From NCBI GenBank assembly GCA_965203555.1, contig CBDBCY010000004.1, forward strand, positions 2,304,001 to 2,368,000: a stretch of 64,000 nt of DNA, in the 5' to 3' direction. This stretch comes from Acidimicrobiia bacterium (GTDB taxonomy: Bacteria > Actinomycetota > Acidimicrobiia > Spongiisociales > ZC4RG35). Positions 1-64,000 of the stretch are shown in pieces. Under the pieces are notes generated by a model. It was not told the origin of the DNA, ran no database searches, and was given only the letters and a program-made list of their open reading frames with translations. The position numbers were made by a program, and so were the translations under genes. How positions within the stretch are numbered: position 1 is the first letter of the stretch; every line of letters starts with the position of its first letter.

Positions 1-755
1 GAGCCGATTCCAAGGCCATCGTGACTCACGTCGGCGATGTCCTGTCGCTACTTACCCATGACGACGAGGTGTGGTCGACAGAGGTTCTGCCGGTAAGACC
101 GGGGCTTTTCCAAGCGCCGGCCTGGATTTCCCCGGATCGGATTCTGGTTACTACATCCAATACACCCGGCGGCGTCGAGGTGGGTATGAGAGCAATCCCC
201 GGCGTCCAGGGCGATCCATCCGGGCAACGCCTGATTGTCAGTAATTTGGATGGTCGTTCCATCAGCACTTTGGCTGATCTGGAGGGGGCGGCAGCCTTTG
301 AGCCAGACCCTGACGGATCAAGGGTGGCGTTCACCGATTTCGACGGTCCGCTGATGGTATTGGACATAGCGGAAGGAGTCTCGTCGCCGGTTTCCGAAGG
401 AAGAGTTGCCGCGTTCCAGTGGAGCCCTGACGGAAGTCGGCTCTTGCTGATGGAGGTGGACCCCGAGGCGCAGCTATTGGTGCCCAAGGTTTGGGATGGA
501 AGCGACACACTGGTGTTCCCCCCATTTTTCCCCACCCGGGTGTTCCTTCTTCAATACCTGCCGTTTTGGGATCAATACTCCCGAAGTCTTACCCTCTGGG
601 CGCCGTCCGGAGAGGCCTTCACTCATCCGGCTGCAAATGCGGACGGGGATCGGATCATGGTACAGCACTTGAGTGAAGCAGGGCCCGTCGAGGTAAGCAG
701 AGGCGTCTTTGCCAGCTGGTCTCCCTCTCCGGTCTCGGTCGCCCCGCAGCCATAA
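1..755 (+). CDS. TolB-like (PD40/WD40) beta-propeller protein, probably 5'-truncated by the window edge
   Basis: Repeated propeller motifs 'PDPDGSRVAF', 'FQWSPDGSRL', 'LWAPSGEAF', 'FASWSP'. Stop at 755. Confidence 0.7.
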   Translation, partial: ADSKAIVTHVGDVLSLLTHDDEVWSTEVLPVRPGLFQAPAWISPDRILVTTSNTPGGVEVGMRAIPGVQGDPSGQRLIVSNLDGRSISTLADLEGAAAFEPDPDGSRVAFTDFDGPLMVLDIAEGVSSPVSEGRVAAFQWSPDGSRLLLMEVDPEAQLLVPKVWDGSDTLVFPPFFPTRVFLLQYLPFWDQYSRSLTLWAPSGEAFTHPAANADGDRIMVQHLSEAGPVEVSRGVFASWSPSPVSVAPQP

Positions 756-757
756 TC

Positions 758-994
758 GGGGCCCTGAACCAGGGCCCCACCCCCACCGCCGCCAAACCGG
801 TTGGAACGAGGTGTGGCCAGGCTGGCGCCAGCCGGGTGGATTACCTCGTGTGAGAAGCCGAGGAACGGCAAGGAAGAGACGCCCTCACCGATGGAACCGT
901 TTCGGTGGAGGACGCTCGGATTGATCCCGCTTAGGTGGAACCTGCCAAAGCGGTGATTGTCGATGCGAACAGTGTGCAGTTGGGGGTGTGACAC
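758..994 (-). repeat. Copy A of a dispersed structured non-coding element (candidate ncRNA)
   Basis: Minus strand: GTGTCACAC-9nt-CACACT (994-971), CACCG (955-951), hairpin, GGGATCA (928-922), GGCGGCGGTGGGGGTGGG (793-776), terminal hairpin 758-778. The same blocks occur at 38045-38216 and 43204-43400. Confidence 0.55.
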
Positions 995-1463
995 TAAGGA
1001 ACAAAAGCCGTAAAAGATCCAACCACGAATGCTTCTTGATCAGCTACGGTGTGCTCGGTTGGCTAGGGCGTGTTCATGTTTCGGAGGGTGTTGTGGATGG
1101 GGGCGAAGGTGTTGAGGGCGAGGATATGTCGAGTTTTCGAATCGGGAGAGGTTTTCGTCGGTAGCTCTTGGTTTCCTGAGAAGTCGTTCTACTGGTTAGG
1201 TCTTGTGTCCGTTTGCTGTGGGGATGACGAGCCCTTCTGGCCGGGCGGGGTGGTCAACCCCTTGGAGCAGGTGGTCCTTGTTTTGTTGGGTGTCCGCATG
1301 TGGGTGAAGACTTGTTCTGGTTTGCTTGGCGACAGGGAGGAACCTCCGATCGGGAGGGCCGGTTCTGTCACCAAGCGCCCGGTGGGTCGGGTGTCTTGCG
1401 GCAACCGTTTGGTGGACTCTTGCGGAAAAGTTTTAGTGTTTGTTTTCACAACTTGGTGATGTT

Positions 1464-1486
1464 TTGTCACACCCTCTGTGCATACT
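1464..1486 (+). promoter_or_regulatory. PafBC/RecA-NDp-type DNA-damage promoter motif, leaderless start at ATG 1493
   Basis: TTGTCACAC-8nt-CATACT resembles the mycobacterial consensus tTGTCRgtg-N8-TAnnnT. The ATG follows 6 nt after the -10 box. Confidence 0.55.
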
Positions 1487-2507
1487 GTAGACATGAAACA
1501 AACAGTCAACAGTCGGCGGTCCGCCAACCTGGCCAAGTTGCTGTCACCCACCATGCCGGTCGTGGATGCGTCGGTTGAAGAACTGAAACAGCGTATCCAG
1601 TCCACCATCCGTGTCCAGAACCAAGTGGCGGCGGTCCGCGCCCAGGCGGTGTCGGAGTTGCGCCGCCGCCAGGGGACGGAGAAGGTGGAGACGATTTTGC
1701 GGGAAGACGGTCTGTTGGGCCGTCGGAAGGCACGGTCGGAGGTGGAGACCGCCAAAGAATTGGAGGAGCTGCCCAAGACGCGGGAGGGTTTCCTAAAGGG
1801 AGAGATCTCTGCTGACAACGCGCGTATCCTGGCGGGCGCCAACCAGAGGGGAACCATCATCGAGGACGAATTGTTGGACGGTGCCCGTTCCCAGTCTCCT
1901 GACAAGTTCGCGGCTACGGTACGCAAACACGAACAGAAGCGTTCAGAGGATGATGGTGTTTCCAAGTTGGAGCATCAGCGTTCCCGCCGGTTCGCGAGGA
2001 TCACCACCGACCAGGACGACGGGATGACCGTCCTGTACGGGCGTTTCGACCCGGTCACCGGCGCCCGGGTGGAGACGGCGGTGTCTCACATGATGAAACA
2101 ACTATGGCACCAAGAAGACCCCACCGAGCGGGCTACTGCGGGTCAGCGGATGGCCGACGCCATAGCCGAACTGGTCACCCGCCAAGGAAAAGACGGTCGA
2201 TCGCAGGGCGTGCGGTTGTTGTTGATCGCCGACTACGACACGGTCAGCCAACAGTTGGGCAACCCTCGCCTCGAGAACGGAACCCCCCTCCCCGCCCGTA
2301 CGCTACGCCAGTTGGCCTGCGACGCTCAGATACTCCCCGCCGTCTTCTCGGGTTCGTCGGTGCCGTTGGATTTGGGACGGGCGCGGCGGACGGCCAGCGG
2401 TTCCCAACGGGCCGCGCTGGTCGCCCGGGACAAACACTGCATCGGGTGCGGCGCCAAGGCCTCCTGGTGCCAGGCGCATCACATCGTCCACACTCATACT
2501 TATAGGC

Positions 2508-2684
2508 GTGTCCGGGCCGGGCAAGTCTGACTCAATCGTTAACCGACCTGTTGTCTTGTGCCAGATCTGTCGGCTTGTTCCGGCCCGGACACAAGCACCT
2601 CCCGAAGGGGGGCGGGGTGACTTGATAGGAGCTTTGATTTCTCCGCCACCGCGAGTGTTCCGTCCGCTGCTCCCCTTTTTCGGG
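2508..2684 (+). ncRNA. IS110 bridge RNA (target-binding and donor-binding loops)
   Basis: Stem GTGTCCGGGCCGG (2508-2520) / CCGGCCCGGACAC (2580-2592) encloses ATCGT and TGCCAG, which match the target flanks. A second stem (2601-2621 / 2662-2684) encloses ATAGGAGC and GAGTG, which match the element's own ends. Confidence 0.8.
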
Positions 2685-2719
2685 CAGGTCGAAAGAAGCG
2701 TACCTCGAAAGAGGGGAGG

Positions 2720-3936
2720 ATGAACATGAAGAACCGGGCTGATATCTATGGTGGGGTTGACACCCATCGTGATATGCATGTCGCAGCAGTGGTGGACACC
2801 ACCGGTCGAGTCCTGGGAACGGCTTCGTTTCCGACCGATACGATCGGCTACCAACAACTACACGATTGGTTCAGGTCATTGGGAAGGGCACTCCGAGTAG
2901 GAGTGGAAGGCACCGGAAGCTACGGTGCCGGCCTGACCCGTTATCTGACCCGGGTCGGTATCGAGGTGGTGGAAGTCAACCGTCCCAATCGCCAACTGCG
3001 CCGACAGAAGGGCAAGAGCGACACCGTGGACGCTGAAGCCGCCGCCCGCGCCGCTGCCAACGGTATGGCCACTGCTCTGCCCAAGACCGCCGACGGGCCA
3101 GTAGAAGCGATACGGATGTTGCGGGTCACCCGCCGCTCGGCGGTCAAAGCCCGCACCCAGGCCGCCAACCAACTGCACGCCCTGGTGGTAACCGCTCCCG
3201 AGCAGGTAAAACACCAACTGGTGGGCAAACCCATCCGTACCAGGGTCAGGATCTGCGCCGCGTTCCGTCCCGCCGACGACCACACCACTGTCGCCTACAC
3301 CAAGAAAACTCTCCGTCACCTCGCCCGCCGCTACCAGACACTCACCGCAGAGATCCGAGAACTAAACACCGAAATCGAACGTCTCTGCGTCCGGGTCAAC
3401 CCAGCACTCATCGCCGCGGCCGGGGTGGGCCCGGACGCAGCAGCCGCGTTACTGATAGCATCCGGCGACAATCCCCACCGCTTGCGCTCAGAAGCATCCT
3501 TTGCGGCGCCAGTCCCGTCCAGGCCTCCTCAGGACAGACCGTACGGCACCGCCTCAACCGCGGCGGGAACCGCCAAGCCAACAACGCCCTCTGGCGTATC
3601 GCCATCACCCGCATGCGCATCAACCAACCCACCCAGGAGTACGTCCGAAAACGCCAATCCGACGGCAAAACCCGCCGCGAAATCATCCGTTGCCTCAAAC
3701 GCCACATAGCTCGAGAGATCTACCACCTACTCACCAACCCCCCACCAACACCCGACACCGCCCAGCTCCGCACCCAACGACAACACCACCAGATCACCCT
3801 CACCCACGCCGCCACAGCACTCCGCATCCACCCCACCCTCCTCTCAAAACTGGAAAAAGGCCAACACCACGACCACCAACTCGCCACCACCTACCAACAC
3901 TGGCTCACCACCCAAAACCCGATTTGGAAAAAATAG
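2720..3936 (+). pseudogene. IS110 transposase/recombinase, frameshifted near 3508
   Basis: 'GGVDTHRDMH', 'GVEGTGSYG' and 'GKSDTVDAEAAA' (DEDD domain). After 'SEASFAA' the conserved 'SPVQASSGQTVRHRLNRGGNRQANNAL...RCLKRHIARE' continues in another frame to the stop at 3936. Confidence 0.9.
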
Positions 3937-4503
3937 GAGCATCTGGCAAGACGGGGGTCCCACGAACCTGGACAACATGTGTCTTTTGTGCAGCAGATGC
4001 CACCACAAAGTCCACGACAATGACTGGACAGTACACAAAACCCCAACCGGCGAATACACCCTCCGCCGCCCATCAAGCATCGCCTGGCGACCACGGCACC
4101 GTACCCCCAACCGCTACCGCCGCCGATCCACGCGCCGACGCCCGATCAAACAGAGAAAATGACCGAACCCGCGTCCTGTCTCTATGGTTCCTGCCAGCCC
4201 GTTTTTGCCACTCTTGATCCACGCCCATCCCCAATGGTGTCCCTGGAAGCACTTTGAACACCAGATACAACACCCCGCTAATTGTTTACCGGCTCAAACG
4301 GTCATAAACAGCGCGCCACCTCCCAAACCGGGACGGCAACCCCCGCCACCTGCCGCCATACTCCCGTCACCTGCCAAACAGCGTTCAACACCTTACAGAT
4401 TCAACAAGCCTGCCCATGCACCCTGACACCGCAAAACAAACCGCTATCCGTCCACTGAATCCCAACATCTCCACCGCTACACCACCCAGGCGTGAAACAC
4501 GCC

Positions 4504-4863
4504 CTAATCCCAGCCCAGTTGGTGCAGTCGCTTTTCCGAGAGACCCAGGTAATGTCCCAGTTCGTGCAGCAAGGTCCGGCGGATCTCTTCTTCGGTCTCG
4601 GTCCGAGAAAGCCCCAGGTCCAGATGAGCCAACCGGTAAATGCGAATCTCGTCGGGCAGGACTCCCCAATAGTCCGCAGCGCGGTCCAGCAGTGAGACCC
4701 CGACATATTCACCCAGCAACTCATCCCCACAATCTGCCTTCCTCTCCTCTGGAGGAGGGGCGTCCATGGCCACCACCACCACGTTGTCCATCAACGAGTT
4801 CACCCATTCGGGTAGTTCGGCCAGTGCCCGGTCTATCACCTGCTCGAAGTCGTCCCTGCGCAT
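4504..4863 (-). CDS. Zincin-like metallopeptidase family protein (DUF1025-type)
   Basis: 'LLGEYVGV', 'LPDEIRIYR', 'TLLHELGHYLG' (HExxH). Confidence 0.85.
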   Translation of the reverse strand: MRRDDFEQVIDRALAELPEWVNSLMDNVVVVAMDAPPPEERKADCGDELLGEYVGVSLLDRAADYWGVLPDEIRIYRLAHLDLGLSRTETEEEIRRTLLHELGHYLGLSEKRLHQLGWD

Positions 4864-4873
4864 TTGTGGGTTC

Positions 4874-5272
4874 TCAATACAGCGCAAGCACCGCTTCGAT
4901 TTCCACTACCGCTCGGGGGTCGGCCAATCCGCTGATCACAAGCAGGGTGTTGACCGGATAGTCGCCGTCGGGGTACCACTCCGAAAACACTTGGTTCCGT
5001 CCCTGGTAGAAACCCTGTAGGGCGGTCGCTGTCACGTAGGTTCGCAGGGAGGCGATGTCTGATGGGGAGGCGCCCAAGGATCCGACTAAGGCGTTGAGAT
5101 TGGAAAGGGCGTCCCGGGTCTGAGCGGCAGGGCCTTGCGCCATCGTTCCGTCTTTCCGACGACCGGTCTGTCCTGCCAGCCAGGCCAGGGAGGCGCCGGG
5201 AGGAGCTCGGGACACCAGTGAATACGGGCCGGTTGGGCGGCTTACTCCCGGCGGATTGCTTTTCCACAGCAT
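4874..5272 (-). CDS. RidA/YjgF/UK114 family protein
   Basis: 'GPYS', 'LAGQTG', 'YPVNTLLVISGLADPRAVVEIEAV'. Divergent from the large operon. Confidence 0.85.
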   Translation of the reverse strand: MLWKSNPPGVSRPTGPYSLVSRAPPGASLAWLAGQTGRRKDGTMAQGPAAQTRDALSNLNALVGSLGASPSDIASLRTYVTATALQGFYQGRNQVFSEWYPDGDYPVNTLLVISGLADPRAVVEIEAVLALY

Positions 5273-5325
5273 GACGACGTTGGCAGGAATCTACCAGCCG
5301 AAGTTCCGTCTTTCCAGATCTGCTA

Positions 5326-5341
5326 AGATTGGATCCAATCT
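5326..5341. promoter_or_regulatory. Perfect 16-bp palindrome AGATTGGATCCAATCT, probable GntR (VanR/FCD-type) operator
   Basis: Lies in the divergent promoter region between ridA and the cupin gene. Core ATTGGATCCAAT. A related site ATAGGATACAAT lies at 9829-9840. Confidence 0.65.
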
Positions 5342-5373
5342 GACAAATGCTCCCATAGGAGGTCTCCACCAAG

Positions 5374-6414
5374 ATGACAACCCGCACTCGTACCGCCACC
5401 AGTCACTACGAAGTCCAGAAAAAGCGCAGATCCGACGAACTGGAGTACTGGCGAGAGAACCGCCTGCACGTCGTCAGAGGCTCGGAAGTGGTCATGCATC
5501 CCACCCCCCGGGGAATTGACCGGGGAGTGCTGGTGGGGCTGGACGGGGACCGGCCGAGTCTGGTGCTGGACGCCCACCGCCATGACATGGCGCCGGGTGT
5601 GGTCTCCACGGTTCATCGTCACTCCTGGGACGCCATCATGTTCGTAACCGATGGTCGAGGATGGACGGAAGTCAACGGGCGGCGATACGACTGGAGGGCC
5701 TGGGACACCGTGTACCTACCCGCCTGGGCATGGCACCGCCACGGAAACGAAGGGGATTCCACCGCCTCATACGTCACCTTCGGCTCCGAACCCTTGGCGG
5801 AATTGGTGGGCATGGCCATCATCGAAGAAGGGGGCGATGCTCCTTTTGGTGATCTCCCGCCCTCGCTGACGGTGGCTGCCCCGGGGATGGGTTCGGATCC
5901 CTACACGCGACGAATCGAGCGTTTGGCCCGCCGCCAGGAGGCCTTTTCGGAGACTCGCATCATGACCGCTTTTGACGACATCCCTTTCCGGGTGACTCCC
6001 CGCGGGGCTCGAAGCGGGTTTCTGGTGGACCGGAGTCTCGGATACAACACTGGTGGCCTCACCGCGGTTATACACCAATTGGCGCCGGGTCTCTACCAGT
6101 CTCGCCATCGTCACGGGGGAGAGGCTTGGCTCTACTGCACTACCGGCCAGGGGTACAGCGTCATTGATGATGAACGCTATGACTGGGGTCCCGGTGACAT
6201 GGCCGTGGTCGACCACTGGGCCTGGCACCAGCATTTCAATGCCTCCGATACCCAGATAGCCGCCATTATCCGGGTTCACAACTTCGACAGTCTCTACATG
6301 GGCATGCGGGCGTTGCTGGACCCCTTGCCTCTCTTCGAGGAACCTCCCAAACTGGATGCTCCCGATCTCGCCGACATGGAATGGCCCCCTGCCGACGCCG
6401 GTCGACCGCAGTGA
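5374..6414 (+). CDS. Bicupin protein (gentisate 1,2-dioxygenase-like)
   Basis: Two cupin repeats: 'HRHSWDAIMFVTDGRG...PAWAWHRHGN' and 'HRHGGEAWLYCTTGQG...HWAWHQHFN'. GGAGG RBS upstream. Confidence 0.8.
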   Translation: MTTRTRTATSHYEVQKKRRSDELEYWRENRLHVVRGSEVVMHPTPRGIDRGVLVGLDGDRPSLVLDAHRHDMAPGVVSTVHRHSWDAIMFVTDGRGWTEVNGRRYDWRAWDTVYLPAWAWHRHGNEGDSTASYVTFGSEPLAELVGMAIIEEGGDAPFGDLPPSLTVAAPGMGSDPYTRRIERLARRQEAFSETRIMTAFDDIPFRVTPRGARSGFLVDRSLGYNTGGLTAVIHQLAPGLYQSRHRHGGEAWLYCTTGQGYSVIDDERYDWGPGDMAVVDHWAWHQHFNASDTQIAAIIRVHNFDSLYMGMRALLDPLPLFEEPPKLDAPDLADMEWPPADAGRPQ

Positions 6415-7319
6415 TCGGAAGGGCCGACACGGCGAGGGAAAACCTCCGCCAAGACCGGTACGGATTCCTGCGCTGGCGACTCCTCCCTCAACCGGGCTGG
6501 GAGCAGTGGTGGGACCGGATCGTGGTTCCTGGGGGAATCAAGCAGCGGTTGGACGACTACACCCGGCAGGCGATCCGTCTGCGGGCCAGGTTCACGCAGG
6601 TGGGAATGCCGCTGCACGGCTTGGTTCTTCTCTACGGTCCGCCAGGAACCGGGAAGACCTCCCTCGCCAAGGGCCTGGCCAACCGTTTGGGTCAGCATCG
6701 CGGCCAGATCATCTTCGCCGAGGTGGATGCCCACGCCATGCCGTCGCAGATGTTGGGGGAGAGCCAACGCAATGTGGCGAATCTGCTCGAGAAGTCAATT
6801 CCGGAGTTGGCCGCCAAGGAACTGCCGGTGGTGGTGTTGATCGACGAGGTGACCTCGGTGGCGGTCAACCGGCAGATGGCGATGGGAGGCACCGATCCGG
6901 TGGATGTGATCCGCGCCACTGACGCCGCGCTCCAGGGGTTGGACCGTCTGGCCTCCGATCATCCCAACGTCCTGCTGGTTGCCACCTCCAACCTGGAGGG
7001 GGCCATCGATGAGGCGGTCCTGAGCCGGGTGGATCTGGCGGTCGAGATCGCGGTTCCCGACCGGGGTGCGAGAGTGCAAATCCTGTCGGACAGCCTGTCC
7101 GAACTGGCTTCGGTATTCAACTCCCGGGGCGCCGCCGTGGATGTGGACCAGAGTGAACTAAGTGACTTGGCGTCGGATCTGGCAGGACTGTCCGGTCGGC
7201 GGCTGCGCAAGCTGGTGTTCGAAGCCGTGCTGATTGCCGGGGAGTCCGGTCAGACCGGATTGACCGTCGAACATCTTCGAATGGCAACGGATCGTTCGGT
7301 CTCCGGGATTGGGCGATGA
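6411..7319 (+). CDS. AAA+ ATPase, Pch2/TRIP13-like
   Basis: Walker A '[18 protein letters not shown]', Walker B 'VVVLIDEV', '[16 protein letters not shown]', sensor 'NVLLVATSN', '[10 protein letters not shown]'. GTGA overlap with the cupin stop. Confidence 0.85.
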   Translation: [302 protein letters not shown]

Positions 7320-8611
7320 TGACGGCGGTGGTCGGCAAGGTGCTGGATCGCATCGACCAGTCCCGGGAGGATCTCGCAGAATTGGCGCTGCGGCTGGGCA
7401 ACACCTACGGCCCGCTGGGAAACGAGGAGCCGACCGCCCGAGCAGTACACGAGTGGTACCGGGAAAACGGGATGGAAAGCCATCTGGTCCCCATGATCGA
7501 AGGTCGGGCCTGCGCAGTGGGACGAGTGCCGGGGGCGGGAGGAGGAAAGTCTCTGATCTTCAATGCTCACCTCGACACGGAAGCATCGGGGCCCGATTTC
7601 GATCTACTGATGGAAGCGCCGGATCCCAACCGGGTTGGCGCCCGCCGGGAAGGGGACCGCATATACGGACACACCGTCCAGAACGATCGGGGTTGCATGG
7701 CCGTGCAGATGATCGCCGGAAGGGCGCTGCTCGGCGCGGGAGCGCCTCTGCGGGGAGACCTGCTGCTCAAGTCGGCGGCAGGGGAGACCGGATCGGCCCC
7801 GGTGGACGAATACCAGGGGCTGCGTTACGAGTCGAAGGGGTTCGGCACCAACTGGCTGCTGGAACACGGCTACGCCGCCGACTACGCCGTCATTGCCGAG
7901 ACCACCGATTTTTCCGCATCGTGGGTTCAATGCGGCGCCGCATACTTCAAAATCACCGTTCGGGGCCGGAACATGTACACCCCGCGCCTGCAAAGACCGG
8001 CCGATTTTTCCGCCCATCCCAACGCCATCGTGCGGGCCGCGGCCCTGATCGGTGCGCTGGAGGAGTGGGCGATTGAGTATGAGAAGTCCCGGACAGTGGA
8101 AACTGCATGCGGCATGATGCGGCCCAAGTCCCAGATAGGGGCTATCAGAGGCGGGATCCCATGGCGGCCCAACCGCTCCTCCACCTATGCCGCCCTTTAC
8201 ATGGATGTGCGGACCCGTCCCGGAGACGACATCTCCGAGATAACTGCTTCCCTCCGCAACGCCATCTCCGCCACCGGGTTGGAGGCCGAACTTCGGCTGA
8301 TCATGTTCAAGCCCGGCTACGCCGCCTCCCAAGCTGCAATAGACCCGCTGTTGCGCGCCATCGCCGATTCGCACCGGTTCGTTCGGGGAGTGGATATGCC
8401 CGAACGCGCCGAATCGGCGGTGGTCTCGATGTGGCGAGATACCAACGTGTACAACCGGGTTGGAATTCCCGCCCTCACTTTCGGACCCAGCCGCGGGCAG
8501 GCTGCCGTGCAGGGGACCGGTTACATGCATCTGGACAATATGTTGGAGGGAGCCAAAATCTACGCTCTTACCGCCCTTTCTATCTGTGCCGGGGTTTCGC
8601 CCCCCTTGTGA
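7316..8611 (+). CDS. M20/ArgE/DapE-family amidohydrolase
   Basis: 'SLIFNAHLDT', 'IYGHTVQNDRG', 'AAGETG', 'ADYAVIAETT', 'GIPALTFGP'. Confidence 0.85.
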   Translation: MMTAVVGKVLDRIDQSREDLAELALRLGNTYGPLGNEEPTARAVHEWYRENGMESHLVPMIEGRACAVGRVPGAGGGKSLIFNAHLDTEASGPDFDLLMEAPDPNRVGARREGDRIYGHTVQNDRGCMAVQMIAGRALLGAGAPLRGDLLLKSAAGETGSAPVDEYQGLRYESKGFGTNWLLEHGYAADYAVIAETTDFSASWVQCGAAYFKITVRGRNMYTPRLQRPADFSAHPNAIVRAAALIGALEEWAIEYEKSRTVETACGMMRPKSQIGAIRGGIPWRPNRSSTYAALYMDVRTRPGDDISEITASLRNAISATGLEAELRLIMFKPGYAASQAAIDPLLRAIADSHRFVRGVDMPERAESAVVSMWRDTNVYNRVGIPALTFGPSRGQAAVQGTGYMHLDNMLEGAKIYALTALSICAGVSPPL

Positions 8612-9798
8612 CTTCGTCTTCTCCGGTCAGATCACCGCTTCGGTATGAGTGGATGGCCCATCTGGGTGGAATGGCGGTCATCACCGGGGTTCAACTGATC
8701 TCTCCCGCCCTTCCCGCCCTCGCCGAACGATTCGCCCTTTCAGAGTCCGAAGTCTCTTTGGTGATCAGCATCTATTTGGTCCCCGCCGCCTTGGCGTCGG
8801 TGCCGGCGGGGTTTCTGGCCGACCGGTTCGGAAGACGGTGGGTCTTCGGCGCCGGCCTGTGTCTGTTCGGCCTGGCGGGGGTGCTTCTGCCTGTGGTGGC
8901 GCAAGAGTCCTTCGGAGCCCTACTGGTAATCAGGTTCATGCAGGGATTGGGATTCGCGCCGGCCTTTCCCCTCACCATCACCATCCTGGGCGATCTGTAC
9001 AAGGGTCCGAGACTGGTTGGCGCGCTGGGACGGCGGTCGGTTCTGATGTCGGTGGCCGACGGCGGCTATCCCATCCTGGGCGGGATCCTGGTGGGCCTTT
9101 CCTGGCTGGCGCCATGGTATCTGCAGGCTCTGGCTCTTCCGATCGGTCTGGTGGTGCTGTTGACCTTTCGGGACTGGGTGCCGCTGGGCAGTCGGGGTGG
9201 CATGGGCGGTATGCGATGGCTCTGGCGCTCGGTGCGTTCCAAGGGCATCCTGTCCCTCCACTACGTGGGTTTTCTCCGGTTCTTCGTCAAGTTCGCTTTG
9301 CTCTCCTACCTCCCGCTGCTGCTGGTGATATCCCGGGACATGACAGCAGCCCAAGCCGGTCTGATACTGGGCACGGCCGCTCTGTGCGGGACCTTGGGAG
9401 CAGCCATGAGCGCAGTGTTGGCCCGCCTCGGCCCGGCGTCCCGGTGGGTCATTGCGGGAATGGTCGTGCAGGGCCTGGGATTGGTGGTGATGGCCTTTGC
9501 GACCCGACTCTGGGTTCTGATGACGGTTGCGGTGATTTACGGGCTGGCCGACGGCGTCCTGGGCACGTTTGTCAACGCTTACCTGGCGTCGGCCACCGAC
9601 CCTGAGCACCGGGCCAGTCTGGTGGCCGCCAATGGGGCCATTAAGAATTTTGGAAAGCTCCTAGCGCCCATCCTGTTGGGGATGATGGTGTTGGTGATGC
9701 CTCTGTCGGTGGGGTTCGCGATTGTGGCGGTCGTGTTGGTCGTCTCGGCCCCGACGGCCGGCCCTCTCCGAGCCTACGACTCCAGGATTTCAAGGTGA
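8608..9798 (+). CDS. MFS transporter
   Basis: Motif A 'GFLADRFGRR' and about 12 hydrophobic segments. Start taken as the GTG overlapping the upstream stop. Confidence 0.9.
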   Translation: MTSSSPVRSPLRYEWMAHLGGMAVITGVQLISPALPALAERFALSESEVSLVISIYLVPAALASVPAGFLADRFGRRWVFGAGLCLFGLAGVLLPVVAQESFGALLVIRFMQGLGFAPAFPLTITILGDLYKGPRLVGALGRRSVLMSVADGGYPILGGILVGLSWLAPWYLQALALPIGLVVLLTFRDWVPLGSRGGMGGMRWLWRSVRSKGILSLHYVGFLRFFVKFALLSYLPLLLVISRDMTAAQAGLILGTAALCGTLGAAMSAVLARLGPASRWVIAGMVVQGLGLVVMAFATRLWVLMTVAVIYGLADGVLGTFVNAYLASATDPEHRASLVAANGAIKNFGKLLAPILLGMMVLVMPLSVGFAIVAVVLVVSAPTAGPLRAYDSRISR

Positions 9799-9921
9799 GA
9801 GGGCCTTTTACGGCCCTGGCCCCGCCGAATAGGATACAATAGCCAATTTGAATCGCAGGCCGGGCGACGGCCTCCAAGTTGGACAAGGAAGAAAACAAGT
9901 AAACGAGCAAAGGAGAGAACA

Positions 9922-11982
9922 GTGCGAAAAAGATCTTGGCTATCGGCCTTGGTCGTGCTTATGGCCTTGGCGTTGATCACGGCTGCCTGTGGCGATGATG
10001 ACGAAGTCGCTGAAACGACCCAGGCGCCGACAACCACGGCGCCGCCGGCGGAGACTCCTGCGGAGGAACCTGCCGATGAACCGGCTGAAGAGCCCGCCGC
10101 AGAGCCCGAGGACATGGGCTGGGCGCCGAGTGGTGATGTGACGTGGATTGTGCCTTATAACCCTGGTGGTGGTTTTGATACTTACAGTCGGGGTTTGGCG
10201 CAGGTGTTGTCCGAGGGTGGTTTCCTGCCTGATGGTGTGACGGTGGTGGTGGAGAACATCACTCCGATCCAGCAGGGGGTTGCTGCGATGTTCAATGGTG
10301 ATCCTGATGGTCACACGATGGGTATTTTGCCGATGCCGGCTGCGATTGCCCAGGAGTTGATCAATCCGGAGATTTCTCCGTGGTCGACCGGGGAGTTCAC
10401 GGTGTTGGGTTCCATTGAGGAGAATGCCTACGTGTTGTATGTGGCTGCTGATGGTCCTTATCAGTCGATTGATGATTTGATGGGGGCTTCGGGGTTGAAT
10501 TCGTTGACGGTGGAGCGTGGTTCTTCGTCTTCGATCGCCAATGTGGTTGCCAGTGGCGCGTTGGGTTTGGATGCTCAGATCAACTTCGGCGCGGAGGGTT
10601 CTGAGGAGGCTGCGACTGCTTTGATCCGGGGTGATGTTGATTACATCGTTTATGGGACTACCGATTTGGTTGGTTTCATGGATTCTGGTGATTTGCGGGC
10701 GTTGTTGTTCCTGGGTACCGAGGATCAGCGTCCGGAGGCTTTGACCTGGTTGGCTGATGTTCCGAGCATCGCCGATGTCGGTTATCCGGAGGCTGCCGGT
10801 TCGGTGACCGAGTTGCGTGCGGTGGTGATGCCGCCCGGCCTGGACGACGAAGTAGCCGAATACTGGAGGAACACCCTGTACGAGGCGATGACTTCCGACG
10901 ATTTCGCCGCCTGGTCAGAAGAGGCCGGCCGGCCCATCATCCCCCGCGATGCGGAATCGGCCCGTGGCGTGATGGCCGCCCAGGTCGACACCATGAGAGC
11001 TCTCGATCCCGACCTGGTGGCGCAGTTGCGCTCCGAAGGAGCCGCGGCTGCTCCGAGTTGGGCGCCGAGTGGTGATGTGACGTGGATTGTGCCTTATAAC
11101 CCTGGTGGTGGTTTTGATACTTACAGTCGGGGTTTGGCGCAGGTGTTGTCCGAGGGTGGTTTCCTGCCTGATGGTGTGACGGTGGTGGTGGAGAACATCA
11201 CTCCGATCCAGCAGGGGGTTGCTGCGATGTTCAATGGTGATCCTGATGGTCACACGATGGGTATTTTGCCGATGCCGGCTGCGATTGCCCAGGAGTTGAT
11301 CAATCCGGAGATTTCTCCGTGGTCGACCGGGGAGTTCACGGTGTTGGGTTCCATTGAGGAGAATGCCTACGTGTTGTATGTGGCTGCTGATGGTCCTTAT
11401 CAGTCGATTGATGATTTGATGGGGGCTTCGGGGTTGAATTCGTTGACGGTGGAGCGTGGTTCTTCGTCTTCGATCGCCAATGTGGTTGCCAGTGGCGCGT
11501 TGGGTTTGGATGCTCAGATCAACTTCGGCGCGGAGGGTTCTGAGGAGGCTGCGACTGCTTTGATCCGGGGTGATGTTGATTACATCGTTTATGGGACTAC
11601 CGATTTGGTTGGTTTCATGGATTCTGGTGATTTGCGGGCGTTGTTGTTCCTGGGTACCGAGGATCAGCGTCCGGAGGCTTTGACCTGGTTGGCTGATGTT
11701 CCGAGCATCGCCGATGTCGGTTATCCGGAGGCTGCCGGTTCGGTGACCGAGTTGCGTGCGGTGGTGATGCCGCCCGGCCTGGACGACGAAGTAGCCGAAT
11801 ACTGGAAGCGGACTTTGATCACCGCCATGATGTCGGATGATTTCGCCGCCTGGTCAGAAGAAGCAGGCCGGCCCATCATCCCGCGTGGCGCCGAGTCCGC
11901 CAAGAACGTGATGGCCGCCCAGGTCGACACGATGAAGGCCCTGGATCCCGATCTGGTGGCGCAGTTGCGCTCCGAGGGATAA
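9922..11982 (+). CDS. Tripartite tricarboxylate transporter substrate-binding lipoprotein (TctC/Bug) with two tandem domains
   Basis: Lipobox 'ITAAC', acidic Pro/Ala linker, and 'VTWIVPYNPGGGFDTYSR' twice. Confidence 0.9.
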   Translation: MRKRSWLSALVVLMALALITAACGDDDEVAETTQAPTTTAPPAETPAEEPADEPAEEPAAEPEDMGWAPSGDVTWIVPYNPGGGFDTYSRGLAQVLSEGGFLPDGVTVVVENITPIQQGVAAMFNGDPDGHTMGILPMPAAIAQELINPEISPWSTGEFTVLGSIEENAYVLYVAADGPYQSIDDLMGASGLNSLTVERGSSSSIANVVASGALGLDAQINFGAEGSEEAATALIRGDVDYIVYGTTDLVGFMDSGDLRALLFLGTEDQRPEALTWLADVPSIADVGYPEAAGSVTELRAVVMPPGLDDEVAEYWRNTLYEAMTSDDFAAWSEEAGRPIIPRDAESARGVMAAQVDTMRALDPDLVAQLRSEGAAAAPSWAPSGDVTWIVPYNPGGGFDTYSRGLAQVLSEGGFLPDGVTVVVENITPIQQGVAAMFNGDPDGHTMGILPMPAAIAQELINPEISPWSTGEFTVLGSIEENAYVLYVAADGPYQSIDDLMGASGLNSLTVERGSSSSIANVVASGALGLDAQINFGAEGSEEAATALIRGDVDYIVYGTTDLVGFMDSGDLRALLFLGTEDQRPEALTWLADVPSIADVGYPEAAGSVTELRAVVMPPGLDDEVAEYWKRTLITAMMSDDFAAWSEEAGRPIIPRGAESAKNVMAAQVDTMKALDPDLVAQLRSEG
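10120..11979 (+). repeat. Intragenic direct duplication, period 939 bp
   Basis: 10120-10867 appears identical to 11059-11806 by eye. The last ~170-190 bp of each copy are diverged. Confidence 0.92.
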
Positions 11983-12008
11983 CCGAATAACGAAGTAGAG
12001 GTGTTGCC

Positions 12009-12046
12009 GAGGAGATGGCCGGGCCTGCAAACCCGGTCGTCTCCTC
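12009..12046 (+). terminator. Intercistronic stem-loop after the binding-protein gene (mRNA stabiliser or partial terminator)
   Basis: GAGGAGATGGCCGGG / CCCGGTCGTCTCCTC inverted repeat, no U-tract. Confidence 0.5.
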
Positions 12047-12076
12047 CACACCCGATGAGACAAGATCCGAGAGTAA

Positions 12077-14110
12077 ATGACACTTCTTGAGGGACTGACC
12101 TCCGCCGCCGATCTCCTGCTCAGTTGGCCGTTGCTGTTGTTCTTTTTGCTGGGAACGCTCAACGGCCTGGTATTTGGCATCCTTCCCGGCTTGAGCGGGT
12201 CGGTGGGAATCGCATTGATGATCCCTCTCACCTTCGGGATCGACATTTCGGAGGCGATCGTGTTGTTTACCGCCGCCCTGTCCGGGCAGACTTTCGCAGG
12301 TTCCATCACGGCCATACTGCTGAACACACCCGGGACCGCGCCCAATGCGGCCACTACCTTCGATGGCTATCAACTCTCCCGCCAGGGTAAGGCCGGGTAT
12401 GCCCTGGGGATATCGGCCATGGCGTCGTCGCTCGGTTCCCTGGTGGGCGTGGTAGTGCTGGTGGGTTTGCTGCCGGCGGTGAGAGTGTTCATACTCTCCT
12501 TCTCCTACCCCGAATTCATGCTGCTGGCATTGATGGGCCTGGCCGCCATCGCCGCGGCTTCCCGGGGGTCGCTCATCAAAGGGCTGATCGCCGGAGGGGT
12601 GGGAGTCATGCTGTCCTTCGTGGGACTGGGATCGTGGGGTCAGCGATATGTATTCAACTCTTTGAGCCTGATTGACGGGGTGGACGTGATTGCGGTGTTG
12701 ATCGGGCTGTTCGCCATCTCCGAGGTGGTGCGACTTCTGAAGCAGAACCGCCCCATCTCCCGGGTCGGGGACATGCCGCTTGACCGCTCGCAGGTCTGGC
12801 AGGGTATGTGGTACGTAATCAAAAAGCCGTTCCTGCTGATCCGCAGCGCCCTGGTGGGCACCGGTCTGGGGATCGTCCCGGCGGTGGGAGGGACGGTTGC
12901 ATCCTTCATGGCCTACTACCAGGCTATGCACACCACCAAGGACGGCAAGTTCGGGCAGGGCGATCCCAGAGGCGTGCTGGCGCCCGAAGCCGCCAACGAC
13001 GGAAAGGACGCCGGTGCGGCGCTTCCCACCCTGGCCTTCGGTCTGCCGGGCAGCTCCGACTGGGCGATCATCCTGGGCGCCATGGTGCTCTACGGGGTGG
13101 TGCCGGGACCGAATCTGTTGCGGGAGCGCCCCGATATCGTCTGGATTGCCATCATCGTCATCCTGGCCGCATCCTGGGTCACCTCGGCGATCGGTATAGC
13201 TGCTTCCCGCTGGCTGGTGCCGGTAACCAAGGTGCGGCCGTCCCTCCTGGCGCCGATCGTGGCGGTTTTGGCGCTGGTGGGGTCATTCGGACTGGAGCGG
13301 CAGTTCGTGGATGTCATATTCACCGTGGGGTTCGGCATCCTGGGCTATTACATGAAGATCCACCGGATGCCGGTGGTGCCGCTCATCCTGGGTCTGTTGC
13401 TGGGAGCCGAAGCCGAGCGTTCCTTTCACCTTTCGATGAACCTCTTTGATCAGGGTTTGCTGGTGTTTCTCACCCGGCCCATCTCCCTGGTCCTGCTGGC
13501 GGTGACCGCCTCTCTCCTGATCGGGTCGGTCTGGTCGGTGGCCCGGCGGCGCAAGAAGCTGGGCGGCGAGGCGGAGGTGGCGATCGCCCCCGCCGAGATG
13601 GGACTGGTGGCGTTCATCGGGGCGGTGATGCTGGCCGCCACTCTTTTCTCTTACACGTTCCCCGCCAACGAAGGGCGACTGTTTCCCCAAGTGGTGGGTT
13701 GGGGGACGGTGGCCCTGGTGTTGATTTTCCTGGTGGTGGCCCGAAACCCCGCCCTGCGGTCCCGTTGGGGATATTTCATCAGTGAGGAGCTGATCCATTT
13801 TGACAGGGGTCAGCAGGAGGAGGCGGAAGAGCCGGTCGTTGCCGAGATCGAATCGGACGACGATCAAGCTCGACGGGAGCGGGCCCTGTTGCTGTCGCTG
13901 TTCGGCTTCCTGGCGGTCGCTTGGCTGGCTGGGCTCAACCTGGTGGCGGTGCCGCTGTACGTCCTGGCCTTGATGAGATGGTTCGGGCGGGAGAAGTGGC
14001 GGACCTCGGTCATCGCGGCGCTGGTCACCACGGTCTTGATCTGGTTCATGATCAACTTCATTCTGAGTTCTCCCATTCACTGGGGTCTGCTGCTTGAGCC
14101 CCTTTTCTGA
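12077..14110 (+). CDS. Tripartite tricarboxylate transporter permease TctA with a fused C-terminal TctB-like region
   Basis: 'GILPGLSG', 'AILLNTPGTAPNAATTFDGY', 'GVLAPEAANDG', 'PTLAFGLPGS'. An extra ~170-aa hydrophobic tail contains 'LFPQVV'. Confidence 0.88.
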   Translation: MTLLEGLTSAADLLLSWPLLLFFLLGTLNGLVFGILPGLSGSVGIALMIPLTFGIDISEAIVLFTAALSGQTFAGSITAILLNTPGTAPNAATTFDGYQLSRQGKAGYALGISAMASSLGSLVGVVVLVGLLPAVRVFILSFSYPEFMLLALMGLAAIAAASRGSLIKGLIAGGVGVMLSFVGLGSWGQRYVFNSLSLIDGVDVIAVLIGLFAISEVVRLLKQNRPISRVGDMPLDRSQVWQGMWYVIKKPFLLIRSALVGTGLGIVPAVGGTVASFMAYYQAMHTTKDGKFGQGDPRGVLAPEAANDGKDAGAALPTLAFGLPGSSDWAIILGAMVLYGVVPGPNLLRERPDIVWIAIIVILAASWVTSAIGIAASRWLVPVTKVRPSLLAPIVAVLALVGSFGLERQFVDVIFTVGFGILGYYMKIHRMPVVPLILGLLLGAEAERSFHLSMNLFDQGLLVFLTRPISLVLLAVTASLLIGSVWSVARRRKKLGGEAEVAIAPAEMGLVAFIGAVMLAATLFSYTFPANEGRLFPQVVGWGTVALVLIFLVVARNPALRSRWGYFISEELIHFDRGQQEEAEEPVVAEIESDDDQARRERALLLSLFGFLAVAWLAGLNLVAVPLYVLALMRWFGREKWRTSVIAALVTTVLIWFMINFILSSPIHWGLLLEPLF

Positions 14111-14562
14111 TGCCCGCGCAGGAGTTTCGCCGCGAAGTGGTTGTCAATCTGAGCCGTCCCAGAATGTGGGAAGTGCTGTTGGATGTGGAGACGGTGGCCG
14201 GTTGGGTGGGTTTGATCGGTGAGGTGAGAGAGGTTGTTCCTCTTTCACACTATGTGGCGGTGCTCCAGGACCGGGTGGGTCCCTTTCGATTGAGGGCCGA
14301 CCTGGCAATCCTCGTCAAGGAAATGGATCGGGGGTCGAAGGTGGTGCTGGAGGCGGAAGGCGAGGATCGCCAGGTCCGTTCCCGGATAAAGGTGAATCTG
14401 ACCCTCCGTCTGTTCGACACCCCGGAGGACGCCACGGCCTTGCGGCTTCAGGGTCGCTACGAGGTCACCGGACGGGTGGCGACTCTGGGCGCCTCGCTCA
14501 TCAGGCACAAGGCCGAGACCATTTTAAACGAGTTCTGCGCCAGGGCGGCGAAGGCGGCCTAG
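14110..14562 (+). CDS. CoxG/SRPBCC family protein
   Basis: 'MWEVLLDVETVAGWV', 'VGPFRLR', 'VTGRVATLGASLIRHKAE'. Confidence 0.8.
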   Translation: MPAQEFRREVVVNLSRPRMWEVLLDVETVAGWVGLIGEVREVVPLSHYVAVLQDRVGPFRLRADLAILVKEMDRGSKVVLEAEGEDRQVRSRIKVNLTLRLFDTPEDATALRLQGRYEVTGRVATLGASLIRHKAETILNEFCARAAKAA

Positions 14563-14563
14563 C

Positions 14564-15358
14564 GTGGGTGTTCTCCCCCCTTTCCGGCTGTTGCGGCCCC
14601 GCACGGTCTCCCAGGCGCTGGCGTGGCTGGACTACGACCGGATGGCGTACGCGGGCGGCACGGAGTTGCTGCTGGCCATGAAGGAGGGTTTGCTGCGTCC
14701 CACCCACCTGGTGGATCTCAAGGGGATCGAGGGGATCGGCTCGGTGGAGGAATCCGGCGGCGAGGTGTCGATCGGGGCCCTGGTGACTCATACGCAGGCC
14801 GCCGATCATCCTGTCGTGCGGGACCGGATACCCGGATTGGCCCCGGTGCTCCGCAGGGTCGGCAACCCCAGGGTGCGATCCACCGGTACCCTGGCCGGCA
14901 ACCTGTGTTTTGCCGAGCCCCGCTCCGACGTGGCCGCGGCGCTGATCGCCCTGGGGGGTGAAGTGGAGATCGCTTCCGAAGGGGGCCGAAGGCGGATGCC
15001 GGTGGAGGATTTCGTGCTGGGTCCTTACACCACCGCATTGGAACCCGGACAAATGCTCACCCGGATCCTTGTTCCGATACGCCCCGATCTGCGGTTCGTA
15101 TATCTAAAACATCAGACCGCCGAGCGGCCCGCCCTGGGAGTGGCGCTGGCCGCCGGTTCGCATGTCTGCACGGTGGTGGGCGCGGTGGGCCTCAGCCCGC
15201 AGGTCTTCAAGTTGGGTTCGGTCTCCGATCTCGACCCAGGCGACATCGCGGGCCGGGTGGAGGTGATCGGGGACCTCACCGGGTCGGAGGAGTACAAAAG
15301 GCACCTGGTGGAGGTGTACCTGGGTCGGGCGGTCGACAGCATGGAGCGTGACCGATGA
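14564..15358 (+). CDS. Xanthine-dehydrogenase-family FAD-binding subunit (CoxM/CutM-like)
   Basis: 'YAGGTELL', 'LVDLKGI', 'IGALVTH', 'VGNPRVRSTGTLAGNLCFAEPRSD'. Confidence 0.92.
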   Translation: MGVLPPFRLLRPRTVSQALAWLDYDRMAYAGGTELLLAMKEGLLRPTHLVDLKGIEGIGSVEESGGEVSIGALVTHTQAADHPVVRDRIPGLAPVLRRVGNPRVRSTGTLAGNLCFAEPRSDVAAALIALGGEVEIASEGGRRRMPVEDFVLGPYTTALEPGQMLTRILVPIRPDLRFVYLKHQTAERPALGVALAAGSHVCTVVGAVGLSPQVFKLGSVSDLDPGDIAGRVEVIGDLTGSEEYKRHLVEVYLGRAVDSMERDR

Positions 15359-15846
15359 TCGGGGTGGAGACGGTCGAGATAACCCCGATGGTCAACGGGC
15401 GGGAGATGGTCGTTTCCGTGCCGGTGAGAATGACACTGGCCGAGATGCTGCGGGACCGGTTGGACCTGTTCGGCGTGAAGCTCAGTTGCGAGATGCAGGT
15501 GTGCGGGGTGTGTACCGTTCTGGTCGACGACCAACCGGTGTCCTCCTGCACCCTCCTGGCGGCCGACGTGGATCGAAGACGGGTACTGACCATTGAAGGT
15601 CTGGCGGACGGGGAGCAACTTCATCCCATCCAGCAGGCCTTCGTGGACCACTTTGCGTTGCAATGCGGCTTCTGCACCCCGGGATTCATATTGATGACCA
15701 AGCATCTGCTGGAGCGTTCGCCGGACCCGGGCCCCGATGAGATCGTTGAACACTTCGATGGGAATCTGTGTCGCTGCACCGGCTACGCGCCGATCATCGA
15801 GGCGGTGGCGGATGCGGCCGGCCGTCTGCGGGCCAATCCCTCATGA
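15355..15846 (+). CDS. Xanthine-dehydrogenase-family 2Fe-2S subunit (CoxS-like)
   Basis: 'SCEMQVCGVCTV..SSC', 'LQCGFCTPG', 'NLCRCTGY'. Confidence 0.95.
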   Translation: MIGVETVEITPMVNGREMVVSVPVRMTLAEMLRDRLDLFGVKLSCEMQVCGVCTVLVDDQPVSSCTLLAADVDRRRVLTIEGLADGEQLHPIQQAFVDHFALQCGFCTPGFILMTKHLLERSPDPGPDEIVEHFDGNLCRCTGYAPIIEAVADAAGRLRANPS

Positions 15847-18083
15847 TCTCTCCCCCCCGGCTGGACGCGGTCCCCAAGGTGACCGGCAGGGCGCGTTACG
15901 CGGTGGATTTCCGAGCCCCGAACATGCTTTATTCGTCATTGGTCCGATCAGAACGGGCTCATGCCATGCTGGAAGGCATCGACGCTTCGGCGGCGCTGGC
16001 CACCGAGGGGGTGGTGGCGGTTATCACCGGCTACGACCTCGCTCCGCTCTTCCCCCGCTTCGGTCACATCATCGCAGACCATCCCATCCTGGCGATCGAC
16101 AAGGTGCGTTACCTTGGCGAACCGGTGGCGCTGGTGCTGGCTGAGGATCGGTACGCCGCTTCGGACGGCGCGGAGTCGGTGCAGGTCGCCTACCGGGAAC
16201 TGGCGGCGGTGATGGATCCCGAGCAGGCCTTGGCGGAGGATGCTCCCCTGCTCCACACCACCGATTACGGGGTGGGTGACCGTTCCTTCGAGGAGGCTCA
16301 CTCGGAGTCTCGCTCCGACAACGTCTGCCACCGGGTGGAGCTTTCATGGGGAGACGTGGATCAGGCTTTGTCCGAAGCCGACCTGGTGGTGGAGACCTCT
16401 ACCTCTTATCCCAAGCTGTACGGCTATGCGATGGAGCCCTACAACGCTCTTGCCCGTTTCGAGGACGGGTATCTGAAGGTGATCACCACCGCTCAGCATC
16501 CGTTCATGGTCCGGGACGATCTGGCCCGGGTGTTCTCCCTGCCGCTCAGCCATGTTCGGGTCACCTCACCCTATGTGGGCGGCGGCTACGGCACCAAGTC
16601 CTACACCAAGGTCGAACCGCTGGCGGCGGTGGGCGCCTGGTACACCGGTCGACCGGTGAAGGTGGAACTCGACGCTACCGGCTCGATCCTCACTACCCGC
16701 GCCGACTCGGCTCAGGTCACCATCCGGTCCGGATTCAAGGCCGACGGCGTGCTTTTGGCCCGCGATGTTCGGTTGACCCTGGACACCGGCGCCTACGCCG
16801 ACAACGGGCCGTTGGTGCTTTCCAAGGCCTCTAATCGCTCCTTCGGTCCCTACCGGAACGAAAACGTGCGGGTGAGCGGCACCGCGGTGTACACCAATAC
16901 GGTTCCGTCTTCCTCCTATCGGGGATTCGGCGCCCCGCAGGTCAGCCTGGCGTCCGAGCTCAACATGGATCAGGCTGCCCAGCAACTGGGTGTCGACCCC
17001 GTCCAGTTGCGTCGCCGCAATCTCATTCCACCCGGCGAGCGTCACTATCCGGGCAAACGCCCGATGGACGCCGATCTGGTGTCCGACCTCGACCTTCTGG
17101 CGGAGGCGCTGGGCTGGGGGGACCCGGTGGAGGAGCGCCAGGGAATCGGGTTCGGGGTGACCGCCTCCGACGCGGGGGCCTACCCGGTCTCCACCGCCAC
17201 GGTCAAGATTCTCCCCGACGGTTCGGTGCTGGTGTCGACCGGCTCGTCGGAGATGGGGCAGGGGAGCAGAACGGCGCTGGCCGTGATCGCCTCCCGGGAG
17301 TTGGGAGTTGCCTTGGAGAGGGTGGCCATAGCCCAATCCGACACGCACGCCACTCCTTATGAACGGACCTCTGGAGCGAGCCGTACCACCACCCTCACCG
17401 GCCTGGCCGTCCAGAGGGCCTGTTCGGAACTGTTGTCGCGTCTGGAGACGGCAGCTGCGGAACTTCGGGGAGGTCCGCTCACCGAAGTAAAGGCGGCTGA
17501 AGGGATGGTGGTAGGGCCGTGGGGCGATCTCACTTTCGGAGAGGTGGTGCAGGGTTGGTTCGGCGGCCGGCTGGGAGAGCTGTCGGCCACCGGGGTGGTG
17601 CGCCGGGTGGGAGAGTTGGAAGAGCTTCCTCCCTTCTGGGAGATCGGGGTGTCGGGGGTGAAAGTGCGTGTCGACTCCGACACCGGCCAGGTGACCTGTC
17701 TGCGCATGGTTACGGTGGCCGACGTCGGCCATGCCATTCATCCGGAGATGCTCAAGGGGCAGGATGTGGGAGCGGCCACCCAGGGGCTGGGTGCGGCGCT
17801 CTATGAAGAATTGGTGTACGACGGCCCGCAGTTGGTCAACTCCAACCTGGTGGAGTACCGGGTTCCCCGCGCCGGGGACATGCCCACCCAGATCGTGACC
17901 ATCGTGGCGGAGCGTGGTGACGGGGTGGGTCCCTACGGCGCCAAAGGGGGAGGGGAGGGAACTCTGAATCCCATAGGGGGAGCCACCGCCGCCGCGGTCG
18001 GCCGGGCGGTGGGCCGCTGGCCGGACCGGCTGCCACTCACTCCGGAACGAGTGTGGAGATTGATGAGAGGAGACGGAAGCTGA
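15843..18083 (+). CDS. Xanthine-dehydrogenase-family molybdopterin-binding subunit
   Basis: 'KVTGRARY', 'VGGGYGTK', 'SYRGFGAPQ', 'EMGQG', 'GAKGGGEG'. Confidence 0.93.
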   Translation: MISPPRLDAVPKVTGRARYAVDFRAPNMLYSSLVRSERAHAMLEGIDASAALATEGVVAVITGYDLAPLFPRFGHIIADHPILAIDKVRYLGEPVALVLAEDRYAASDGAESVQVAYRELAAVMDPEQALAEDAPLLHTTDYGVGDRSFEEAHSESRSDNVCHRVELSWGDVDQALSEADLVVETSTSYPKLYGYAMEPYNALARFEDGYLKVITTAQHPFMVRDDLARVFSLPLSHVRVTSPYVGGGYGTKSYTKVEPLAAVGAWYTGRPVKVELDATGSILTTRADSAQVTIRSGFKADGVLLARDVRLTLDTGAYADNGPLVLSKASNRSFGPYRNENVRVSGTAVYTNTVPSSSYRGFGAPQVSLASELNMDQAAQQLGVDPVQLRRRNLIPPGERHYPGKRPMDADLVSDLDLLAEALGWGDPVEERQGIGFGVTASDAGAYPVSTATVKILPDGSVLVSTGSSEMGQGSRTALAVIASRELGVALERVAIAQSDTHATPYERTSGASRTTTLTGLAVQRACSELLSRLETAAAELRGGPLTEVKAAEGMVVGPWGDLTFGEVVQGWFGGRLGELSATGVVRRVGELEELPPFWEIGVSGVKVRVDSDTGQVTCLRMVTVADVGHAIHPEMLKGQDVGAATQGLGAALYEELVYDGPQLVNSNLVEYRVPRAGDMPTQIVTIVAERGDGVGPYGAKGGGEGTLNPIGGATAAAVGRAVGRWPDRLPLTPERVWRLMRGDGS

Positions 18084-18775
18084 TGGATGTGAGCAGGCTG
18101 GAGCCGTGGGTGGCGGAGGCGCGCCGCCGCTACCGGACCGCCGAGGATATGGTCACCGGAGTTCTCCGGGAGGCGATCGTCACCGGCGCGTTCAGTCCCG
18201 GAGAGCGACTTCCCCAGGATCAGCTGGCCGAGTTGTTGATGGTCAGCCGTATGCCCATCCGTGCCGCCCTGCGCCAACTGGACTCCGAAGGGCTGGTGGT
18301 CAACATTCCCCATCGCGGCGCCAAGGTGCGGGAATTGTCACCTGCCGAGTTGCGTGAGTTGTACGAACTGCGGGTGGTGGTGGAGTGTTTTGCATTGCGC
18401 CGGTCGGTGGGGGAGGCCGTTCCCACGGACCTTCTGGAGTTGGGGGAACTGGCCGAAAGCTGCGAAGAAGCCGAGGAAGGAGATGAGTGGATCCGACAGA
18501 GGTGCGCCTTCTACCGGCGGCTTTACACCATTGGCAACGGAGTCAGGGTGGTGGATACCATCATGGCGCTTCGCGCCGAAGTGAGCCGGTACTTGTTGCG
18601 GAAGAGGTTCTGTCCCGGGTGGCACCGAGAATTGCTGGATATTCTGGCCAAGGGCGATGCCGAAGAGGCTGCCAAGTCCCTCGAGGACCATCTGATGGAG
18701 GTGCTGGAGTCGATGGAAGAGGAGATCAGCGCCGCCAATGGGTGGAACGGAGCAGGGGACCGGGAGGAAGGATGA
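18083..18775 (+). CDS. GntR-family (FCD) transcriptional regulator
   Basis: 'LREAIVTGAFSPGERL..LAELLMVSRMPIRAALRQLDSEGLV...PHRGAKV'. Confidence 0.92.
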   Translation: MDVSRLEPWVAEARRRYRTAEDMVTGVLREAIVTGAFSPGERLPQDQLAELLMVSRMPIRAALRQLDSEGLVVNIPHRGAKVRELSPAELRELYELRVVVECFALRRSVGEAVPTDLLELGELAESCEEAEEGDEWIRQRCAFYRRLYTIGNGVRVVDTIMALRAEVSRYLLRKRFCPGWHRELLDILAKGDAEEAAKSLEDHLMEVLESMEEEISAANGWNGAGDREEG

Positions 18776-19722
18776 GAAAGGAGCAGGTTGCTTTCTACAG
18801 CCACGGGGAGAGAGTGGTGGGTACCCTGCACCTGCCCGATTCGAGCGGGAGCCGTCCAGGTCCGGCCATAGTTCAGGGACCGGGCTGGATGGGTTTGCGC
18901 ACCGCCGGGCTGTACGGTCCCTACCACCAGGCCTTTGTGTCGGCGGGAATGGCGGTCCTGATCATCGACTACCGGGGGTTCGGCGATTCGGGAGGCGATC
19001 TGATGGCCTTCTCCCCGGCGCGACAACTGGAAGATCTGATCAATGCGGTGACCTATCTCACCACTCGCCCCGAGGTGGATGCCGATCGGATCGGCGCATT
19101 CGGGTCGGGAGGGACGGGGGGCGGCAATGCGGTTTGCCTGGCTGCATCGGATGCGAGGGTGAGGAGCGTGGTCTCCCAGGTTCCGGTTGCCGACGGTCGC
19201 GACTGGCTGCGGAGAATGCGACGGGGCTACGAGTGGCAGGAATTCTTGGAGCGGATACAAACCGACAGGGCCAAGAGGGTGATCACCGGCCAGGGGGAGT
19301 TGGTCCATCCCCAAGAGATCATGATTCCAACTCCTGAACGGAGGGCCACCAGCATAAAAAAGGACGTCGATTCCCGGGTTCCCGTTCGCCTGCCCCTGGC
19401 GGCGGCGGAGGGGATCATGGCCTACCAACCGGTCGAGATGGTTGATCGGATCTCTCCCCGGCCGTTGCTGATCGTGGCGGTGGAAAACGATCCGGTCACC
19501 CCCACCGATCACGCCCGGGCGCTCTACGACCGGGCCGGTCCGCCCAAGAAACTGATTGTTCAGCGGCACACCACCCATTACGCCGCCTACCGGCAATACG
19601 GCAGGACGATCATTCCCCACATAGTGGGCTGGTTTCGAAAAGGTCTGGGGACGGCCAGGATAAAGGCTGTCGAAGCAACCACGGACAAAGAGGAGCACAT
19701 GATTATCGAGGAGATCGAATGA
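18772..19722 (+). CDS. Alpha/beta-hydrolase fold protein with atypical nucleophile elbow
   Basis: 'IDYRGFGDSGG', 'VDADRIGAFGSGGTGGGNA', 'PLLIVAVENDPVTP', 'TTHY'. Confidence 0.85.
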   Translation: MRKEQVAFYSHGERVVGTLHLPDSSGSRPGPAIVQGPGWMGLRTAGLYGPYHQAFVSAGMAVLIIDYRGFGDSGGDLMAFSPARQLEDLINAVTYLTTRPEVDADRIGAFGSGGTGGGNAVCLAASDARVRSVVSQVPVADGRDWLRRMRRGYEWQEFLERIQTDRAKRVITGQGELVHPQEIMIPTPERRATSIKKDVDSRVPVRLPLAAAEGIMAYQPVEMVDRISPRPLLIVAVENDPVTPTDHARALYDRAGPPKKLIVQRHTTHYAAYRQYGRTIIPHIVGWFRKGLGTARIKAVEATTDKEEHMIIEEIE

Positions 19723-21110
19723 ACATCAACAGAGTCATCAGAGGCGCCGCGGTGGTCAGGGAGGGTTGTCTGCAGGAGATGGACATTATGGTGGCCGGGG
19801 AGCGGATCTCCGGGCTGGCCGTGCCGGGTGCCATCGCGCCCCCCTTTTCCGCTGAGGTGGTGGAGGCTGACGGATTGTGGGCTTTGCCGGGGGGAGTCGA
19901 TGTCCATGTCCACTTGCGGGAACCCGGTTATACCCACAAGGAGGACATCGAGACCGCCACCCGCGCCGCGGCGGCCGGCGGCTACACCACCGTGTTGGGG
20001 ATGCCCAACCTGAAGCCGCCCACCATGACCGCCGACGATCTCCGGGAGACTTTGAAGTTGTACGACCGAAAGAGCCTGGTGGACTACAACCACAATCCCG
20101 CCGCCAAGCAAAAAGAGGAACTGGCGGAGATGGCGACAATGGGGATCGCCGCCTACAAGATCTACATGGTCGCCGATACCGGCCGGTCGTATCCGCATCC
20201 TGCCGCCATCGGGGTTCATGATCACGGACATCTCTTGGAAGCGATGCAGACCGTGGCCGAAACCGGTCTGATTTTGATGGTCCATCCTCATGACCAACGC
20301 ATAGAAGAAGTGGTGGAGCAGCGTTTCTGGGATGCGGGGGACCGATCCCCCGAGGCGTATGCACGCACTCTGATGACCGGAGACGGGATGCTGTGGGACA
20401 CCGCTTCCGCTCTCCTGATCCGCATGGCCGAGGCCACCGGCTGTCGATTGCACATTGTGCACACCACCACCACCCGCCAGATCGAGATGATCCGAGCGGC
20501 GCGCCGGCGCGGCGTGGCGGTTACCTGCGAGGCGAATCATTGGACACTGTTTCTCGCCACCTGGGAGTTGGTGAAGGAGTTGGGTCCCTACGTGCTTTCG
20601 TATTGGGTTCCCCCCCATCACCAGGAAGCGGTGTGGAGAGCCCTGGCCGATGGGTCCATCGACATGGTCGCCTCCGATCACGCTCCCCACACCAGGGAGG
20701 AGAAGGACGTCGGCTACCGGGACATGTGGGCCGCTCACACCGGAACCCCCGGGATCCAATACCAGTTGCCTCTCCTGATCGACGCCCACCATCAGGGCCG
20801 GATCTCCCTGGCCCGGCTGGTGGAGGTGGTGGCGGGCGCCCCCGCCCGGCTGTTCGGTCTCTCCGGAAAGGGCCGGATCGAGCCGGGCGCCGACGCCGAC
20901 CTGGTCCTGGTCGATCCTCACAGGGAGTGGACGATCACCAACGAGTCGGTGCTTTCCAAGATCGACTGGACTCCCTATCACGGACGAACAATTAGGGGAG
21001 CGGTGCGGCGCACGATGGTGCGGGGGACCGACGTCTACGTCGATGGAGAAGTTGTAGGGACCCCAGGCTTTGGTCGCCAAGCTGTTCCCGACGCCCCCAA
21101 TAGGAGTTGA
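19719..21110 (+). CDS. Dihydroorotase/allantoinase-family cyclic amidohydrolase
   Basis: 'PGGVDVHVHLREPG', 'AAAAGGYTTV', 'LHIVH', 'ASDHAPH', 'KGRIEPGADADLV'. Confidence 0.92.
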   Translation: MNINRVIRGAAVVREGCLQEMDIMVAGERISGLAVPGAIAPPFSAEVVEADGLWALPGGVDVHVHLREPGYTHKEDIETATRAAAAGGYTTVLGMPNLKPPTMTADDLRETLKLYDRKSLVDYNHNPAAKQKEELAEMATMGIAAYKIYMVADTGRSYPHPAAIGVHDHGHLLEAMQTVAETGLILMVHPHDQRIEEVVEQRFWDAGDRSPEAYARTLMTGDGMLWDTASALLIRMAEATGCRLHIVHTTTTRQIEMIRAARRRGVAVTCEANHWTLFLATWELVKELGPYVLSYWVPPHHQEAVWRALADGSIDMVASDHAPHTREEKDVGYRDMWAAHTGTPGIQYQLPLLIDAHHQGRISLARLVEVVAGAPARLFGLSGKGRIEPGADADLVLVDPHREWTITNESVLSKIDWTPYHGRTIRGAVRRTMVRGTDVYVDGEVVGTPGFGRQAVPDAPNRS

Positions 21111-21113
21111 ACC

Positions 21114-22091
21114 ATGAATTTCGGATTGTTGCTGCCCCACTTCGGTCGTCACATCGACCGCGACATGCTCTGGGACGGGGCGAGGAGAGCAGAGGAACTG
21201 GGCTTTGACTCCCTGTGGGTCAGAGACCATCTGATGTTCGAGCCCCATGGAGAATTCGAGGCGCCCAACAGGTCTTTTCTGGAGCCCTTAACGGTGCTGA
21301 CGTCGGTGGGGGCAGTCACTTCCTCGATCATGCTGGGAACAGCAACCCTGATTCCCTATCGTCATCCGCTGGTGGTTGCCGCCACCCTTGCTTCGGTCGA
21401 TTCGCTGGTCGGCAATGGCCGCCTGATCACCGCCTGGGGGGCCGGCGGCTATGACTTCGAATTCGAAGCCGTTGGGATCACCGGCGTATTCCGACCCGAG
21501 TTGGTGGAGTCCAATGCGCGGATCCTGGCCAAGATTCTCTCCGAGGACCACGTCACCTACCAGGACAGGCACTACCGGTTCGAGAACGCCACCATCCGCC
21601 CCCATCCCGCCACTCCCATTCCCTTCTGGTACGGAGGGGCCACTCCCGCCTCGGCTCGCCGAGCCGCCACCTATTGCAGCGGCTGGATGCCGGGACGGAT
21701 CACCCTTCCCACCATCGCCAAGCGGGTGGCCCAGATGCAAGGGCTCACCCGGGAGAACGGACGTCCCATGCCGACGGTCGCCTGCATACCGCCCACCAGC
21801 ATCGCCGAGACCACCGAGGAGGCCATGGCCGGGACGTCGCTCGAAGGACTTCTCGCCTGGGCCAACACCCGCGGCAAATGGTGGGTCAAGCCTCCTTCGG
21901 GTCGCTTCGAGACCGCCGAGGACATCGAAGGTTCCCTGATCGCAGGAACCCCGGACGAGGTGGTAACCGCCACCGCCAAGTTCGAAGACGTGGGCGTCGA
22001 CCACCTGGTCTTCGACCTGCGTCTCTCCTTCGACCGATGGCTTCAGAGCATCGACCTGCTGGGCAGAGAGGTGATCCCCCGCCTTCGATAA
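21114..22091 (+). CDS. LLM-class (luciferase-like, possibly F420-dependent) oxidoreductase
   Basis: 'AEELGFDSLWVRDH', 'LGTATLIPYRHP', 'PFWYGG'. Confidence 0.9.
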   Translation: MNFGLLLPHFGRHIDRDMLWDGARRAEELGFDSLWVRDHLMFEPHGEFEAPNRSFLEPLTVLTSVGAVTSSIMLGTATLIPYRHPLVVAATLASVDSLVGNGRLITAWGAGGYDFEFEAVGITGVFRPELVESNARILAKILSEDHVTYQDRHYRFENATIRPHPATPIPFWYGGATPASARRAATYCSGWMPGRITLPTIAKRVAQMQGLTRENGRPMPTVACIPPTSIAETTEEAMAGTSLEGLLAWANTRGKWWVKPPSGRFETAEDIEGSLIAGTPDEVVTATAKFEDVGVDHLVFDLRLSFDRWLQSIDLLGREVIPRLR

Positions 22092-22101
22092 GGGCCGTTC
22101 G

Positions 22102-22268
22102 TTCGCCACCCTCGAATGCGTGGACTGGTACCCGTCTACCGCAGATTCCTCGAACCCATAGAAGACATCCCACCCGCCCGAAAAGGAAACCAACTACTGT
22201 AATAATAGACTTGTACCACAAACCGGAGAACTACTCACACAAAACACCGGTAAACCCGGGGCGGTCCA
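22102..22268 (+). mobile_element. Degenerate IS3-family 3' remnant
   Basis: Decayed 'ATLE.VDWY..R.LEPI.DIPP' coding trace. Right end ...AAACCCGGGGCGGTCCA. Homologous to 26030-26196. Confidence 0.75.
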
Positions 22269-22436
22269 GTTGAGAGGATTCCTAGCTAGTGATAAGTCTG
22301 TCAAGTAACGGAATAGGTCGGGATCTGGCCTCGCATAGGCTAAACGCCTGCGTGGTGCTGCGTGGAGGCCGGCCGTTTGACCTACTCGACCAAATGGCAG
22401 ACATACCACCGGAAACATAGGGGAGGATTGCTCCAA

Positions 22437-24459
22437 ATGCTCCGCTTGGCCGAAGAACTGCTGCTGTTGCTCTTGGACGACCGGACCGGTGACTTTTCCA
22501 ACCTGCCCGACCGGACCTTGGGCTACGCACTGGCCGGGGTGGCGCTGATGGATCTGGCCCTGGAGGGCCGGATCGACACGGACACCGACTCGCTCACCCT
22601 GACCGACCCGACGCCGGTGGGCGACGACCTGCTGGACCCCATCCTGGCCGATATCGCCGAGGAACTCAACGCCCGGCCCGACGCGCTCCCGACCGTCTTC
22701 TGGATCAGACGCATCGCGGAACGGGCGCACGAACTGCGGGACAACGCCCTGGCGCGACTGGCGGACAGGGGCATCCTGGACGCCGACGACGGGCTGACGA
22801 TGTTTGCCCTCTCCCGCCTGACGGCGCGCGCCAGGCGGTACCCCCGGGCGGAGGGGGAGTCAGAACGGGAAATTCATGCCCGAGTTATGGGCGTCCTGTT
22901 CGGCAGCGACATACCGTCGCCGGAGGACGCCATGATCGTCGGGCTGGCTCATGCGTGCGGCGCCTTCCGGCAGATGCTGACCACAGCGGAGTATGAGGAA
23001 GTGGAGGGCCGAATAGAGCTTGTCGCCAGGCTGGACCTGATCGGGCAGTCGGTGACGGGCGCCATCCGCAACCTGAGCCTGGCGGAGTCCCATACCCTGA
23101 CCCGGGTCATCCGGGACCAGGGCGGCGGCTGGCCGCGGGCCTCCGGGGGACTGCCCTTGGTCGGCCACGCTCTCCGGCTGAGCGGCGACCTCCGCGCCTT
23201 CTTCACCGAGCAGTATCTCCGACACGGCCCGGTGTTCGAGGTCAGCGCCTTCGGAAGAAAAATGGTGGTGCTGGCGGGGCAAGAAGCCAATTTATTCATG
23301 AGACGGGAGGGAAAGTCCCATCTGCGAAACCGGGAGCTTTTCGCCGGGTTCTCCCATGAAGTGGGTGCGGCCAACGTCGTGACGGGCATGGACGGAGCGG
23401 ACCATCGCCGCCTGCGCCAGACCATGCGCTCCGGCTACTCCCGGGCCCACTATCTGCGGAAGATGTCCGACGCCGTCGCTGTCGTGGAGCGCGAGCTGTC
23501 ACAGTTACCGTTGCAACGGCCCATAGCCGGTTATCACACCATGCAGCGCATCATGACCGAGCAGATAAGCGTGGTTTCGGCCGGCACCTCCTCCGACGGC
23601 TACCTGGAGGACGCCGTCACTTTCATCGAAATGCTGGAGTTGGTTCATCTGGCTCAGCGGCGCCCGAAGTTCATGCTGCGGACTCCGCGGTTCAGACGGG
23701 CGCGGCAGCGCTTGGAAGAGCTCTTCGAGAAGGTACTGGCGTCCCACGAGCCAGAGTTGCGGGAAGGCGCCCAGCGGGACCTGGTGGACGACCTGCTGGA
23801 ACTCCGTCGTTCCTCTCCCGACTTCATGCCGGACACGGACCTGTTCATCAACGTGATGGGACCCTTTCTGGTTGGCGTAGACACGGTGTCCGGCTCCGTC
23901 TCATTCATGCTCTACGCCCTGCTGAAGCACCCCAGCCTGCTGGAGCGGGTGCGGGCCGAGGCCGACGGGCTGTTCGCCGGCGCCGGGCCGGACCCGGAGA
24001 AGCTCCGCGGGATGACGGTAACCCAGGGGGTCATCCTGGAAACCCTGCGAATGTATCCCATAGTGCCGGCCCTGAAGCGCACCGTGACCAACTCCTTCGA
24101 CTTCGCGGGGTACCGGATCCCCGCCGGGACCCAAGTGCTCATGGCAGTGGCCGTCCCGCACTACCTGCCGGAGTTCTTTTCCGACCCGCAGCGCTTTGAC
24201 ATTGACCGCTATTCGCCCGAGCGCCGGGAAAACATCCGGCCTGGAGCTTTCGCTCCCTTCGGGCTGGGCCACCACAGTTGCCTGGGACAGGGTTTCGCCC
24301 AGGCGCAGATGCTCCTCACAATCGCCACCATGCTGCACCGGGCGGAAATAGCGTTGGATCCGCCGGATTACCGGCTGAAGATCAGCCATGCGCCGGTGCC
24401 CAGCCCGGACCGCAATTTCAGGTTCCGGCTACTGCGAAGACGACGGGGGGGGGGGGTGA
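22437..24459 (+). CDS. GPP34/GOLPH3-domain - cytochrome P450 fusion. As written it reads through a G12 tract to 25037; the probable natural stop is TGA 24457-24459
   Basis: N-terminus 'LRLAEELLLLLLDD..G...LAGVALMDLALEGRI...PTPVGDDLLD'. P450 I-helix 'VGVDT', 'ETLR', 'FDIDRY' and heme Cys 'PFGLGHHSCLG'. GGAGG RBS. Confidence 0.85.
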
Positions 24460-25710
24460 TTGAGCGCCATATCCACTCCGAACGCCAGGTCGCAGCGTCT
24501 CTACGACCTGGACGCCCTGCGGGCCGTGGCCATGTTCCTGGGCGTGGTACTGCACGGCTCCATCTTCGTGCTGCCTGCCCCCCAGCACCTGTGGCCGATT
24601 CACGACCCGGCCGCCACCGGCGACCCGACCTACAAGGTGGTCATCGACTTCATCCACGGCTTCAGAATGCCGGTGTTCTTCCTGCTCAGCGGCTTCTTCA
24701 GCGCCCTGCTCTGGCAACGGCGCGGCCTGCGCGCCCTGGCGGTACAGCGCCTGAAGCGCGTCGGGATTCCCTTCATCGTATCCTGCCTCACCATCCTCCC
24801 CCTCAGCGTTTGGCTGCTCCAGCTCATCGCCGGCCGGGTGGAGCCCTACGACTTCCCGCCGTGGGCGCTGCCCCTGATCTGGCTGTTCGGCACCCTGGGG
24901 CATCTCTGGTTCCTGTGGTACCTGCTGCTGCTGATGGGCTGCTTCCTAGCGGCGGCGCGGGCCGGACTTCAGTTCCTGCATCCCGCTTGGTGGCTTATGA
25001 TACCCCTCTCCCTGGGGACTTCGCTCCTGATGGTTGATCCGGTCTACGGGCCGGACACCGCCGTAACCATCGTCCCGAGGCCGGCCCTGTTTTTCCACTA
25101 CGCCTGCTTCTTCGTATTGGGGGCCTTCTTTTACCGGCGCGGCATGACCGTCCGCCGCCGGTGGGCCGCGGCCCTGCCGCCTGCCGCACTAACCTTCTGG
25201 GCCGGCTATTACCTGCTGGAAAAATACCTGGCGCCCTTTGGCGGGGACAGTGCCGAGGCCGGGACGGCTTTCCTGTTCAGGAACAACCTGACCCTCTTCG
25301 CCGCGCTGCTGGAGGCCGCTTTCGCCTGGCTGATGTGTTTCGGGCTGATGGGGCTTTTCCGCTGGGCGGCGTCCAGGGAAAGTTTTGCCGTGCGCTATCT
25401 TTCCGATGCGTCCTATTGGATGTACCTGATTCATCTGCCGCTGGTGGTCATCGCCCAGCACCTGGTGTTGAATCTGCCCATCCACTACCACCTGAAGTTC
25501 CTGCTGGTGGTGGCCGGGGCCAGCGTGGCCCTGCTGGCAACCTATCAACTGGCCGTGCGATACACCATCATTGGCCGGACGCTGAACGGGCCACGGACCC
25601 GCCGCCGGCCCGGCTCGGCAACCCGGGCGGTCCAGCCTCCGCCAGCCAGAGGGCCACGGATGAGAGGGACTCGTGCCGACCAAGTGCCGGCTACACGGAG
25701 GCCTTCGTAG
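24460..25710 (+). CDS. Acyltransferase-3 family membrane protein (OpgC/MdoC-like)
   Basis: 'RLYDLDALRAVAMFLGVVLH', 'IHGFRMPVFFLLSGFF', 'HLWFLWYL', 'SYWMYLIHLP'. Confidence 0.9.
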   Translation: MSAISTPNARSQRLYDLDALRAVAMFLGVVLHGSIFVLPAPQHLWPIHDPAATGDPTYKVVIDFIHGFRMPVFFLLSGFFSALLWQRRGLRALAVQRLKRVGIPFIVSCLTILPLSVWLLQLIAGRVEPYDFPPWALPLIWLFGTLGHLWFLWYLLLLMGCFLAAARAGLQFLHPAWWLMIPLSLGTSLLMVDPVYGPDTAVTIVPRPALFFHYACFFVLGAFFYRRGMTVRRRWAAALPPAALTFWAGYYLLEKYLAPFGGDSAEAGTAFLFRNNLTLFAALLEAAFAWLMCFGLMGLFRWAASRESFAVRYLSDASYWMYLIHLPLVVIAQHLVLNLPIHYHLKFLLVVAGASVALLATYQLAVRYTIIGRTLNGPRTRRRPGSATRAVQPPPARGPRMRGTRADQVPATRRPS

Positions 25711-25937
25711 AGAGAGCCGTCAGCTGGGATGAAACCCAGGGATGTGGGGACAACCGGCGCCTGATTGCGACTCCATCACGGGCTCTCCGGGGAGAGATGC
25801 CCTGGTCATGAGGCCGGCAGGGACCGGAGGAGGGGGCCAGGCATTCGGCCCTGCGCGTTGTCGTGGGTTGGGGTCTGCACGGGGTTGTCCAACCGGTATC
25901 TCACCGTCCCCCGTGATGACGATCATCCCCCCGTGAT

Positions 25938-26196
25938 GACGATGCCCTGGCCGAGTCGGTGGTCGGCCTGTACAAAACCGAACTGATCCGCAACAAAGGA
26001 CCCTGGCGAGACCTCGACCACGTCGAGAATCGCCACCCTCGAAATGCGTGGACTGGTACACCTCCACCGAAGACTCCTCGAACCAATCGGAGACACACCG
26101 ACCCGCCGAAAAGGAGGCCAACCACTACAGTAAACCACCACCAACAACCGGAGAACTACTCACACAAAACACTCTCCGATGAACTCGGGGCGTTCA
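25938..26196 (+). mobile_element. Degenerate IS3-family 3' remnant
   Basis: 'DDALAESVVGLYKTELIRNKGPWRDLDHVE' integrase-core tail followed by frameshifts. Right end ...GAACTCGGGGCGTTCA. Confidence 0.82.
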
Positions 26197-26269
26197 CACC
26201 CGATCTGTGGATTGAGGCTGAATGACCCAGGATCGCCTTTTACCCAGATTCCGCGGGACGGGATCGCTT

Positions 26270-26704
26270 CTAATCTGGGCAGGCTCTTCTGTCGAGTACT
26301 GCGGCTTGTATCTCGTCCGCTATCGAATCCAGGTTCTGGTGTTCCCAGAATCTCAGAACCCGCCAACCGCCTTCGGTCAGCTGCTGGGTATGAAAACGAT
26401 CCCGCTCGACATTGGATTGGAGTTTGGCCGCCCACCACTCTCGGTTGGTCTTGGGCGAAGAGCGATGGTCAGGACAGGAGTGCCAGAAGCACCCGTCCAG
26501 GTAGACAGCGATCCGGAGGCGAGGAAAAGCTATGTCCGGTTTGGAGCGGGTGAGATGGGGGATGGGGAAGTTCACCCGATATCGCAGTCCCCGAGCGTGG
26601 AGGATACGACGTACTTTCAGTTCCAGCGGTGTGTCGGATCTCGGGGTGTTCTTCATACGTCGGCGGACCGCAGCCGAGACGGCGGATGGAGTTCGGGAGG
26701 ACAC
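26270..26704 (-). CDS. vsr: Very-short-patch repair endonuclease
   Basis: 'RMKNTPRSDTPLELKVRRILH', 'KPDIAF', 'YLDGCFWHSCP', 'NVERD', 'GWRVLRFWEH'. Confidence 0.93.
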   Translation of the reverse strand: MSSRTPSAVSAAVRRRMKNTPRSDTPLELKVRRILHARGLRYRVNFPIPHLTRSKPDIAFPRLRIAVYLDGCFWHSCPDHRSSPKTNREWWAAKLQSNVERDRFHTQQLTEGGWRVLRFWEHQNLDSIADEIQAAVLDRRACPD

Positions 26705-26708
26705 CTGG

Positions 26709-28055
26709 CTATCGGGGCCGGTCAGCCGCCAGCAACGACAAGGCGGCGGCATAGCCGAGGGGCATGGGAACCGCGTTGCCTATCCACTGAGCGACCCTGG
26801 TGCGAGAAGGGGGCTTTCGAGAATTGGTGACAAAGCAGTAGGTGTTCGGAAACCCCTGGATGCGGGCCCCTTCCCGGAGGGTCAGAGTTCGGCGTCGGGT
26901 CGGATGCACGTATCTCCCTCTGCCCGGTGACAGGAACCCAGTAGTGAGAGTGGGGGCGGGATGTTCTTCCCGCATCCTTCCATACACCGACCGGTAGCTG
27001 GTTCCGTTTCTGTGGCTGGGAGGACGTTCGGGGGGCGGCAGTTCGTAGCGGTCGTTGTCGAACAGCCAGTCAATCCGGGAGCGGTTCTCGTCGCTGAGTT
27101 CGGCAGGCTGGTCCAAGAAATGCGGGCCGGTCGCATCCTGAAGGTCTTTGATCGCCCACATGAGTGACCGTGGTCGGTCCTCGGCCAACATCTCGGCGAT
27201 GATGCCCAGAGGGATCGGCTGTTCATTCCGATGAGCCACCATGAAAAAACGCTGGCGGGTCTGTGGCCATCCCATGGCGTCGGCGGCCAGAATGCCGGAC
27301 TCCACCCGGTAGCCGGCCGATTCGAAGAGGGCGCGGGCGGTTTCCACCACCTGGGAACGGTCCCGTACCACTGCCGGGACGTTCTCGATGATTGCCATGC
27401 GGGCGTCGACGGCGGCAGTGAATGCGGGAACCGTCATATAGAGCTCGTTGCGCTTGTCTGTGCGGCGGGTGTGATTGTTGAGATTGGAATGACCCTGGCA
27501 AGGAGGACCGGCCATAATCAGGTCGATGCTTGCCAGCCTTTCGTTGATGTCCGGGTTTACGATTTCCGGTTCATAGACGAACGATGCCCTTTTGGCCCAC
27601 TCCTCTACTCTAAAGTCGATCAGGGCGGTCACCGACTCGGTGGATCGAAACCGGGTGCTGTGGTTTGCGGCGTAGACATCGGCGGCCTCTTCGTCCAGAT
27701 CGCAAATCAGCTCCGACACTAGAGCCGATCCCATCTCCGCTGCCAGTTGTTTGACACCCAGAGCCAGCCCTCCGATCCCGCAAAAGAGATCGACGGCACG
27801 AAGGACCCCCCGGCTGGGATTACGCGGTCGGGGCCTCGTTCCCTCTAGATAGGACCTCCACCAGTCACCCTTCGCATTGACGGTTTCGCTTGTTCCCCCT
27901 GGGAGGGATGCGCCGGAGAGGTCGATCCGCGACTCTATGTCCAGCACCCCCGTTCGCAGGGTGTGGATCAGTTCTCGGTCCCTCCGTACATAGGACTCCG
28001 GCTGGAAGCTACTTGCGGTGTCCTTGAAAACCGGGTCCGGCTGGTGCAGCGTCAT
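26709..28055 (-). CDS. DNA (cytosine-5) methyltransferase
   Basis: Motifs I 'DLFCGIGG', IV 'GPPCQGHS', VI 'ENV', VIII 'QTRQR', IX 'REGARIQGFP', X 'GNAVP'. ATGA overlap at 28052-28055. Confidence 0.95.
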   Translation of the reverse strand: MTLHQPDPVFKDTASSFQPESYVRRDRELIHTLRTGVLDIESRIDLSGASLPGGTSETVNAKGDWWRSYLEGTRPRPRNPSRGVLRAVDLFCGIGGLALGVKQLAAEMGSALVSELICDLDEEAADVYAANHSTRFRSTESVTALIDFRVEEWAKRASFVYEPEIVNPDINERLASIDLIMAGPPCQGHSNLNNHTRRTDKRNELYMTVPAFTAAVDARMAIIENVPAVVRDRSQVVETARALFESAGYRVESGILAADAMGWPQTRQRFFMVAHRNEQPIPLGIIAEMLAEDRPRSLMWAIKDLQDATGPHFLDQPAELSDENRSRIDWLFDNDRYELPPPERPPSHRNGTSYRSVYGRMREEHPAPTLTTGFLSPGRGRYVHPTRRRTLTLREGARIQGFPNTYCFVTNSRKPPSRTRVAQWIGNAVPMPLGYAAALSLLAADRPR

Positions 28056-28765
28056 GTGGAGGGCTTCGTTTCGCCGGTTACTTCCCGGCGGAGTTCCCAT
28101 ATCAAATCGTGCGCCTCGTCCTCGGTGTATTGGTTTAGCAGGACGTTGGTCCAGGTCCGATTGAGGGCTCTGGCCAGAGCGCGTACGTCGCTGGTCAGCA
28201 TTCGATGATCGCATTGCATCTTCACCAGGGCACGGGTTACTGCCGGAACCGTGCCGGTTCTGGTTCTCAGTATGTGGCTTCGCCAGAAATCGGTGGATTG
28301 GGGGACGGCGCCGGCAAGGTGGGCGTGCTCCAAGCCACCCAAAGCGGCTACTCGCAAGTACATTCGGGTGAGAACGCACTCGGTGGAGTTTCTGCCGTTG
28401 ATGTACTTCATGTGGTTCCCTCTTTCGAAGGCTCCCTGCTCTCTCCAGGATATGAAATTCCAGAAGAACCGCAGACTGAGGTATCTCCAGAAACTCGGAT
28501 CATCCAGTATCGCTACCGGCACATCTTGCAGGGACTCGAAGAGGATTGGCGAAAGTTTGCCTTCAACCAGATCGCGATCCTTTTTCTCGGTGTGCCCGAC
28601 CCATTCCTGGTGAAATCGCCGTGACGCAGCACTGATTCTTTCCATATCGATGTCCTCTCCCGTTCCGAGCCATTTCGCCATGATGTCCACGGCCGGGGTG
28701 TGGCCGGCCAGCATTTCCTCGGCCGTCTCCCGACAGTCGGAGAGAGTCAATGTCGGATATCTCAT
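28052..28765 (-). CDS. Hypothetical protein, DUF6339-like
   Basis: 'DPSFWRYLS..F..FISWR', 'LTRMYLR' and 'VRALARALN' resemble the DUF6339 pattern as I recall it. Translationally coupled on both sides. Confidence 0.55.
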   Translation of the reverse strand: MRYPTLTLSDCRETAEEMLAGHTPAVDIMAKWLGTGEDIDMERISAASRRFHQEWVGHTEKKDRDLVEGKLSPILFESLQDVPVAILDDPSFWRYLSLRFFWNFISWREQGAFERGNHMKYINGRNSTECVLTRMYLRVAALGGLEHAHLAGAVPQSTDFWRSHILRTRTGTVPAVTRALVKMQCDHRMLTSDVRALARALNRTWTNVLLNQYTEDEAHDLIWELRREVTGETKPST

Positions 28766-29751
28766 GATGTTCCTTCCCGCAAGGTGGACAAGAACTGTTT
28801 GCGGATGCCGATCTCCGCTTCGGCCATGGCTATCAGTTTTTGTGGATCGTCCGTCACCAGTCGCATGAGATGCTCCTGCTCCGACGGAGTGGTGGGCTTG
28901 GCGATCAGGCGAAGCACTCGCCCCAGGAGCGTCCCCTCCAGGTCGCTCCAGGTCTTGTCGCTGTCAGGTTCGGACCGGGAGGCCGAGGCATGGATGACGG
29001 CGGTTAAGAAATCACATGCCAGTTGGAACTGAACGGCGGCGCCGGCGGAGGATTTCTTGTGAATATTCAGCAGGTCGAGCAGGTCCTTGTCCACAAAGAA
29101 CCTGGGAGGATCCTGATCTTCGTAAGATTCCAGGGGATTGTGGCCTTCCATGTGGAGGTAACGCATGGTTCCGGGCGGAAGTTTGTGCTCTTTGCGGTCT
29201 TCTGGGGTGAGCGGTTCTGGCCTGAAGAGGCGATGGGACAGTTTGGTGGTTATGCGAAAGATGGCGCGGGCCAGCCAAGTGCCCTTGCGCCAAGGTTGGA
29301 GAGGTTGCGCGCCTATCGTCCGGTTCAGCAACAGATAGGTGGTGACCACTGCGCCGTTCACACCAGCGGTCAGAGCCCGCGGTCGGGGCGGCCGGTGCAG
29401 GTTCACGGTTGCAGGCAGGGAATCCAGATCTGAAAGTGGGCGATCGAAGACTACGTCACTGATCTTCAAGTAGGGACTGTTGATTGTGACTAGGAGAGAA
29501 AGAGCGGAGAGGTCAAGTCCGGCCTGGGAGACTCCTCCAGTCAAGTCTGCCCGGAATTGGTCCAGGGACTTTTCCTCGCTTCCCCAGTGGAGAACCGCTG
29601 TCTGTTGACCGAACCAGAGGGAGTCTTCCTGAAAAGTTATGCTGGATCCCGCTCGGCAGGTGTGTTCGCCAAACCCGACGGTGACATGGTCCAGTATCTG
29701 ACCGAGATCGATGCCCTCGAAAGGGCGGATCTCCCGTATTTCTCGATTCAA
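28762..29751 (-). CDS. Hypothetical protein (329 aa) in the methylase operon
   Basis: Overlaps both neighbours by 4 bp. No motif recognised. Confidence 0.75.
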   Translation of the reverse strand: MNREIREIRPFEGIDLGQILDHVTVGFGEHTCRAGSSITFQEDSLWFGQQTAVLHWGSEEKSLDQFRADLTGGVSQAGLDLSALSLLVTINSPYLKISDVVFDRPLSDLDSLPATVNLHRPPRPRALTAGVNGAVVTTYLLLNRTIGAQPLQPWRKGTWLARAIFRITTKLSHRLFRPEPLTPEDRKEHKLPPGTMRYLHMEGHNPLESYEDQDPPRFFVDKDLLDLLNIHKKSSAGAAVQFQLACDFLTAVIHASASRSEPDSDKTWSDLEGTLLGRVLRLIAKPTTPSEQEHLMRLVTDDPQKLIAMAEAEIGIRKQFLSTLREGTS

Positions 29752-31630
29752 GAGGAGCTGCCTTCGACGATTTCCGCCTCAGCGTACAGCCGACCCGACC
29801 ACTCGGACCGATAAGCATCGGTGGTGTATTCGAAAACCCCTCGCTCGTGCTTAACCAGCTCTCCGAGGAAAACTCCTGGTCTCTTCCGATCCTCCACGAA
29901 TCCCGGATGCGGCGTTATTGAAGTTTCAACGGCTTCTCCGGGCTTCCCGTCCTCTAGGAATCTGTAGCGAATCGATACCGCTACCTTCGCCTTCTCCTCT
30001 TGGCAGTGTTCGCTGAGAGAGACTTTCACTGTCCCCTGCAGTGAAATGGCGCCTCCATCCGCCTCCTGCAATCTGTGGTCGAGATTGATGGTGACCGGTC
30101 GAGGCGGAGGCGGGGGAGGAGGAGGTGGCCCGGTCTTGTGGCCTGCCATCAATCTCCTCATGATCCTGTCGAAATGGGGAAGTTCAATGTGCTCGGAAGG
30201 GCGTTCAGGTGGTTGGAGCTGTTTGCGAAAGTTACGGAGGCGCCTTTTGATACCTTGCTTTATTTTTCGGGCCAGTTGGTAGGCTTCAGGGGGGACGGAG
30301 GAATCTCCCTCAGCCTTGGTCTGCCACAGATCGTGGGCGCTGGGCTCGGTGCCGCTGAGCAGCTCATCAACCTGATCGTGGGCTACAAAGGCACCGCGGG
30401 CGAAAGGGGCTGTTTGCCTCACCGACAGATACTCAACCACCATCCGCGGCTTTCGCATCAAAGCTATGATGCTTCGGTGCTCAATGGAGGGGTCATCTCC
30501 AGGGCCGGGAAAGGACCAGCCGTCGGGATCGGATACCAAACCCAGGATGCCTGCCTCGGAACCAGTTCTTATTGGATGTCTCCTGCCCATGCTAGGTACG
30601 GCGGTGGCGCCCGTGGCGATTTCATATGCGCCGATAAAGGTGTTCAAGTCAGGGTCTTTACGGGGACGGGGATAGAGACGTTTCCCATCTTCGGTGCGAA
30701 CGTAGGCGTTGAACCTGAGAGAGTGATCGGCGAGGGCTGGCCACCAATATCGTTCAATGGCTCTGACGAGGTCGATTGCGCATACTCTCGGCTCAACGAG
30801 CAGAAAGCTGGTTCCGGTACCTCTTTCCCGCGTTCCCGAAGGGGAGCGGATTGTCATTCCGAGAGACTTGGCTATCTGGTCGGCCTCGCGGTTAACGAAG
30901 GGTTCCGCATAGCCTGAATCCCCTACTCTTCCGAGACGGGCGAAGCCGGTGTAGCTCTGACTGTTCTTTTCATGCCGGGCCCAGTAGGTCATGCCGAGCA
31001 GGCGTCTGGTCACCCCGGGGTCGTCGGGCCGTTCCTTGAAGCAGGTGTAGGCCACCACCGTCCTGATAGCCGAGCTCTGGATCATCCCGGCCTTGCCGTA
31101 GCCGAAGGTCCCGCCCGATCCCCCACTCTTCTTGGTGTATCCCACGCTCACCATGCCCAGCCACAACTTAGAGCGGTCGTGCTGCCACGGTCCGTACATG
31201 CCTGTACTTCCCTTTTCCTCTATTAGCAGATAGGGAAGTACAGCTTTCGTGTCAGCCAGTCGATCGAGACAGGTCTTCTCCGCCAGCCCCACGGTTTTGG
31301 GTTCCATTCCGCGCAGATGCTCGGACAGTTCGGCCAACCCGAGGTTCTCTGTCAGGGAACGGCGTTCCCGGCCCTCAGCCCTCCTGAAAGAAAACCCTAT
31401 CTGGAAGTCGGGGGGGGGGCTTGGATGCCATCGCGCAGTTCGAGCGCCGCGTCCCAAGCGTTCTGAACGACTTCTCTGGCCAGGTAGACAGCTTGGAGCG
31501 GGGGAGGATTGACTGCCAAGACTCCGGGTGTATCAACCGGCTCATTTCGGAAGAGCTTGGATAGATCTCCGGAAACACCACTACGGTTGGGATCGGGCGT
31601 TTCCCAGGTCCAGCGGCGCACGATAGGCAA
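29748..31630 (-). CDS. GHKL (MORC/Hsp90-like) ATPase-domain protein, frameshifted at a C10 tract (31410-31419)
   Basis: N-box 'LAREVVQNAWDA' is in ORF 31397-31630. 'IEEKGSTG' and 'GGSGGTFGYGK' are in ORF 29748-31457. C11 or C8 would join the two. Confidence 0.75.
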
Positions 31631-32305
31631 TTCTAGTCAGAAGTCCTTTACTATAGAAAAGGATCCTTGTTAGGGTCGTCGTTGGTGACTTCTTATTGCT
31701 TTGGACCTGGATATGTTGCTGTTCCGCGATGGAGTCGGCCAAGGCGAAGAACTGGCCGGTGCTCTCCCTGCTCGGATGTGAGATATGCAATCCCCGACCT
31801 CTCACAGAAACGGGCCCCGTCTCACCGCGGGCCAAATCAGTTACCCGCCCGTCCAACAGGCCTGTCACATTTTAGGACTATGTGGATCACGCCGTGGATA
31901 TGGGACAACTTTGCGCAAATGACCCGATCTGCGAGGATATGGTTGGGGATTTCGTCGATGTTCCAGTGAGATAGCCTCTCCAGTAAATGGGAACGGTAAA
32001 CCCGAGAGAAAACCGCAGTATTGAGGAGCGCCTCGAATTCGACACAACCGAGGGAACCAACGTCGTTCCAGTTATCCCTGTTCGCATGTCTGAAGCAGGG
32101 CTCCTGGTAGATGGACCTGCGATAGCAAGGGAGCCGGGGCATCGTCGTCTGTGGTCGCGGTTCCGAAGACATCAGCAATCGAGAACATCCGGCACTGCGC
32201 GTCGTGGTGGGATGGGGGTCTGCACTGGTTGACGCTCGTTGACGAAGCCTGATATCAAAACCGGGTTGCGCTCCTCCCGCCGATCACCCTGTGTGACCGG
32301 TTGCT

Positions 32306-33496
32306 TCAGGTGGCCGGGGTGATCAGCTGGTAGGTGATGGTTTGATCGAAACCGGTGGCGGAGAAGATGGTGGTCGTCTCACCGGTTTCGTTGGGAATGG
32401 TCATATGGGTGGTTACTTCTCCCGAGACTTGGTAGTCGCCCTCCAGCACCAGACCTGCATCCGAGTCGAACCGGGTCACGGCTACGGCGGTGGTGGGAGA
32501 GGCGCTTACCAGCATGGTCAGTTCCGAAATGGCTTCTTGGCCTTCTCGGGCTTCTTCGCTGTCGAGTTCGTCAGTGAAAGCCCCGAACATTTCCTTGAGG
32601 AATTCGGTCATGTCCCACTCGAACGCCTCGGTCCGGTATTGGCTCTCCACCACCAGGATGGAGCTTTCTCCCTCTGTATCCACCTCCACCAGGCGGTGCT
32701 CCGCAGTGGTGACGATCATCCCCATGTCGGCCGGTCCCTCCTGCTCGGTTCGCTCGGTCCAGGTGTCGCCGATGCCTACCGGATGATCGGGGAAGGCGGG
32801 GCCGAACGGCCTGCTGAGTTCCTGGCTCCCTATCGAGTTGGCGGATAGAAAGCTCTCTCCGCCGAATAACTCGTCAAGTTCTTCACTGGCAATCTCCAGC
32901 ACGTTGCCCTGTTGATCCACCACCACCGTGATGTCGATGGGCGTCTCGAACCCGGGCGCCCCGCTGTCGGGAGAGCTGGGTACGGTGATTCCGCCCATCT
33001 GCATCTTGTTTGCGACCAGGGCCAAATCCGACAGGATCCGGATGCTGGTGGTGCCCTCCTCCGGACCGGGACCGGTCTGGTAGCTAATGGTGCCCTCCAG
33101 CGTGCTGGAGATCCGGATGGGTCCGGGAGGATCTTCTTCGGGTGATCCGCTTTCCACTGTCACGTCGGCCTCTTGCTGGATCGACATCCGGTATGACACT
33201 TCACCGGAAGCCGGATAGCGGTAGGAGACCACCCTCGGCTCGAATTCCGGAGCAGCCGTGGTGGTGGTTGTGGGGGGAGGGGCGGTGGTAGAGGTGGTTT
33301 CCGGCGGAGAAGTGGTGGTAGTGGTGCGAGCCGATGCAGTGGCGCCAGCGGTGGTCTCAGTGGCGGCGGTGGTCGGGGATGTTGCAGGCGGCTGATTGGA
33401 GGAAGAATCTTCCCCGCATGCGGCTGCCGACAGGGATACTGCGCACAGCACCACAAGAGACAAACGATACGAGAAACGGTGACGGAGTCGGCTCAT
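32306..33496 (-). CDS. Hypothetical lipoprotein with Thr/Pro-rich linker
   Basis: Signal peptide with lipobox 'SAAAC', Thr-rich stretch, acidic beta-rich body. Confidence 0.8.
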   Translation of the reverse strand: MSRLRHRFSYRLSLVVLCAVSLSAAACGEDSSSNQPPATSPTTAATETTAGATASARTTTTTSPPETTSTTAPPPTTTTTAAPEFEPRVVSYRYPASGEVSYRMSIQQEADVTVESGSPEEDPPGPIRISSTLEGTISYQTGPGPEEGTTSIRILSDLALVANKMQMGGITVPSSPDSGAPGFETPIDITVVVDQQGNVLEIASEELDELFGGESFLSANSIGSQELSRPFGPAFPDHPVGIGDTWTERTEQEGPADMGMIVTTAEHRLVEVDTEGESSILVVESQYRTEAFEWDMTEFLKEMFGAFTDELDSEEAREGQEAISELTMLVSASPTTAVAVTRFDSDAGLVLEGDYQVSGEVTTHMTIPNETGETTTIFSATGFDQTITYQLITPAT

Positions 33497-33608
33497 GTCC
33501 TCCCAGGATATAGATGGTCGGTGCTGTGCCGACTGGTATTGGAGGCGGTGGATGGTGTGGCGGCGGGTGGTCGTCTGCTCTGCCGGCCTGTTCTCCTGCT
33601 GTTTACCG

Positions 33609-34187
33609 TCAACCGAAGTAGTCAGGCTCTTGGCCGGGGATCCACTTGATGTTGCATCCGATGGAAGGCTTCTGGATTGCGGGCGCCTCCCGGTCGGCCA
33701 GCACGGCGTCCACCGCGGCGCGCAGGTCTTTGCCGGTTACCGGGATGCGGTTGGAGGGCCGGGAATCATCGAATTGACCCCGGTAGACCAAGTCCCGATC
33801 CGCGTCGAACACGAAGAAGTCAGGTGTGCAGGCCGCCGTGTAGGACTTGGCGACCTCCTGGGTTTCGTCGTAAAGGTAGGGAAAGGCATATCCCATCCTG
33901 CGGGCCATGGCCGCCAGTTTGTCCGGGGCGTCACCGGGGTACTTCTTCGCGTCGTTGGCGCTGATTCCCACGATGGAAACGTCGCTTCCCCGGTAGTCGT
34001 TCCCGAATCTGACCAATCCTCTCTGGATGTGGATGACAAACGGGCAATGGTTGCAGATGAACATCACCACCAGGGCTTTCCCATCGCAGTCGGAAAGAGA
34101 TACCGTATCTCCGCTGACGGTGTCGGTGAGAGAGAAGTTCGGCGCTGGGGTTCCGAGAGGAAGCATGGTCGAGAGGGTGTCTACCAC
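33609..34187 (-). CDS. Thioredoxin/AhpC-TSA (PRX-like) protein
   Basis: 'MLPLGTPAPNFSL', 'FICNHCPFV', 'AACTPDFF', 'YRGQFDDSRP', 'PSIGCNIKW'. GGAG RBS. Confidence 0.92.
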   Translation of the reverse strand: MVDTLSTMLPLGTPAPNFSLTDTVSGDTVSLSDCDGKALVVMFICNHCPFVIHIQRGLVRFGNDYRGSDVSIVGISANDAKKYPGDAPDKLAAMARRMGYAFPYLYDETQEVAKSYTAACTPDFFVFDADRDLVYRGQFDDSRPSNRIPVTGKDLRAAVDAVLADREAPAIQKPSIGCNIKWIPGQEPDYFG

Positions 34188-34259
34188 AATTATTCTCCGT
34201 TCTGATCTTGCAGGCTCCTGAACACCCAAGATTAGACCGCTCGGTAGCCTTGTCAATCG

Positions 34260-35165
34260 ATGCCGGAACTGCCTGACGTGGCCTTGTATCTGCGGGCGCT
34301 GGAACCGCGGATCGTGGGAAAGCCGGTTACCGGGTTTCTGGTTCGATCCATGTCGGTTCTCAGAACCTACCAACCTCCTTACGACCAAGTGGTGGGAAAG
34401 ACCGTGGTGGGCCTGAGGCGCATCGGCAAACGCATCGTGTGGGAGTTCGATCAGGACCATTTGTACCTGGTCATCCACCTGATGGTGGCCGGAAGGCTGC
34501 GGTGGCATGATCGGGAAGGTGTGAAGCCTCCCGGCAAAGTGGGATTGGCGGCCTGGGGCTTTCCCGGATCGACCCTGGTCCTGACCGAGCAGGGGTCCAA
34601 ACGCCGGGCCGGAATATGGGTGTTATCGGGCGAGGAAAACCTGATGGCCGAAGACCGGGGAGGACTGGAGCCCCTGGACGTTTCGACCGATCAGTTCAGC
34701 CACGCCACAAGAAGCAGAAACCACACGCTCAAGCGAGCCTTGACCAGCCAGGCTATTTTCTCGGGGATCGGCAACGCCTACTCCGACGAGATACTGTGGG
34801 AGGCGCGACTGTCGCCCGTCAAGATGACATCGCGGCTCAGCGATGACGAGGTGGAACGGCTTCACCGGGCGGTGGTGAAGGTCCTCACTCTCTGGACGGA
34901 GCGTTTGGCCGCGGAGACCGGGGAGAAATGGCCGACCAAGGTGACCGCCTTCCGCCCGGAGATGGCGGTGCACGGCAAGTACGGGAAACCCTGTCCCCGG
35001 TGTGGAGCGCCCGTACAGAGAATCGTCTATGCCAGCAACGAGACCAACTACTGCGCCTCCTGCCAGACGGGAGGGAAACTCTTGGCCGATCGCTCGCTGT
35101 CCCGGCTACTCAAAAAGGACTGGCCCAGAACCCTGGAGGAGTTGGAGGAAATGCGAGGCGGCTGA
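34260..35165 (+). CDS. Fpg/Nei-family DNA glycosylase
   Basis: 'MPELPDV', 'IHLMVAGRL', 'GIGNAYSDEIL', zinc finger 'CPRC...CASCQ'. Confidence 0.93.
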   Translation: MPELPDVALYLRALEPRIVGKPVTGFLVRSMSVLRTYQPPYDQVVGKTVVGLRRIGKRIVWEFDQDHLYLVIHLMVAGRLRWHDREGVKPPGKVGLAAWGFPGSTLVLTEQGSKRRAGIWVLSGEENLMAEDRGGLEPLDVSTDQFSHATRSRNHTLKRALTSQAIFSGIGNAYSDEILWEARLSPVKMTSRLSDDEVERLHRAVVKVLTLWTERLAAETGEKWPTKVTAFRPEMAVHGKYGKPCPRCGAPVQRIVYASNETNYCASCQTGGKLLADRSLSRLLKKDWPRTLEELEEMRGG

Positions 35166-35226
35166 TGGGGACCTTGTATACAGGTTGGGCGTTCGTAGCC
35201 CTTGTGGCTGACCTATATTGAGGGAA

Positions 35227-35550
35227 ATGAGACACCTTGAGGACGCCGAACTGCGGATCGCCGACCTGAACCGCGCTTTGGCCGAGGAGGGTGATCCGGC
35301 CCGGGTCCGGTATATGACCAGTGGCCCCTCCTGGTACGAAGATGACGACGGGTGGCGCATTGTCGCGTTCTGGGAGTTGCCCGAACCGGAAGAGTCGGTG
35401 TGGCCTACAGGGATGCTATGGGAGTATCGGCATCGGGTTCAGGATCTGTTCGAGGGTCCCGATGTAACAGTGGAGAGCTATTTCCGCACCAAAGAGGAGC
35501 TTGAAAGCGGCAAGTATCACACTGGTTGGCCCATTCCTGAACTGGCCTGA
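35227..35550 (+). CDS. Small acidic hypothetical protein, possible partner of the HEPN protein
   Basis: ~107-aa ORF with GAGG RBS, 15 bp upstream of the HEPN gene. Confidence 0.6.
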   Translation: MRHLEDAELRIADLNRALAEEGDPARVRYMTSGPSWYEDDDGWRIVAFWELPEPEESVWPTGMLWEYRHRVQDLFEGPDVTVESYFRTKEELESGKYHTGWPIPELA

Positions 35551-35565
35551 CTCTGGCAGATCCCA

Positions 35566-36098
35566 TTGTCTGCTCCTACTCCCGAAGAGTTGCTGGATGT
35601 AGCCAGAGATCTCAGAAATCTGGTCCCGCCCGAAGCGAACCGACCGTACACAGCCCATCTCCGGCGGGCCATTTCAACCGCTTACTACGCCGTATTTTGC
35701 GCCTTGCGTGTAGAGATCGGCAAATCATATCCTGGTGATCTTGATCGAGTGGCGAGTCGACTTGTCAGTCACAGTTCGGCACGCGATGTCTTGGCAAACC
35801 TCCAGAGGAAGGGCGGAGACGGTTCGTTGCTTTTCATCTGGTTGCCTGATCGGCCTGTATGCGATCCTGATCTGGTTCTGTTCGCACAGACCTTTGAGCT
35901 TTTACTCAAAGAGAGGGAAAGTGCTGACTACGACTATCTGTGGCCGGCCTCCAAAAGGACGCGGAAGATGCGAGCAACTTGGCTGAGGAAGCGATTCAAC
36001 AGCTTGAGCGGGCGACAGCAAATGCTCCTGTGCAGGTCCGGGCTATCTGCCTGGCGGTCATAGCTGATTCCCGGAGCCGCAAGAGGATGAAGTTTTAG
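35566..36098 (+). CDS. HEPN-domain protein with apparent 1-nt frameshift at A4 (35953-35956)
   Basis: 'LRRAISTAYYAVF' and 'ERESADYD'. The expected last helix 'DAEDASNLAEEAI' continues in another frame to TAG 36098. Confidence 0.7.
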
Positions 36099-36181
36099 CC
36101 TGGAAGTACCTACCCCACGCGGGGACGTGACCCTTTGAAGATCAGGCCGCCGGAAGTGATATTATTCGTTGGGTAAGACCA

Positions 36182-37081
<900 letters not shown>

Positions 37082-37083
37082 AC

Positions 37084-37935
37084 ATGCTCAAGAACGTGAC
37101 TCTCAAGACTCTGCGAGACCGCCGCCGTTCGCTCTTTTGGTGGGTGGTGGGCATCTTCGGCTACATGATTGGAATTGGGGCGATCTATCCCATCGTGCGA
37201 GAAAACCAGGACCAGTTCAGTGCATTGCTTGAGACATATCCAGACGAATTGCTGGCGATAATGGGCGTGGGAGGAGAGGAAAGCCTGTTCGATCCCGTGG
37301 GCTTCATGCGGGCGGAAGCCTTTGGATGGATCGTACCCCTGGTATTTGCCATCTACGGCGCGGTGCAGGGGGCTCGAGCCGTGGCCGGGGAGGAGGAGGC
37401 CGGCACCATCGACCTGGTGATGGCCACGCCGCTGTCCAGATTCGGGCTGGTCTGGCAGAAGTGGTTGGCGCTGGTGCTGGCCGAATTGGTGTTGGGTCTG
37501 GCCTTGTTGGTCTCGTTGGCGTTGGACAATGTGCTGTTCGGGATGGACATTCCTTTGGGCAACAGCGCAGCCGGCTGCTTTATGGCGGTCCTGCTGGGGG
37601 TGTTCTTCGGATCCTTGGCGCTGGCCGTGGGCGCAGGTACGGGTCTGCGCGGTTTGTCGGTGGGGGTGGTTACCTTGGTGGCGGCAGGTAGTTATCTGCT
37701 CAACTCACTGGGCGGGCTGGTGGAGGGTCTCGATACTCTGCAGCCACTCTCGCCCTTCTACTACTACGACGCCTCCAACCCGCTGCGTCACGGTCTTGAC
37801 GCCCAGCACGCCCTTGTCCTGGCAGGTCTCGCCGTCGTCCTGATGGGTATGGGTTTGCTGGCGGTCCGCCGACGGGATCTGGGCATCGGCGGAATCCGGT
37901 TGCCGATTCCCCGTATCGGAAAGGCGGCCGGTTGA
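37084..37935 (+). CDS. ABC-2 type permease
   Basis: 'AGEEEAGTIDLVMATPLSR', 'LSPFYYY', about six TM segments. Confidence 0.92.
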   Translation: MLKNVTLKTLRDRRRSLFWWVVGIFGYMIGIGAIYPIVRENQDQFSALLETYPDELLAIMGVGGEESLFDPVGFMRAEAFGWIVPLVFAIYGAVQGARAVAGEEEAGTIDLVMATPLSRFGLVWQKWLALVLAELVLGLALLVSLALDNVLFGMDIPLGNSAAGCFMAVLLGVFFGSLALAVGAGTGLRGLSVGVVTLVAAGSYLLNSLGGLVEGLDTLQPLSPFYYYDASNPLRHGLDAQHALVLAGLAVVLMGMGLLAVRRRDLGIGGIRLPIPRIGKAAG

Positions 37936-38044
37936 GTATCTCCCGCGGGATCGAGAGGTGGATCGGGTCCACCCGGCGCAGATGGCCGTCAGCACTCTCG
38001 ACAGACACCGCAGTGTGAAAAAAGCAAGCTCGGATGCTTCCATT

Positions 38045-38216
38045 CCGTCACAGGGACAACTCATATTGATAGAAGCCAAACACCGAGACTTTTCGTTCCG
38101 GCGTCGTTCGAACAGGTCGAGGGATCAACTCGCTTAAGAAGAAGCTCTGTTCCACGCTGGGCTAAGTCTGCTCAACCCATGGAAAGGCGGTGGCGGGGGT
38201 GGGAGCCCGTAAGGGC
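38045..38216 (+). repeat. Copy D of the dispersed structured non-coding element
   Basis: CCGTCACAG-8nt-CATATT; AAACACCGAGAC...CCGGCGTCGTTCG...TCGAGGGATCA; GGAAAGGCGGTGGCGGGGGTGGG; hairpin GCCCGTAAGGGC. Confidence 0.7.
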
Positions 38217-38700
38217 GGATTTTCGCGACCCGGATTTTCGCGATATTGCGTTGGCGGATCCACCGGTTGTGCGGGAAGCAAGCACTTCCTCGGTGTTCAC
38301 CCGCCCATCGCTGCCCGGTGGGTAGGATTTCGGCAATGCCACCCTTCGCCAAGGGCACCGAGTCGGCCCGGCCGGTCGATCCCGCAGGTCGTATTACCAG
38401 TCTCGATCTGATCCGGGGAGTGGCGGTGTTGGGCATTCTTGTTATGAACGTCGTTTCGTTCGGGCTGGGACCCGGTCCCTATTTCAACCTCTCCGCCGGG
38501 GGATCCCACACCGGGTTCGACTGGTTGATAGGGGGGTTCGGCGAGATTTTCGTGGACCCTGTTGGCGATCACTGAAAGTTCCCAGTCTCGATCACTGAAA
38601 GTTCCCACCTCCTGGGGGTAAATGCCCGTTGTTGGGTAGGGCTCTCTCCAAGCTAAGGGATTGTCACATTTCCTAGCTGTGGAGAGGAGCCCTGCCCTTT

Positions 38701-39999
38701 ATGTTGGTACTGGAGGAGTGCGTGGAAGTTCATGCTTTGAGGAGGCGGGGGTGGTCGATCTCGGCTATCGCCCGTCATGTTGGTAAGAGCCGCCGTACCG
38801 TGCGAGCGTATCTGTCGGGCGATCGGGTGCCCGGTCAGCGTGCCCGGGCGGGGGCGGATCTGTTTGATGAGTTCGAGGCGTATGTGCGGCAGCGGTTGTC
38901 TGATGATCCGCATGTGTGGGGGTCGGCGTTGTTCGACGAGGTGGTGGCTTTGGGCTATGAGCAGAGCTACCCGACGTTCGTGCGGAAGGTCCGTCTTCGG
39001 GGCCTGCGGCCGTTGTGTGGCGCCTGTGCGGGTACCAGGGGCCGGGCCACGGCGATCATCGATCATCCACCGGGTGAGGAGTGCCAGTGGGACTGGGTGG
39101 AGTTACGTGACACGCCGTGGGGAGCCACCGCTCATGTGCTGGTGGGTGTGCTGTCGCACTCGGGCGCTTTTCGGGCGTGGATCACGTCCCGCCAGGACCA
39201 ACCCCATTTGGTGGAGGGTCTTGACCAGGTGTTGAGACGACTGGAGGGTACCCCGCGGCGGTGGAGGGTGGATCGGATGGCGACCGTGGTCGCCGCCACC
39301 GGTCGTATCCAGCCGTCGTTCGTTGGGGTAGCCAAACATTATGGGGTGGTTGTTGACCCGTGCCCACCGCGCCGTCCTCAACGGAAAGGCGTGGTGGAAA
39401 AGGCCATCCACTATGTCTCTCAGCGGTGGTGGCGCACCGCAGCGGTGACCAGCATCGCCGAAGCACAGCACAGTCTGGACAGATTCTGCCAGACCGTGGG
39501 CGATCTTCGCCCACGGGGTGAGAGCACGGTGGGTGAGCTGGCCAAGACCGAGCCTCTCCTCGAGCTGCCCCTGGTGGCTTACCCGGCAGAAGGGACTTTG
39601 GAGCGCAGGGTGACATCCAACGGGCTGGTATCGGTACGCGGTAACCGATACTCGGTGCCACCAGGGGTGATAGGAACCCAGGTCACCGTCCGATGGAGGC
39701 TCGGTGACCCCACTATCAGCATGTTCTCGGCCAGTGGCCGGCTGGTCGCTACCCACCAGCAGGCACCCCGCGGTATGGGACGGGTGGTTCGGCTACCCGA
39801 ACACACCGCCGCTTTGGAGAACGTGGTCCTAGCCGAGTTCACCACCAAACCACCCTGCAAACCCAAACCCAACCGTCCGCCATCAGACGCGGCTTTGGCT
39901 ATCGCCGCCGGTATCGGAGACCTGTACACCGAAACGGTGATCGATCTGGAGGTGTACCAGCGGCACATCGACCAACAAAACCGAAAAGCGGGGCTGTGA
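38701..39999 (+). CDS. istA: IS21 transposase
   Basis: HTH 'GWSISAIARHVG', 'PGEECQWDW', 'DRM', 'PQRKGVVEK', 'GNRYSVP'. Confidence 0.95.
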   Translation: MLVLEECVEVHALRRRGWSISAIARHVGKSRRTVRAYLSGDRVPGQRARAGADLFDEFEAYVRQRLSDDPHVWGSALFDEVVALGYEQSYPTFVRKVRLRGLRPLCGACAGTRGRATAIIDHPPGEECQWDWVELRDTPWGATAHVLVGVLSHSGAFRAWITSRQDQPHLVEGLDQVLRRLEGTPRRWRVDRMATVVAATGRIQPSFVGVAKHYGVVVDPCPPRRPQRKGVVEKAIHYVSQRWWRTAAVTSIAEAQHSLDRFCQTVGDLRPRGESTVGELAKTEPLLELPLVAYPAEGTLERRVTSNGLVSVRGNRYSVPPGVIGTQVTVRWRLGDPTISMFSASGRLVATHQQAPRGMGRVVRLPEHTAALENVVLAEFTTKPPCKPKPNRPPSDAALAIAAGIGDLYTETVIDLEVYQRHIDQQNRKAGL

Positions 40000-40781
40000 T
40001 GAACCAATCGGTGTACCAACAGCTGCGAGGCCATCTGGCCTACCTCAACCTACCCGCCGCCGCCGAGGCGCTCCCCACCCACCTCGAACAGGCACGAACC
40101 AACCGTGAAAGCCACACCGAGTTCCTTGAAGGTCTACTTCGAGTAGAAGTCGAGACCACCGAACAGCGGCGATGGGAAACCCGTCTCAAACTGGCGAACT
40201 TCCCCACCAGATGGCAACTGGAAGACTTCGACTTCACCGCCCAACCCAGCGTCGACGAGAAACTGGTAAGAGAGCTGGTTACCGGGGCCTACCTGGCCGA
40301 TGCCTCCAACGTTTTGTTCATCGGACCGCCCGGCGTGGGCAAAACCATGCTGGCGGTCATCCTGGGCCGCGCCGCGGTAGACACCGGTCACAAGGTGTAC
40401 TACACCACCGCTGCGGACCTGGCGGCGCGGTGCCGCAAAGCCGCCCTACAAGGACGATGGGCCCAAACGTTGCGGTTCTTCAACACCCCCAAAGTGTTGA
40501 TCATCGACGAACTGGGCTATCTGCCCATGCCGGCAGAAGACGCCGCCACCCTGTTCCAGGTCATCTCCAGACGGTACGGAAAAGGGTCGATCATTCTCAC
40601 CACCAACCTCGGTGTCGCGTCGTGGGGAGAGATCTTCTCCGACCACACCATCGCCGCCGCCATGCTCGACCGGCTGCTCCACAAAAGCGTGGTGTTCACC
40701 ATCACCGGCGACAGCTACCGCCTGAGAAGCTACCAAGCCCAAGCCCGAAAACACCGACCGAAAGGAGACCTGCTAGCCTAA
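39999..40781 (+). CDS. istB: IS21 helper ATPase
   Basis: 'LEDFDFTAQP', 'GPPGVGKT', 'LIIDELGYLP', 'AMLDRLLH', 'GDSYRL'. Confidence 0.95.
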   Translation: MNQSVYQQLRGHLAYLNLPAAAEALPTHLEQARTNRESHTEFLEGLLRVEVETTEQRRWETRLKLANFPTRWQLEDFDFTAQPSVDEKLVRELVTGAYLADASNVLFIGPPGVGKTMLAVILGRAAVDTGHKVYYTTAADLAARCRKAALQGRWAQTLRFFNTPKVLIIDELGYLPMPAEDAATLFQVISRRYGKGSIILTTNLGVASWGEIFSDHTIAAAMLDRLLHKSVVFTITGDSYRLRSYQAQARKHRPKGDLLA

Positions 40782-41790
40782 AACCACCCAACCCAGGGTG
40801 GGAACTTTCGCTGATCGACTCTGGGTACTTTCGATGATCGTCATCAACCAGAAGTTCATGGGGCTCTTCTCGGTGCTCTTCGGGGCCGGTATCGTCCTGT
40901 TCTGCGACCGGGCATCCGGGAGAACCAAACGCCCGGAGGCTCTCAGCCTCTGGCGCAATCTTCTCCTATTGGGGATAGGCGCTGTTCACTTTCTGATGTG
41001 GGACGGTGACATTCTGATCGGCTACGCACTCGTCTCCCCGGTGATCATTCTCTTACGCAACCGGTCTACCCGGACCCTGCTTGTCCTTGGCGGTTCCTTG
41101 GTGCTGTTGTCGCCCCTTTCCGCGGTGTTGCTCCAGTCCTCCCTCCCGGGTGACGGCAGTGGGCTGGGAGCATTGTGGAACGCCTCGGGGGAGATGACCG
41201 ACGCGGCCCAGTTCTTCATCCTTGCGGATTTTCTGTCCCGCGCGGTGGGGATGATGTTGATCGGCGTGGCGCTCTACCGCAACGGAGTGCTGACGGGCGC
41301 ACGCCCATCGGCCTTCTATCGGCGGTCGGCCGCCGTCGGTTTGGGAGTGGGACTGCCGATGGCGGCTTTGGGGCTGGCCTGGGTGGTGATCGAAGACTTC
41401 TCACCTCAAGTGGCCCTGATCGGGACCATTCCCAATACGCTGGGCACGGTTCCGGCGGTGATCGGCTATCTCAGTCTCATAGTTCTCTGGAACCGCCGCC
41501 CGGAGACTTCCCTTCACAGGCGTTTGCGTGCGGCGGGGCGGATGGCGCTGACCAACTATCTGGCCCAGACCATCTTGGGAGTCCTGGTCCTGGGGCAGCT
41601 ACTGGTCGACGTTTCCCTGACCCGGACCATGCTGGCTGCATTCGTCGTGGTCGTGTGGCTGCTGCAGGTCTGGTGGTCCTCTGCCTGGCTCGATCGCTTC
41701 CGCTTCGGTCCGGCCGAATGGATGTGGAGGGTGGCTACCTACCGACGGTTCCAGCCCCTGCGTAGGCAAGAATCCACCAGAGCCTGACGA

Positions 41791-42516
41791 TCAGGTACTG
41801 GCCAGTTCCTCGATCAGATCATTGCGAATCTGGTTGGCCAAGGGTCTGCTTTGGCGGCTGTCCTTTCTGGTGAGGGCAATTGGAGGCATCACCGTCACGC
41901 TCACCGGCCCTCCTTTGATCACCCACGACTGAGGAGGCCAGATGGCGCCGGTACCGGAGACTGCAACCGGCAGCACCGGACAGCCCACCTGGGAGGCGAT
42001 GAAGAAGGCGCCGTATTTGAACGGCAGCATTTTTCCGGTGAGGCTGCGGGTCCCTTCGGGGAAGATCACCAGGGACCGCCCCTCCGACACCAGTAACCGG
42101 GTGCTGCGAATGATGGACGCCAGTTCCTTGCGTCCCATGTCCCGGTCCAGGGGCACCATTCCCACTCCCCGCATGGCAGCGCCCAACAACGGGAAGTCGA
42201 GCACTTCCTTCTTGGACAGGAACCTGATGGGAATGGGCAGGGCATTGACCAGAGTCATAATGTCGATGTTGGAGCGATGGTTGGCTACCACGATGTAGGA
42301 GGTGTCCCTCTCGATGTTCTCCAGCCCCCTTACTTCCAACCGGATACCCGACACTGTGACCCAAAGCCTGCCGAAGCCGCTCAAGATACGCTCCCCGAAC
42401 GGGCCTCTGGGTCGGATCGCCGAGGAGATGACCGCCGCCAGGGCAAGGCCCACGGTGCCGAGTCCGGCCACCAGGTAAGTGATCAGGCTGCGAAGGGTGG
42501 TCCACGCCGTTCTCAT
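41791..42516 (-). CDS. plsC: 1-acyl-sn-glycerol-3-phosphate acyltransferase
   Basis: 'NHRSNID', 'FPEGTRS', 'PFKYGAF'. Confidence 0.9.
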   Translation of the reverse strand: MRTAWTTLRSLITYLVAGLGTVGLALAAVISSAIRPRGPFGERILSGFGRLWVTVSGIRLEVRGLENIERDTSYIVVANHRSNIDIMTLVNALPIPIRFLSKKEVLDFPLLGAAMRGVGMVPLDRDMGRKELASIIRSTRLLVSEGRSLVIFPEGTRSLTGKMLPFKYGAFFIASQVGCPVLPVAVSGTGAIWPPQSWVIKGGPVSVTVMPPIALTRKDSRQSRPLANQIRNDLIEELAST

Positions 42517-42548
42517 CGATCTAAGGCTAAACCCCCTAAGTCGCTACC

Positions 42549-43115
42549 TTGTGCGATGTGAGACGCACGGATACCAAGTCCTTTTTTCGGACCAGGGCGC
42601 GGGGGCAGTCTGCACCTACAGGAGGCGAGTCCCAGCGAGTGTGTGAACATGTGACAGAGTGGCTTGGCGCCCGAACGCCCGCTCCCACGCTGGTGTGGAT
42701 CGCCATGCCCGGCGAACTGGATCTCAGCCCGGTGGTGGAGGCCCTTCCCCAGATAGAGTGGCTAACCACCCGTACGCCGTCATCGGGGCCCTTGACCGTG
42801 CATTCCTATCACTCCCGAAACGAACTTCATCGCTTCGGGTTTCGCCAGCCCGTGGCTACATCTCCGCTGGTATCTGCAGAGGACATCGGAGTCGTGCTGG
42901 CGCCTGGCCTGGTATTCGACCGCCGGGGGGGAAGGCTCGGCTGGGGAAAGGGCTACTACGACCGCCTACTGGCCCTGCTGGCCCCCGGCGTCCCGCGAGT
43001 CGGCGTTACCCTCGAACGCCTCCTGGTCGATCTGGTTCCCCAAGAGCCCCACGACATCCCCATGACCCATCTCGTCACCGACCTGGGAGAACGACGACTC
43101 GACTCGCCCGGTTAA
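42549..43115 (+). CDS. 5-formyltetrahydrofolate cyclo-ligase
   Basis: 'PGLVFDRRGGRLGWGKGYYDRLL', 'EPHDIPM'. Start uncertain. Confidence 0.9.
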   Translation: MCDVRRTDTKSFFRTRARGQSAPTGGESQRVCEHVTEWLGARTPAPTLVWIAMPGELDLSPVVEALPQIEWLTTRTPSSGPLTVHSYHSRNELHRFGFRQPVATSPLVSAEDIGVVLAPGLVFDRRGGRLGWGKGYYDRLLALLAPGVPRVGVTLERLLVDLVPQEPHDIPMTHLVTDLGERRLDSPG

Positions 43116-43203
43116 AGGCGCCCCTGCTTGGAACTGTGACATTGGTGTTTTTTCCGGCCTTGCCGCGGAATGGCAAAAAAGCGGGCCGTTGCGGGGTTGA
43201 TTT

Positions 43204-43400
43204 GTGTCCCACCGATGGTTCATACTGACAGCAAGCAAACACCGAGACGGTCCGTCCCGGCGTCGTTCGGACCGCATCGAGGGATCACATGGTCTTATCA
43301 ATGGGAACTGTTCCGGCTCCGCCGGGCAGCCTGACCCGAGCCTGGACAGAACCCATTTGACCCGAGGAAAGGTGGAGGCGGGGGAGGGCCCGGTAACGGG
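43204..43400 (+). repeat. Copy E of the dispersed structured non-coding element
   Basis: GTGTCCCAC-8nt-CATACT; AAACACCGAGAC...CCGGCGTCGTTCG...TCGAGGGATCA; GGAAAGGTGGAGGCGGGGGAGGG; hairpin CCCGGTAACGGG. Confidence 0.7.
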
Positions 43401-43515
43401 AGGGTTCTCGGCTGATTTTTCCGTCGTTGATTATCGCCAAGTGGTAACTATATAAACGAGGACGGGGTGGTCGTCCGACTCTCGCCGTGCTGCTGAACGC
43501 TGAGGCGGTGCTGTC

Positions 43516-44577
43516 CTACACGACTCCGACGGCTTCGACGATCCAGCGGCCTATCTCGGAGGTGGAGGCGCCCATCCGGGGTCCCCCCATCGCTCCCAAT
43601 TCCGGCAGGACTCCGGCGGCCGCCTCCTCTATTTTCACAGCCGCCTCTTTCTCTCCCAGGTAATCCAGGCACATGGCGGCGGTGAGTACTGCTGCCACCG
43701 GGTTGGCCCATCCGGTGCCCACAATGTCGGGGGCGCTTCCGTGAACAGGCTCGAACAGGGAGGGAAAATCGCCGGTGGGATTGAGATTGCCGCTCGCCGC
43801 CAAGCCGATCCCGCCGGCTATGGCCGCTCCCAGATCAGTGAGGATGTCGCCGAAGATGTTGTCGGTCACCATCACGTCGAAACGCTGGGGACTTTGGATG
43901 AGGTGTATGCAGGCTGCATCGGCATGCACGTAATCCACCTCCACCTCCGGATACTCGACTGCCACCTCGTCCGTGGTCCGTTGCCACAGGTCCCCGGCGT
44001 AATTGAGTACGTTGGTCTTGTGACACATGGTCAGTCGACGGTCCCGACTCATGGCCCGCTCGAAGGCATAGCGGACTATGCGTTCGGTTCCTCTCCGGGT
44101 ATTGACCGAGTTTTGATTGGCAATCTCGTGGGCAGTTCCCTTGTGGAGGAACCCGCCGCTTCCCGAGTACAGACCCTCGGTGTTTTCTCTCATCACTTCC
44201 AAGTCGCACTGTTCCGGAGCAAGGCCGGCTATCGCGCTGGGAACCCCCGGGTAAAGCTTGACAGGCCGAAAATTCACGTAGAGATCGAAGTCGAACCGCA
44301 ACCTCAGCAACAGTCCCCTCTCCAGGATGCCGGGCGCTACCTGGGGGGTTCCCACCGCGCCCAGAAGTATCGCGTCGTGCTCGGCAAGTTCGTCCTGAAC
44401 CGAATCGGGCAACACCTCCCCGGTGCCGAGGTAACGCCGGCTGCCCAAGTCGTAGTCGGTGAGATCGATCTTGAATCCGAATCTGGCCGATGCCGCCTCC
44501 AGGGCGCTCACCGCACAGGCTGTGACCTCCGGGCCGATCCCGTCACCGGCGATCACTGCCAACCGGTAGCTATTCAT
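43516..44577 (-). CDS. leuB: 3-isopropylmalate dehydrogenase
   Basis: '[10 protein letters not shown]', 'RENTEGLY', 'NIFGDILTD', '[11 protein letters not shown]'. Confidence 0.93.
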
Positions 44578-44593
44578 AGTGAGACCCTCCCGG

Positions 44594-44938
44594 TTACAGC
44601 AGTTCCTCGGCGATGTCGCCGAAGATCCCTGGACGCTGTGGCGCCTCCGCCAAACCATAGACCGGTCTTTCCTGCAGGTCCCTGTGCCGGGGTATTGGCG
44701 GTTTGCTCTTTGCGGCAGGGGATTGAGGCGGAGGCTGGCGGGTGAAGTTCAGTTCGAGCCCCAATTCGTTCGCCAGCGCCAGGAGGCTTGATACTCGCAT
44801 GTCCACCGCACAGTTCTCGATGCGGGAGATCTGCGCTTGGGTAAGACCCGATCTCTGGCTCAGTTCCCGCTGGCTCAACCCCAGACCGCAGCGCGCCTCC
44901 TGCAGTATCTTTGCTATACGCGAGTTCCCTTGGCTCAT
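44594..44938 (-). CDS. XRE-family HTH protein (HipB-like)
   Basis: '[31 protein letters not shown]...[14 protein letters not shown]'. Confidence 0.85.
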
Positions 44939-45046
44939 ACCAATACAAGATAGCATATACACTCGGTCCGTTCACGCTCATAACAACCCTTTGTTAACGA
45001 TACAGTTTTAGATATCGAGAGTCGACAATGGGGACGGGGGGTACCT

Positions 45047-46561
45047 TCACTTTGCACCGATGGCTCTGTTCAAGGCATCAACGAAGGCCTCTGCCGAACC
45101 CTCCACCACGTCGGTGGAGACGCCCTTTCCCGAAAAGGTGTTGTCGCCCACTCGGACCACCACATTCACCTCCGCCATGGCGTCGGCGCCGGAGGTGATC
45201 GGCACCACCCGGTAGTCGACCAGGCGGGCTTTGACGCCAAAGCACTGCCTGATTGCCGAAAAGGCCGCGTGGACCATTCCCCCGCCGTGTCCCGTGTATT
45301 CGGATAAGACCCCTGCTCGGGACAGCGTCACCACCGCGGTGGGAGTGGTGTCATGTCCGCCGGAGACATTGATTCCCACCATCTCGACTTCGGCAGCCGG
45401 CAATCCGGACGGTCCGGATGTTGCAATAGCCCGCAGCTCCTCTTCGCCGATCTCCAGTTTCCGGTCGGCCATGGCCTTGAACTTGGCGAATGCCTGGTTG
45501 AATTCGTCCTCTTCCAAAGAGATTTCCAGGTTCTTCAGAGCGTCGGCGAATCCGGCCCGGCCCGAGTGCTTGCCAAGCACGATCTGGGCGCCCCGCTGAC
45601 CGATGGCCTCGGCGCTCATGATTTCATAGGTTTCGCGGTCCCGGAGCACTCCGTGCTGGTGGATGCCGGACTCGTGGGCGAAGGCGTTGCGTCCCACCAC
45701 CGCCTTATTGAATTGCACGGGATAGCCGGTGAGTTGTGAGACCAACCGGGAAGTGTCGAAGATCTGGGTGGTGTCCGCTCCGACCTCGACACCGAACACG
45801 TCTTGGCGTGTCTTGACAGCCATGATGATCTCCTCGATAGAGGTGTTGCCTGCTCGTTCCCCTATGCCGTTTATGGCCCCTTCTATCTGTCGGGCGCCCG
45901 CCGAGATGGCGGACAGGGAATTGGCCACCGCCAGGCCCAGGTCATTGTGGCAGTGAACGGAGATGGTGACGTCCCTTCGGTCACCGCGCACCTCCGCGTA
46001 GATCCTTTTCATCAGGTCGATGAAGTCGGCCGGTGTGGCGTATCCGACGGTATCGGGGATGTTGATGGTGGTGGCGCCCGCTTCCACCGCCGCCCGGCAC
46101 ACATCAACCAGGAACCGATATTCGGAACGGGTGGCGTCCTGGGGCGAGAACTCCACGTCGTCGGTGTAACGGCGCGCCCGTCGGACCCCTTCGATCGAGG
46201 CTTGTAGCACCTCCGAGGGGGTCATGCGCAGCATCCGTTCCATGTGGATTGGAGAGGTGGACATGAAGACGTGGATCCGGGCGCGGTCGGCATGTCGCAG
46301 TGCATCCCAGGCTTGGTCGATGTCACCGGGATGAGCGCGGGCCAGGCTGGCGATTACCGGCCCCTTCACTTCGGTGGCGATTCTGGACACCGCCTGGAAA
46401 TCGCCTGACGATGACGCGGCGAACCCGGCCTCCAGGACATCCACTTGCAGGCGGGCCAGTTGATGGGCGATGGTGACTTTTTCGTCGGGAGTCAGTGCGA
46501 TTCCGGGGGCTTGTTCCCCGTCACGCAGGGTCGTGTCGAAGATGATCAATCGGTCGGACAT
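45047..46561 (-). CDS. leuA: 2-isopropylmalate synthase
   Basis: 'FDTTLRDGEQAPG', 'HCHNDLGLAVANS', 'GIGERAGN', 'HESGIHQHG', 'LGKHSGR'. Confidence 0.96.
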   Translation of the reverse strand: MSDRLIIFDTTLRDGEQAPGIALTPDEKVTIAHQLARLQVDVLEAGFAASSSGDFQAVSRIATEVKGPVIASLARAHPGDIDQAWDALRHADRARIHVFMSTSPIHMERMLRMTPSEVLQASIEGVRRARRYTDDVEFSPQDATRSEYRFLVDVCRAAVEAGATTINIPDTVGYATPADFIDLMKRIYAEVRGDRRDVTISVHCHNDLGLAVANSLSAISAGARQIEGAINGIGERAGNTSIEEIIMAVKTRQDVFGVEVGADTTQIFDTSRLVSQLTGYPVQFNKAVVGRNAFAHESGIHQHGVLRDRETYEIMSAEAIGQRGAQIVLGKHSGRAGFADALKNLEISLEEDEFNQAFAKFKAMADRKLEIGEEELRAIATSGPSGLPAAEVEMVGINVSGGHDTTPTAVVTLSRAGVLSEYTGHGGGMVHAAFSAIRQCFGVKARLVDYRVVPITSGADAMAEVNVVVRVGDNTFSGKGVSTDVVEGSAEAFVDALNRAIGAK

Positions 46562-46693
46562 GTCTTCGGGGCTCCTGGTTGTCTAGTGGCGTGCTGAGCT
46601 AAGTGGTGTGAAGGCCGGGCCGGCGGGAACCGCCGCCCGGCCGGGTCAGCGCCAGACAACCGCGGCGTCGAACCGTCGAAGAGCAAACGTGAA

Positions 46694-47698
46694 TCATCCC
46701 GGTGTCTTGGGATCCAGGAAGGGCATCATCTGCCTCAGTTCCCGTCCGATCTGCTCGATAGGATGAGACTGGTTGGCGGCCCGCTGCTCCAACAGGAAGG
46801 GTGCTCCTTCCCGGGCTTGGGCCATCCACTCCCGGGCGAAAGCGCCGGATTGGATCTCGGCCAGAACCCGCTTCATTTCGGCGCGGCTCTCGTCGGTGAT
46901 GATCCGAGCGCCCCGGGTGTAGTCGCCGTATTCGGCGGTGTCGGAGATCGAATAGCGCATCCAGGAGAGTCCTCCCTCATACAGGAGGTCCACGATGAGC
47001 TTCAGTTCGTGAAGAGTCTCGAAGTAAGCCGACTCGGGTTCGTAGCCGGCTTCCACCAGGGTTTCATAAGAGGCCTTGATCAACTGCGACACGCCGCCGC
47101 ACAGGATTACCTGCTCCCCGAACAGATCGGTCTCGGTTTCCTCCCGGAAAGTCGTTTGCAGCACGCCCGCCCTGGCCCCTCCGATTCCCCACGAGTAGGA
47201 CATTCCCAGATCGAAAGCCCCGCCGGTGGCGTCCTGGTGGATAGCCAGCAGACAGGGAACCCCCGATCCTTCGGTATAGGTGCGACGCACCAGGTGACCC
47301 GGCCCCTTGGGCGCCACCATCAGCACGTCCAGTTCCTCCGATGGCACGATCTCTCCGAAGTGGATGTTGAAACCGTGGGCGAACAGCAAAGCATTTCCAG
47401 GCGCCATCCGTTCGGCGATCCGCTGGTTGTAGAAGTCGGCCATCAGTTGGTCGGGGACCAGCATGGTCACCACGTCGGCCCACTCGGCGGCATCGGGAGG
47501 ATCCATGACCTCCAACCCGTCCGACCGCGCCTGCGCTCTCCGGGCCGAACCGGGTCGAAGCCCCACCACCACGTCGACTCCCGACTCCGAAAGATTGAGG
47601 GCATGGGCATGGCCCTGGCTGCCGTAACCGATCACGGCCACCTTGCGCCCCTTGATTACCCCCGGATCTGCATCCTTGTCATAGAAGATCTCAGCCAT
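46694..47698 (-). CDS. ilvC: Ketol-acid reductoisomerase
   Basis: '[14 protein letters not shown]', 'APKGPGH', '[10 protein letters not shown]', 'SISDTAEYG'. Confidence 0.97.
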
Positions 47699-47713
47699 TT
47701 AGCTTCTCACCGC

Positions 47714-48238
47714 CTATCCGACCGCCCTCATGCGGGAGGGCTTGCTCTTGGCGGCCCGCCCGATGGCAATCCGCCCCGACTTGACCAACTCCACCACCCC
47801 GAAAGGCCGCAGGAGTTCTATCAGATCATTCAGTTTGGCTGGTCGGCCGGTCACCTCGAAGGTGAGGGTGTTGAAGCCCACATCAACCACGTTCGCTTTG
47901 AAGATGTTGGCCACCTCGATGGCTTCGGTCCGGGCGACGCCGATGGCCGAGACGCGGATCAGCATGGTCTCACGCTCCACCGCGGCGGAGGGCTCGAGTT
48001 CGAAGATCTTGACCACGTTGATCAGCTTGTGGAGTTGCTTCTTGACCTGTTCGATCTTTTCGGATTCCACCACCACGGTGATCCGGGAAAGGCCACGGTC
48101 AATGGTCGGACCCACTGCCAGGGAGTGGATGTTGAATCCCCTGCGGGCCAGAGTGGAAGAAACCCTGGCCAGCACGCCCGGGCGGTTTTCAACGACCAGG
48201 CTCAGAGTGTGTCGGGGTACGGGTGACTCTCTGGGCAT
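47714..48238 (-). CDS. ilvN: Acetolactate synthase small subunit
   Basis: 'HTLSLVVENRPGVLARV...RRGFNIHSLAVG', 'KQLHKLINVVK'. Confidence 0.95.
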   Translation of the reverse strand: MPRESPVPRHTLSLVVENRPGVLARVSSTLARRGFNIHSLAVGPTIDRGLSRITVVVESEKIEQVKKQLHKLINVVKIFELEPSAAVERETMLIRVSAIGVARTEAIEVANIFKANVVDVGFNTLTFEVTGRPAKLNDLIELLRPFGVVELVKSGRIAIGRAAKSKPSRMRAVG

Positions 48239-48240
48239 GG

Positions 48241-49944
48241 TCAATCTCCGGAATCCGGACCCAGGATCACCTGGTCGTTGGAGCCGCCGGCCGGAACCAT
48301 CGGGAAAACCATCTCCTCGCGGTCGACCACCATTTCCACCACCACCGGGCGGTCGTCGATCGACAACGACTTCTCCAAAGTGGGTTCCACCTCTTCGGGC
48401 GCCTCCGCCCGCAGTCCTATGCAGCCCATTCCCTCTGCCAACTTCACGTAGTCCACTACATCGGAGTTCAGCAGGCTGGAAGAGAGGCGACTTCCGTAAA
48501 AGAGTTTCTGCCACTGCTTCACCATTCCGTGGGCGTCGTTGTTAAAGACGACCACCTTGACGGGAATCCGGTAGGCGGCGGCGACTATCAGTTCCTGGAA
48601 GGTCATCTGGAAGCAACCGTCGCCGTCCACGGCGTAAACCAGCTCGTTCGGCATTCCGGCTTTGGCGCCGATTGCCGCCGGAACCGCAAATCCCATGGTC
48701 CCCAGGCCGCCCGAGTTGATCCAGCGTCGCGGCTGGTCGAACTTCCAGAACTGGGAGGCCCACATCTGGTGCTGTCCGACGCCCGCCACCAGGATGGCGT
48801 CTCCACCGGTGAGTCTTGCCAGTTCCTCGATTATGAACTGGGGCTTGATCGGGCCATCCGGCTGCTGGTCGTAAAACAGGGGGTATTTGTCCTGCCAACC
48901 GCGGAGGGTATCGATCCACTCCTGGTTGGCGAGGGGCGGTCGGTCACCCCAGGCCTTGATGAACTGGTTCAGAACCCGCTGGGCGTCCGCCACGATGGGA
49001 ACGTCAGGCTGCCGAACCTTTCCTATCTCCGCCGGGTCTATGTCAGCGTGGATGACTTTGGCGTCCACTGCGAAGTGCTGGGGGTCACCGGTGACCCGGT
49101 CGTCGAATCGCACTCCCACCGCCACCAGGATGTCGCATTTTTGCATGGAGGTTATGGCGGTGTAGTTGCCGTGCATTCCCGGCATCCCCAGGCAGAGCGG
49201 GTGGTCGTCAGATATGGCGCCCCTTCCCATCAGCGTGGTCACCACCGGTATGTTGGCCATCTCCGCGAAGCGGGTGAGGGCTTCCGACGCTTCGGCCTTG
49301 ATGATTCCTCCCCCCACGTAGAGCACCGGCCGTTCACTGCGGGCCAGCAGCTCAACAGCCTCTTTGACTCTTCGGGGGTGACCGTCCATGGTGGGTTTGT
49401 AACCGGGGAGATCCAGGTCTTCCGGTGGGCGCCACTCGGTTTCCTGGTTGAGCACGTCCTTGGGCAGATCGATCAATACCGGTCCGGGTCGACCGGATGA
49501 GGCCAGATGGAAGGCTTGGTGGACCACGGTCGGGATGTCGTCGGGATCGGTAACGAAGTAGTTGTGCTTGGTGGCGGGCATGGTGATCCCGACGGTGTAC
49601 GCCTCTTGGAAGGCGTCATTGCCCACCGCGTGAGTGGGCACCTGTCCGGTGATGGCCACCATGGGAACCGAGTCCATCAGCGCATCCGCCAGGGGCGTCA
49701 CCAGGTTGGTGGCGCCCGGACCCGAAGTGGCCATGCACACCCCCACCCGACCGGTGGCCCATGCGTACCCGGCCGCCATGTGACCGGCGCCCTGCTCGTG
49801 GCGGGCCATGACGTGGCGGATAGGGCTGAAATAGAGAGGGTCGTAGGCGGGAAGGATGGCGCCGCCCGGAATACCGAATATCAGGTCGACACCCTCGTGC
49901 TCCAGCGAGGAGATTATTGATTGCGCTCCGGTTGTTTTCGTCAT
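48241..49944 (-). CDS. ilvB: Acetolactate synthase large subunit
   Basis: '[10 protein letters not shown]', 'RHEQGAGH', 'TSGPGATN', 'GVGQHQMWA', 'SGGLGTMGF', 'DGDGCFQMT'. Confidence 0.97.
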
Positions 49945-49969
49945 GGTGGTCGGCTTTCGTGAGGCTACC

Positions 49970-49998
49970 AAAAAGAAATCCCTCCTTGTGGAGGGATT
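49970..49998 (-). terminator. Attenuator terminator upstream of ilvB
   Basis: Minus strand AATCCCTCC-ACAA-GGAGGGATT followed by TCTTTTT. An upstream hairpin AGCGCACACG / CGTGTGCGCT lies at 50000-50025. Confidence 0.88.
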
Positions 49999-50023
49999 CA
50001 GCGCACACGGGTTTGCGTGTGCG

Positions 50024-50059
50024 CTACTCGAGTACCAGCAACAGGCCCATATGTCTCAT
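50024..50059 (-). CDS. ilvB operon leader peptide MRHMGLLLVLE
   Basis: Leu-Leu-Leu-Val-Leu run immediately before the paired hairpins. Promoter TTGCGA-17-CATAAT just upstream. Confidence 0.85.
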   Translation of the reverse strand: MRHMGLLLVLE

Positions 50060-50161
50060 TGATTGCACATTATGGTATGTCTTGGGCAAACTCGCAACTC
50101 AGAGAGCAAAAGTCCCGGGGTTTCATTTATCTTTAAAGGGATATGACGCGGGCGTTGTTCC

Positions 50162-51436
50162 ATGAAGTACGGACCTGAAGACTTTCAGGCAGCCTCGGAG
50201 TGGGCGCTGTTGGCCGTGAAAGCCATGTCTGCAGAGCAGGTACCTCACAACCTGCGAAAGATACGCGCCTCTTCGAACCGTCGGTTGACGCCAGTGCAAA
50301 CGCGAACTCTCTACCGTGAACTGAACAAGAACGAGCAACTTCGCCAAAGCACCCTGGAAGTCTTGGAGACGTCGGCTGGAGAAGCTGGGCCGCTGTCTAC
50401 AGATCACGACCCGCGTCTGACGGCGTCACGCCTTTTTCTGGCCCGCCCGGACGGATGGGAAAGAGATGTCGGGCGCCTTGTGACCGAGGCCAAGCTGGAA
50501 GATACCGGTGAGGAGGCGAGGATCCTGCGGCGCCGACTCGATGAGGCGCGGTTGGAGATAGACAAACTCAAGAAACAGGCGAAGAAGTCGCAGCGGGCGT
50601 CCTCCGCTCGACTCCGGCGCGATACTCGACAACTCCGCCGCGATCTGGAGCGTTCCAAGAGAAGGAGTCGAGATTTGGAGAGCGAGCTTTCCAAACAGCG
50701 GCAGGCGAATCGTGACCTCGACAAGGAGTTGGAGGCAGCCTTCGACGAACTGGATTTGGCCGATGCGCGGGTGAAGGAATTGCGCAGGTTGGTGGGAAAG
50801 GAGCGGTCCTCCCATTCATCCTCGCCGAGCACCGGCCATGATGGGCGGGTAGACGGGCTGAGCCGCAATCCCCTGGAAACTGCTCGGATGCTGGATCAGA
50901 TGGTGAGCTTTTGGGAAATGGGACAGGGCTTCGACTCCCATCCGGTCGCCTCGTCTCCCCGATTGGAGGTTCCGGCGGGGATCGATCCCAAGTCGGGCGA
51001 TGCGGTGCGATGGGTTTACGACCACGCTCCCCGGCTCACCCTGGTGGTGGACGGGTGGAATGCCGCCTATCACTGGCAATATCACCAGAACCCTTCCAAA
51101 GATCCCGACCAGAGAACTATCGAGTTTCTTACCAACAGGCTGGACAGGCTGGCCAGATACTCGGTGGGAAAACACCGGGTGAGCTTCTATCTGGATTCGG
51201 AACACGCCAAGGGATGGAACGCTGAAGGTGACAACCGATTCAAGAACGGCTCCCTTACCGGTCGCTACGTGGAGGATGCCGACAACGCCATCGTTGCCGA
51301 GGCTGCTCAGCGAGCCGACCAGCCGGTGGTGGTGATCACCAATGACCAGGAACTGACCGATCGCTGCCGGGCGCACGGGGCGGTGGTGCTGGATTCGAAG
51401 GCTTTGGCGGAGTGGATGGCGTACTCATCGGTCTGA
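50162..51436 (+). CDS. Coiled-coil protein with C-terminal NYN (YacP-like PIN) domain
   Basis: Long heptad region, then 'LVVDGWNAA', 'ADNAIV', 'VVVITNDQEL..RCRAHGA'. Confidence 0.8.
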   Translation: MKYGPEDFQAASEWALLAVKAMSAEQVPHNLRKIRASSNRRLTPVQTRTLYRELNKNEQLRQSTLEVLETSAGEAGPLSTDHDPRLTASRLFLARPDGWERDVGRLVTEAKLEDTGEEARILRRRLDEARLEIDKLKKQAKKSQRASSARLRRDTRQLRRDLERSKRRSRDLESELSKQRQANRDLDKELEAAFDELDLADARVKELRRLVGKERSSHSSSPSTGHDGRVDGLSRNPLETARMLDQMVSFWEMGQGFDSHPVASSPRLEVPAGIDPKSGDAVRWVYDHAPRLTLVVDGWNAAYHWQYHQNPSKDPDQRTIEFLTNRLDRLARYSVGKHRVSFYLDSEHAKGWNAEGDNRFKNGSLTGRYVEDADNAIVAEAAQRADQPVVVITNDQELTDRCRAHGAVVLDSKALAEWMAYSSV

Positions 51437-52527
51437 GCCACCGGCTTCTGGCCCGGGGCCTCGAATACGGTCTGGACCGGGTGGGAGTCTGTTCGGCGGA
51501 CCCCTTTGCCGATACCCGGTTGGTGATCCGCTCTCGAAAGACCGAGGGTCTGTCGGCCCGGCTGGGATTCACCTTCACCGATCCGGACGTGTCCACCGAT
51601 ATAAGACGGTCTTTTCCCTGGGCCGAGCGTCTGGTGGTGGGGATACGTGCCTACCTACCGGCCGCCGGCGATCCCGGTGAAGGCTCGGCGGGGCGGGGTC
51701 GGGTGGCCCGCTTTGCGGTGGCCGACTCCTATCTGCCTCTTCGAGCCGGTCTGGGCGCCGTTGCTTCGGAGTTGCGCAACTCCGGTTTCCGGGCGGAAGT
51801 GCTGGCGGACGACTCAAGGCTGGTGGACCGAGCAGCGGCGGTGCGAGCCGGGGTGGGGTGGTGGGGAAAGAGCACCATGGTGCTGGCCCCGGGCGCGGGA
51901 CCCTGGTTTCTCATCGGATCCGTGGTGACCGACGCCCGCCTGCCGACCTCGCAGCCGATGGAACGAACCTGCGGAACCTGTACCGCCTGTCTGCCGGCCT
52001 GTCCCACCGGGGCTCTGATTGCGCCGGGGGTGCTGGACGCCCGGTTGTGCCTGGCGGCGCTGGCGCAGAGCCCGGGAGTCATTCCCCGAGACCTGCGGCC
52101 CTTCATGGAGGATCGAATCTACGGATGCGACGAATGCCTGGCCGCCTGCCCTCCGGGTGGTCGGTTGATGGACAGGGCTGTTGCATCCCGCGGATCGGTC
52201 GATCTGGTGGAACTTCTGCGCAGAGCCGACCGGGAACTCCTGGATGAATTCACTCACTTCTATATGCCCTCTCGCCGTCCTCGCGTCCTGCGGCGCAATG
52301 CGCTGGTGGCGCTGGGAAACACCGGAACCGCCGATCACCTGGGAATAGTGGGCGGCTATTTGGGTCATCCCGATTGGCTGTTGCGGCTTCACGCGGTGTG
52401 GGCGGTACACAATCTGGGTGTAAGGTTTTCTCTTCGTTGGGCGGCTCTGTTCCTGCGTCACGCCGCCTCCCGGGAGAAGTCACCGGAGGTGAGGGAGGAA
52501 TTGGCCCTGGCCGGGGTGGATGTGTGA
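51412..52527 (+). CDS. queG: Epoxyqueuosine reductase
   Basis: 'DRAAAVRAGVGWWGK', 'CGTCTACLPACPTGA', 'DARLC', 'IYGCDECLAACP', 'RRNALVALGN'. Confidence 0.92.
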   Translation: MDGVLIGLSHRLLARGLEYGLDRVGVCSADPFADTRLVIRSRKTEGLSARLGFTFTDPDVSTDIRRSFPWAERLVVGIRAYLPAAGDPGEGSAGRGRVARFAVADSYLPLRAGLGAVASELRNSGFRAEVLADDSRLVDRAAAVRAGVGWWGKSTMVLAPGAGPWFLIGSVVTDARLPTSQPMERTCGTCTACLPACPTGALIAPGVLDARLCLAALAQSPGVIPRDLRPFMEDRIYGCDECLAACPPGGRLMDRAVASRGSVDLVELLRRADRELLDEFTHFYMPSRRPRVLRRNALVALGNTGTADHLGIVGGYLGHPDWLLRLHAVWAVHNLGVRFSLRWAALFLRHAASREKSPEVREELALAGVDV

Positions 52528-52625
52528 AAACAACAGGGGAACCCTACGCCCAGTTGGGCTACGGCGTTTTTGGCTAAAGCAACGAGGAGGGGAAGTTGGT
52601 AACCAGGGTTCGCTAGTTTTCCTTC

Positions 52626-53345
52626 ATGATGAAGATTGATTCCCGGCTTGTCCTCCTCGCCATCTTGGTAGCGGCCGCCATAGCGGTGGGATGGAGCATG
52701 GTGGGAGACCGGGACTCGGAAGCGCCCGTCGTGTCGGAGACTGTCACCGCTGCTTCCCCGTCGGCCACCGCCGCTTCGCAAGACGGCGCTGCCGGATCCG
52801 ATCCCACCGTTACGACGGTTGCACCCACCACCGCGCCGACCACCACCACTGCCGCCCCCACCACTACCACCACCATTGCTACTCCGGAGGTGCTGCAAGA
52901 AGTGCATTCCCGACTGGTGGACATCGACGGGTGGTTGCAGTCGGAGGTGGAGAGTCTTGAGGAGTTGCGTGGACAGGTAGTGATCGTGGAGTTCTGGACT
53001 TTCGGGTGCTACAACTGCAAGAACCGCATACCCTACACCCAGGAGATCTACGCCAAACACCGTGATCGGGGTCTCGAAATCGTCGGTATCCATTCCCCGG
53101 AATTCAAATTCGAAGAGGATGTGGAGAACATCAAGGAGGCAATGGTTGATTTGGGAGTCACGTGGCCGGTGGTGCTCGACACCAGGCGGAAGACGTTCTG
53201 GGAGTGGCAGACGGGCGGTCGAGCCTACTGGCCGCGCACCTACGTGCTGGACCGGGACGGCAGAGTGCGGTTCGACCACATCGGGGAGGGCAAGTACCAG
53301 GAGCTGGAGCAGACCGTAATCTTCTTGCTCGATGAGGAGATGTGA
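52626..53345 (+). CDS. Membrane-anchored redoxin (DipZ-like thioredoxin domain)
   Basis: 'EFWTFGCYNC', 'GIHSPEF', 'YWPRTY', 'HIGEGKY'. Confidence 0.88.
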   Translation: MMKIDSRLVLLAILVAAAIAVGWSMVGDRDSEAPVVSETVTAASPSATAASQDGAAGSDPTVTTVAPTTAPTTTTAAPTTTTTIATPEVLQEVHSRLVDIDGWLQSEVESLEELRGQVVIVEFWTFGCYNCKNRIPYTQEIYAKHRDRGLEIVGIHSPEFKFEEDVENIKEAMVDLGVTWPVVLDTRRKTFWEWQTGGRAYWPRTYVLDRDGRVRFDHIGEGKYQELEQTVIFLLDEEM

Positions 53346-53923
53346 GCCTCTTCGCGGAGGGGATCCGCTCGAGTCTGCTGCCCTGTTCCTATTCCGTGCT
53401 GCTGGTCGGCTTGGCGCTGGTAGTGCTCAGGAAGAAGGAGCGGATAGGGGCGTTGGGGGTTTTTGCTTCTTTCACGATCCTTTCGGCGTGGATCAGGGCT
53501 GCGGGTATTTCGAACCTGCTCGCCGGGCGGGCGGCAACCACCCTGCTGGTGGTGGGGGGATTGGCGCTGGCGCTGTTGGTGAATCACCGGCGGGCCGGCC
53601 TGGCGGCGGCTGCCCTGATCGGGACGTTCGCCGGCGCCACCTGGCTGCCATGTGTGGGGAAGGAACTGGGAACGGTGCTCACCCTCGCCCAGGATGAACC
53701 GGCCACCGCTGCATTGCTTTTGGGTGTGTATCTGATCGGGGTCATGGTCCCCCTGGTGGCCGTGGTGGCCCTGCTTGCCTACGTTCCGGTCGCCGGCCGA
53801 TGGGCGGACAGCAAGGGAGTCGCAGTCGTCGCCAAATCGGCGATGGCCGCAGTGGCGGTCCTGGTGCTAATCGATTACTACGACACGCTGCTCTCCACCC
53901 TGGCCCGGTGGTCGGTGGTTTGA
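53342..53923 (+). CDS. CcdA/DsbD-like membrane protein
   Basis: Two Pro-Cys motifs ('LLPCS', 'WLPCVG') in a hydrophobic protein coupled to the redoxin. Confidence 0.7.
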
Positions 53924-54003
53924 AGAGGACATTCGGTTCTGGATTTGGATGGATGAGCCCCCGTGGAGGGACCTCCGCCCTGGAGGACGCTTATTATCGG
54001 GAT

Positions 54004-55677
54004 ATGTCTCTCAAGATTCATTCCCAGGACGTAACCGAAGGACCGGCCCGCGCGGGAGCGCGGGCCATGTTGCGGGCGGTAGGCCTATCCGACGAGGACT
54101 TCACCAAGCCACAGGTAGGGGTGGTTTCAGCGGGTAACGAAGTGACCCCCTGCAATGTCACAGGTCCGGTCCTTGCCGAGCGGGCAAAGGAAGGAGTTCG
54201 AGTCGGAGGGGGAGTGGGACTCTCCTTTGCCACCATTGCGGTCTCCGACGGCATCTCAATGGGTCACGAGGGGATGCGGGCCTCCCTGGTTTCCCGGGAA
54301 GTGATCGCCGATTCGGTGGAGTTGGTGACTCACGCCGAACGCTTCGACGCCCTGGTGACCATCGCCGGTTGCGACAAATCCCTTCCCGGGATGCTGATGG
54401 CTGCCGCCCGGTCGAATCTCCCTGCGGTGTTTCTGTACGGTGGCTCCAGTTTGCCTGGCCGCTATCGGGGTCGGGATATTTCCATCGTGGATGTTTTCGA
54501 GGGCATCGGCGCCGAGTCGCAGGGGAGAATCAGCTCCCAGGACCTTGACGAGATCGAGCGCAACGCCTGTCCGGGCGCCGGTTCCTGCGCGGGGATGTTC
54601 ACCGCCAACACCATGGCCTCGGTGGGCGAAGCGATCGGGATGTCGCTTCCCGGCTCGGCCTCCGTCCCGGCGGTTGACACCCGTCTGGAGGTGTACGCCC
54701 GAAAAAGCGGCGAAGCGGTGATGAACCTGCTCGAGCAGGGTATACGCCCTCGCCAGATAATGACCCGTCCTGCTTTCGAAAATGCCATCGCCACCGTTAT
54801 GGCCCTGGGGGGATCCACCAACGCGGTCCTGCATCTCATGGCTCTGGCCCACGAAGCCGGGGTGGAACTGGAACTGGAGGACTTCGACCGGATCAGCCGT
54901 CGCACGCCTCACATCGGCGACATGAAGCCCTTTGGCGCCTATCACATGGTGGACATTGACTACATCGGCGGTGTCCCGGCGGTGTTGCGGGTTCTTTGGG
55001 ATGAAGGGTTTCTACACGGTGACTGTCTGACGGTCACGGGCAGGACCATGGCCGAGAACCTCAAGGACGTGACGGCGCCCAGCGGTCAGAGGGTATTGCG
55101 TCCGGTGTCGGCGCCGATCGCCGCCGAGGGAGGCATTGCGGTGCTCCGTGGTTCCCTGGCGCCAAGGGGAGCGGTGGTAAAAGTGGCCGGGGTGGCTCTC
55201 GAGGTGTTTGAAGGCCCGGCCCGGGTATTCAATGGGGAGCAGGGCGCTCTGGCGGAGCTCTTTGCCGGAAACATCAACCCGGGGGAGGTGGTGGTCATCC
55301 GCACAGAGGGTCCGCGGGGCGGGCCGGGTATGAGGGAGATGCTGGCCATCACTGCCGCCATCAAGGGCGCCGGCCTGGGCAAAGACGTCCTGTTGATCAC
55401 CGATGGACGCTTCTCCGGCGGCACCACCGGTCTGTGTATCGGTCATGTGGCCCCCGAGTCGGAGGTGGGAGGCCCGATCGGCCTGGTGGAGGAAGGCGAC
55501 CGGGTCAGGGTGGATGTGGCTGCGCGGCGTTTGGACCTGCTGGTGGCAGAAGATGTACTGGAAAAACGACGGGCGGGCTGGAAGCCGGCCCCGGTTCGCT
55601 ATCCGTCCGGCGCCCTCGCCAAATACGCCAATCTGGTGGGTGGAGCAGAGAACGGAGCGGTCACCAACCACTTTTAG
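54004..55677 (+). CDS. ilvD: Dihydroxy-acid dehydratase
   Basis: 'TPCN', '[12 protein letters not shown]', 'GCDKSLPG', '[10 protein letters not shown]', '[10 protein letters not shown]', 'TDGRFSGGT'. Confidence 0.97.
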
Positions 55678-55682
55678 CAGCT

Positions 55683-56486
55683 TTGTTGTTGGTATCGGAC
55701 ATCCATGGCCGCTTCGACGCCTTGGCGGAGGTGGCTTCCCGGGGCGAACCTCTCCTGGTGCTGGGCGACCTCATCAACCTGGTCGATTACCGGACGGGGG
55801 AGGGCATCTTCGCCCAGATTCTCGGTATCGAATTCGCCAGGAAAATCGCCTTCTCCAGGGGGCGTTCCCGGTTTGAGGAAATGAGGGCGCTGTGGGCGGA
55901 AAGGGTGGGCGACCGGTACGAATGGTTCCGCACCGAGCTGGTCGAGGAGGTCAAGGAACAGTACCGATTGACGGCGAAGGCCCTGGCGGGGGCGGAATCC
56001 TATGTCACTTACGGAAATGTGGACCGGCCGGAGATGCTGCGTGACTGTCTGCCCGACTCTGCCCGGTTCGTGGACGGGGAGGTGGTGATTATCGAAGATT
56101 TCCGGGTGGGTTTCGCCGGCGGCGGGCTCACTACTCCCATGAACGCTTCCGGGGAGGTCTCGGATGAGGAGATGGCCGAAAAATTGGCTGCTTTGGGTGA
56201 GGTGGACATCCTTTGCACTCACTTGGCGCCGGCCATACCGGCGCTGCACTTCGACGTGGTGACGGGAAAACCGGAACGGGCCTCCCGACCGATTCTGGAG
56301 TACGTGCTGCAAGTCCGCCCCCGTTATCACTTCTTCGGTGACGTCCACCAACCTCAGGCCCACCAATGGCGGGTGGGGTCCACTCTGTGCCGGAATGTAG
56401 GATATTTTCGGGCCACCCGTCGGCCGGTGAAGGTCACGCCCGACGGGATCATAGAAGGCCGCCGGGCGGAGGTTTCCCATGGATAG
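55683..56486 (+). CDS. Metallophosphoesterase
   Basis: 'VSDIHG', 'LGDLIN', 'YGNVD', 'ILCTH', 'FGDVH'. Start approximate. Confidence 0.85.
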   Translation: MLLVSDIHGRFDALAEVASRGEPLLVLGDLINLVDYRTGEGIFAQILGIEFARKIAFSRGRSRFEEMRALWAERVGDRYEWFRTELVEEVKEQYRLTAKALAGAESYVTYGNVDRPEMLRDCLPDSARFVDGEVVIIEDFRVGFAGGGLTTPMNASGEVSDEEMAEKLAALGEVDILCTHLAPAIPALHFDVVTGKPERASRPILEYVLQVRPRYHFFGDVHQPQAHQWRVGSTLCRNVGYFRATRRPVKVTPDGIIEGRRAEVSHG

Positions 56487-56853
56487 AGTGATCAAAACGG
56501 CGGCCGGACTGGTGGCCGCGGGGCCGCAACTTGCCAAATTGGTGACGAGACTGGCCCGTGATCCCAGGGTCCCCGTTCGGGCCAAACGCCTGGCCGCCGG
56601 TTTGGCCGTGTACGCAGTGCTTCCCATTGACCTGATTCCGGATCTGATACCGGTAATTGGCGTGGTTGACGACCTGCTGGCCTTGGTGGTGGCTCTGGCG
56701 ATACTGGTCGAGTCGTCCCCCAAGGATGTGGTGGCCGAACACTGGGACGGGACGCCGGAGGCACTGGGAAGGATCCTCCTGGGGGTGGGTCTGTTGATGG
56801 ACTTCATGCCCGGACGGATACGGTGGGTGATTCGAAGGCTGGTGGGAGAGTGA
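56479..56853 (+). CDS. DUF1232 (YkvA) family protein
   Basis: 'DPRVP', 'YAVLPIDLIPDLIPVIGVVDDL'. Confidence 0.92.
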   Translation: MDRVIKTAAGLVAAGPQLAKLVTRLARDPRVPVRAKRLAAGLAVYAVLPIDLIPDLIPVIGVVDDLLALVVALAILVESSPKDVVAEHWDGTPEALGRILLGVGLLMDFMPGRIRWVIRRLVGE

Positions 56854-56863
56854 TCGCCCCCCT

Positions 56864-57628
56864 ATGAATATCCCGGTCTGGACAGTGCTCCCCCTGTTCC
56901 AGTCGTCGCCCCGGGAACTGATCGGCATGGTTAGCGCCGTGGAATCGTTGGGCCTGACCGGAGTGGTCGCCACCGATCATCTGGCCGGCTGGCGGAATCC
57001 GGCGGGTCCGGTGTTGGAGGCCACAACGGTGCTGGGCATGGTGGGGGCCGTTGCGGAATGTCGGGTGGGTTCCCTGGTGCTGCAGACCGCCCTTCGACGG
57101 CCCTCCTACACAGCCGATGTGGTCGAGACCCTGGCCGCCATCAGCCGGGCCTCGCCCCTGATCGGCCTGGGTGTCGGAGACTCCCGCTCGCGCCGGGAAG
57201 TCCAAACCCTTGGAATCGAATTGCCTCCCCTACCGGAGCGGATTGCTCGCTTGAAGGAGACGATCGCCACGATCCGATCCCGCACTCCTCACGTCGAGAT
57301 ATGGGTAGGCGGATGGCGTCCCGAACTGCGGGAAGTGGCCGCTGAATACGCGGACGGATGGAACGCATGGGGCGGAGAGTCGGCAGCCTTCAGGACTGCC
57401 GTCGATCAGGTGAAGAGCATGAACCCCGGTCTGCTGATCAGTTGGGGGGCTGTTTTGGACACCAACCAAGATGCCGACTCTCTACGCAGGACCTTGATTC
57501 GGAGAGTAGAGGCCGGCGCCGAAACGCTGGTGGTGGCGCTCACTCCCCCCCGGGTCGCAACTTTCCGCAGGTGGGCCCCGCTACTGTTCGGTCATACTTG
57601 CTTCCAAACCGCGCCGGGTTCTTATTAA
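56864..57628 (+). CDS. LLM-class flavin-dependent oxidoreductase
   Basis: 'VVATDHL', 'VGSLVL...RRP', 'IWVGG', 'YADGWN'. Confidence 0.82.
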   Translation: MNIPVWTVLPLFQSSPRELIGMVSAVESLGLTGVVATDHLAGWRNPAGPVLEATTVLGMVGAVAECRVGSLVLQTALRRPSYTADVVETLAAISRASPLIGLGVGDSRSRREVQTLGIELPPLPERIARLKETIATIRSRTPHVEIWVGGWRPELREVAAEYADGWNAWGGESAAFRTAVDQVKSMNPGLLISWGAVLDTNQDADSLRRTLIRRVEAGAETLVVALTPPRVATFRRWAPLLFGHTCFQTAPGSY

Positions 57629-57640
57629 CCTTCGGTGACA

Positions 57641-58813
57641 ATGGACTTCCGACGCGTTCACAACCTCCCGCCCTATGTGTTCGCTCAGGTTGATCAAGCC
57701 AAGATCGCCGCTCGGCGGGCAGGCGAAGATGTGGTGGATCTGGGATTCGGAAATCCCGATATCCCATCACCTCCTTTTGTGGTGGAGAAACTGGTGGAAG
57801 CGGCCCGCAAAGGCAAGAATCACCGTTACTCCGCATCCCGGGGCCTTCCCAACCTGCGACAGGCCATCGCCGATCGCTACCTTCGCCGTTTCGGTGTGCA
57901 ACTGGATCCCGAGACCCAGGCGGTGGCCACCATCGGCGCCAAGGAGGGCCTGTCCCACCTGTTGTGGACCCTGGTCGATTCGGGAGACACCACTGTGGTT
58001 CCCGAGCCTTCCTATCCGATCCACATTTATGCTCCGGTGCTGGCCGGTTCGGATGTGGTCCGTCTTCCCGTGACGTCGGAATCCGAATATTTTGAAAGGC
58101 TGGACGATCTGTTCCGGTCCTCTTGGCCCAAGCCCAGGGTGATCATCGTCTCCTTCCCACACAATCCCACCACCACCTGCGTGGAACTGCCCTTCTTCGA
58201 GCGGTTGGTGGCCTTCGCTCACCACCATGGAGTATTCCTGGTCCATGACTTCGCTTACGCCGACATTCACTTCGACGGGTACCGGCCACCTTCCCTCCTG
58301 CAGGTGGAAGGGGCCGATGAGGTGGGGGTCGAACTGTACAGCCTGACCAAGGGACATTCCATGGCCGGATGGAGGATGGGATTCGTGATCGGCAACGCTG
58401 CGGCCGTGGCCGCCCTGGCCAAGCTCAAGTCCTATCTCGACTACGGCACATTCCAGCCCATCCAGATCGCATCCATCGTTGCTGTCAATTTCGGTGATGA
58501 GCATGTGGAGAGAGTCAGGTCCCTCTACATCGAGCGTCGCGACACATTGGTGGACGGCCTGAACAACTCCGGGTGGAAGGTGCTGCGACCCCAGGGCACC
58601 ATGTTCGTGTGGGCGCCCATTCCCGAGCCGTACCTGGAGATGGGATCGGTGGAATTCTCGCTGCACCTGTTGCGGCACGGCAAAGTGGCGGTCAGTCCCG
58701 GTATCGGATTCGGCCCCACCGGGAACGGACACGTTCGCTTTGCATTGGTGGAAAACCGTCAGCGGATCGCTCAGGCGGTGACCAGTTTGCGCCGCACTCT
58801 CGAACTTCTCTAG
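57641..58813 (+). CDS. Class I/II PLP aminotransferase (AlaC-like)
   Basis: 'LPPYVF', 'TIGAKEG', 'FPHNPT', 'HDFAY', 'SLTKGHSMAGWRMG'. Confidence 0.92.
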   Translation: MDFRRVHNLPPYVFAQVDQAKIAARRAGEDVVDLGFGNPDIPSPPFVVEKLVEAARKGKNHRYSASRGLPNLRQAIADRYLRRFGVQLDPETQAVATIGAKEGLSHLLWTLVDSGDTTVVPEPSYPIHIYAPVLAGSDVVRLPVTSESEYFERLDDLFRSSWPKPRVIIVSFPHNPTTTCVELPFFERLVAFAHHHGVFLVHDFAYADIHFDGYRPPSLLQVEGADEVGVELYSLTKGHSMAGWRMGFVIGNAAAVAALAKLKSYLDYGTFQPIQIASIVAVNFGDEHVERVRSLYIERRDTLVDGLNNSGWKVLRPQGTMFVWAPIPEPYLEMGSVEFSLHLLRHGKVAVSPGIGFGPTGNGHVRFALVENRQRIAQAVTSLRRTLELL

Positions 58814-58815
58814 CC

Positions 58816-59850
58816 GTGGCTTTCCCCGACGGTATCGCTGACTTTCGATCCGACACCGTTACCCGACCCACTGCCCGGATGCGACGGGCCATGGCGGAAT
58901 CAGCGGTGGGAGACGATGTCTACCATGACGATCCCACCGTCAACGCCCTGGAGGAAGAGGCGGCGTCGGTGATGGGCAAGGAGGCGGCCCTGTTCACTCC
59001 CACTGGGACCATGGGCAACCAACTGGCGATAATGCTGCAGACCAAGCGGGGAGAGGATGTGCTGTGTGACGCCGGGGCGCATCTGCGCAACATCGAAGCG
59101 GGCGCCGGTTCGGCTCTGTCGGGAGTGGCCTTTCGGTCGGTGGATGCCCCTGCGGGGAGGATCACTCCTTCCCACGTCGACCAGGCCATGGAACTGGCCG
59201 GCCGGATCTTTCCCCGGATCGGCCTGATGGTGTGGGAAAACACCCACAATCTCTCGGGAGGGCGAGTGGTGCCCATTGATGTGATGACCGAAACCAACCG
59301 CACCGCCCGCAAGTACGACCTCTCGATCCATCTCGACGGAGCGCGGGTCTTCAATGCGGCGGTGGCTGCCGACGTTGCCCCGGGCCGGATAGCCGAGGGG
59401 GTGGACACCGTGCAGTTTTGCTTTTCGAAGGGCTTGGGGGCGCCGGTGGGTTCGATCCTGTGCGGTCCAGCGGACCTCATCGCCGAGGGACGGTATCTGC
59501 GCAAGAGACTGGGAGGGGCAATGAGGCAGGTGGGTGTCCTAGCGGCGCCGGCCCGCATAGCCCTGCGGGACTGGACCCGCCTGTCGGCCGATCACCGGGT
59601 GGCCGCCCGGATGGCCGCCGGTCTGGCCGATCGCCATCCCGGGGCGGTGGATCCTGCGATAGTTGACACAAATATGGTGAGAGTGAAGATAGGCAAGCTG
59701 CGGGGTGAATGGGCGACCATCCGATCGCGGCTGAAGGAATCAGGCATCCTGGTCAATAATCCTTTTGCCGGCGCCTTGAGGCTGGTCACTCATCGGGACG
59801 TCGACGACGCCGACGTGGACCGGTTGCTTGCGGCATTTGCCGCTGCTTGA
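58816..59850 (+). CDS. ltaE: Low-specificity L-threonine aldolase
   Basis: 'DFRSDTVTRPT', 'GTMGNQ', 'ENTHN', 'HLDGARVFNA', 'CFSKGLGAPVGS'. Confidence 0.93.
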   Translation: MAFPDGIADFRSDTVTRPTARMRRAMAESAVGDDVYHDDPTVNALEEEAASVMGKEAALFTPTGTMGNQLAIMLQTKRGEDVLCDAGAHLRNIEAGAGSALSGVAFRSVDAPAGRITPSHVDQAMELAGRIFPRIGLMVWENTHNLSGGRVVPIDVMTETNRTARKYDLSIHLDGARVFNAAVAADVAPGRIAEGVDTVQFCFSKGLGAPVGSILCGPADLIAEGRYLRKRLGGAMRQVGVLAAPARIALRDWTRLSADHRVAARMAAGLADRHPGAVDPAIVDTNMVRVKIGKLRGEWATIRSRLKESGILVNNPFAGALRLVTHRDVDDADVDRLLAAFAAA

Positions 59851-59889
59851 GCGGGTAACCCCCCTCCCATCCGAACGGTCATATCCCCA

Positions 59890-60834
59890 ATGCCGAGTTT
59901 TGCCGTTCTCTTTCCCGGCCAGGGAAGCCAATTCTTGGGCATGGGCGCCGAACTCTTCGAAGCCCGGCCGGATCTGCTGGGCGAGCATGTCGACGAGTTG
60001 TTGGGATGGTCGCTTCGGCGCCTCTGCCTGGAGGGACCCGAGCAGTTACTGGTCCGGACCGAACGGGCGCAGCCCGCTCTCTTCTGTCTCTCCTATGTTC
60101 TCTGGCTGGAGTTTGCCAACCGGTTCTCCGGTTCACCGGCGGCGGCCGCCGGACATTCCCTCGGGGAGTACACCGCCTTGGCGGCCGCCGGGGTGTTGAA
60201 GTTCGAAGAGGCGCTGTCCCTGGTGGCCGCTCGAGGTCGGGCCATGGCCGAAGCGGCGGACGCCGAACAGTCGGGAATGATGGCGGTCATGGGAATCAGC
60301 GCCGAGCGGGCGGAGGAGATTGCCCGGGCTCGCCGCCGGGAGGGAGGACGATTGGTGGTGGCCAATCTCAACGCTCCCGGACAGGTCGTGATGGCGGGCG
60401 GCGCTTCTGATCTGGAGTGGCTGGAGTCGGGGGCGCGGCGCCTGCGACTTCGCAGGATGGTGCGGTTGGGGGTGGCGGGCGCCTTTCATTCGGAATTCAT
60501 GGCGCCGGCAGCCCGGCAGGTCGCCGCGGCTCTGGACTCTGTCCGGCCCGCCTCGCCTCGCTTCCCGGTGTATTCCAACGTCACCGCCGAGCCGGTGCAA
60601 CGGGACAATGTTTCCGAGACTCTGGTGGCTCAGGTGTGTTCGCCGGTCAGGTTCCACCAGAGCCTGGAGGCCATGGCCGGTCGGGGCGTGGAGGTCTTCG
60701 TTCACATCGGTCCGAGGAAGGTAACCGCCGGCTTGGCGAGGCGCACCATCCGGTCTGCTACCGTGCTGGTGGTAAATGATCTCGCCGGGGCGGCGAAGGC
60801 GGCGGAATCTTTATCTAGCATGGAGTTTTCGTGA
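59890..60834 (+). CDS. fabD: Malonyl-CoA:ACP transacylase
   Basis: 'FPGQGSQ', 'GHSLGEY', 'GAFHS'. Confidence 0.95.
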   Translation: MPSFAVLFPGQGSQFLGMGAELFEARPDLLGEHVDELLGWSLRRLCLEGPEQLLVRTERAQPALFCLSYVLWLEFANRFSGSPAAAAGHSLGEYTALAAAGVLKFEEALSLVAARGRAMAEAADAEQSGMMAVMGISAERAEEIARARRREGGRLVVANLNAPGQVVMAGGASDLEWLESGARRLRLRRMVRLGVAGAFHSEFMAPAARQVAAALDSVRPASPRFPVYSNVTAEPVQRDNVSETLVAQVCSPVRFHQSLEAMAGRGVEVFVHIGPRKVTAGLARRTIRSATVLVVNDLAGAAKAAESLSSMEFS

Positions 60835-60846
60835 GGAGAACGATTT

Positions 60847-61938
60847 ATGCCTAGGGCTGTTATCACCGGATGGGGCAGGTGTGTCCCTCCCACAGTGTTG
60901 AGCAATGCCGATCTCGAGGGGATGATGGACACCTCCGACGAGTGGATAACGGTTCGTTCCGGGATCAAGGAACGGCGCATAAGTCATGTTGAACCGTCAG
61001 AGATGGCAGCGGTCGCCAGTCGGCATGCCCTGGCCGCGGCCGGACTGCAAGTCGAGGACATCGACCTGATCGTGCTGGCCTCCTGCACGTCGGATTCCAT
61101 TGTTCCCGCTACCGCGGCTCATGTTCACCGGCTGCTGGATGCACCGGTCCCAACTGCGGCCTTCGACCTCAACGCCAACTGTTCGGGGTTTGTCTATTCG
61201 CTGATCACCGCCTCCAAGATGATCGAGTCCGGGATGTACTCACGGGTGCTGGTGGCCGCCGCCGAGCGCCTCAGCGCCCTCATCGACTTCACTGACCGTT
61301 CCACCGCGGTCCTGTTCGGCGACGCAGCGGGAGCAGTGGTGCTGGAATCCACGGAGGAGGACCACGGTCTTCTTTCCGGCTGCATGCAGATGGACTCCGC
61401 CGCTCTCAACTACCTGGAAGTGCAAGAGGACGGCCTCCACCGAATGCCGCAGCGTCATCTGGAGGCCGTCTACGGTGGAATCTCCATGAACGGCCGGGAG
61501 GTATTCCGGCGAGCGGTGGTGGCGATGGGTGACCTCTCGGTGCGGGCGGTCACCGAGGCGGGTCTGGACCTGGACGACGTGGATCTGCTCATCCCCCATC
61601 AAGCCAACATGCGGATCATCGACGCCACCGCCCGGCGACTCAAGCTTCCTTCCCGCAAGGTCTACACTAACATCCACGCCTACGGGAACACTTCGGCCGC
61701 CACCATTCCGGTCGCCCTCACCGAGGCGTTGGAACAGGGTTACATCTCACCGGGATCGCACATCGTATTCGCTGCGTTCGGCGGTGGGTTGACCTCCGCC
61801 GCAGCCTTGATGCGGTGGGGAGGGCGAACCGAACCGCTGGAGCGAAGCGATGCGACACTCGTTCCGACCGAGCGGAGTCTGATGGATCTGCTGGACGCCA
61901 ATTTTCGGGTGTACGGGATGCCGGAGAAGCTGAAGTGA
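60847..61938 (+). CDS. fabH: Beta-ketoacyl-ACP synthase III
   Basis: 'DTSDEWI', 'ANCSGF', 'PHQAN', 'GNTSAA', 'FGGGLT'. Confidence 0.95.
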   Translation: MPRAVITGWGRCVPPTVLSNADLEGMMDTSDEWITVRSGIKERRISHVEPSEMAAVASRHALAAAGLQVEDIDLIVLASCTSDSIVPATAAHVHRLLDAPVPTAAFDLNANCSGFVYSLITASKMIESGMYSRVLVAAAERLSALIDFTDRSTAVLFGDAAGAVVLESTEEDHGLLSGCMQMDSAALNYLEVQEDGLHRMPQRHLEAVYGGISMNGREVFRRAVVAMGDLSVRAVTEAGLDLDDVDLLIPHQANMRIIDATARRLKLPSRKVYTNIHAYGNTSAATIPVALTEALEQGYISPGSHIVFAAFGGGLTSAAALMRWGGRTEPLERSDATLVPTERSLMDLLDANFRVYGMPEKLK

Positions 61939-62669
61939 GTCGGGTCGCCCTGGTTACGGGAGGGTCACGGGGGATAGGTCGCGCCATCTGCATGGAGTTG
62001 GCAGAGCGCGGTAATCGAGTGGCGGTGAACTACGCTCACCGGTCCGATGCGGCACAGGAGGTAGTTGAGGCCATAGGCGCCATGGGAGGAGAGGCTGCGG
62101 CCTTCGGCGCCGACGTGTCGGACGCCGATCAGGTGAGCGAACTGATGAAGCAGGTGAACACTTCGCTGGGTATGGTGGGGGTCCTGGTCAACAACGCCGG
62201 GATCACCAGGGACGGGTTGCTGGCTCGCATGCGACCGGAGCACTTCGATCAGGTGATTGCGGTCAATCTTCGATCTGCTTACCTGTGCACGAGGGCCGTG
62301 TTGCGAGGGATGTTGCGCGCCCGATGGGGGAGAGTGGTGTGCATAAGCTCGGTGGCCGGGGTGAGCGGCAACCCGGGCCAGGCAAACTACGCCGCCTCCA
62401 AGGCGGGGCTGATCGGGTTCGCCAAGTCGGTGGCCCGGGAGGTGGGCTCACGGGGAATAACCGTGAATGTGGTGGCGCCCGGCTTCATCGCTACCGACAT
62501 GACCGCTTCCCTGGGTGAATCCACCGCCGAGACGATGGCTTCCGGGGCGGCGCTGGGCAGGGTGGGTGAGCCTTCTGAAGTAGCAAAAGTGGTGGGATTC
62601 CTGGGCTCTGACGACGCCTCCTTTGTCACCGGGCAGGTTTGGCAGGTGGACGGGGGATTGGCGCTGTGA
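61935..62669 (+). CDS. fabG: 3-oxoacyl-ACP reductase
   Basis: 'TGGSRGIG', 'NNAGITRD', 'NYAASK', 'VDGGL'. Confidence 0.95.
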   Translation: MSRVALVTGGSRGIGRAICMELAERGNRVAVNYAHRSDAAQEVVEAIGAMGGEAAAFGADVSDADQVSELMKQVNTSLGMVGVLVNNAGITRDGLLARMRPEHFDQVIAVNLRSAYLCTRAVLRGMLRARWGRVVCISSVAGVSGNPGQANYAASKAGLIGFAKSVAREVGSRGITVNVVAPGFIATDMTASLGESTAETMASGAALGRVGEPSEVAKVVGFLGSDDASFVTGQVWQVDGGLAL

Positions 62670-62708
62670 AAAGAGTCTTTACCGCCCGAAGCAATAGAAA
62701 GGAAAGCT

Positions 62709-62951
62709 ATGAGCAACGACATCGATAGCAGGCTCATCAGAGTTCTGGTGGAAGAACTGGATTTGGAAGAGGACAAACTGGTCCCGGAGGCCAATTTCGA
62801 AGAAGACCTGGATGTCGATTCGCTTGGTGTCGTGGAATTGCTGATGGCGCTGGAGGACGAGTTCGGAGTGGAGATCCCCGATGAGGAGGCGGAGCAGATC
62901 ACCACTGTGGGTGAGGCCGCCTCGCTGATACACCAGAAACTGGGGGGCTGA
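62709..62951 (+). CDS. acpP: Acyl carrier protein
   Basis: 'DLDVDSLGVVELLMALEDEFG.EIPDEEAE.I.TV'. Confidence 0.96.
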   Translation: MSNDIDSRLIRVLVEELDLEEDKLVPEANFEEDLDVDSLGVVELLMALEDEFGVEIPDEEAEQITTVGEAASLIHQKLGG

Positions 62952-63123
62952 CCCCTTCGACTGCACCGCCGGGACTGCCGGGGCGGTTTGGAGAAGTTTC
63001 TACCTGGTGGGCTACGGACGCACCACCTGCATCGGCATTCCGGGCCGCCGCCCGAGCCCATCTCCGGCAATTACCTCGGGGTGAGAGGGAAGGCGGTTTG
63101 AAGCTGGCATTGGAGACGTCGTT

Positions 63124-63681
63124 TTGAACCGCAAGCTCGCCCACTTCATCGAGGCTGTTGAAACTTTCGACGCCGTTTGCCGGCAGGTCCCTCCAGATGC
63201 ATGGGACAACGACTCGCCGTGCAAGGGGTGGACGGCCCGAGATGTCGTGGCTCATCAATGCGGGGTGCTGGACGCCTTGGTGCATATCGCCCGGACCGGT
63301 GAGATGACACGCCCGGTCAACCCCGAGCCGCCCGATGATCCGCCGGCCCGATGGGAGGAGACCCGCGACGGGGTGCTGGCCGCCCTTGGCCGACCGGGCG
63401 TCATGGACCGGGAGGACAAGTACTGGTTCGGACCCATGGACATGGCGACGTTTGTTTCCTATGTCCAGTGGGATCCCCTGACCCATGCCTGGGATGTGGG
63501 TGTCGCCACCGGCGTGTCGCCGAACCTGCCTCCCCATCTGTGCCGGATCAGTTACCGACTGGTGAGCGGCATGGCCGACCGGGCTCGCCGATGGCGTCTG
63601 ATCGGAGATCCCGTAGAGGTGCCGGAGGACGCTTCCATCGTGGATCGGTACCTGGGGCTGGTCGGCCGCCGGCCTCTTTGA
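63124..63681 (+). CDS. Mycothiol-dependent maleylpyruvate-isomerase/DinB-like protein (TIGR03086-type)
   Basis: 'SPCKGWTARDVVAH', 'THAWDV', 'LVGRRP'. Confidence 0.82.
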   Translation: MNRKLAHFIEAVETFDAVCRQVPPDAWDNDSPCKGWTARDVVAHQCGVLDALVHIARTGEMTRPVNPEPPDDPPARWEETRDGVLAALGRPGVMDREDKYWFGPMDMATFVSYVQWDPLTHAWDVGVATGVSPNLPPHLCRISYRLVSGMADRARRWRLIGDPVEVPEDASIVDRYLGLVGRRPL

Positions 63682-63718
63682 ACTTTCCGCCGCTTCGGCT
63701 TACGGGGACTGGACCAAG

Positions 63719-64000
63719 TCACCAACTCAGGGCGTAGGAGGGGCGACGAGGATCTGCTCCGGCCTCCAGGATCCCTGAATCGGGATCACGCCGGGTCACG
63801 ATGGCGCCCTCCCCGCACACTTGTGATCTGGCTACCCTGTGGCCCAGCTGCGCCAGGGCTTCGGCCGTGTCTTCGGGAAAGCCGGGTTCCAACGACAGCC
63901 GCCCGGGAAAGTAGTGATGTGGGTAGAAAGAGTCGGGGACGCTGTCGGTGGCAAACCGGGGCGCCTCGACCGCTTCTTGGGGATTCATACCGAAAACGAA
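63719..64000 (-). CDS. Gamma-glutamyltransferase, C-terminal part (runs off the window)
   Basis: 'MNPQEAVEAPRF', 'LAQLGH', 'AGADPRR'. Confidence 0.88.
   Translation of the reverse strand, partial: FVFGMNPQEAVEAPRFATDSVPDSFYPHHYFPGRLSLEPGFPEDTAEALAQLGHRVARSQVCGEGAIVTRRDPDSGILEAGADPRRPSYALSW

Follow-up and report, generated by a model that had tools for sequence, protein, structure and literature searches.

An IS110-group insertion sequence in an Acidimicrobiia HNH gene with a predicted bridge RNA in its left end and a possible one-base core

The 64,000 nucleotides of Acidimicrobiia DNA analysed here (the window; contig CBDBCY010000004.1 of assembly GCA_965203555.1) contain a DUF222/HNH gene interrupted by an IS110-group insertion sequence of 1452 nt (window 2492-3943, ACTCAT...ATAGGAGCATC). 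The locus raises the question of whether the left end of this element encodes a bridge RNA that directs the insertion, as described for the bridge RNA and recombinase of IS621 from Escherichia coli (PDB code 8wt6) in the available text of Durrant et al. 2024 (PMC11208160) and Hiraizumi et al. 2024 (PMC11208158). A sequence-only reading had proposed such an RNA with four readable guides. The evidence set out below gives a probability of about 0.9 to window 2492-3943 being an IS110-group element whose left end encodes a predicted bridge RNA working by the full IS621-like scheme. The host genome appears to be that of a sponge-associated organism. The features of the locus are collected in Table 1.

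Table 1. Coordinates of the host gene, the insertion sequence and its predicted functional parts (positions in the window)
Feature	Position	Strand	Basis and remarks
Host gene, 5' part	1478..2491	+	DUF222 and start of HNH motif; PF02720 E 5.7e-22; frame resumes at 3944
Host gene, 3' part	3944..4162	+	Second half of HNH; PF01844 E 3.1e-5, profile positions 22-46 of 47
IS110-group element	2492..3943	+	Boundaries from empty paralogous sites, four 72%-identical same-genome copies and 62 related elements
Left target ATCGTCCAC	2483..2491	+	Includes the single core base, C2491; nine uninterrupted paralogous sites; contig loose ends stop at 2491
Right target TGGCA	3944..3948	+	String position; guide match; uninterrupted paralogous sites
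Right donor, first left-end bases	2492..2497	+	Overlaps -10-like CATACT at 2495-2500; complementary to 2653-2656
Stem-loop 1, predicted target-binding module	2508..2593	+	Outer stem 2508-2518/2581-2593; closing stem 2519-2531/2569-2580; capping hairpin 2545-2547/2553-2555
Left target guide ATCGTTAAC	2535..2543	+	Left-target sense; 7/9 with 2483-2491
Right target guide TGCCA	2559..2563	+	Reverse complement of TGGCA; 5/5
Target-loop core and handshake bases	2564..2566	+	G2564 pairs core C; A2565-T2566 complementary to AT at 3941-3942
Stem-loop 2, predicted donor-binding module	2600..2675	+	Closing stem G2617, G2619-C2621 with 2662-2665; single-sequence fold
Left donor guide ATAGGAGC	2625..2632	+	Same as 3933-3940; kept in both places in 69/85 sequences
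Right donor guide GAGT	2653..2656	+	Followed by core-pairing G2657 and handshake T2658 (pairs target A2490)
T run after stem-loop 2, possible RNA 3' end	2676..2680	+	Read from sequence
Recombinase gene, broken	2726..3936	+	10-nt deletion near 3498-3509, placement ambiguous (short repeat); PF01548; paralog alignment
Right end	3933..3943	+	Left donor ATAGGAGC, handshake bases AT, core copy C; stop codon TAG at 3934-3936

Across 2440-2500 the reading of the host gene runs to ...CATCACATCGTCCAC and breaks, and it is picked up at 3944 with TGGCAAGACGGGGG. For the search of empty sites the nine bases to the left and the five bases to the right of the element were joined and the whole genome was scanned by script with the resulting 14-mer, ATCGTCCAC followed by TGGCA. 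The 14-mer is found uninterrupted nine times in the same genome, every time in the HNH context (caggc.ca.cacATCGTCCACTGGCAagacggggg) of paralogous genes, and the whole genome holds four further occurrences with one mismatch, three of which lie in HNH context. The empty paralogous sites thus define the element exactly as ACTCAT...GGAGCATC with one ambiguous C. Among the contigs of public runs, some follow the window up to 2491 and then go on with the right flank, and others begin to follow it at 3943 after the left flank. The insertion is scarless, with no target duplication beyond the core, as judged from the nine uninterrupted sites and the contig loose ends at 2491 and 3943. The two ends of the element are of very different extent, with 234 nt of non-coding sequence on the left (2492-2725) and the stop codon of the recombinase placed 7 nt from the right terminus. 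A short subterminal repeat of the ATA/TAT type known from IS110-group donors (ATA at 3933-3935, TAT at 2501-2503) was considered and rejected, the relatives with ACTCATAATGG being without the TAT. One contig of run X1 connects 2491 to 3989; its shorter side is only 21 letters long and it was set aside.

The protein encoded by the element belongs to the family of the IS621 recombinase. The DEDD, RuvC-like domain (PF01548) is detected in the window copy with an E value of 4e-25 and in the intact paralog L002 of the same genome with 9.2e-26, and the C-terminal Tnp domain (PF02371) is detected in L002 (E 1.4e-18), where a serine is aligned to the IS621 motif, and is not detected in the window copy. 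Compared with the paralog the window copy has a deletion of 10 nt that places the Tnp domain out of frame. Contigs of the runs X2, X4 and X5, from three other studies, have ten extra letters at 3501, which X1 is without; the deletion is accordingly confined to this lineage, and the same element also exists in intact form. The copies L002, L003 and L004 are likewise intact at 404-407 amino acids (404 for L002), and L005 is cut at its 3' end. A repaired recombinase, which the sequence-only reading named for an experimental test, is dispensable given these natural intact versions in the X2, X4 and X5 contigs and in the paralogs. With its recombinase frameshifted the window copy cannot move by itself; the intact paralogs, which have the same donor module, could in principle act on it. 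The L002 protein aligns to the IS621 recombinase (PDB code 8wt6) with an E value of 3.5e-11 and to that of ISCro4 (PDB code 9t56) with 6.4e-10. In the printed alignment, as read by eye, the paralog keeps the residues that stand opposite Asp, Glu, Asp, Asp and Ser of IS621, and these five are essential in IS621 according to the available text of PMC11208160 and PMC11208158.

A direct check of the sequence located all four strings that had been named as guides. In loop 1, ATCGT is found at 2535-2539 and TGCCAGAT at 2559-2566, the latter having its reverse complement ATCTGGCA at 3941-3948. In loop 2, ATAGGAGC at 2625-2632 is found a second time at the right end of the element (3933-3940), and GAGTGT at 2653-2658 is the reverse complement of ACACTC at 2490-2495. 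When the 222-nt left end is shuffled 100,000 times by mononucleotide, the 5-mer turns up at a frequency of 0.17, the 6-mer at 0.06 and the 8-mers at 0.0026 and 0.0022, and all four strings occur jointly in 0/100,000. The match of ATCGT to the left target had been described as partial, and partial it is; the string itself is refined here to the 9-mer ATCGTTAAC (2535-2543), which is identical to ATCGTCCAC (2483-2491) at 7/9 positions; a G-U wobble would account for one of the remaining two. When the guides of 39 guide classes (defined below) are compared at the window's site, those of the window fit best, with 12/14 positions against 8/14 for the runner-up.

Relatives were collected by comparing the intact L002 protein with one genome per species, which gave 185 confirmed relatives, and the best 80 of 185 were kept. 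These 80 are mostly from Acidimicrobiia assemblies, several with sponge-symbiont names, with some from Rhodococcus, Cryobacterium and Burkholderiales, and together with the 5 from the own genome they make up the 85 sequences compared. The motif ATAGGAG(C/T) is present in the left end and again 1050-1750 nt downstream at the right end in 69/85 sequences. Removed from the 85 were 16 rows without this loop/right-end motif pair at the expected spacing, those with less than 150 nt upstream (L019, L081 and L084), those with too short a right flank (L064 and L067) and those for which the left boundary was not obtained (L066 and L091), leaving 62 elements that represent 48 element/site combinations and 39 guide classes. 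Guides were read at fixed offsets from conserved anchors, and the left boundary of each relative was set by complementarity to its right donor guide.

The target guides follow the sites. The right guide matches its own site at 5/5 positions in 28/48 combinations and at 4/5 in 11/48, giving at least 4/5 in 39/48, compared with 3/2194, 30/2194 and 33/2194, respectively, for cross pairings of guides with the sites of other guide classes. The left guide matches its own site at 9/9 positions in 18/48 combinations, at 8/9 in 15/48 and at 7/9 in 8/48, giving at least 7/9 in 41/48, and the corresponding cross pairings number 1, 7, 18 and 26 of 2194. Two registers one base apart are used by the left guide (35/48 and 13/48), and the second of these would put a U opposite the core, as a wobble. 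Within the 48 combinations neither guide of L016 or of L036 fits its own site, and the site of L016 fits L026-type guides at 13/14 positions. The guide scores of L069, L070 and L074 are low, probably because the anchor rule is off in their longer loops, and in L020, L021, L054 and L059 a right guide of just 2-3/5 is accompanied by a good left guide. Homologs at other sites were also inspected for the retention of identical loops, the outcome named beforehand as contrary to guiding, and their loops differ and follow each element's own flanks. The guide/target covariation that the sequence-only reading had looked to in homologous elements is seen for both target guides and for the handshake positions described below. 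In the donor loop the left donor guide ATAGGAGC is identical to the right end; as it is invariant, identity and not covariation is what can be seen for this guide. The right donor guide covaries with variants of the left end, both sides being altered in 3-4/39 sequences at three of the four pairs, with the qualification that the match of the first left-end bases to the right donor guide is partly circular in the relatives because the boundary was set by that complementarity.

The host genome of 3.4 Mb in 4 contigs has four further near-full-length copies of the element with 72% identity (L002 to L005). L002, L003 and L005 have common flanks and lie inside an ISL3-family transposase gene (PF01610), and L004 is found at another place. 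At the same loop position the three distinct elements of the genome have TGCCAGAT (window), GGTTTGAT (L002 and L003) and TGGTGGAT (L004), each of which, when reverse-complemented, reads exactly as the right junction of the element concerned (ATC and five flank bases). The left guide of L004, AACCTAACC, matches its own left flank at 9/9 positions and that of L002 at 7/9. Directly after GAGTG the donor loop reads T for the window copy and G for L002 and L004; this base tracks the one that precedes the core in the target, A for the window and C for the others. Behind a different left flank, run X5 carries the same element with a G-to-A change in the left guide (G2538A) that matches this flank. 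Run X4 has the G2538A variant at a site still aligning to the left target of the window, and hence this single-base change does not always track the target. The X4/X5 variant is a small case for and against the tracking of targets by guides and cuts both ways.

Folding of the window's left end as a single sequence gives -100.5 kcal/mol with a z score of -2.95. RNAalifold applied to a MAFFT alignment of the 39 guide classes recovers the target-loop closing stem, with compensatory changes in 12/24 predicted pairs and many G-U pairs, as well as the small capping hairpin (2545-2547/2553-2555). The G-U pairs of the target-loop stem form solely in a + strand transcript. The same calculation also places the right donor guide in pairs with bases 1-4 of the left end, again with compensatory changes (columns 34-37 and 251-254). 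In the donor loop the closing pairs G.GAC/GTCC are invariant in 39/39 sequences, an extension of this stem is only weakly suggested, with a covariation score of 0.117 that is reached in 47/500 shuffles, and a basal stem drawn by hand is 84% paired with unconvincing covariation, its four strongest pairs never varying. RNAalifold run on the donor-loop segments alone returns just a small hairpin inside the guide region, with covariation absent. An Rfam scan of 2300-4200 at a permissive threshold gave 5 chance-level hits, all with E values of at least 0.46 and below the gathering score, which says little because the library may hold no bridge RNA model. A terminator and promoter scan of the integrated copy made no calls on the + strand, the T run at 2676-2680 included.

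A candidate promoter is seen when the ends of the element are brought together in silico. Junctions were modelled by script for 39 elements by joining right ends to left ends, and 30/39 modelled junctions have a perfect TTGACA, a spacer of 17-18 nt and a -10-like box overlapping ACTCAT(A/C). These 30/39 score at least 9/12, as compared with 2/39 in the integrated context. The -35 box of the window copy is weaker (TTGGAA). The rebuilding of a promoter at the circle junction is described for IS110 elements in the available text of PMC11208160. In the model, transcription from the junction promoter would begin near 2506, immediately ahead of stem-loop 1.

In the mechanism proposed here the element would excise as a circle, by analogy with IS621, and the circle would join the TTGACA -35 box of the right end to the -10 box of the left end, switching the RNA on. 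The predicted bridge RNA of ~170 nt would have its ends near 2506 and near 2680. Within the internal loop of stem-loop 1, the 5' side would supply a left target guide of 9-10 nt in top-strand sense for pairing with the bottom strand, and the 3' side a right target guide of 5 nt for the top-strand bases immediately to the right of the crossover. After the right target guide come a G that would pair with the core C and two bases for the handshake, complementary to the final two of the donor. Stem-loop 2 would be used likewise, with ATAGGAGC matching the right end, GAGT and the following G matching the first bases of the left end and the core, and one or two handshake bases matching the target bases just left of the core. 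The complex of recombinase and RNA would then recombine the circle junction with the 14-15-nt target at the single common C. The interpretation of the locus as a bridge-RNA system of the IS110 type, made originally from the letters of the window, is borne out by both IS110 domains (PF02371 in the paralog), the long left end, the near-absent right end and the two IS621-like modules.

A guide that is the element's own single-stranded DNA, as in IS200/IS605-like systems, would leave the same covariation of loops with flanks, which by itself cannot separate an RNA from a DNA guide. We infer an RNA from homology and from G-U pairs: the protein is in the Pfam families of IS621 with the catalytic residues conserved, the guide of IS621 is demonstrated to be RNA in the available text of PMC11208160 and PMC11208158, and the many G-U pairs are formed by the + strand only. 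Against a DNA guide there is also the promoter reconstituted upstream of the structured region in 30/39 modelled junctions, and this explanation is regarded as highly improbable. Least probable of all is that the left end is just a 5' leader, or a group of subterminal repeats to which a protein binds, and that its likeness to the flanks comes from chance or from a site preference of the protein. Such a preference could account for the invariance of ATAGGAGC in both places, as expected of a protein-binding site, and chance could account for any single 5-mer or 6-mer match, neither being rare (0.17 and 0.06). Neither extends to the family, where 39 guide classes follow 48 sites against 3/2194 and 26/2194 in the cross pairings, a specificity that one conserved protein cannot encode, and where the handshake positions covary with the non-cognate partner.

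The bridge-RNA reading further predicts handshake guides, defined for IS621 by pairing with the non-cognate DNA (available text of PMC11208160 and PMC11208158). In the target loop, the reverse complement of the trinucleotide before CTGTCGG is the terminal trinucleotide of the same element's right end in 38/39 classes, and this includes GTC (4) and TTC (2) variants. For the donor loop, agreement between the first base beyond the core-pairing G and the last target base ahead of the core is seen in 43/48 combinations (cross control 0.41), and the second handshake base matches in 30/48 (control 0.26); the third donor-loop base shows no such agreement (8/48 versus 0.165). The right guides had been described as extending across the junctions as handshake bases would, and in agreement with this both handshake positions covary with the non-cognate partner.

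The sharing of a single base, C, between donor and target, also proposed from the window alone, is upheld by the nine empty sites and by 44/48 sites of the family, the preceding base not being common to the two. The crossover base is C in 44/48, T in 3/48 and G in 1/48, the G site probably being a boundary error. Before the core the donor always has T and the targets have A in 26, C in 13, G in 5 and T in 4 of the 48 sites, and the base after the core is mixed. The core shared at these sites is therefore one base and not a dinucleotide of the IS621 type. At the three T-core sites the left junction retains the target T and the right junction retains the donor C, a pattern that would fit a top-strand exchange just 3' of the core, as is given for IS621 in the available text of PMC11208160 and PMC11208158. 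It is somewhat short of an even chance that the widespread clade with the ATAGGAGC-N-TC / ACTCAT donor module, ranging from Acidimicrobiia to Rhodococcus and Burkholderiales, uses a one-base core, in which donor and target share one C (T tolerated in 3/48) and the adjoining base is a handshake.

The competing possibility is an IS621-like dinucleotide core (TC in the donor) whose first position tolerates mismatch, with the one-base core as an artefact of strand inheritance. The constant donor T before the C is what such a core requires, and the junctions look the same under it, as the base at the left junction is always that of the target and the one at the right junction that of the donor, as with an inherited top strand exchanged 3' of the core; the first core base of IS621 is moreover reprogrammable, as stated in the available text of PMC11208160. 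What makes it unlikely is the scarcity of T before the C in the targets (only 4/48; A 26, C 13 and G 5) and the behavior of the two loops, since at this position the donor loop pairs the target base (43/48) rather than the donor T and the target loop pairs the donor T, as handshake guides do. If the one-base core is true, nearly all positions of the 14-15-nt target would be programmable. At least 39 guide classes share a common donor module, and so the RNA of one element could mobilise the circle of another. A literature search returned nothing relevant on one-base cores in bridge systems; it covered text other than supplementary tables, and the tables of Durrant et al. may list other core lengths.

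The comparison with characterised systems is made against the available text of the respective papers. With IS621 (PMC11208160; PMC11208158) the element has in common the DEDD RuvC-like and Tnp domains with aligned catalytic Asp, Glu, Asp, Asp and Ser, a long RNA-encoding left end (predicted here) with a very short right end, and two internal-loop modules in which the left guide is in top-strand sense and the right guide is complementary. Further similarities are the 5-nt right target, handshake guides of 2 nt, one per loop, pairing with non-cognate DNA, the promoter rebuilt at the circle junction (in silico here) and the lack of target duplication beyond the core. In a difference from IS621, the protein is distant (E 3.5e-11 over two short aligned stretches) and is ~75 residues longer at the C terminus, with a weak helix-turn-helix signal. 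One common base C is found here, whereas IS621 has a CT dinucleotide, and the left guide here has 9-10 bases in two registers, with the left donor guide ending two bases before the core. ISCro4/IS622 (PDB code 9t56; 10.1101/2025.05.14.653916) similarly recognises 14 bases and has its handshake guides upstream of the core; it differs in being enterobacterial with a CT or GT dinucleotide core, its alignment to the paralog protein having an E value of 6.4e-10. The IS1111 group shares the recombinase family and an RNA guide (Durrant et al., PMC11208160; the RNA being predicted here), but its RNA is located in a long right end and it has long subterminal inverted repeats (PMC11208160). With the predicted RNA in the left end, the element belongs to the IS110 group and not to IS1111.

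The element is a genuine and ordinary member of the known bridge-RNA kind, with the one-base core as a possible variant feature; the system is unsurprising to a specialist and the known mechanism is unchanged. Searches of the literature, supplementary tables being outside their range, found no report of ATAGGAGC in connection with IS110 or of such elements in Acidimicrobiia or sponge bacteria, and the tables of Durrant et al. may hold the clade. What is added is a natural clade, validated by comparison, from a phylum not discussed in the literature searched. Bridge RNAs are in use for programmable recombination, and a fixed dinucleotide core is required by those characterised so far. In this clade 39 guide variants occur naturally with a single conserved donor module, together with intact recombinases and one apparent fixed crossover base. 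In the present bacterium, which appears to be sponge-associated, the elements home into conserved motifs of multicopy genes, the targets seen being an HNH nuclease family and an ISL3 transposase gene.

An assembled contig from the public sequencing run X5, aligned to positions 2490-2859 of the window, carries the same IS110-group element with one other letter and four gap positions placed behind a different left flank, and the five bases to the right of the element in the X5 sample are unchanged compared with the window. The same element following a different left flank with these five bases retained is evidence for a recent move of the element. The DUF222/HNH gene family in which it resides is highly multicopy in the genome (G000), with examples on contig C4 at 136737, 1178493, 1263569, and 2538251. 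The 14-nt target is still empty in nine perfect and several near-perfect copies, and the window copy is the only interrupted one.

The 9-nt left guide occurs in two registers offset by one base, the first found in 35 of the 48 element/site combinations compared and the second in the remaining 13, where a loop U and the core C would meet in a wobble pairing. The flanks of two related elements, L016 and L036, are not matched by their own guides, and the L016 site agrees at 13 of 14 positions with the guides of an L026-type family member. As the donor module is common to all members, the misfit in L016 and L036 suggests either mobilization by the RNA of another element or inter-element recombination. 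In another assembly at least 12 elements lie inside a repeated ...CCCCACTGAAATCC / GATGAGCC... sequence (seen in the flanks of L026-L033, L037, L043, L060, and L061), which may be a REP-like repeat serving as target.

The 72%-identical sister element L002 interrupts an ISL3-family transposase gene at the conserved ...GINNLI... motif, as do the sister copies L003 and L005. The flanks are near-identical among the three copies, and either the nested element and ISL3 gene were copied as a unit or one site was struck repeatedly. L005 is truncated at the 3' end and adjoins a tandem GATCACTGAAATTCCCC-like repeat in its right flank. In the degenerate family member L008, a right end is absent at the expected distance from the left end.

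Locations of the features discussed
Feature	Location	Strand	Details
L008, degenerate family member	G000 C4, about 648490	minus	left end with both loops
C-terminal extension of clade recombinases	window 3740-3936; L002 residues about 340-404		
ISL3-family transposase gene, host of sister element	L002 711-1514		PF01610, E 1.1e-20

The clade recombinases have a C-terminal extension of ~65 residues, which is not present in IS621. A helix-turn-helix signal in the extension (HTH_31, E 1.3e-4) is weak and falls short of the curated threshold, and the alignment with the recombinases of shorter relatives (elements of ~1280-1300 nt) stops at about residue 339.

Follow-up and report, generated by a model that had tools for sequence, protein, structure and literature searches.

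Organization of the locus

The window, by which we mean the whole stretch of 64,000 nucleotides under analysis (C4:2304001-2368000 of the source genome), carries on its forward strand three overlapping genes: a gentisate/salicylate 1,2-dioxygenase-like bicupin of 346 residues (5374..6414), a AAA+ ATPase (6411..7319) and an ArgE/DapE-like amidohydrolase of the M20 family (7316..8611; Pfam M20_dimer), the last translationally coupled to the ATPase gene. The ATPase ORF is a 302-residue open frame whose translation contains all five protein strings quoted in a preliminary description of this DNA. The 4-base overlaps claimed there for both sides of the gene were likewise confirmed: the bicupin stop and the GTG start of the ATPase share GTGA at 6411-6414, and the ATPase stop and the M20 start share ATGA at 7316-7319. 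An alternative in-frame ATG for the ATPase lies at 6381, with the family alignment favoring the start at 6411. Contigs from one metatranscriptome library span both the bicupin/ATPase and the ATPase/M20 junctions and weakly indicate co-transcription across them, DNA carry-over being another possible origin of these contigs; the RNA libraries X4 and X5 yielded none.

Downstream, and on the same strand throughout, the cluster continues with an MFS transporter, whose longest ORF runs from 8107 to 9798; as the MFS_1 domain begins only at ORF residue 186, translation probably starts downstream of the M20 stop (8611). The stretch 8649-9798 is syntenic in relatives at the DNA level only, the query having been out of frame. 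Domain searches identify a TctC-like binding protein (9922-11982) and a fused TctA/TctB permease (12077-14110), a stretch that is syntenic in eight of ten relatives; it is not in the available sequence of L025, and in L023 the permease gene is truncated by the contig end. A molybdenum hydroxylase set follows, comprising a CoxG-like gene (14110-14562), the FAD subunit (14564-15358), the [2Fe-2S] subunit (15355-15846) and the Mo-binding large subunit (15768-18083). The genes between 18053 and 22091 are probably the remainder of the catabolic cluster: a GntR/FCD regulator (18053-18775), an alpha/beta hydrolase of the S9/S15 type (18487-19722), an Amidohydro_1 protein (19719-21110) and a luciferase-like monooxygenase (21114-22091). 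On the other side, 1.7-3.9 kb upstream in the window, lie an IS110 transposase gene and a DUF222 gene, both outside the conserved synteny.

Assignment of the ATPase to the bacterial Trip13/Cap6 family

The preliminary description had placed the ATPase in the Pch2/TRIP13 clade, and in profile and fold searches this assignment held up against a grouping with generic AAA proteins. The match to the PADLOC TRIP13 model PDLC00915 spans profile positions 12-290 of 302 and scores 271.8 bits (E 1.9e-81), whereas the next-best PADLOC family, IetA, reaches only 85.4 bits. Among single-stretch sequence matches in the PDB, C. elegans PCH-2 ranks best with 111.6 bits, followed by human TRIP13 at 100-103 bits; against these chains, the CBASS Cap6 of the same genome attains less (94.9 and 82-84 bits, respectively). 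In Pfam it is a single classical AAA+ module (PF00004, 5.9e-22, 78.9 bits); there is no MoxR-family profile among its 15 Pfam matches, with AAA_5 at just 23.7 bits, and no NCBIfam model matches it at the model's own cut-off. A Foldseek search with the predicted structure (pLDDT 86) returned PCH-2/TRIP13 structures at all of ranks 1-12 (best 2.6e-19, TMq 0.75) and the E. coli MS115-1 Trip13 (6p8v_C) at rank 14 (TM 0.75/0.75).

The catalytic residues, namely Walker A K82, Walker B D145/E146, sensor-1 N194, R206 and R263, are 100% conserved in the 37 bicupin-linked and 54 HORMA-linked sequences of our alignment. As judged from these sequence and fold signatures, the ATPase is a catalytically intact AAA+ remodeler of the hexameric type, belonging to the bacterial Trip13/Cap6 family. 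The pore-loop-2 His with which E. coli Pch2 reads Ser/Thr is without a secure counterpart in the bicupin-linked ATPases: position 167, which is His in 62% of these sequences, was considered as its equivalent and dropped, being Ile in the window's own subclade.

A bicupin is the constant neighbor of this ATPase

The protein encoded at 5374-6414 contains two Cupin_2 stretches. Among proteins of solved structure, it comes closest to gentisate, salicylate and 5-nitrosalicylate dioxygenases (3bu7, 2d40, 2phd, 8ch4, 4fag), to which it is 18-23% identical, and salicylate and gentisate dioxygenases are also the top matches in a fold search. Its scores against NCBIfam equivalogs fall far under their cut-offs (76 bits against 650; 62.3 bits against 442 for TIGR02272). 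Both barrels carry HRH...WHxH motifs, with H83 and H121 invariant in the N-terminal barrel, and H245, H247, E250, H285 and H287 forming an invariant set in the C-terminal one.

The linkage of the cupin to the ATPase is kept far outside the genus. Of 61 related genomes, 11 have orthologs of the two proteins, and these are the same 11 for both; the bicupin-Trip13-M20 adjacency is seen in 10/10 relatives, although related genomes do not amount to independent observations. Two of the genera among these relatives keep the triad in an otherwise rearranged cluster. In G018 and G033 the molybdenum hydroxylase set is upstream and divergent and the triad is unbroken. A bicupin adjoins the ATPase in 26 of the 80 genome loci retrieved with the ATPase profile, none of which has a HORMA match; their phyletic spread takes in Acidimicrobiia, Mycobacteriaceae, Streptomyces, Actinoplanes, Pseudonocardia, Chloroflexota, Acidobacteriota and Burkholderiales. 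Conversely, among metagenomic loci seeded with the bicupin, the ATPase lies directly downstream in 71 of the 74 that are informative, i.e. have >193 nt of sequence downstream of the bicupin; these derive from the best 80 and most query-like loci, with 340 weaker relatives left out.

The pairing is thus conserved over several phyla, yet it is not absolute. The two genes are convergent in G337; the bicupin lies ~1 kb downstream of the ATPase in L037; and the ATPase lies 1.4 kb upstream of the bicupin in L150. L144 has no ATPase in 3.5 kb on either side of its bicupin and a luciferase-like monooxygenase (Pfam) downstream, while L149 has none in the available sequence. In G321 the bicupin is intact, but a search at E<=1e-30 finds no Trip13-like gene. 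In a sample of the phylum, the bicupin family occurs in 4/401 genomes, two of which have the ATPase; one of the two genomes with a bicupin and no ATPase has a frameshifted bicupin.

A survey of the neighborhood for cupin, AAA and M20 genes, as proposed in the preliminary description, bore out the cupin as the constant partner of this ATPase lineage, whereas M20 is found only in a subset. It follows the pair in 10/10 relatives, 2/26 bicupin-linked genome loci and 29/80 metagenome loci, many of the last being too short to judge. Homologs of the Cox large subunit are found in 3/26 bicupin-linked genome loci (L033, L058, L086). In mycobacterial-type loci an isochorismatase-family gene takes the place of the M20 or Cox genes, and in L035, from Chloroflexota, the trio of S15-hydrolase, Amidohydro_1 and luciferase-like genes that occupies 18487-22091 of the window stands directly upstream of the bicupin. 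These patterns bear on the proposal that the ATPase instead serves the M20 hydrolase or the molybdenum hydroxylase of the cluster, much as CoxD serves CO dehydrogenase. The coupling of the M20 gene downstream, its retention in the relatives and in part of the metagenome loci, and the presence of Cox-type genes in the same cluster speak for it, but the rarity of both genes across the 26 genome loci, their replacement in the mycobacterial-type loci and the Trip13-type rather than MoxR-type affinity of the ATPase lead us to regard it as improbable. The molybdoenzyme in particular, named as a possible client in the preliminary description, is unsupported, because only some of the loci have the Cox-type and M20 genes next to the pair and the bicupin is constant.

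Neighbors other than the bicupin vary: Pfam typing of 83 ORFs, restricted to clean ORFs picked by GC3 (an imperfect guide) from 14 of the 26 bicupin-linked loci, found transporters and catabolic enzymes, no defense genes, and no protease gene consistently adjoining the pair. That the bicupin and the ATPase make up an undescribed conflict or defense module, with the bicupin as sensor or effector, is accordingly very improbable. Although the closest characterized relatives of the ATPase are defense proteins and the window has the IS110 transposase and DUF222 genes upstream, these two genes fall outside the conserved synteny, the typed neighbors are metabolic, and the bicupin has no PADLOC match and retains dioxygenase-type metal ligands.

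A lineage separate from the CBASS Trip13 ATPases

The absence of HORMA genes claimed in the preliminary description is true of the window but not of the genome. Neither a HORMA nor a CD-NTase gene was detected within the 64 kb by the bacHORMA_2, PADLOC HORMA (PDLC00881) and SMODS profiles; each of these has one match in the genome, all at C4:1.9488-1.9503 Mb. There, ~362 kb from the window, lies a complete type III CBASS with a Trip13 (G000:C4:1947895-1948803), two HORMAs, a CD-NTase and a SAVED nuclease. This Trip13 scores 351.8 bits against PDLC00915 and is 41% identical to the window ATPase over 249 residues.

In a phylogenetic tree, all 54 HORMA-linked sequences, together with one having neither partner (L077), form a single clade (SH-aLRT 96), and all 37 bicupin-linked sequences fall outside it. 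The CBASS copy of the source genome lies within the HORMA-linked clade and the window copy outside. A topology constrained to unite the bicupin-linked sequences is compatible with the data by the AU test (p-AU 0.64). The window ATPase and the HORMA-linked Trip13s group together against the ARC and FtsH modules of their own genome (SH-aLRT 100), in a sampling that comprises no eukaryotic TRIP13, one-HORMA Cap6, p97, Vps4 or katanin, and in which these two AAA modules, with very long branches, are the outgroup. On the evidence of this tree we take the window ATPase to be a member of a lineage separate from the CBASS Trip13. With the unreliable root that this outgroup provides, the bicupin-linked forms diverge basal to the HORMA-linked clade; because of this placement, the metabolic pairing could predate, or be of the same age as, the pairing with CBASS and eukaryotic HORMA proteins.

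The same results weigh on the notion that the window ATPase is a spare or decaying Cap6 that serves the HORMAs of the genome's CBASS in trans. The two-HORMA system in the same genome and the resemblance of the two ATPases would be in keeping with it. Nevertheless, bacHORMA_2 is found in 0/10 of the other carrier genomes among the relatives, the source genome (G000) serving as positive control, and none of these ten has a second Trip13 match at E<=1e-30. In addition, the motifs of the ATPase are all intact, the lineage is conserved over phyla and the two copies lie on opposite sides of the clade boundary, which brings this explanation close to refuted. A search with bacHORMA_1 (PF18138), with matches in 0/61 genomes, is uninformative because it was silent in control genomes too.

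An alternate-threonine tail on the bicupin

Residues 2-10 of the bicupin (5377..5403, forward strand) display threonines at every second position (T3/T5/T7/T9) and are proposed as the site gripped by the ATPase pore. In the structural model this tail is coil, with a mean pLDDT of 63, ahead of a helix at residues 11-29. T5 and T7 are invariant in 28/28 aligned sequences, and Thr occupies the positions -4 and -6 relative to an HY motif in 76/76 and 35/35 bicupin N-termini. Of 72 distinct bicupin tails, 67 contain a run of at least three alternate Ser/Thr residues; in the source genome, 34 of 1652 ORFs do so. The same pattern marks 35/40 distinct HORMA2 tails from CBASS loci against 4/39 HORMA1 tails, and the pore loops in the Pch2:HORMA structure are reported to read alternate Ser/Thr residues of the HORMA N-terminus (10.1101/694695). 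Neither the second cupin gene of the mycobacterial loci nor the M20 N-terminus, the latter a further point against M20 as client, has such a threonine ladder.

The intact bicupin of G321, which by itself constitutes the negative set for an association of tail and ATPase, lacks the Thr at -6, while the frameshifted bicupin of G259 has S at -6 and retains T at -4. The wider N-terminal segment HY-VQK-RR was ruled out as an ATPase-specific mark, since the ATPase-less G321 bicupin retains it. Because of this retention, and because the model places that motif in the helix 11-29, only the Thr tail is left as a candidate handle. The resemblance of the bicupin tail to the tail gripped by Trip13-type ATPases suggests that it is a candidate grip site.

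Proposed function of the bicupin-Trip13 pair

The conserved pairing with the bicupin, in conjunction with the HORMA-like N-terminal tail of the latter, suggests a hitherto undescribed form of ATP-driven control over a metabolic enzyme. We lean, by a modest degree, toward the ATPase being a dedicated remodeler, probably a (re)activase, of the upstream bicupin dioxygenase. The gentisate-dioxygenase-like bicupin, translationally coupled to the ATPase, would be its dedicated client. The ATPase ring would hold the flexible alternate-Thr tail in its pore, as the CBASS Trip13 holds the Ser/Thr-periodic HORMA tail, and a pull on the first bicupin helix would result in partial unfolding or reset of the enzyme. 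The likeliest purpose would be the (re)activation of a ring-cleaving metalloenzyme, possibly through release of a wrongly bound or oxidized metal or of a dead-end ligand, or through a changed assembly state, in a pathway for an aromatic or N-heteroaromatic acid. Physical binding, engagement of the tail and the activating direction of the effect are features that we infer.

The direction of the effect might also be the reverse, the ATPase regulating the bicupin negatively or serving as an unfoldase for its quality control, and so inactivating it, dismantling it or passing damaged enzyme to proteases. All the evidence from pairing and tail fits this equally well, and the CBASS Trip13 itself takes the active HORMA complex apart and thereby switches it off (10.1101/694695). 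Yet an inactivator translationally coupled within the catabolic operon of its own target is harder to rationalize than an activase, and no protease gene consistently adjoins the pair; hence, we consider inactivation unlikely, if clearly less so than a client other than the bicupin. Building on the activase reading, one may speculate further, albeit with considerable doubt, that the bicupin is a switchable two-state metalloenzyme, that this Trip13 lineage is its non-immune ATP-driven reset device and that the alternate-Thr tail is a portable "Trip13 handle".

To our knowledge, all known Trip13/Pch2 ATPases, whether in meiosis, the spindle checkpoint or bacterial CBASS immunity, act on HORMA-domain proteins. 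A lineage spread over multiple phyla with a bicupin in place of the HORMA protein would, if the proposal is true, represent the first non-HORMA client class for Trip13/Pch2, and would bring an ATP-dependent "activase" of a new type into the catabolism of aromatic compounds. No Trip13-bicupin pair is described in the literature covered here, namely titles and the openings of abstracts (subscription-only papers and supplements fall outside this scope), and the passages on TRIP13 in PMC7159879 are confined to the HORMA context. The common Ser/Thr-periodic tail may amount to a sequence rule for client choice by Trip13-type ATPases; were the handle indeed common to HORMA proteins and the bicupin, it could be used to predict further clients. 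The proposal is easily testable, as it involves two small soluble proteins and a nine-residue candidate recognition tail (bicupin residues 2-10), with culturable carriers of the pair available in Actinoplanes, Pseudonocardia acidicola, Actinoallomurus acaciae and Streptomyces.

Comparison with known systems

The nearest characterized counterpart is Cap6 of the two-HORMA type III CBASS, exemplified by the Trip13-containing system of P. aeruginosa ATCC27853 investigated by Ye et al. (10.1101/694695). Both ATPases are single AAA+ modules of ~300 residues devoid of the eukaryotic N-terminal domain; both are recovered by the same PADLOC model, the window protein with 271.8 bits as opposed to the 351.8 bits of its own genome's CBASS copy; their catalytic motifs are identical and their pore-loop regions largely common; and both have a partner with an alternate Ser/Thr N-terminal tail preceding its first helix. 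They differ in that the window ATPase branches apart from the CBASS ATPases in the tree and is 41% identical to the CBASS copy, and in that its locus has a bicupin as constant neighbor in lieu of HORMA, CD-NTase and effector genes, in a context that is catabolic and not defensive.

Among solved structures, the eukaryotic TRIP13/PCH-2 proteins provide the best sequence and fold matches of the window ATPase. TRIP13/PCH-2 is a classical-clade AAA+ protein that remodels its client by pulling on an N-terminal tail (10.1101/694695). The window ATPase, with 302 residues as against chains of 424-433, is without their N-terminal substrate-recognition domain: it aligns to residues ~110-396 of 432-residue TRIP13 chains and has ~60 residues before the P-loop strand in the model. 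It is also without a HORMA client and a p31comet-type adapter.

The bicupin, for its part, shares the fold and the His-rich metal motifs of the gentisate, salicylate and 5-nitrosalicylate 1,2-dioxygenases, from which it is set apart by its low identity (18-23%) and sub-cut-off equivalog scores, the strictly invariant His set of its C-terminal barrel and the conserved Thr-ladder tail.

Rubisco activase (Rca/CbbX) and CoxD of CO dehydrogenase are AAA+ activases encoded beside the enzyme that they reset or mature. The likeness of the bicupin-Trip13 pair to these systems would be purely functional, as the window ATPase matches Trip13 and classical AAA profiles and not those of the MoxR or Rubisco-activase types.

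Gene architecture and family assignment of the ATPase

The ATPase is encoded by a forward-strand frame at 6411-7319, open over 302 codons, whose translation contains every protein string quoted in the preliminary description. The gene overlaps described there are also present: GTGA at 6411-6414 combines the GTG start of the ATPase gene with the stop of the bicupin gene (5374-6414, forward strand, two Cupin_2 stretches), and ATGA at 7316-7319 combines its stop with the ATG of a gene identified by domain models as an M20 (ArgE/DapE-like) hydrolase (7316-8611, forward strand). Downstream of the latter, on the same strand, Pfam identifies an MFS transporter, a TctC-like protein (9922-11982), a fused TctA/B permease (12077-14110), molybdenum hydroxylase genes (CoxG-like, FAD, [2Fe-2S] and Mo-binding subunits), a GntR/FCD regulator, and then genes for a hydrolase of S9/S15 type, for an Amidohydro_1 member and for a luciferase-like monooxygenase. 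At 686 aa and with two TctC stretches, the TctC-like protein is of unusual length, and a single 677-aa ORF encodes TctA joined to TctB. Three contigs of the X1 metatranscriptome library are 95-99% like the window, one spanning the bicupin/ATPase junction (6275-6608) and another the ATPase/M20 junction (7171-7557); given possible DNA carry-over and no silent control stretch, they are a weak hint of co-transcription.

Pfam reports only a generic AAA domain in the ATPase, and no NCBIfam model matches at or above its cut-off. The PADLOC TRIP13 model PDLC00915 aligns nearly end to end with 271.8 bits, three times the score of the next family. Among solved structures searched by sequence, p97-type proteins top the list because their two domains each contribute about 60 bits; when single stretches are compared, C. 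elegans PCH-2 (111.6 bits) and human TRIP13 (about 100-103 bits) score highest. The CBASS-associated Trip13 of the same genome, used as a control, likewise recovers PCH-2 and TRIP13 first, with lower scores (94.9 and 82-84 bits). An AlphaFold model of the ATPase (30-sequence alignment, pLDDT 86) retrieves PCH-2/TRIP13 structures at all of Foldseek ranks 1-12, with the E. coli MS115-1 Trip13 at rank 14, and the Walker A, Walker B, sensor 1 and arginine positions are fully conserved. Thus, the profile, structure-match, model and motif evidence bears out the kinship with TRIP13 proposed earlier, and there is very little doubt that the ATPase belongs to the Trip13 family. Its departure from that family is in its neighbour genes.

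Several further features are encoded in the window. Upstream of the cluster, and outside the synteny of relatives, lie a DUF222-domain gene (1478-2530) and an IS110-family transposase gene (2720-3709). An IS21-type pair is also present, its transposase (38701-39999) carrying rve and Mu-transposase C-terminal domains and its partner (39996-40781) being the IstB helper ATPase. On the reverse strand, a C-5 cytosine DNA methylase (26709-28379) is accompanied by three ORFs without a Pfam match (28052-28765, 28762-29751 and 29748-31457), and GC falls to 0.575-0.578 across 28-32 kb; the region 26709-31457 is a possible island of restriction or defence genes. In an 891-aa ORF (22362-25037), a GPP34-like domain (residues 29-236) precedes one of cytochrome P450 type (261-676); this may be an uncommon domain fusion, or else ORF calling has joined two separate genes.

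A complete HORMA-containing CBASS elsewhere in the genome

The preliminary description found no HORMA or cyclase gene, which holds for the window when searched with HORMA and SMODS models but not for the genome: both occur about 362 kb away. A whole-genome search with the TRIP13 model recovered a second copy on the same contig (C4:1947955-1948806), which scores above the window ATPase and is the first gene of a two-HORMA type III CBASS (C4:1947895-1952105; 7896-12105 of scanned locus L009). This system is complete, with Trip13, a PADLOC-HORMA protein, a bacHORMA_2 protein, an SMODS CD-NTase and a SAVED-nuclease effector; genome-wide, the HORMA and SMODS models match nothing outside it. Directly after it come the methylase and specificity subunit of a type I restriction-modification system; an HTH_17 gene and a gene with weak resemblance to PIN_3 immediately flank its upstream side on the other strand. 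The two Trip13 proteins are 41% identical over 249 residues.

Conserved pairing with the bicupin

Across 61 related genomes, orthologues of the ATPase (E<=1e-30) and bicupin (E<=1e-40) have identical distributions, covering 11 genomes: the source genome, 8 of the 16 other species of its genus and a single species from each of two other genera in the family, counts that are not independent since the carriers are kin. Bicupin, ATPase and M20 genes are adjacent and in the same order in all 10 other carriers, even though in two of them (G018 and G033) the Cox genes are relocated upstream in opposite orientation. In these 10, neither bacHORMA_2 nor an additional Trip13 (E<=1e-30) was found. The ATPase evolves faster than its neighbours (about 80% identity within the genus vs 86-91%; 52-53% between genera vs 64-74%).

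A profile scan of species-representative genomes, with neighbours of the best 80 of 169 relatives identified by tblastn with the source-genome proteins, separates two contexts: 53 ATPase loci have HORMA matches directly downstream, 26 have a bicupin homologue (45-66% identical) alongside and no HORMA match, and one has neither partner. The bicupin-linked loci come from Acidimicrobiia, Mycobacteriaceae, Streptomyces, Actinoplanes, Actinoallomurus, Pseudonocardia, Chloroflexota, Acidobacteriota and Burkholderiales. Pfam calls on 83 ORFs from 14 of the 26 loci yielded RraA-like aldolases, Amidohydro_2 proteins, isochorismatase-family hydrolases, TPP enzymes, aldehyde dehydrogenase, IclR regulators and ABC, NMT1, Tct and MFS transporters; in these 14 the sole constant neighbour of the ATPase is the bicupin. 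Of the cupin-AAA-M20 arrangement only the bicupin linkage is constant, the M20 gene sometimes being replaced by one for an isochorismatase-type hydrolase. A hydrolase of either type is often 3' of the pair, and would fit a ring-cleaving dioxygenase with an amide or ester product. Mycobacterial-type loci additionally encode a second, distinct cupin protein (~345 aa, one Cupin_2 stretch) two genes past the ATPase, behind the isochorismatase-family gene (L034:9637-10665, with equivalents in L036, L040, L042, L049 and L052). The only EutA-family (PF06277) ATPase gene seen is three genes downstream of the pair in Pseudonocardia acidicola (L107:11639-13135).

The linkage is also apparent from the bicupin side. 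Among the best 80 of 420 metagenomic relatives found with the bicupin alignment, the gene immediately after the bicupin encodes the ATPase, in the same orientation, in 71; one locus carries it 1.4 kb upstream and six stop within 193 nt past the bicupin and are uninformative. In the other two, none is seen within the DNA available, namely L144 (3.5 kb covered on each side), with a luciferase-like monooxygenase downstream, and L149 (447 nt upstream only). The bicupin family is rare in the phylum, being found in 4 of 401 evenly sampled genomes (E<=1e-60), with an adjacent ATPase in the source genome and in G337, where the genes are convergent. In G321 the bicupin is intact and no Trip13-like gene was found; in G259 it is frameshifted and no ATPase was found. 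These two cases and the surveys together show the pairing to be strong, yet not obligatory.

The bicupin-linked and HORMA-linked groups, set by gene context beforehand, are also distinct in a tree of 94 rows, none dropped (the window, 10 relatives, 80 scan loci, the CBASS copy of the source genome, and its ARC and FtsH modules as outgroups). The 54 HORMA-linked rows and the no-partner locus form a single clade (SH-aLRT 96), and all 37 bicupin-linked rows fall outside it, in two separate groups plus a single long branch; shuffling raises the number of changes required by the context labels from 2 to about 29. Forcing the bicupin-linked rows together gives a slightly better tree than the free one (p-AU 0.64, not rejected), and the root, placed by outgroups on very long branches, is untrustworthy.

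The bicupin as a probable client, and its N-terminal tail

By sequence and fold, the nearest solved relatives of the bicupin are gentisate, salicylate and 5-nitrosalicylate 1,2-dioxygenases (about 20% identity). HRH...WHxH motifs are present in each of the two barrels; the C-terminal set H245, H247, E250, H285 and H287 is invariant in a 28-sequence alignment, and H81 of the N-terminal barrel is Asn in 3 of the 28. The bicupin is most likely a metal-dependent ring-cleaving dioxygenase.

Its N-terminus is unusually conserved, with T5, T7, H11, Y12, Q15, R18 and R19 invariant (alignment of 28 of 35 sequences); residues 1-10 are modeled as coil (mean pLDDT 63) and 11-29 as helix. Counting from the histidine of the His11-Tyr12 motif that begins this helix, Thr occupies -4 and -6 in 76/76 metagenome and 35/35 genome-set N-termini, Ser or Thr occupies -8 in 61/76 and 32/35, and Thr occupies -2 in 34/76 and 18/35. 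Therefore, a hydroxyl residue recurs at every second position of the tail, directly before the first helix. The second cupin of the mycobacterial loci has no such Thr tail. Of the bicupins from genomes where no ATPase was found, the intact G321 copy, a single gene, has a shortened tail without Thr at -6, and the frameshifted one from G259 retains S at -6 and T at -4.

We consider the bicupin the probable client of the ATPase. Engagement of the client through its Thr tail is an appreciable possibility, to be held somewhat short of an even expectation, and the outcome proposed earlier, activation or reactivation of the enzyme and not its inactivation, is a more tentative suggestion still. We found no description of a Trip13-bicupin pair in the literature covered, subscription journals and supplements lying outside that coverage.

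A comparison is offered by the E. coli CdnC:HORMA:Pch2 structure where, as reported, pore loop 1 contacts even-numbered residues of the HORMA N-terminus via main-chain hydrogen bonds, a pore-loop-2 histidine ladder contacts Ser/Thr side chains at odd positions, and Ser/Thr is conserved at every second position of HORMA N-termini up into helix alpha-A (10.1101/694695). No pore-loop residue of the ATPase emerged as the reader of the bicupin threonines: the candidate position 167 carries His in 94% of HORMA-linked rows and in 62% of those linked to the bicupin, but Ile in the subclade of the window. In the two-HORMA loci analyzed here, at least three alternate Ser/Thr residues are present in 35 of 40 distinct HORMA2-type and 4 of 39 distinct HORMA1-type N-termini; the same is true of 67 of 72 distinct bicupin tails and of 34 of 1652 confidently coding ORFs of the source genome, whose starts are approximate. 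The alternate Ser/Thr run is thus common to the CBASS HORMA2 tails and the bicupin tails.
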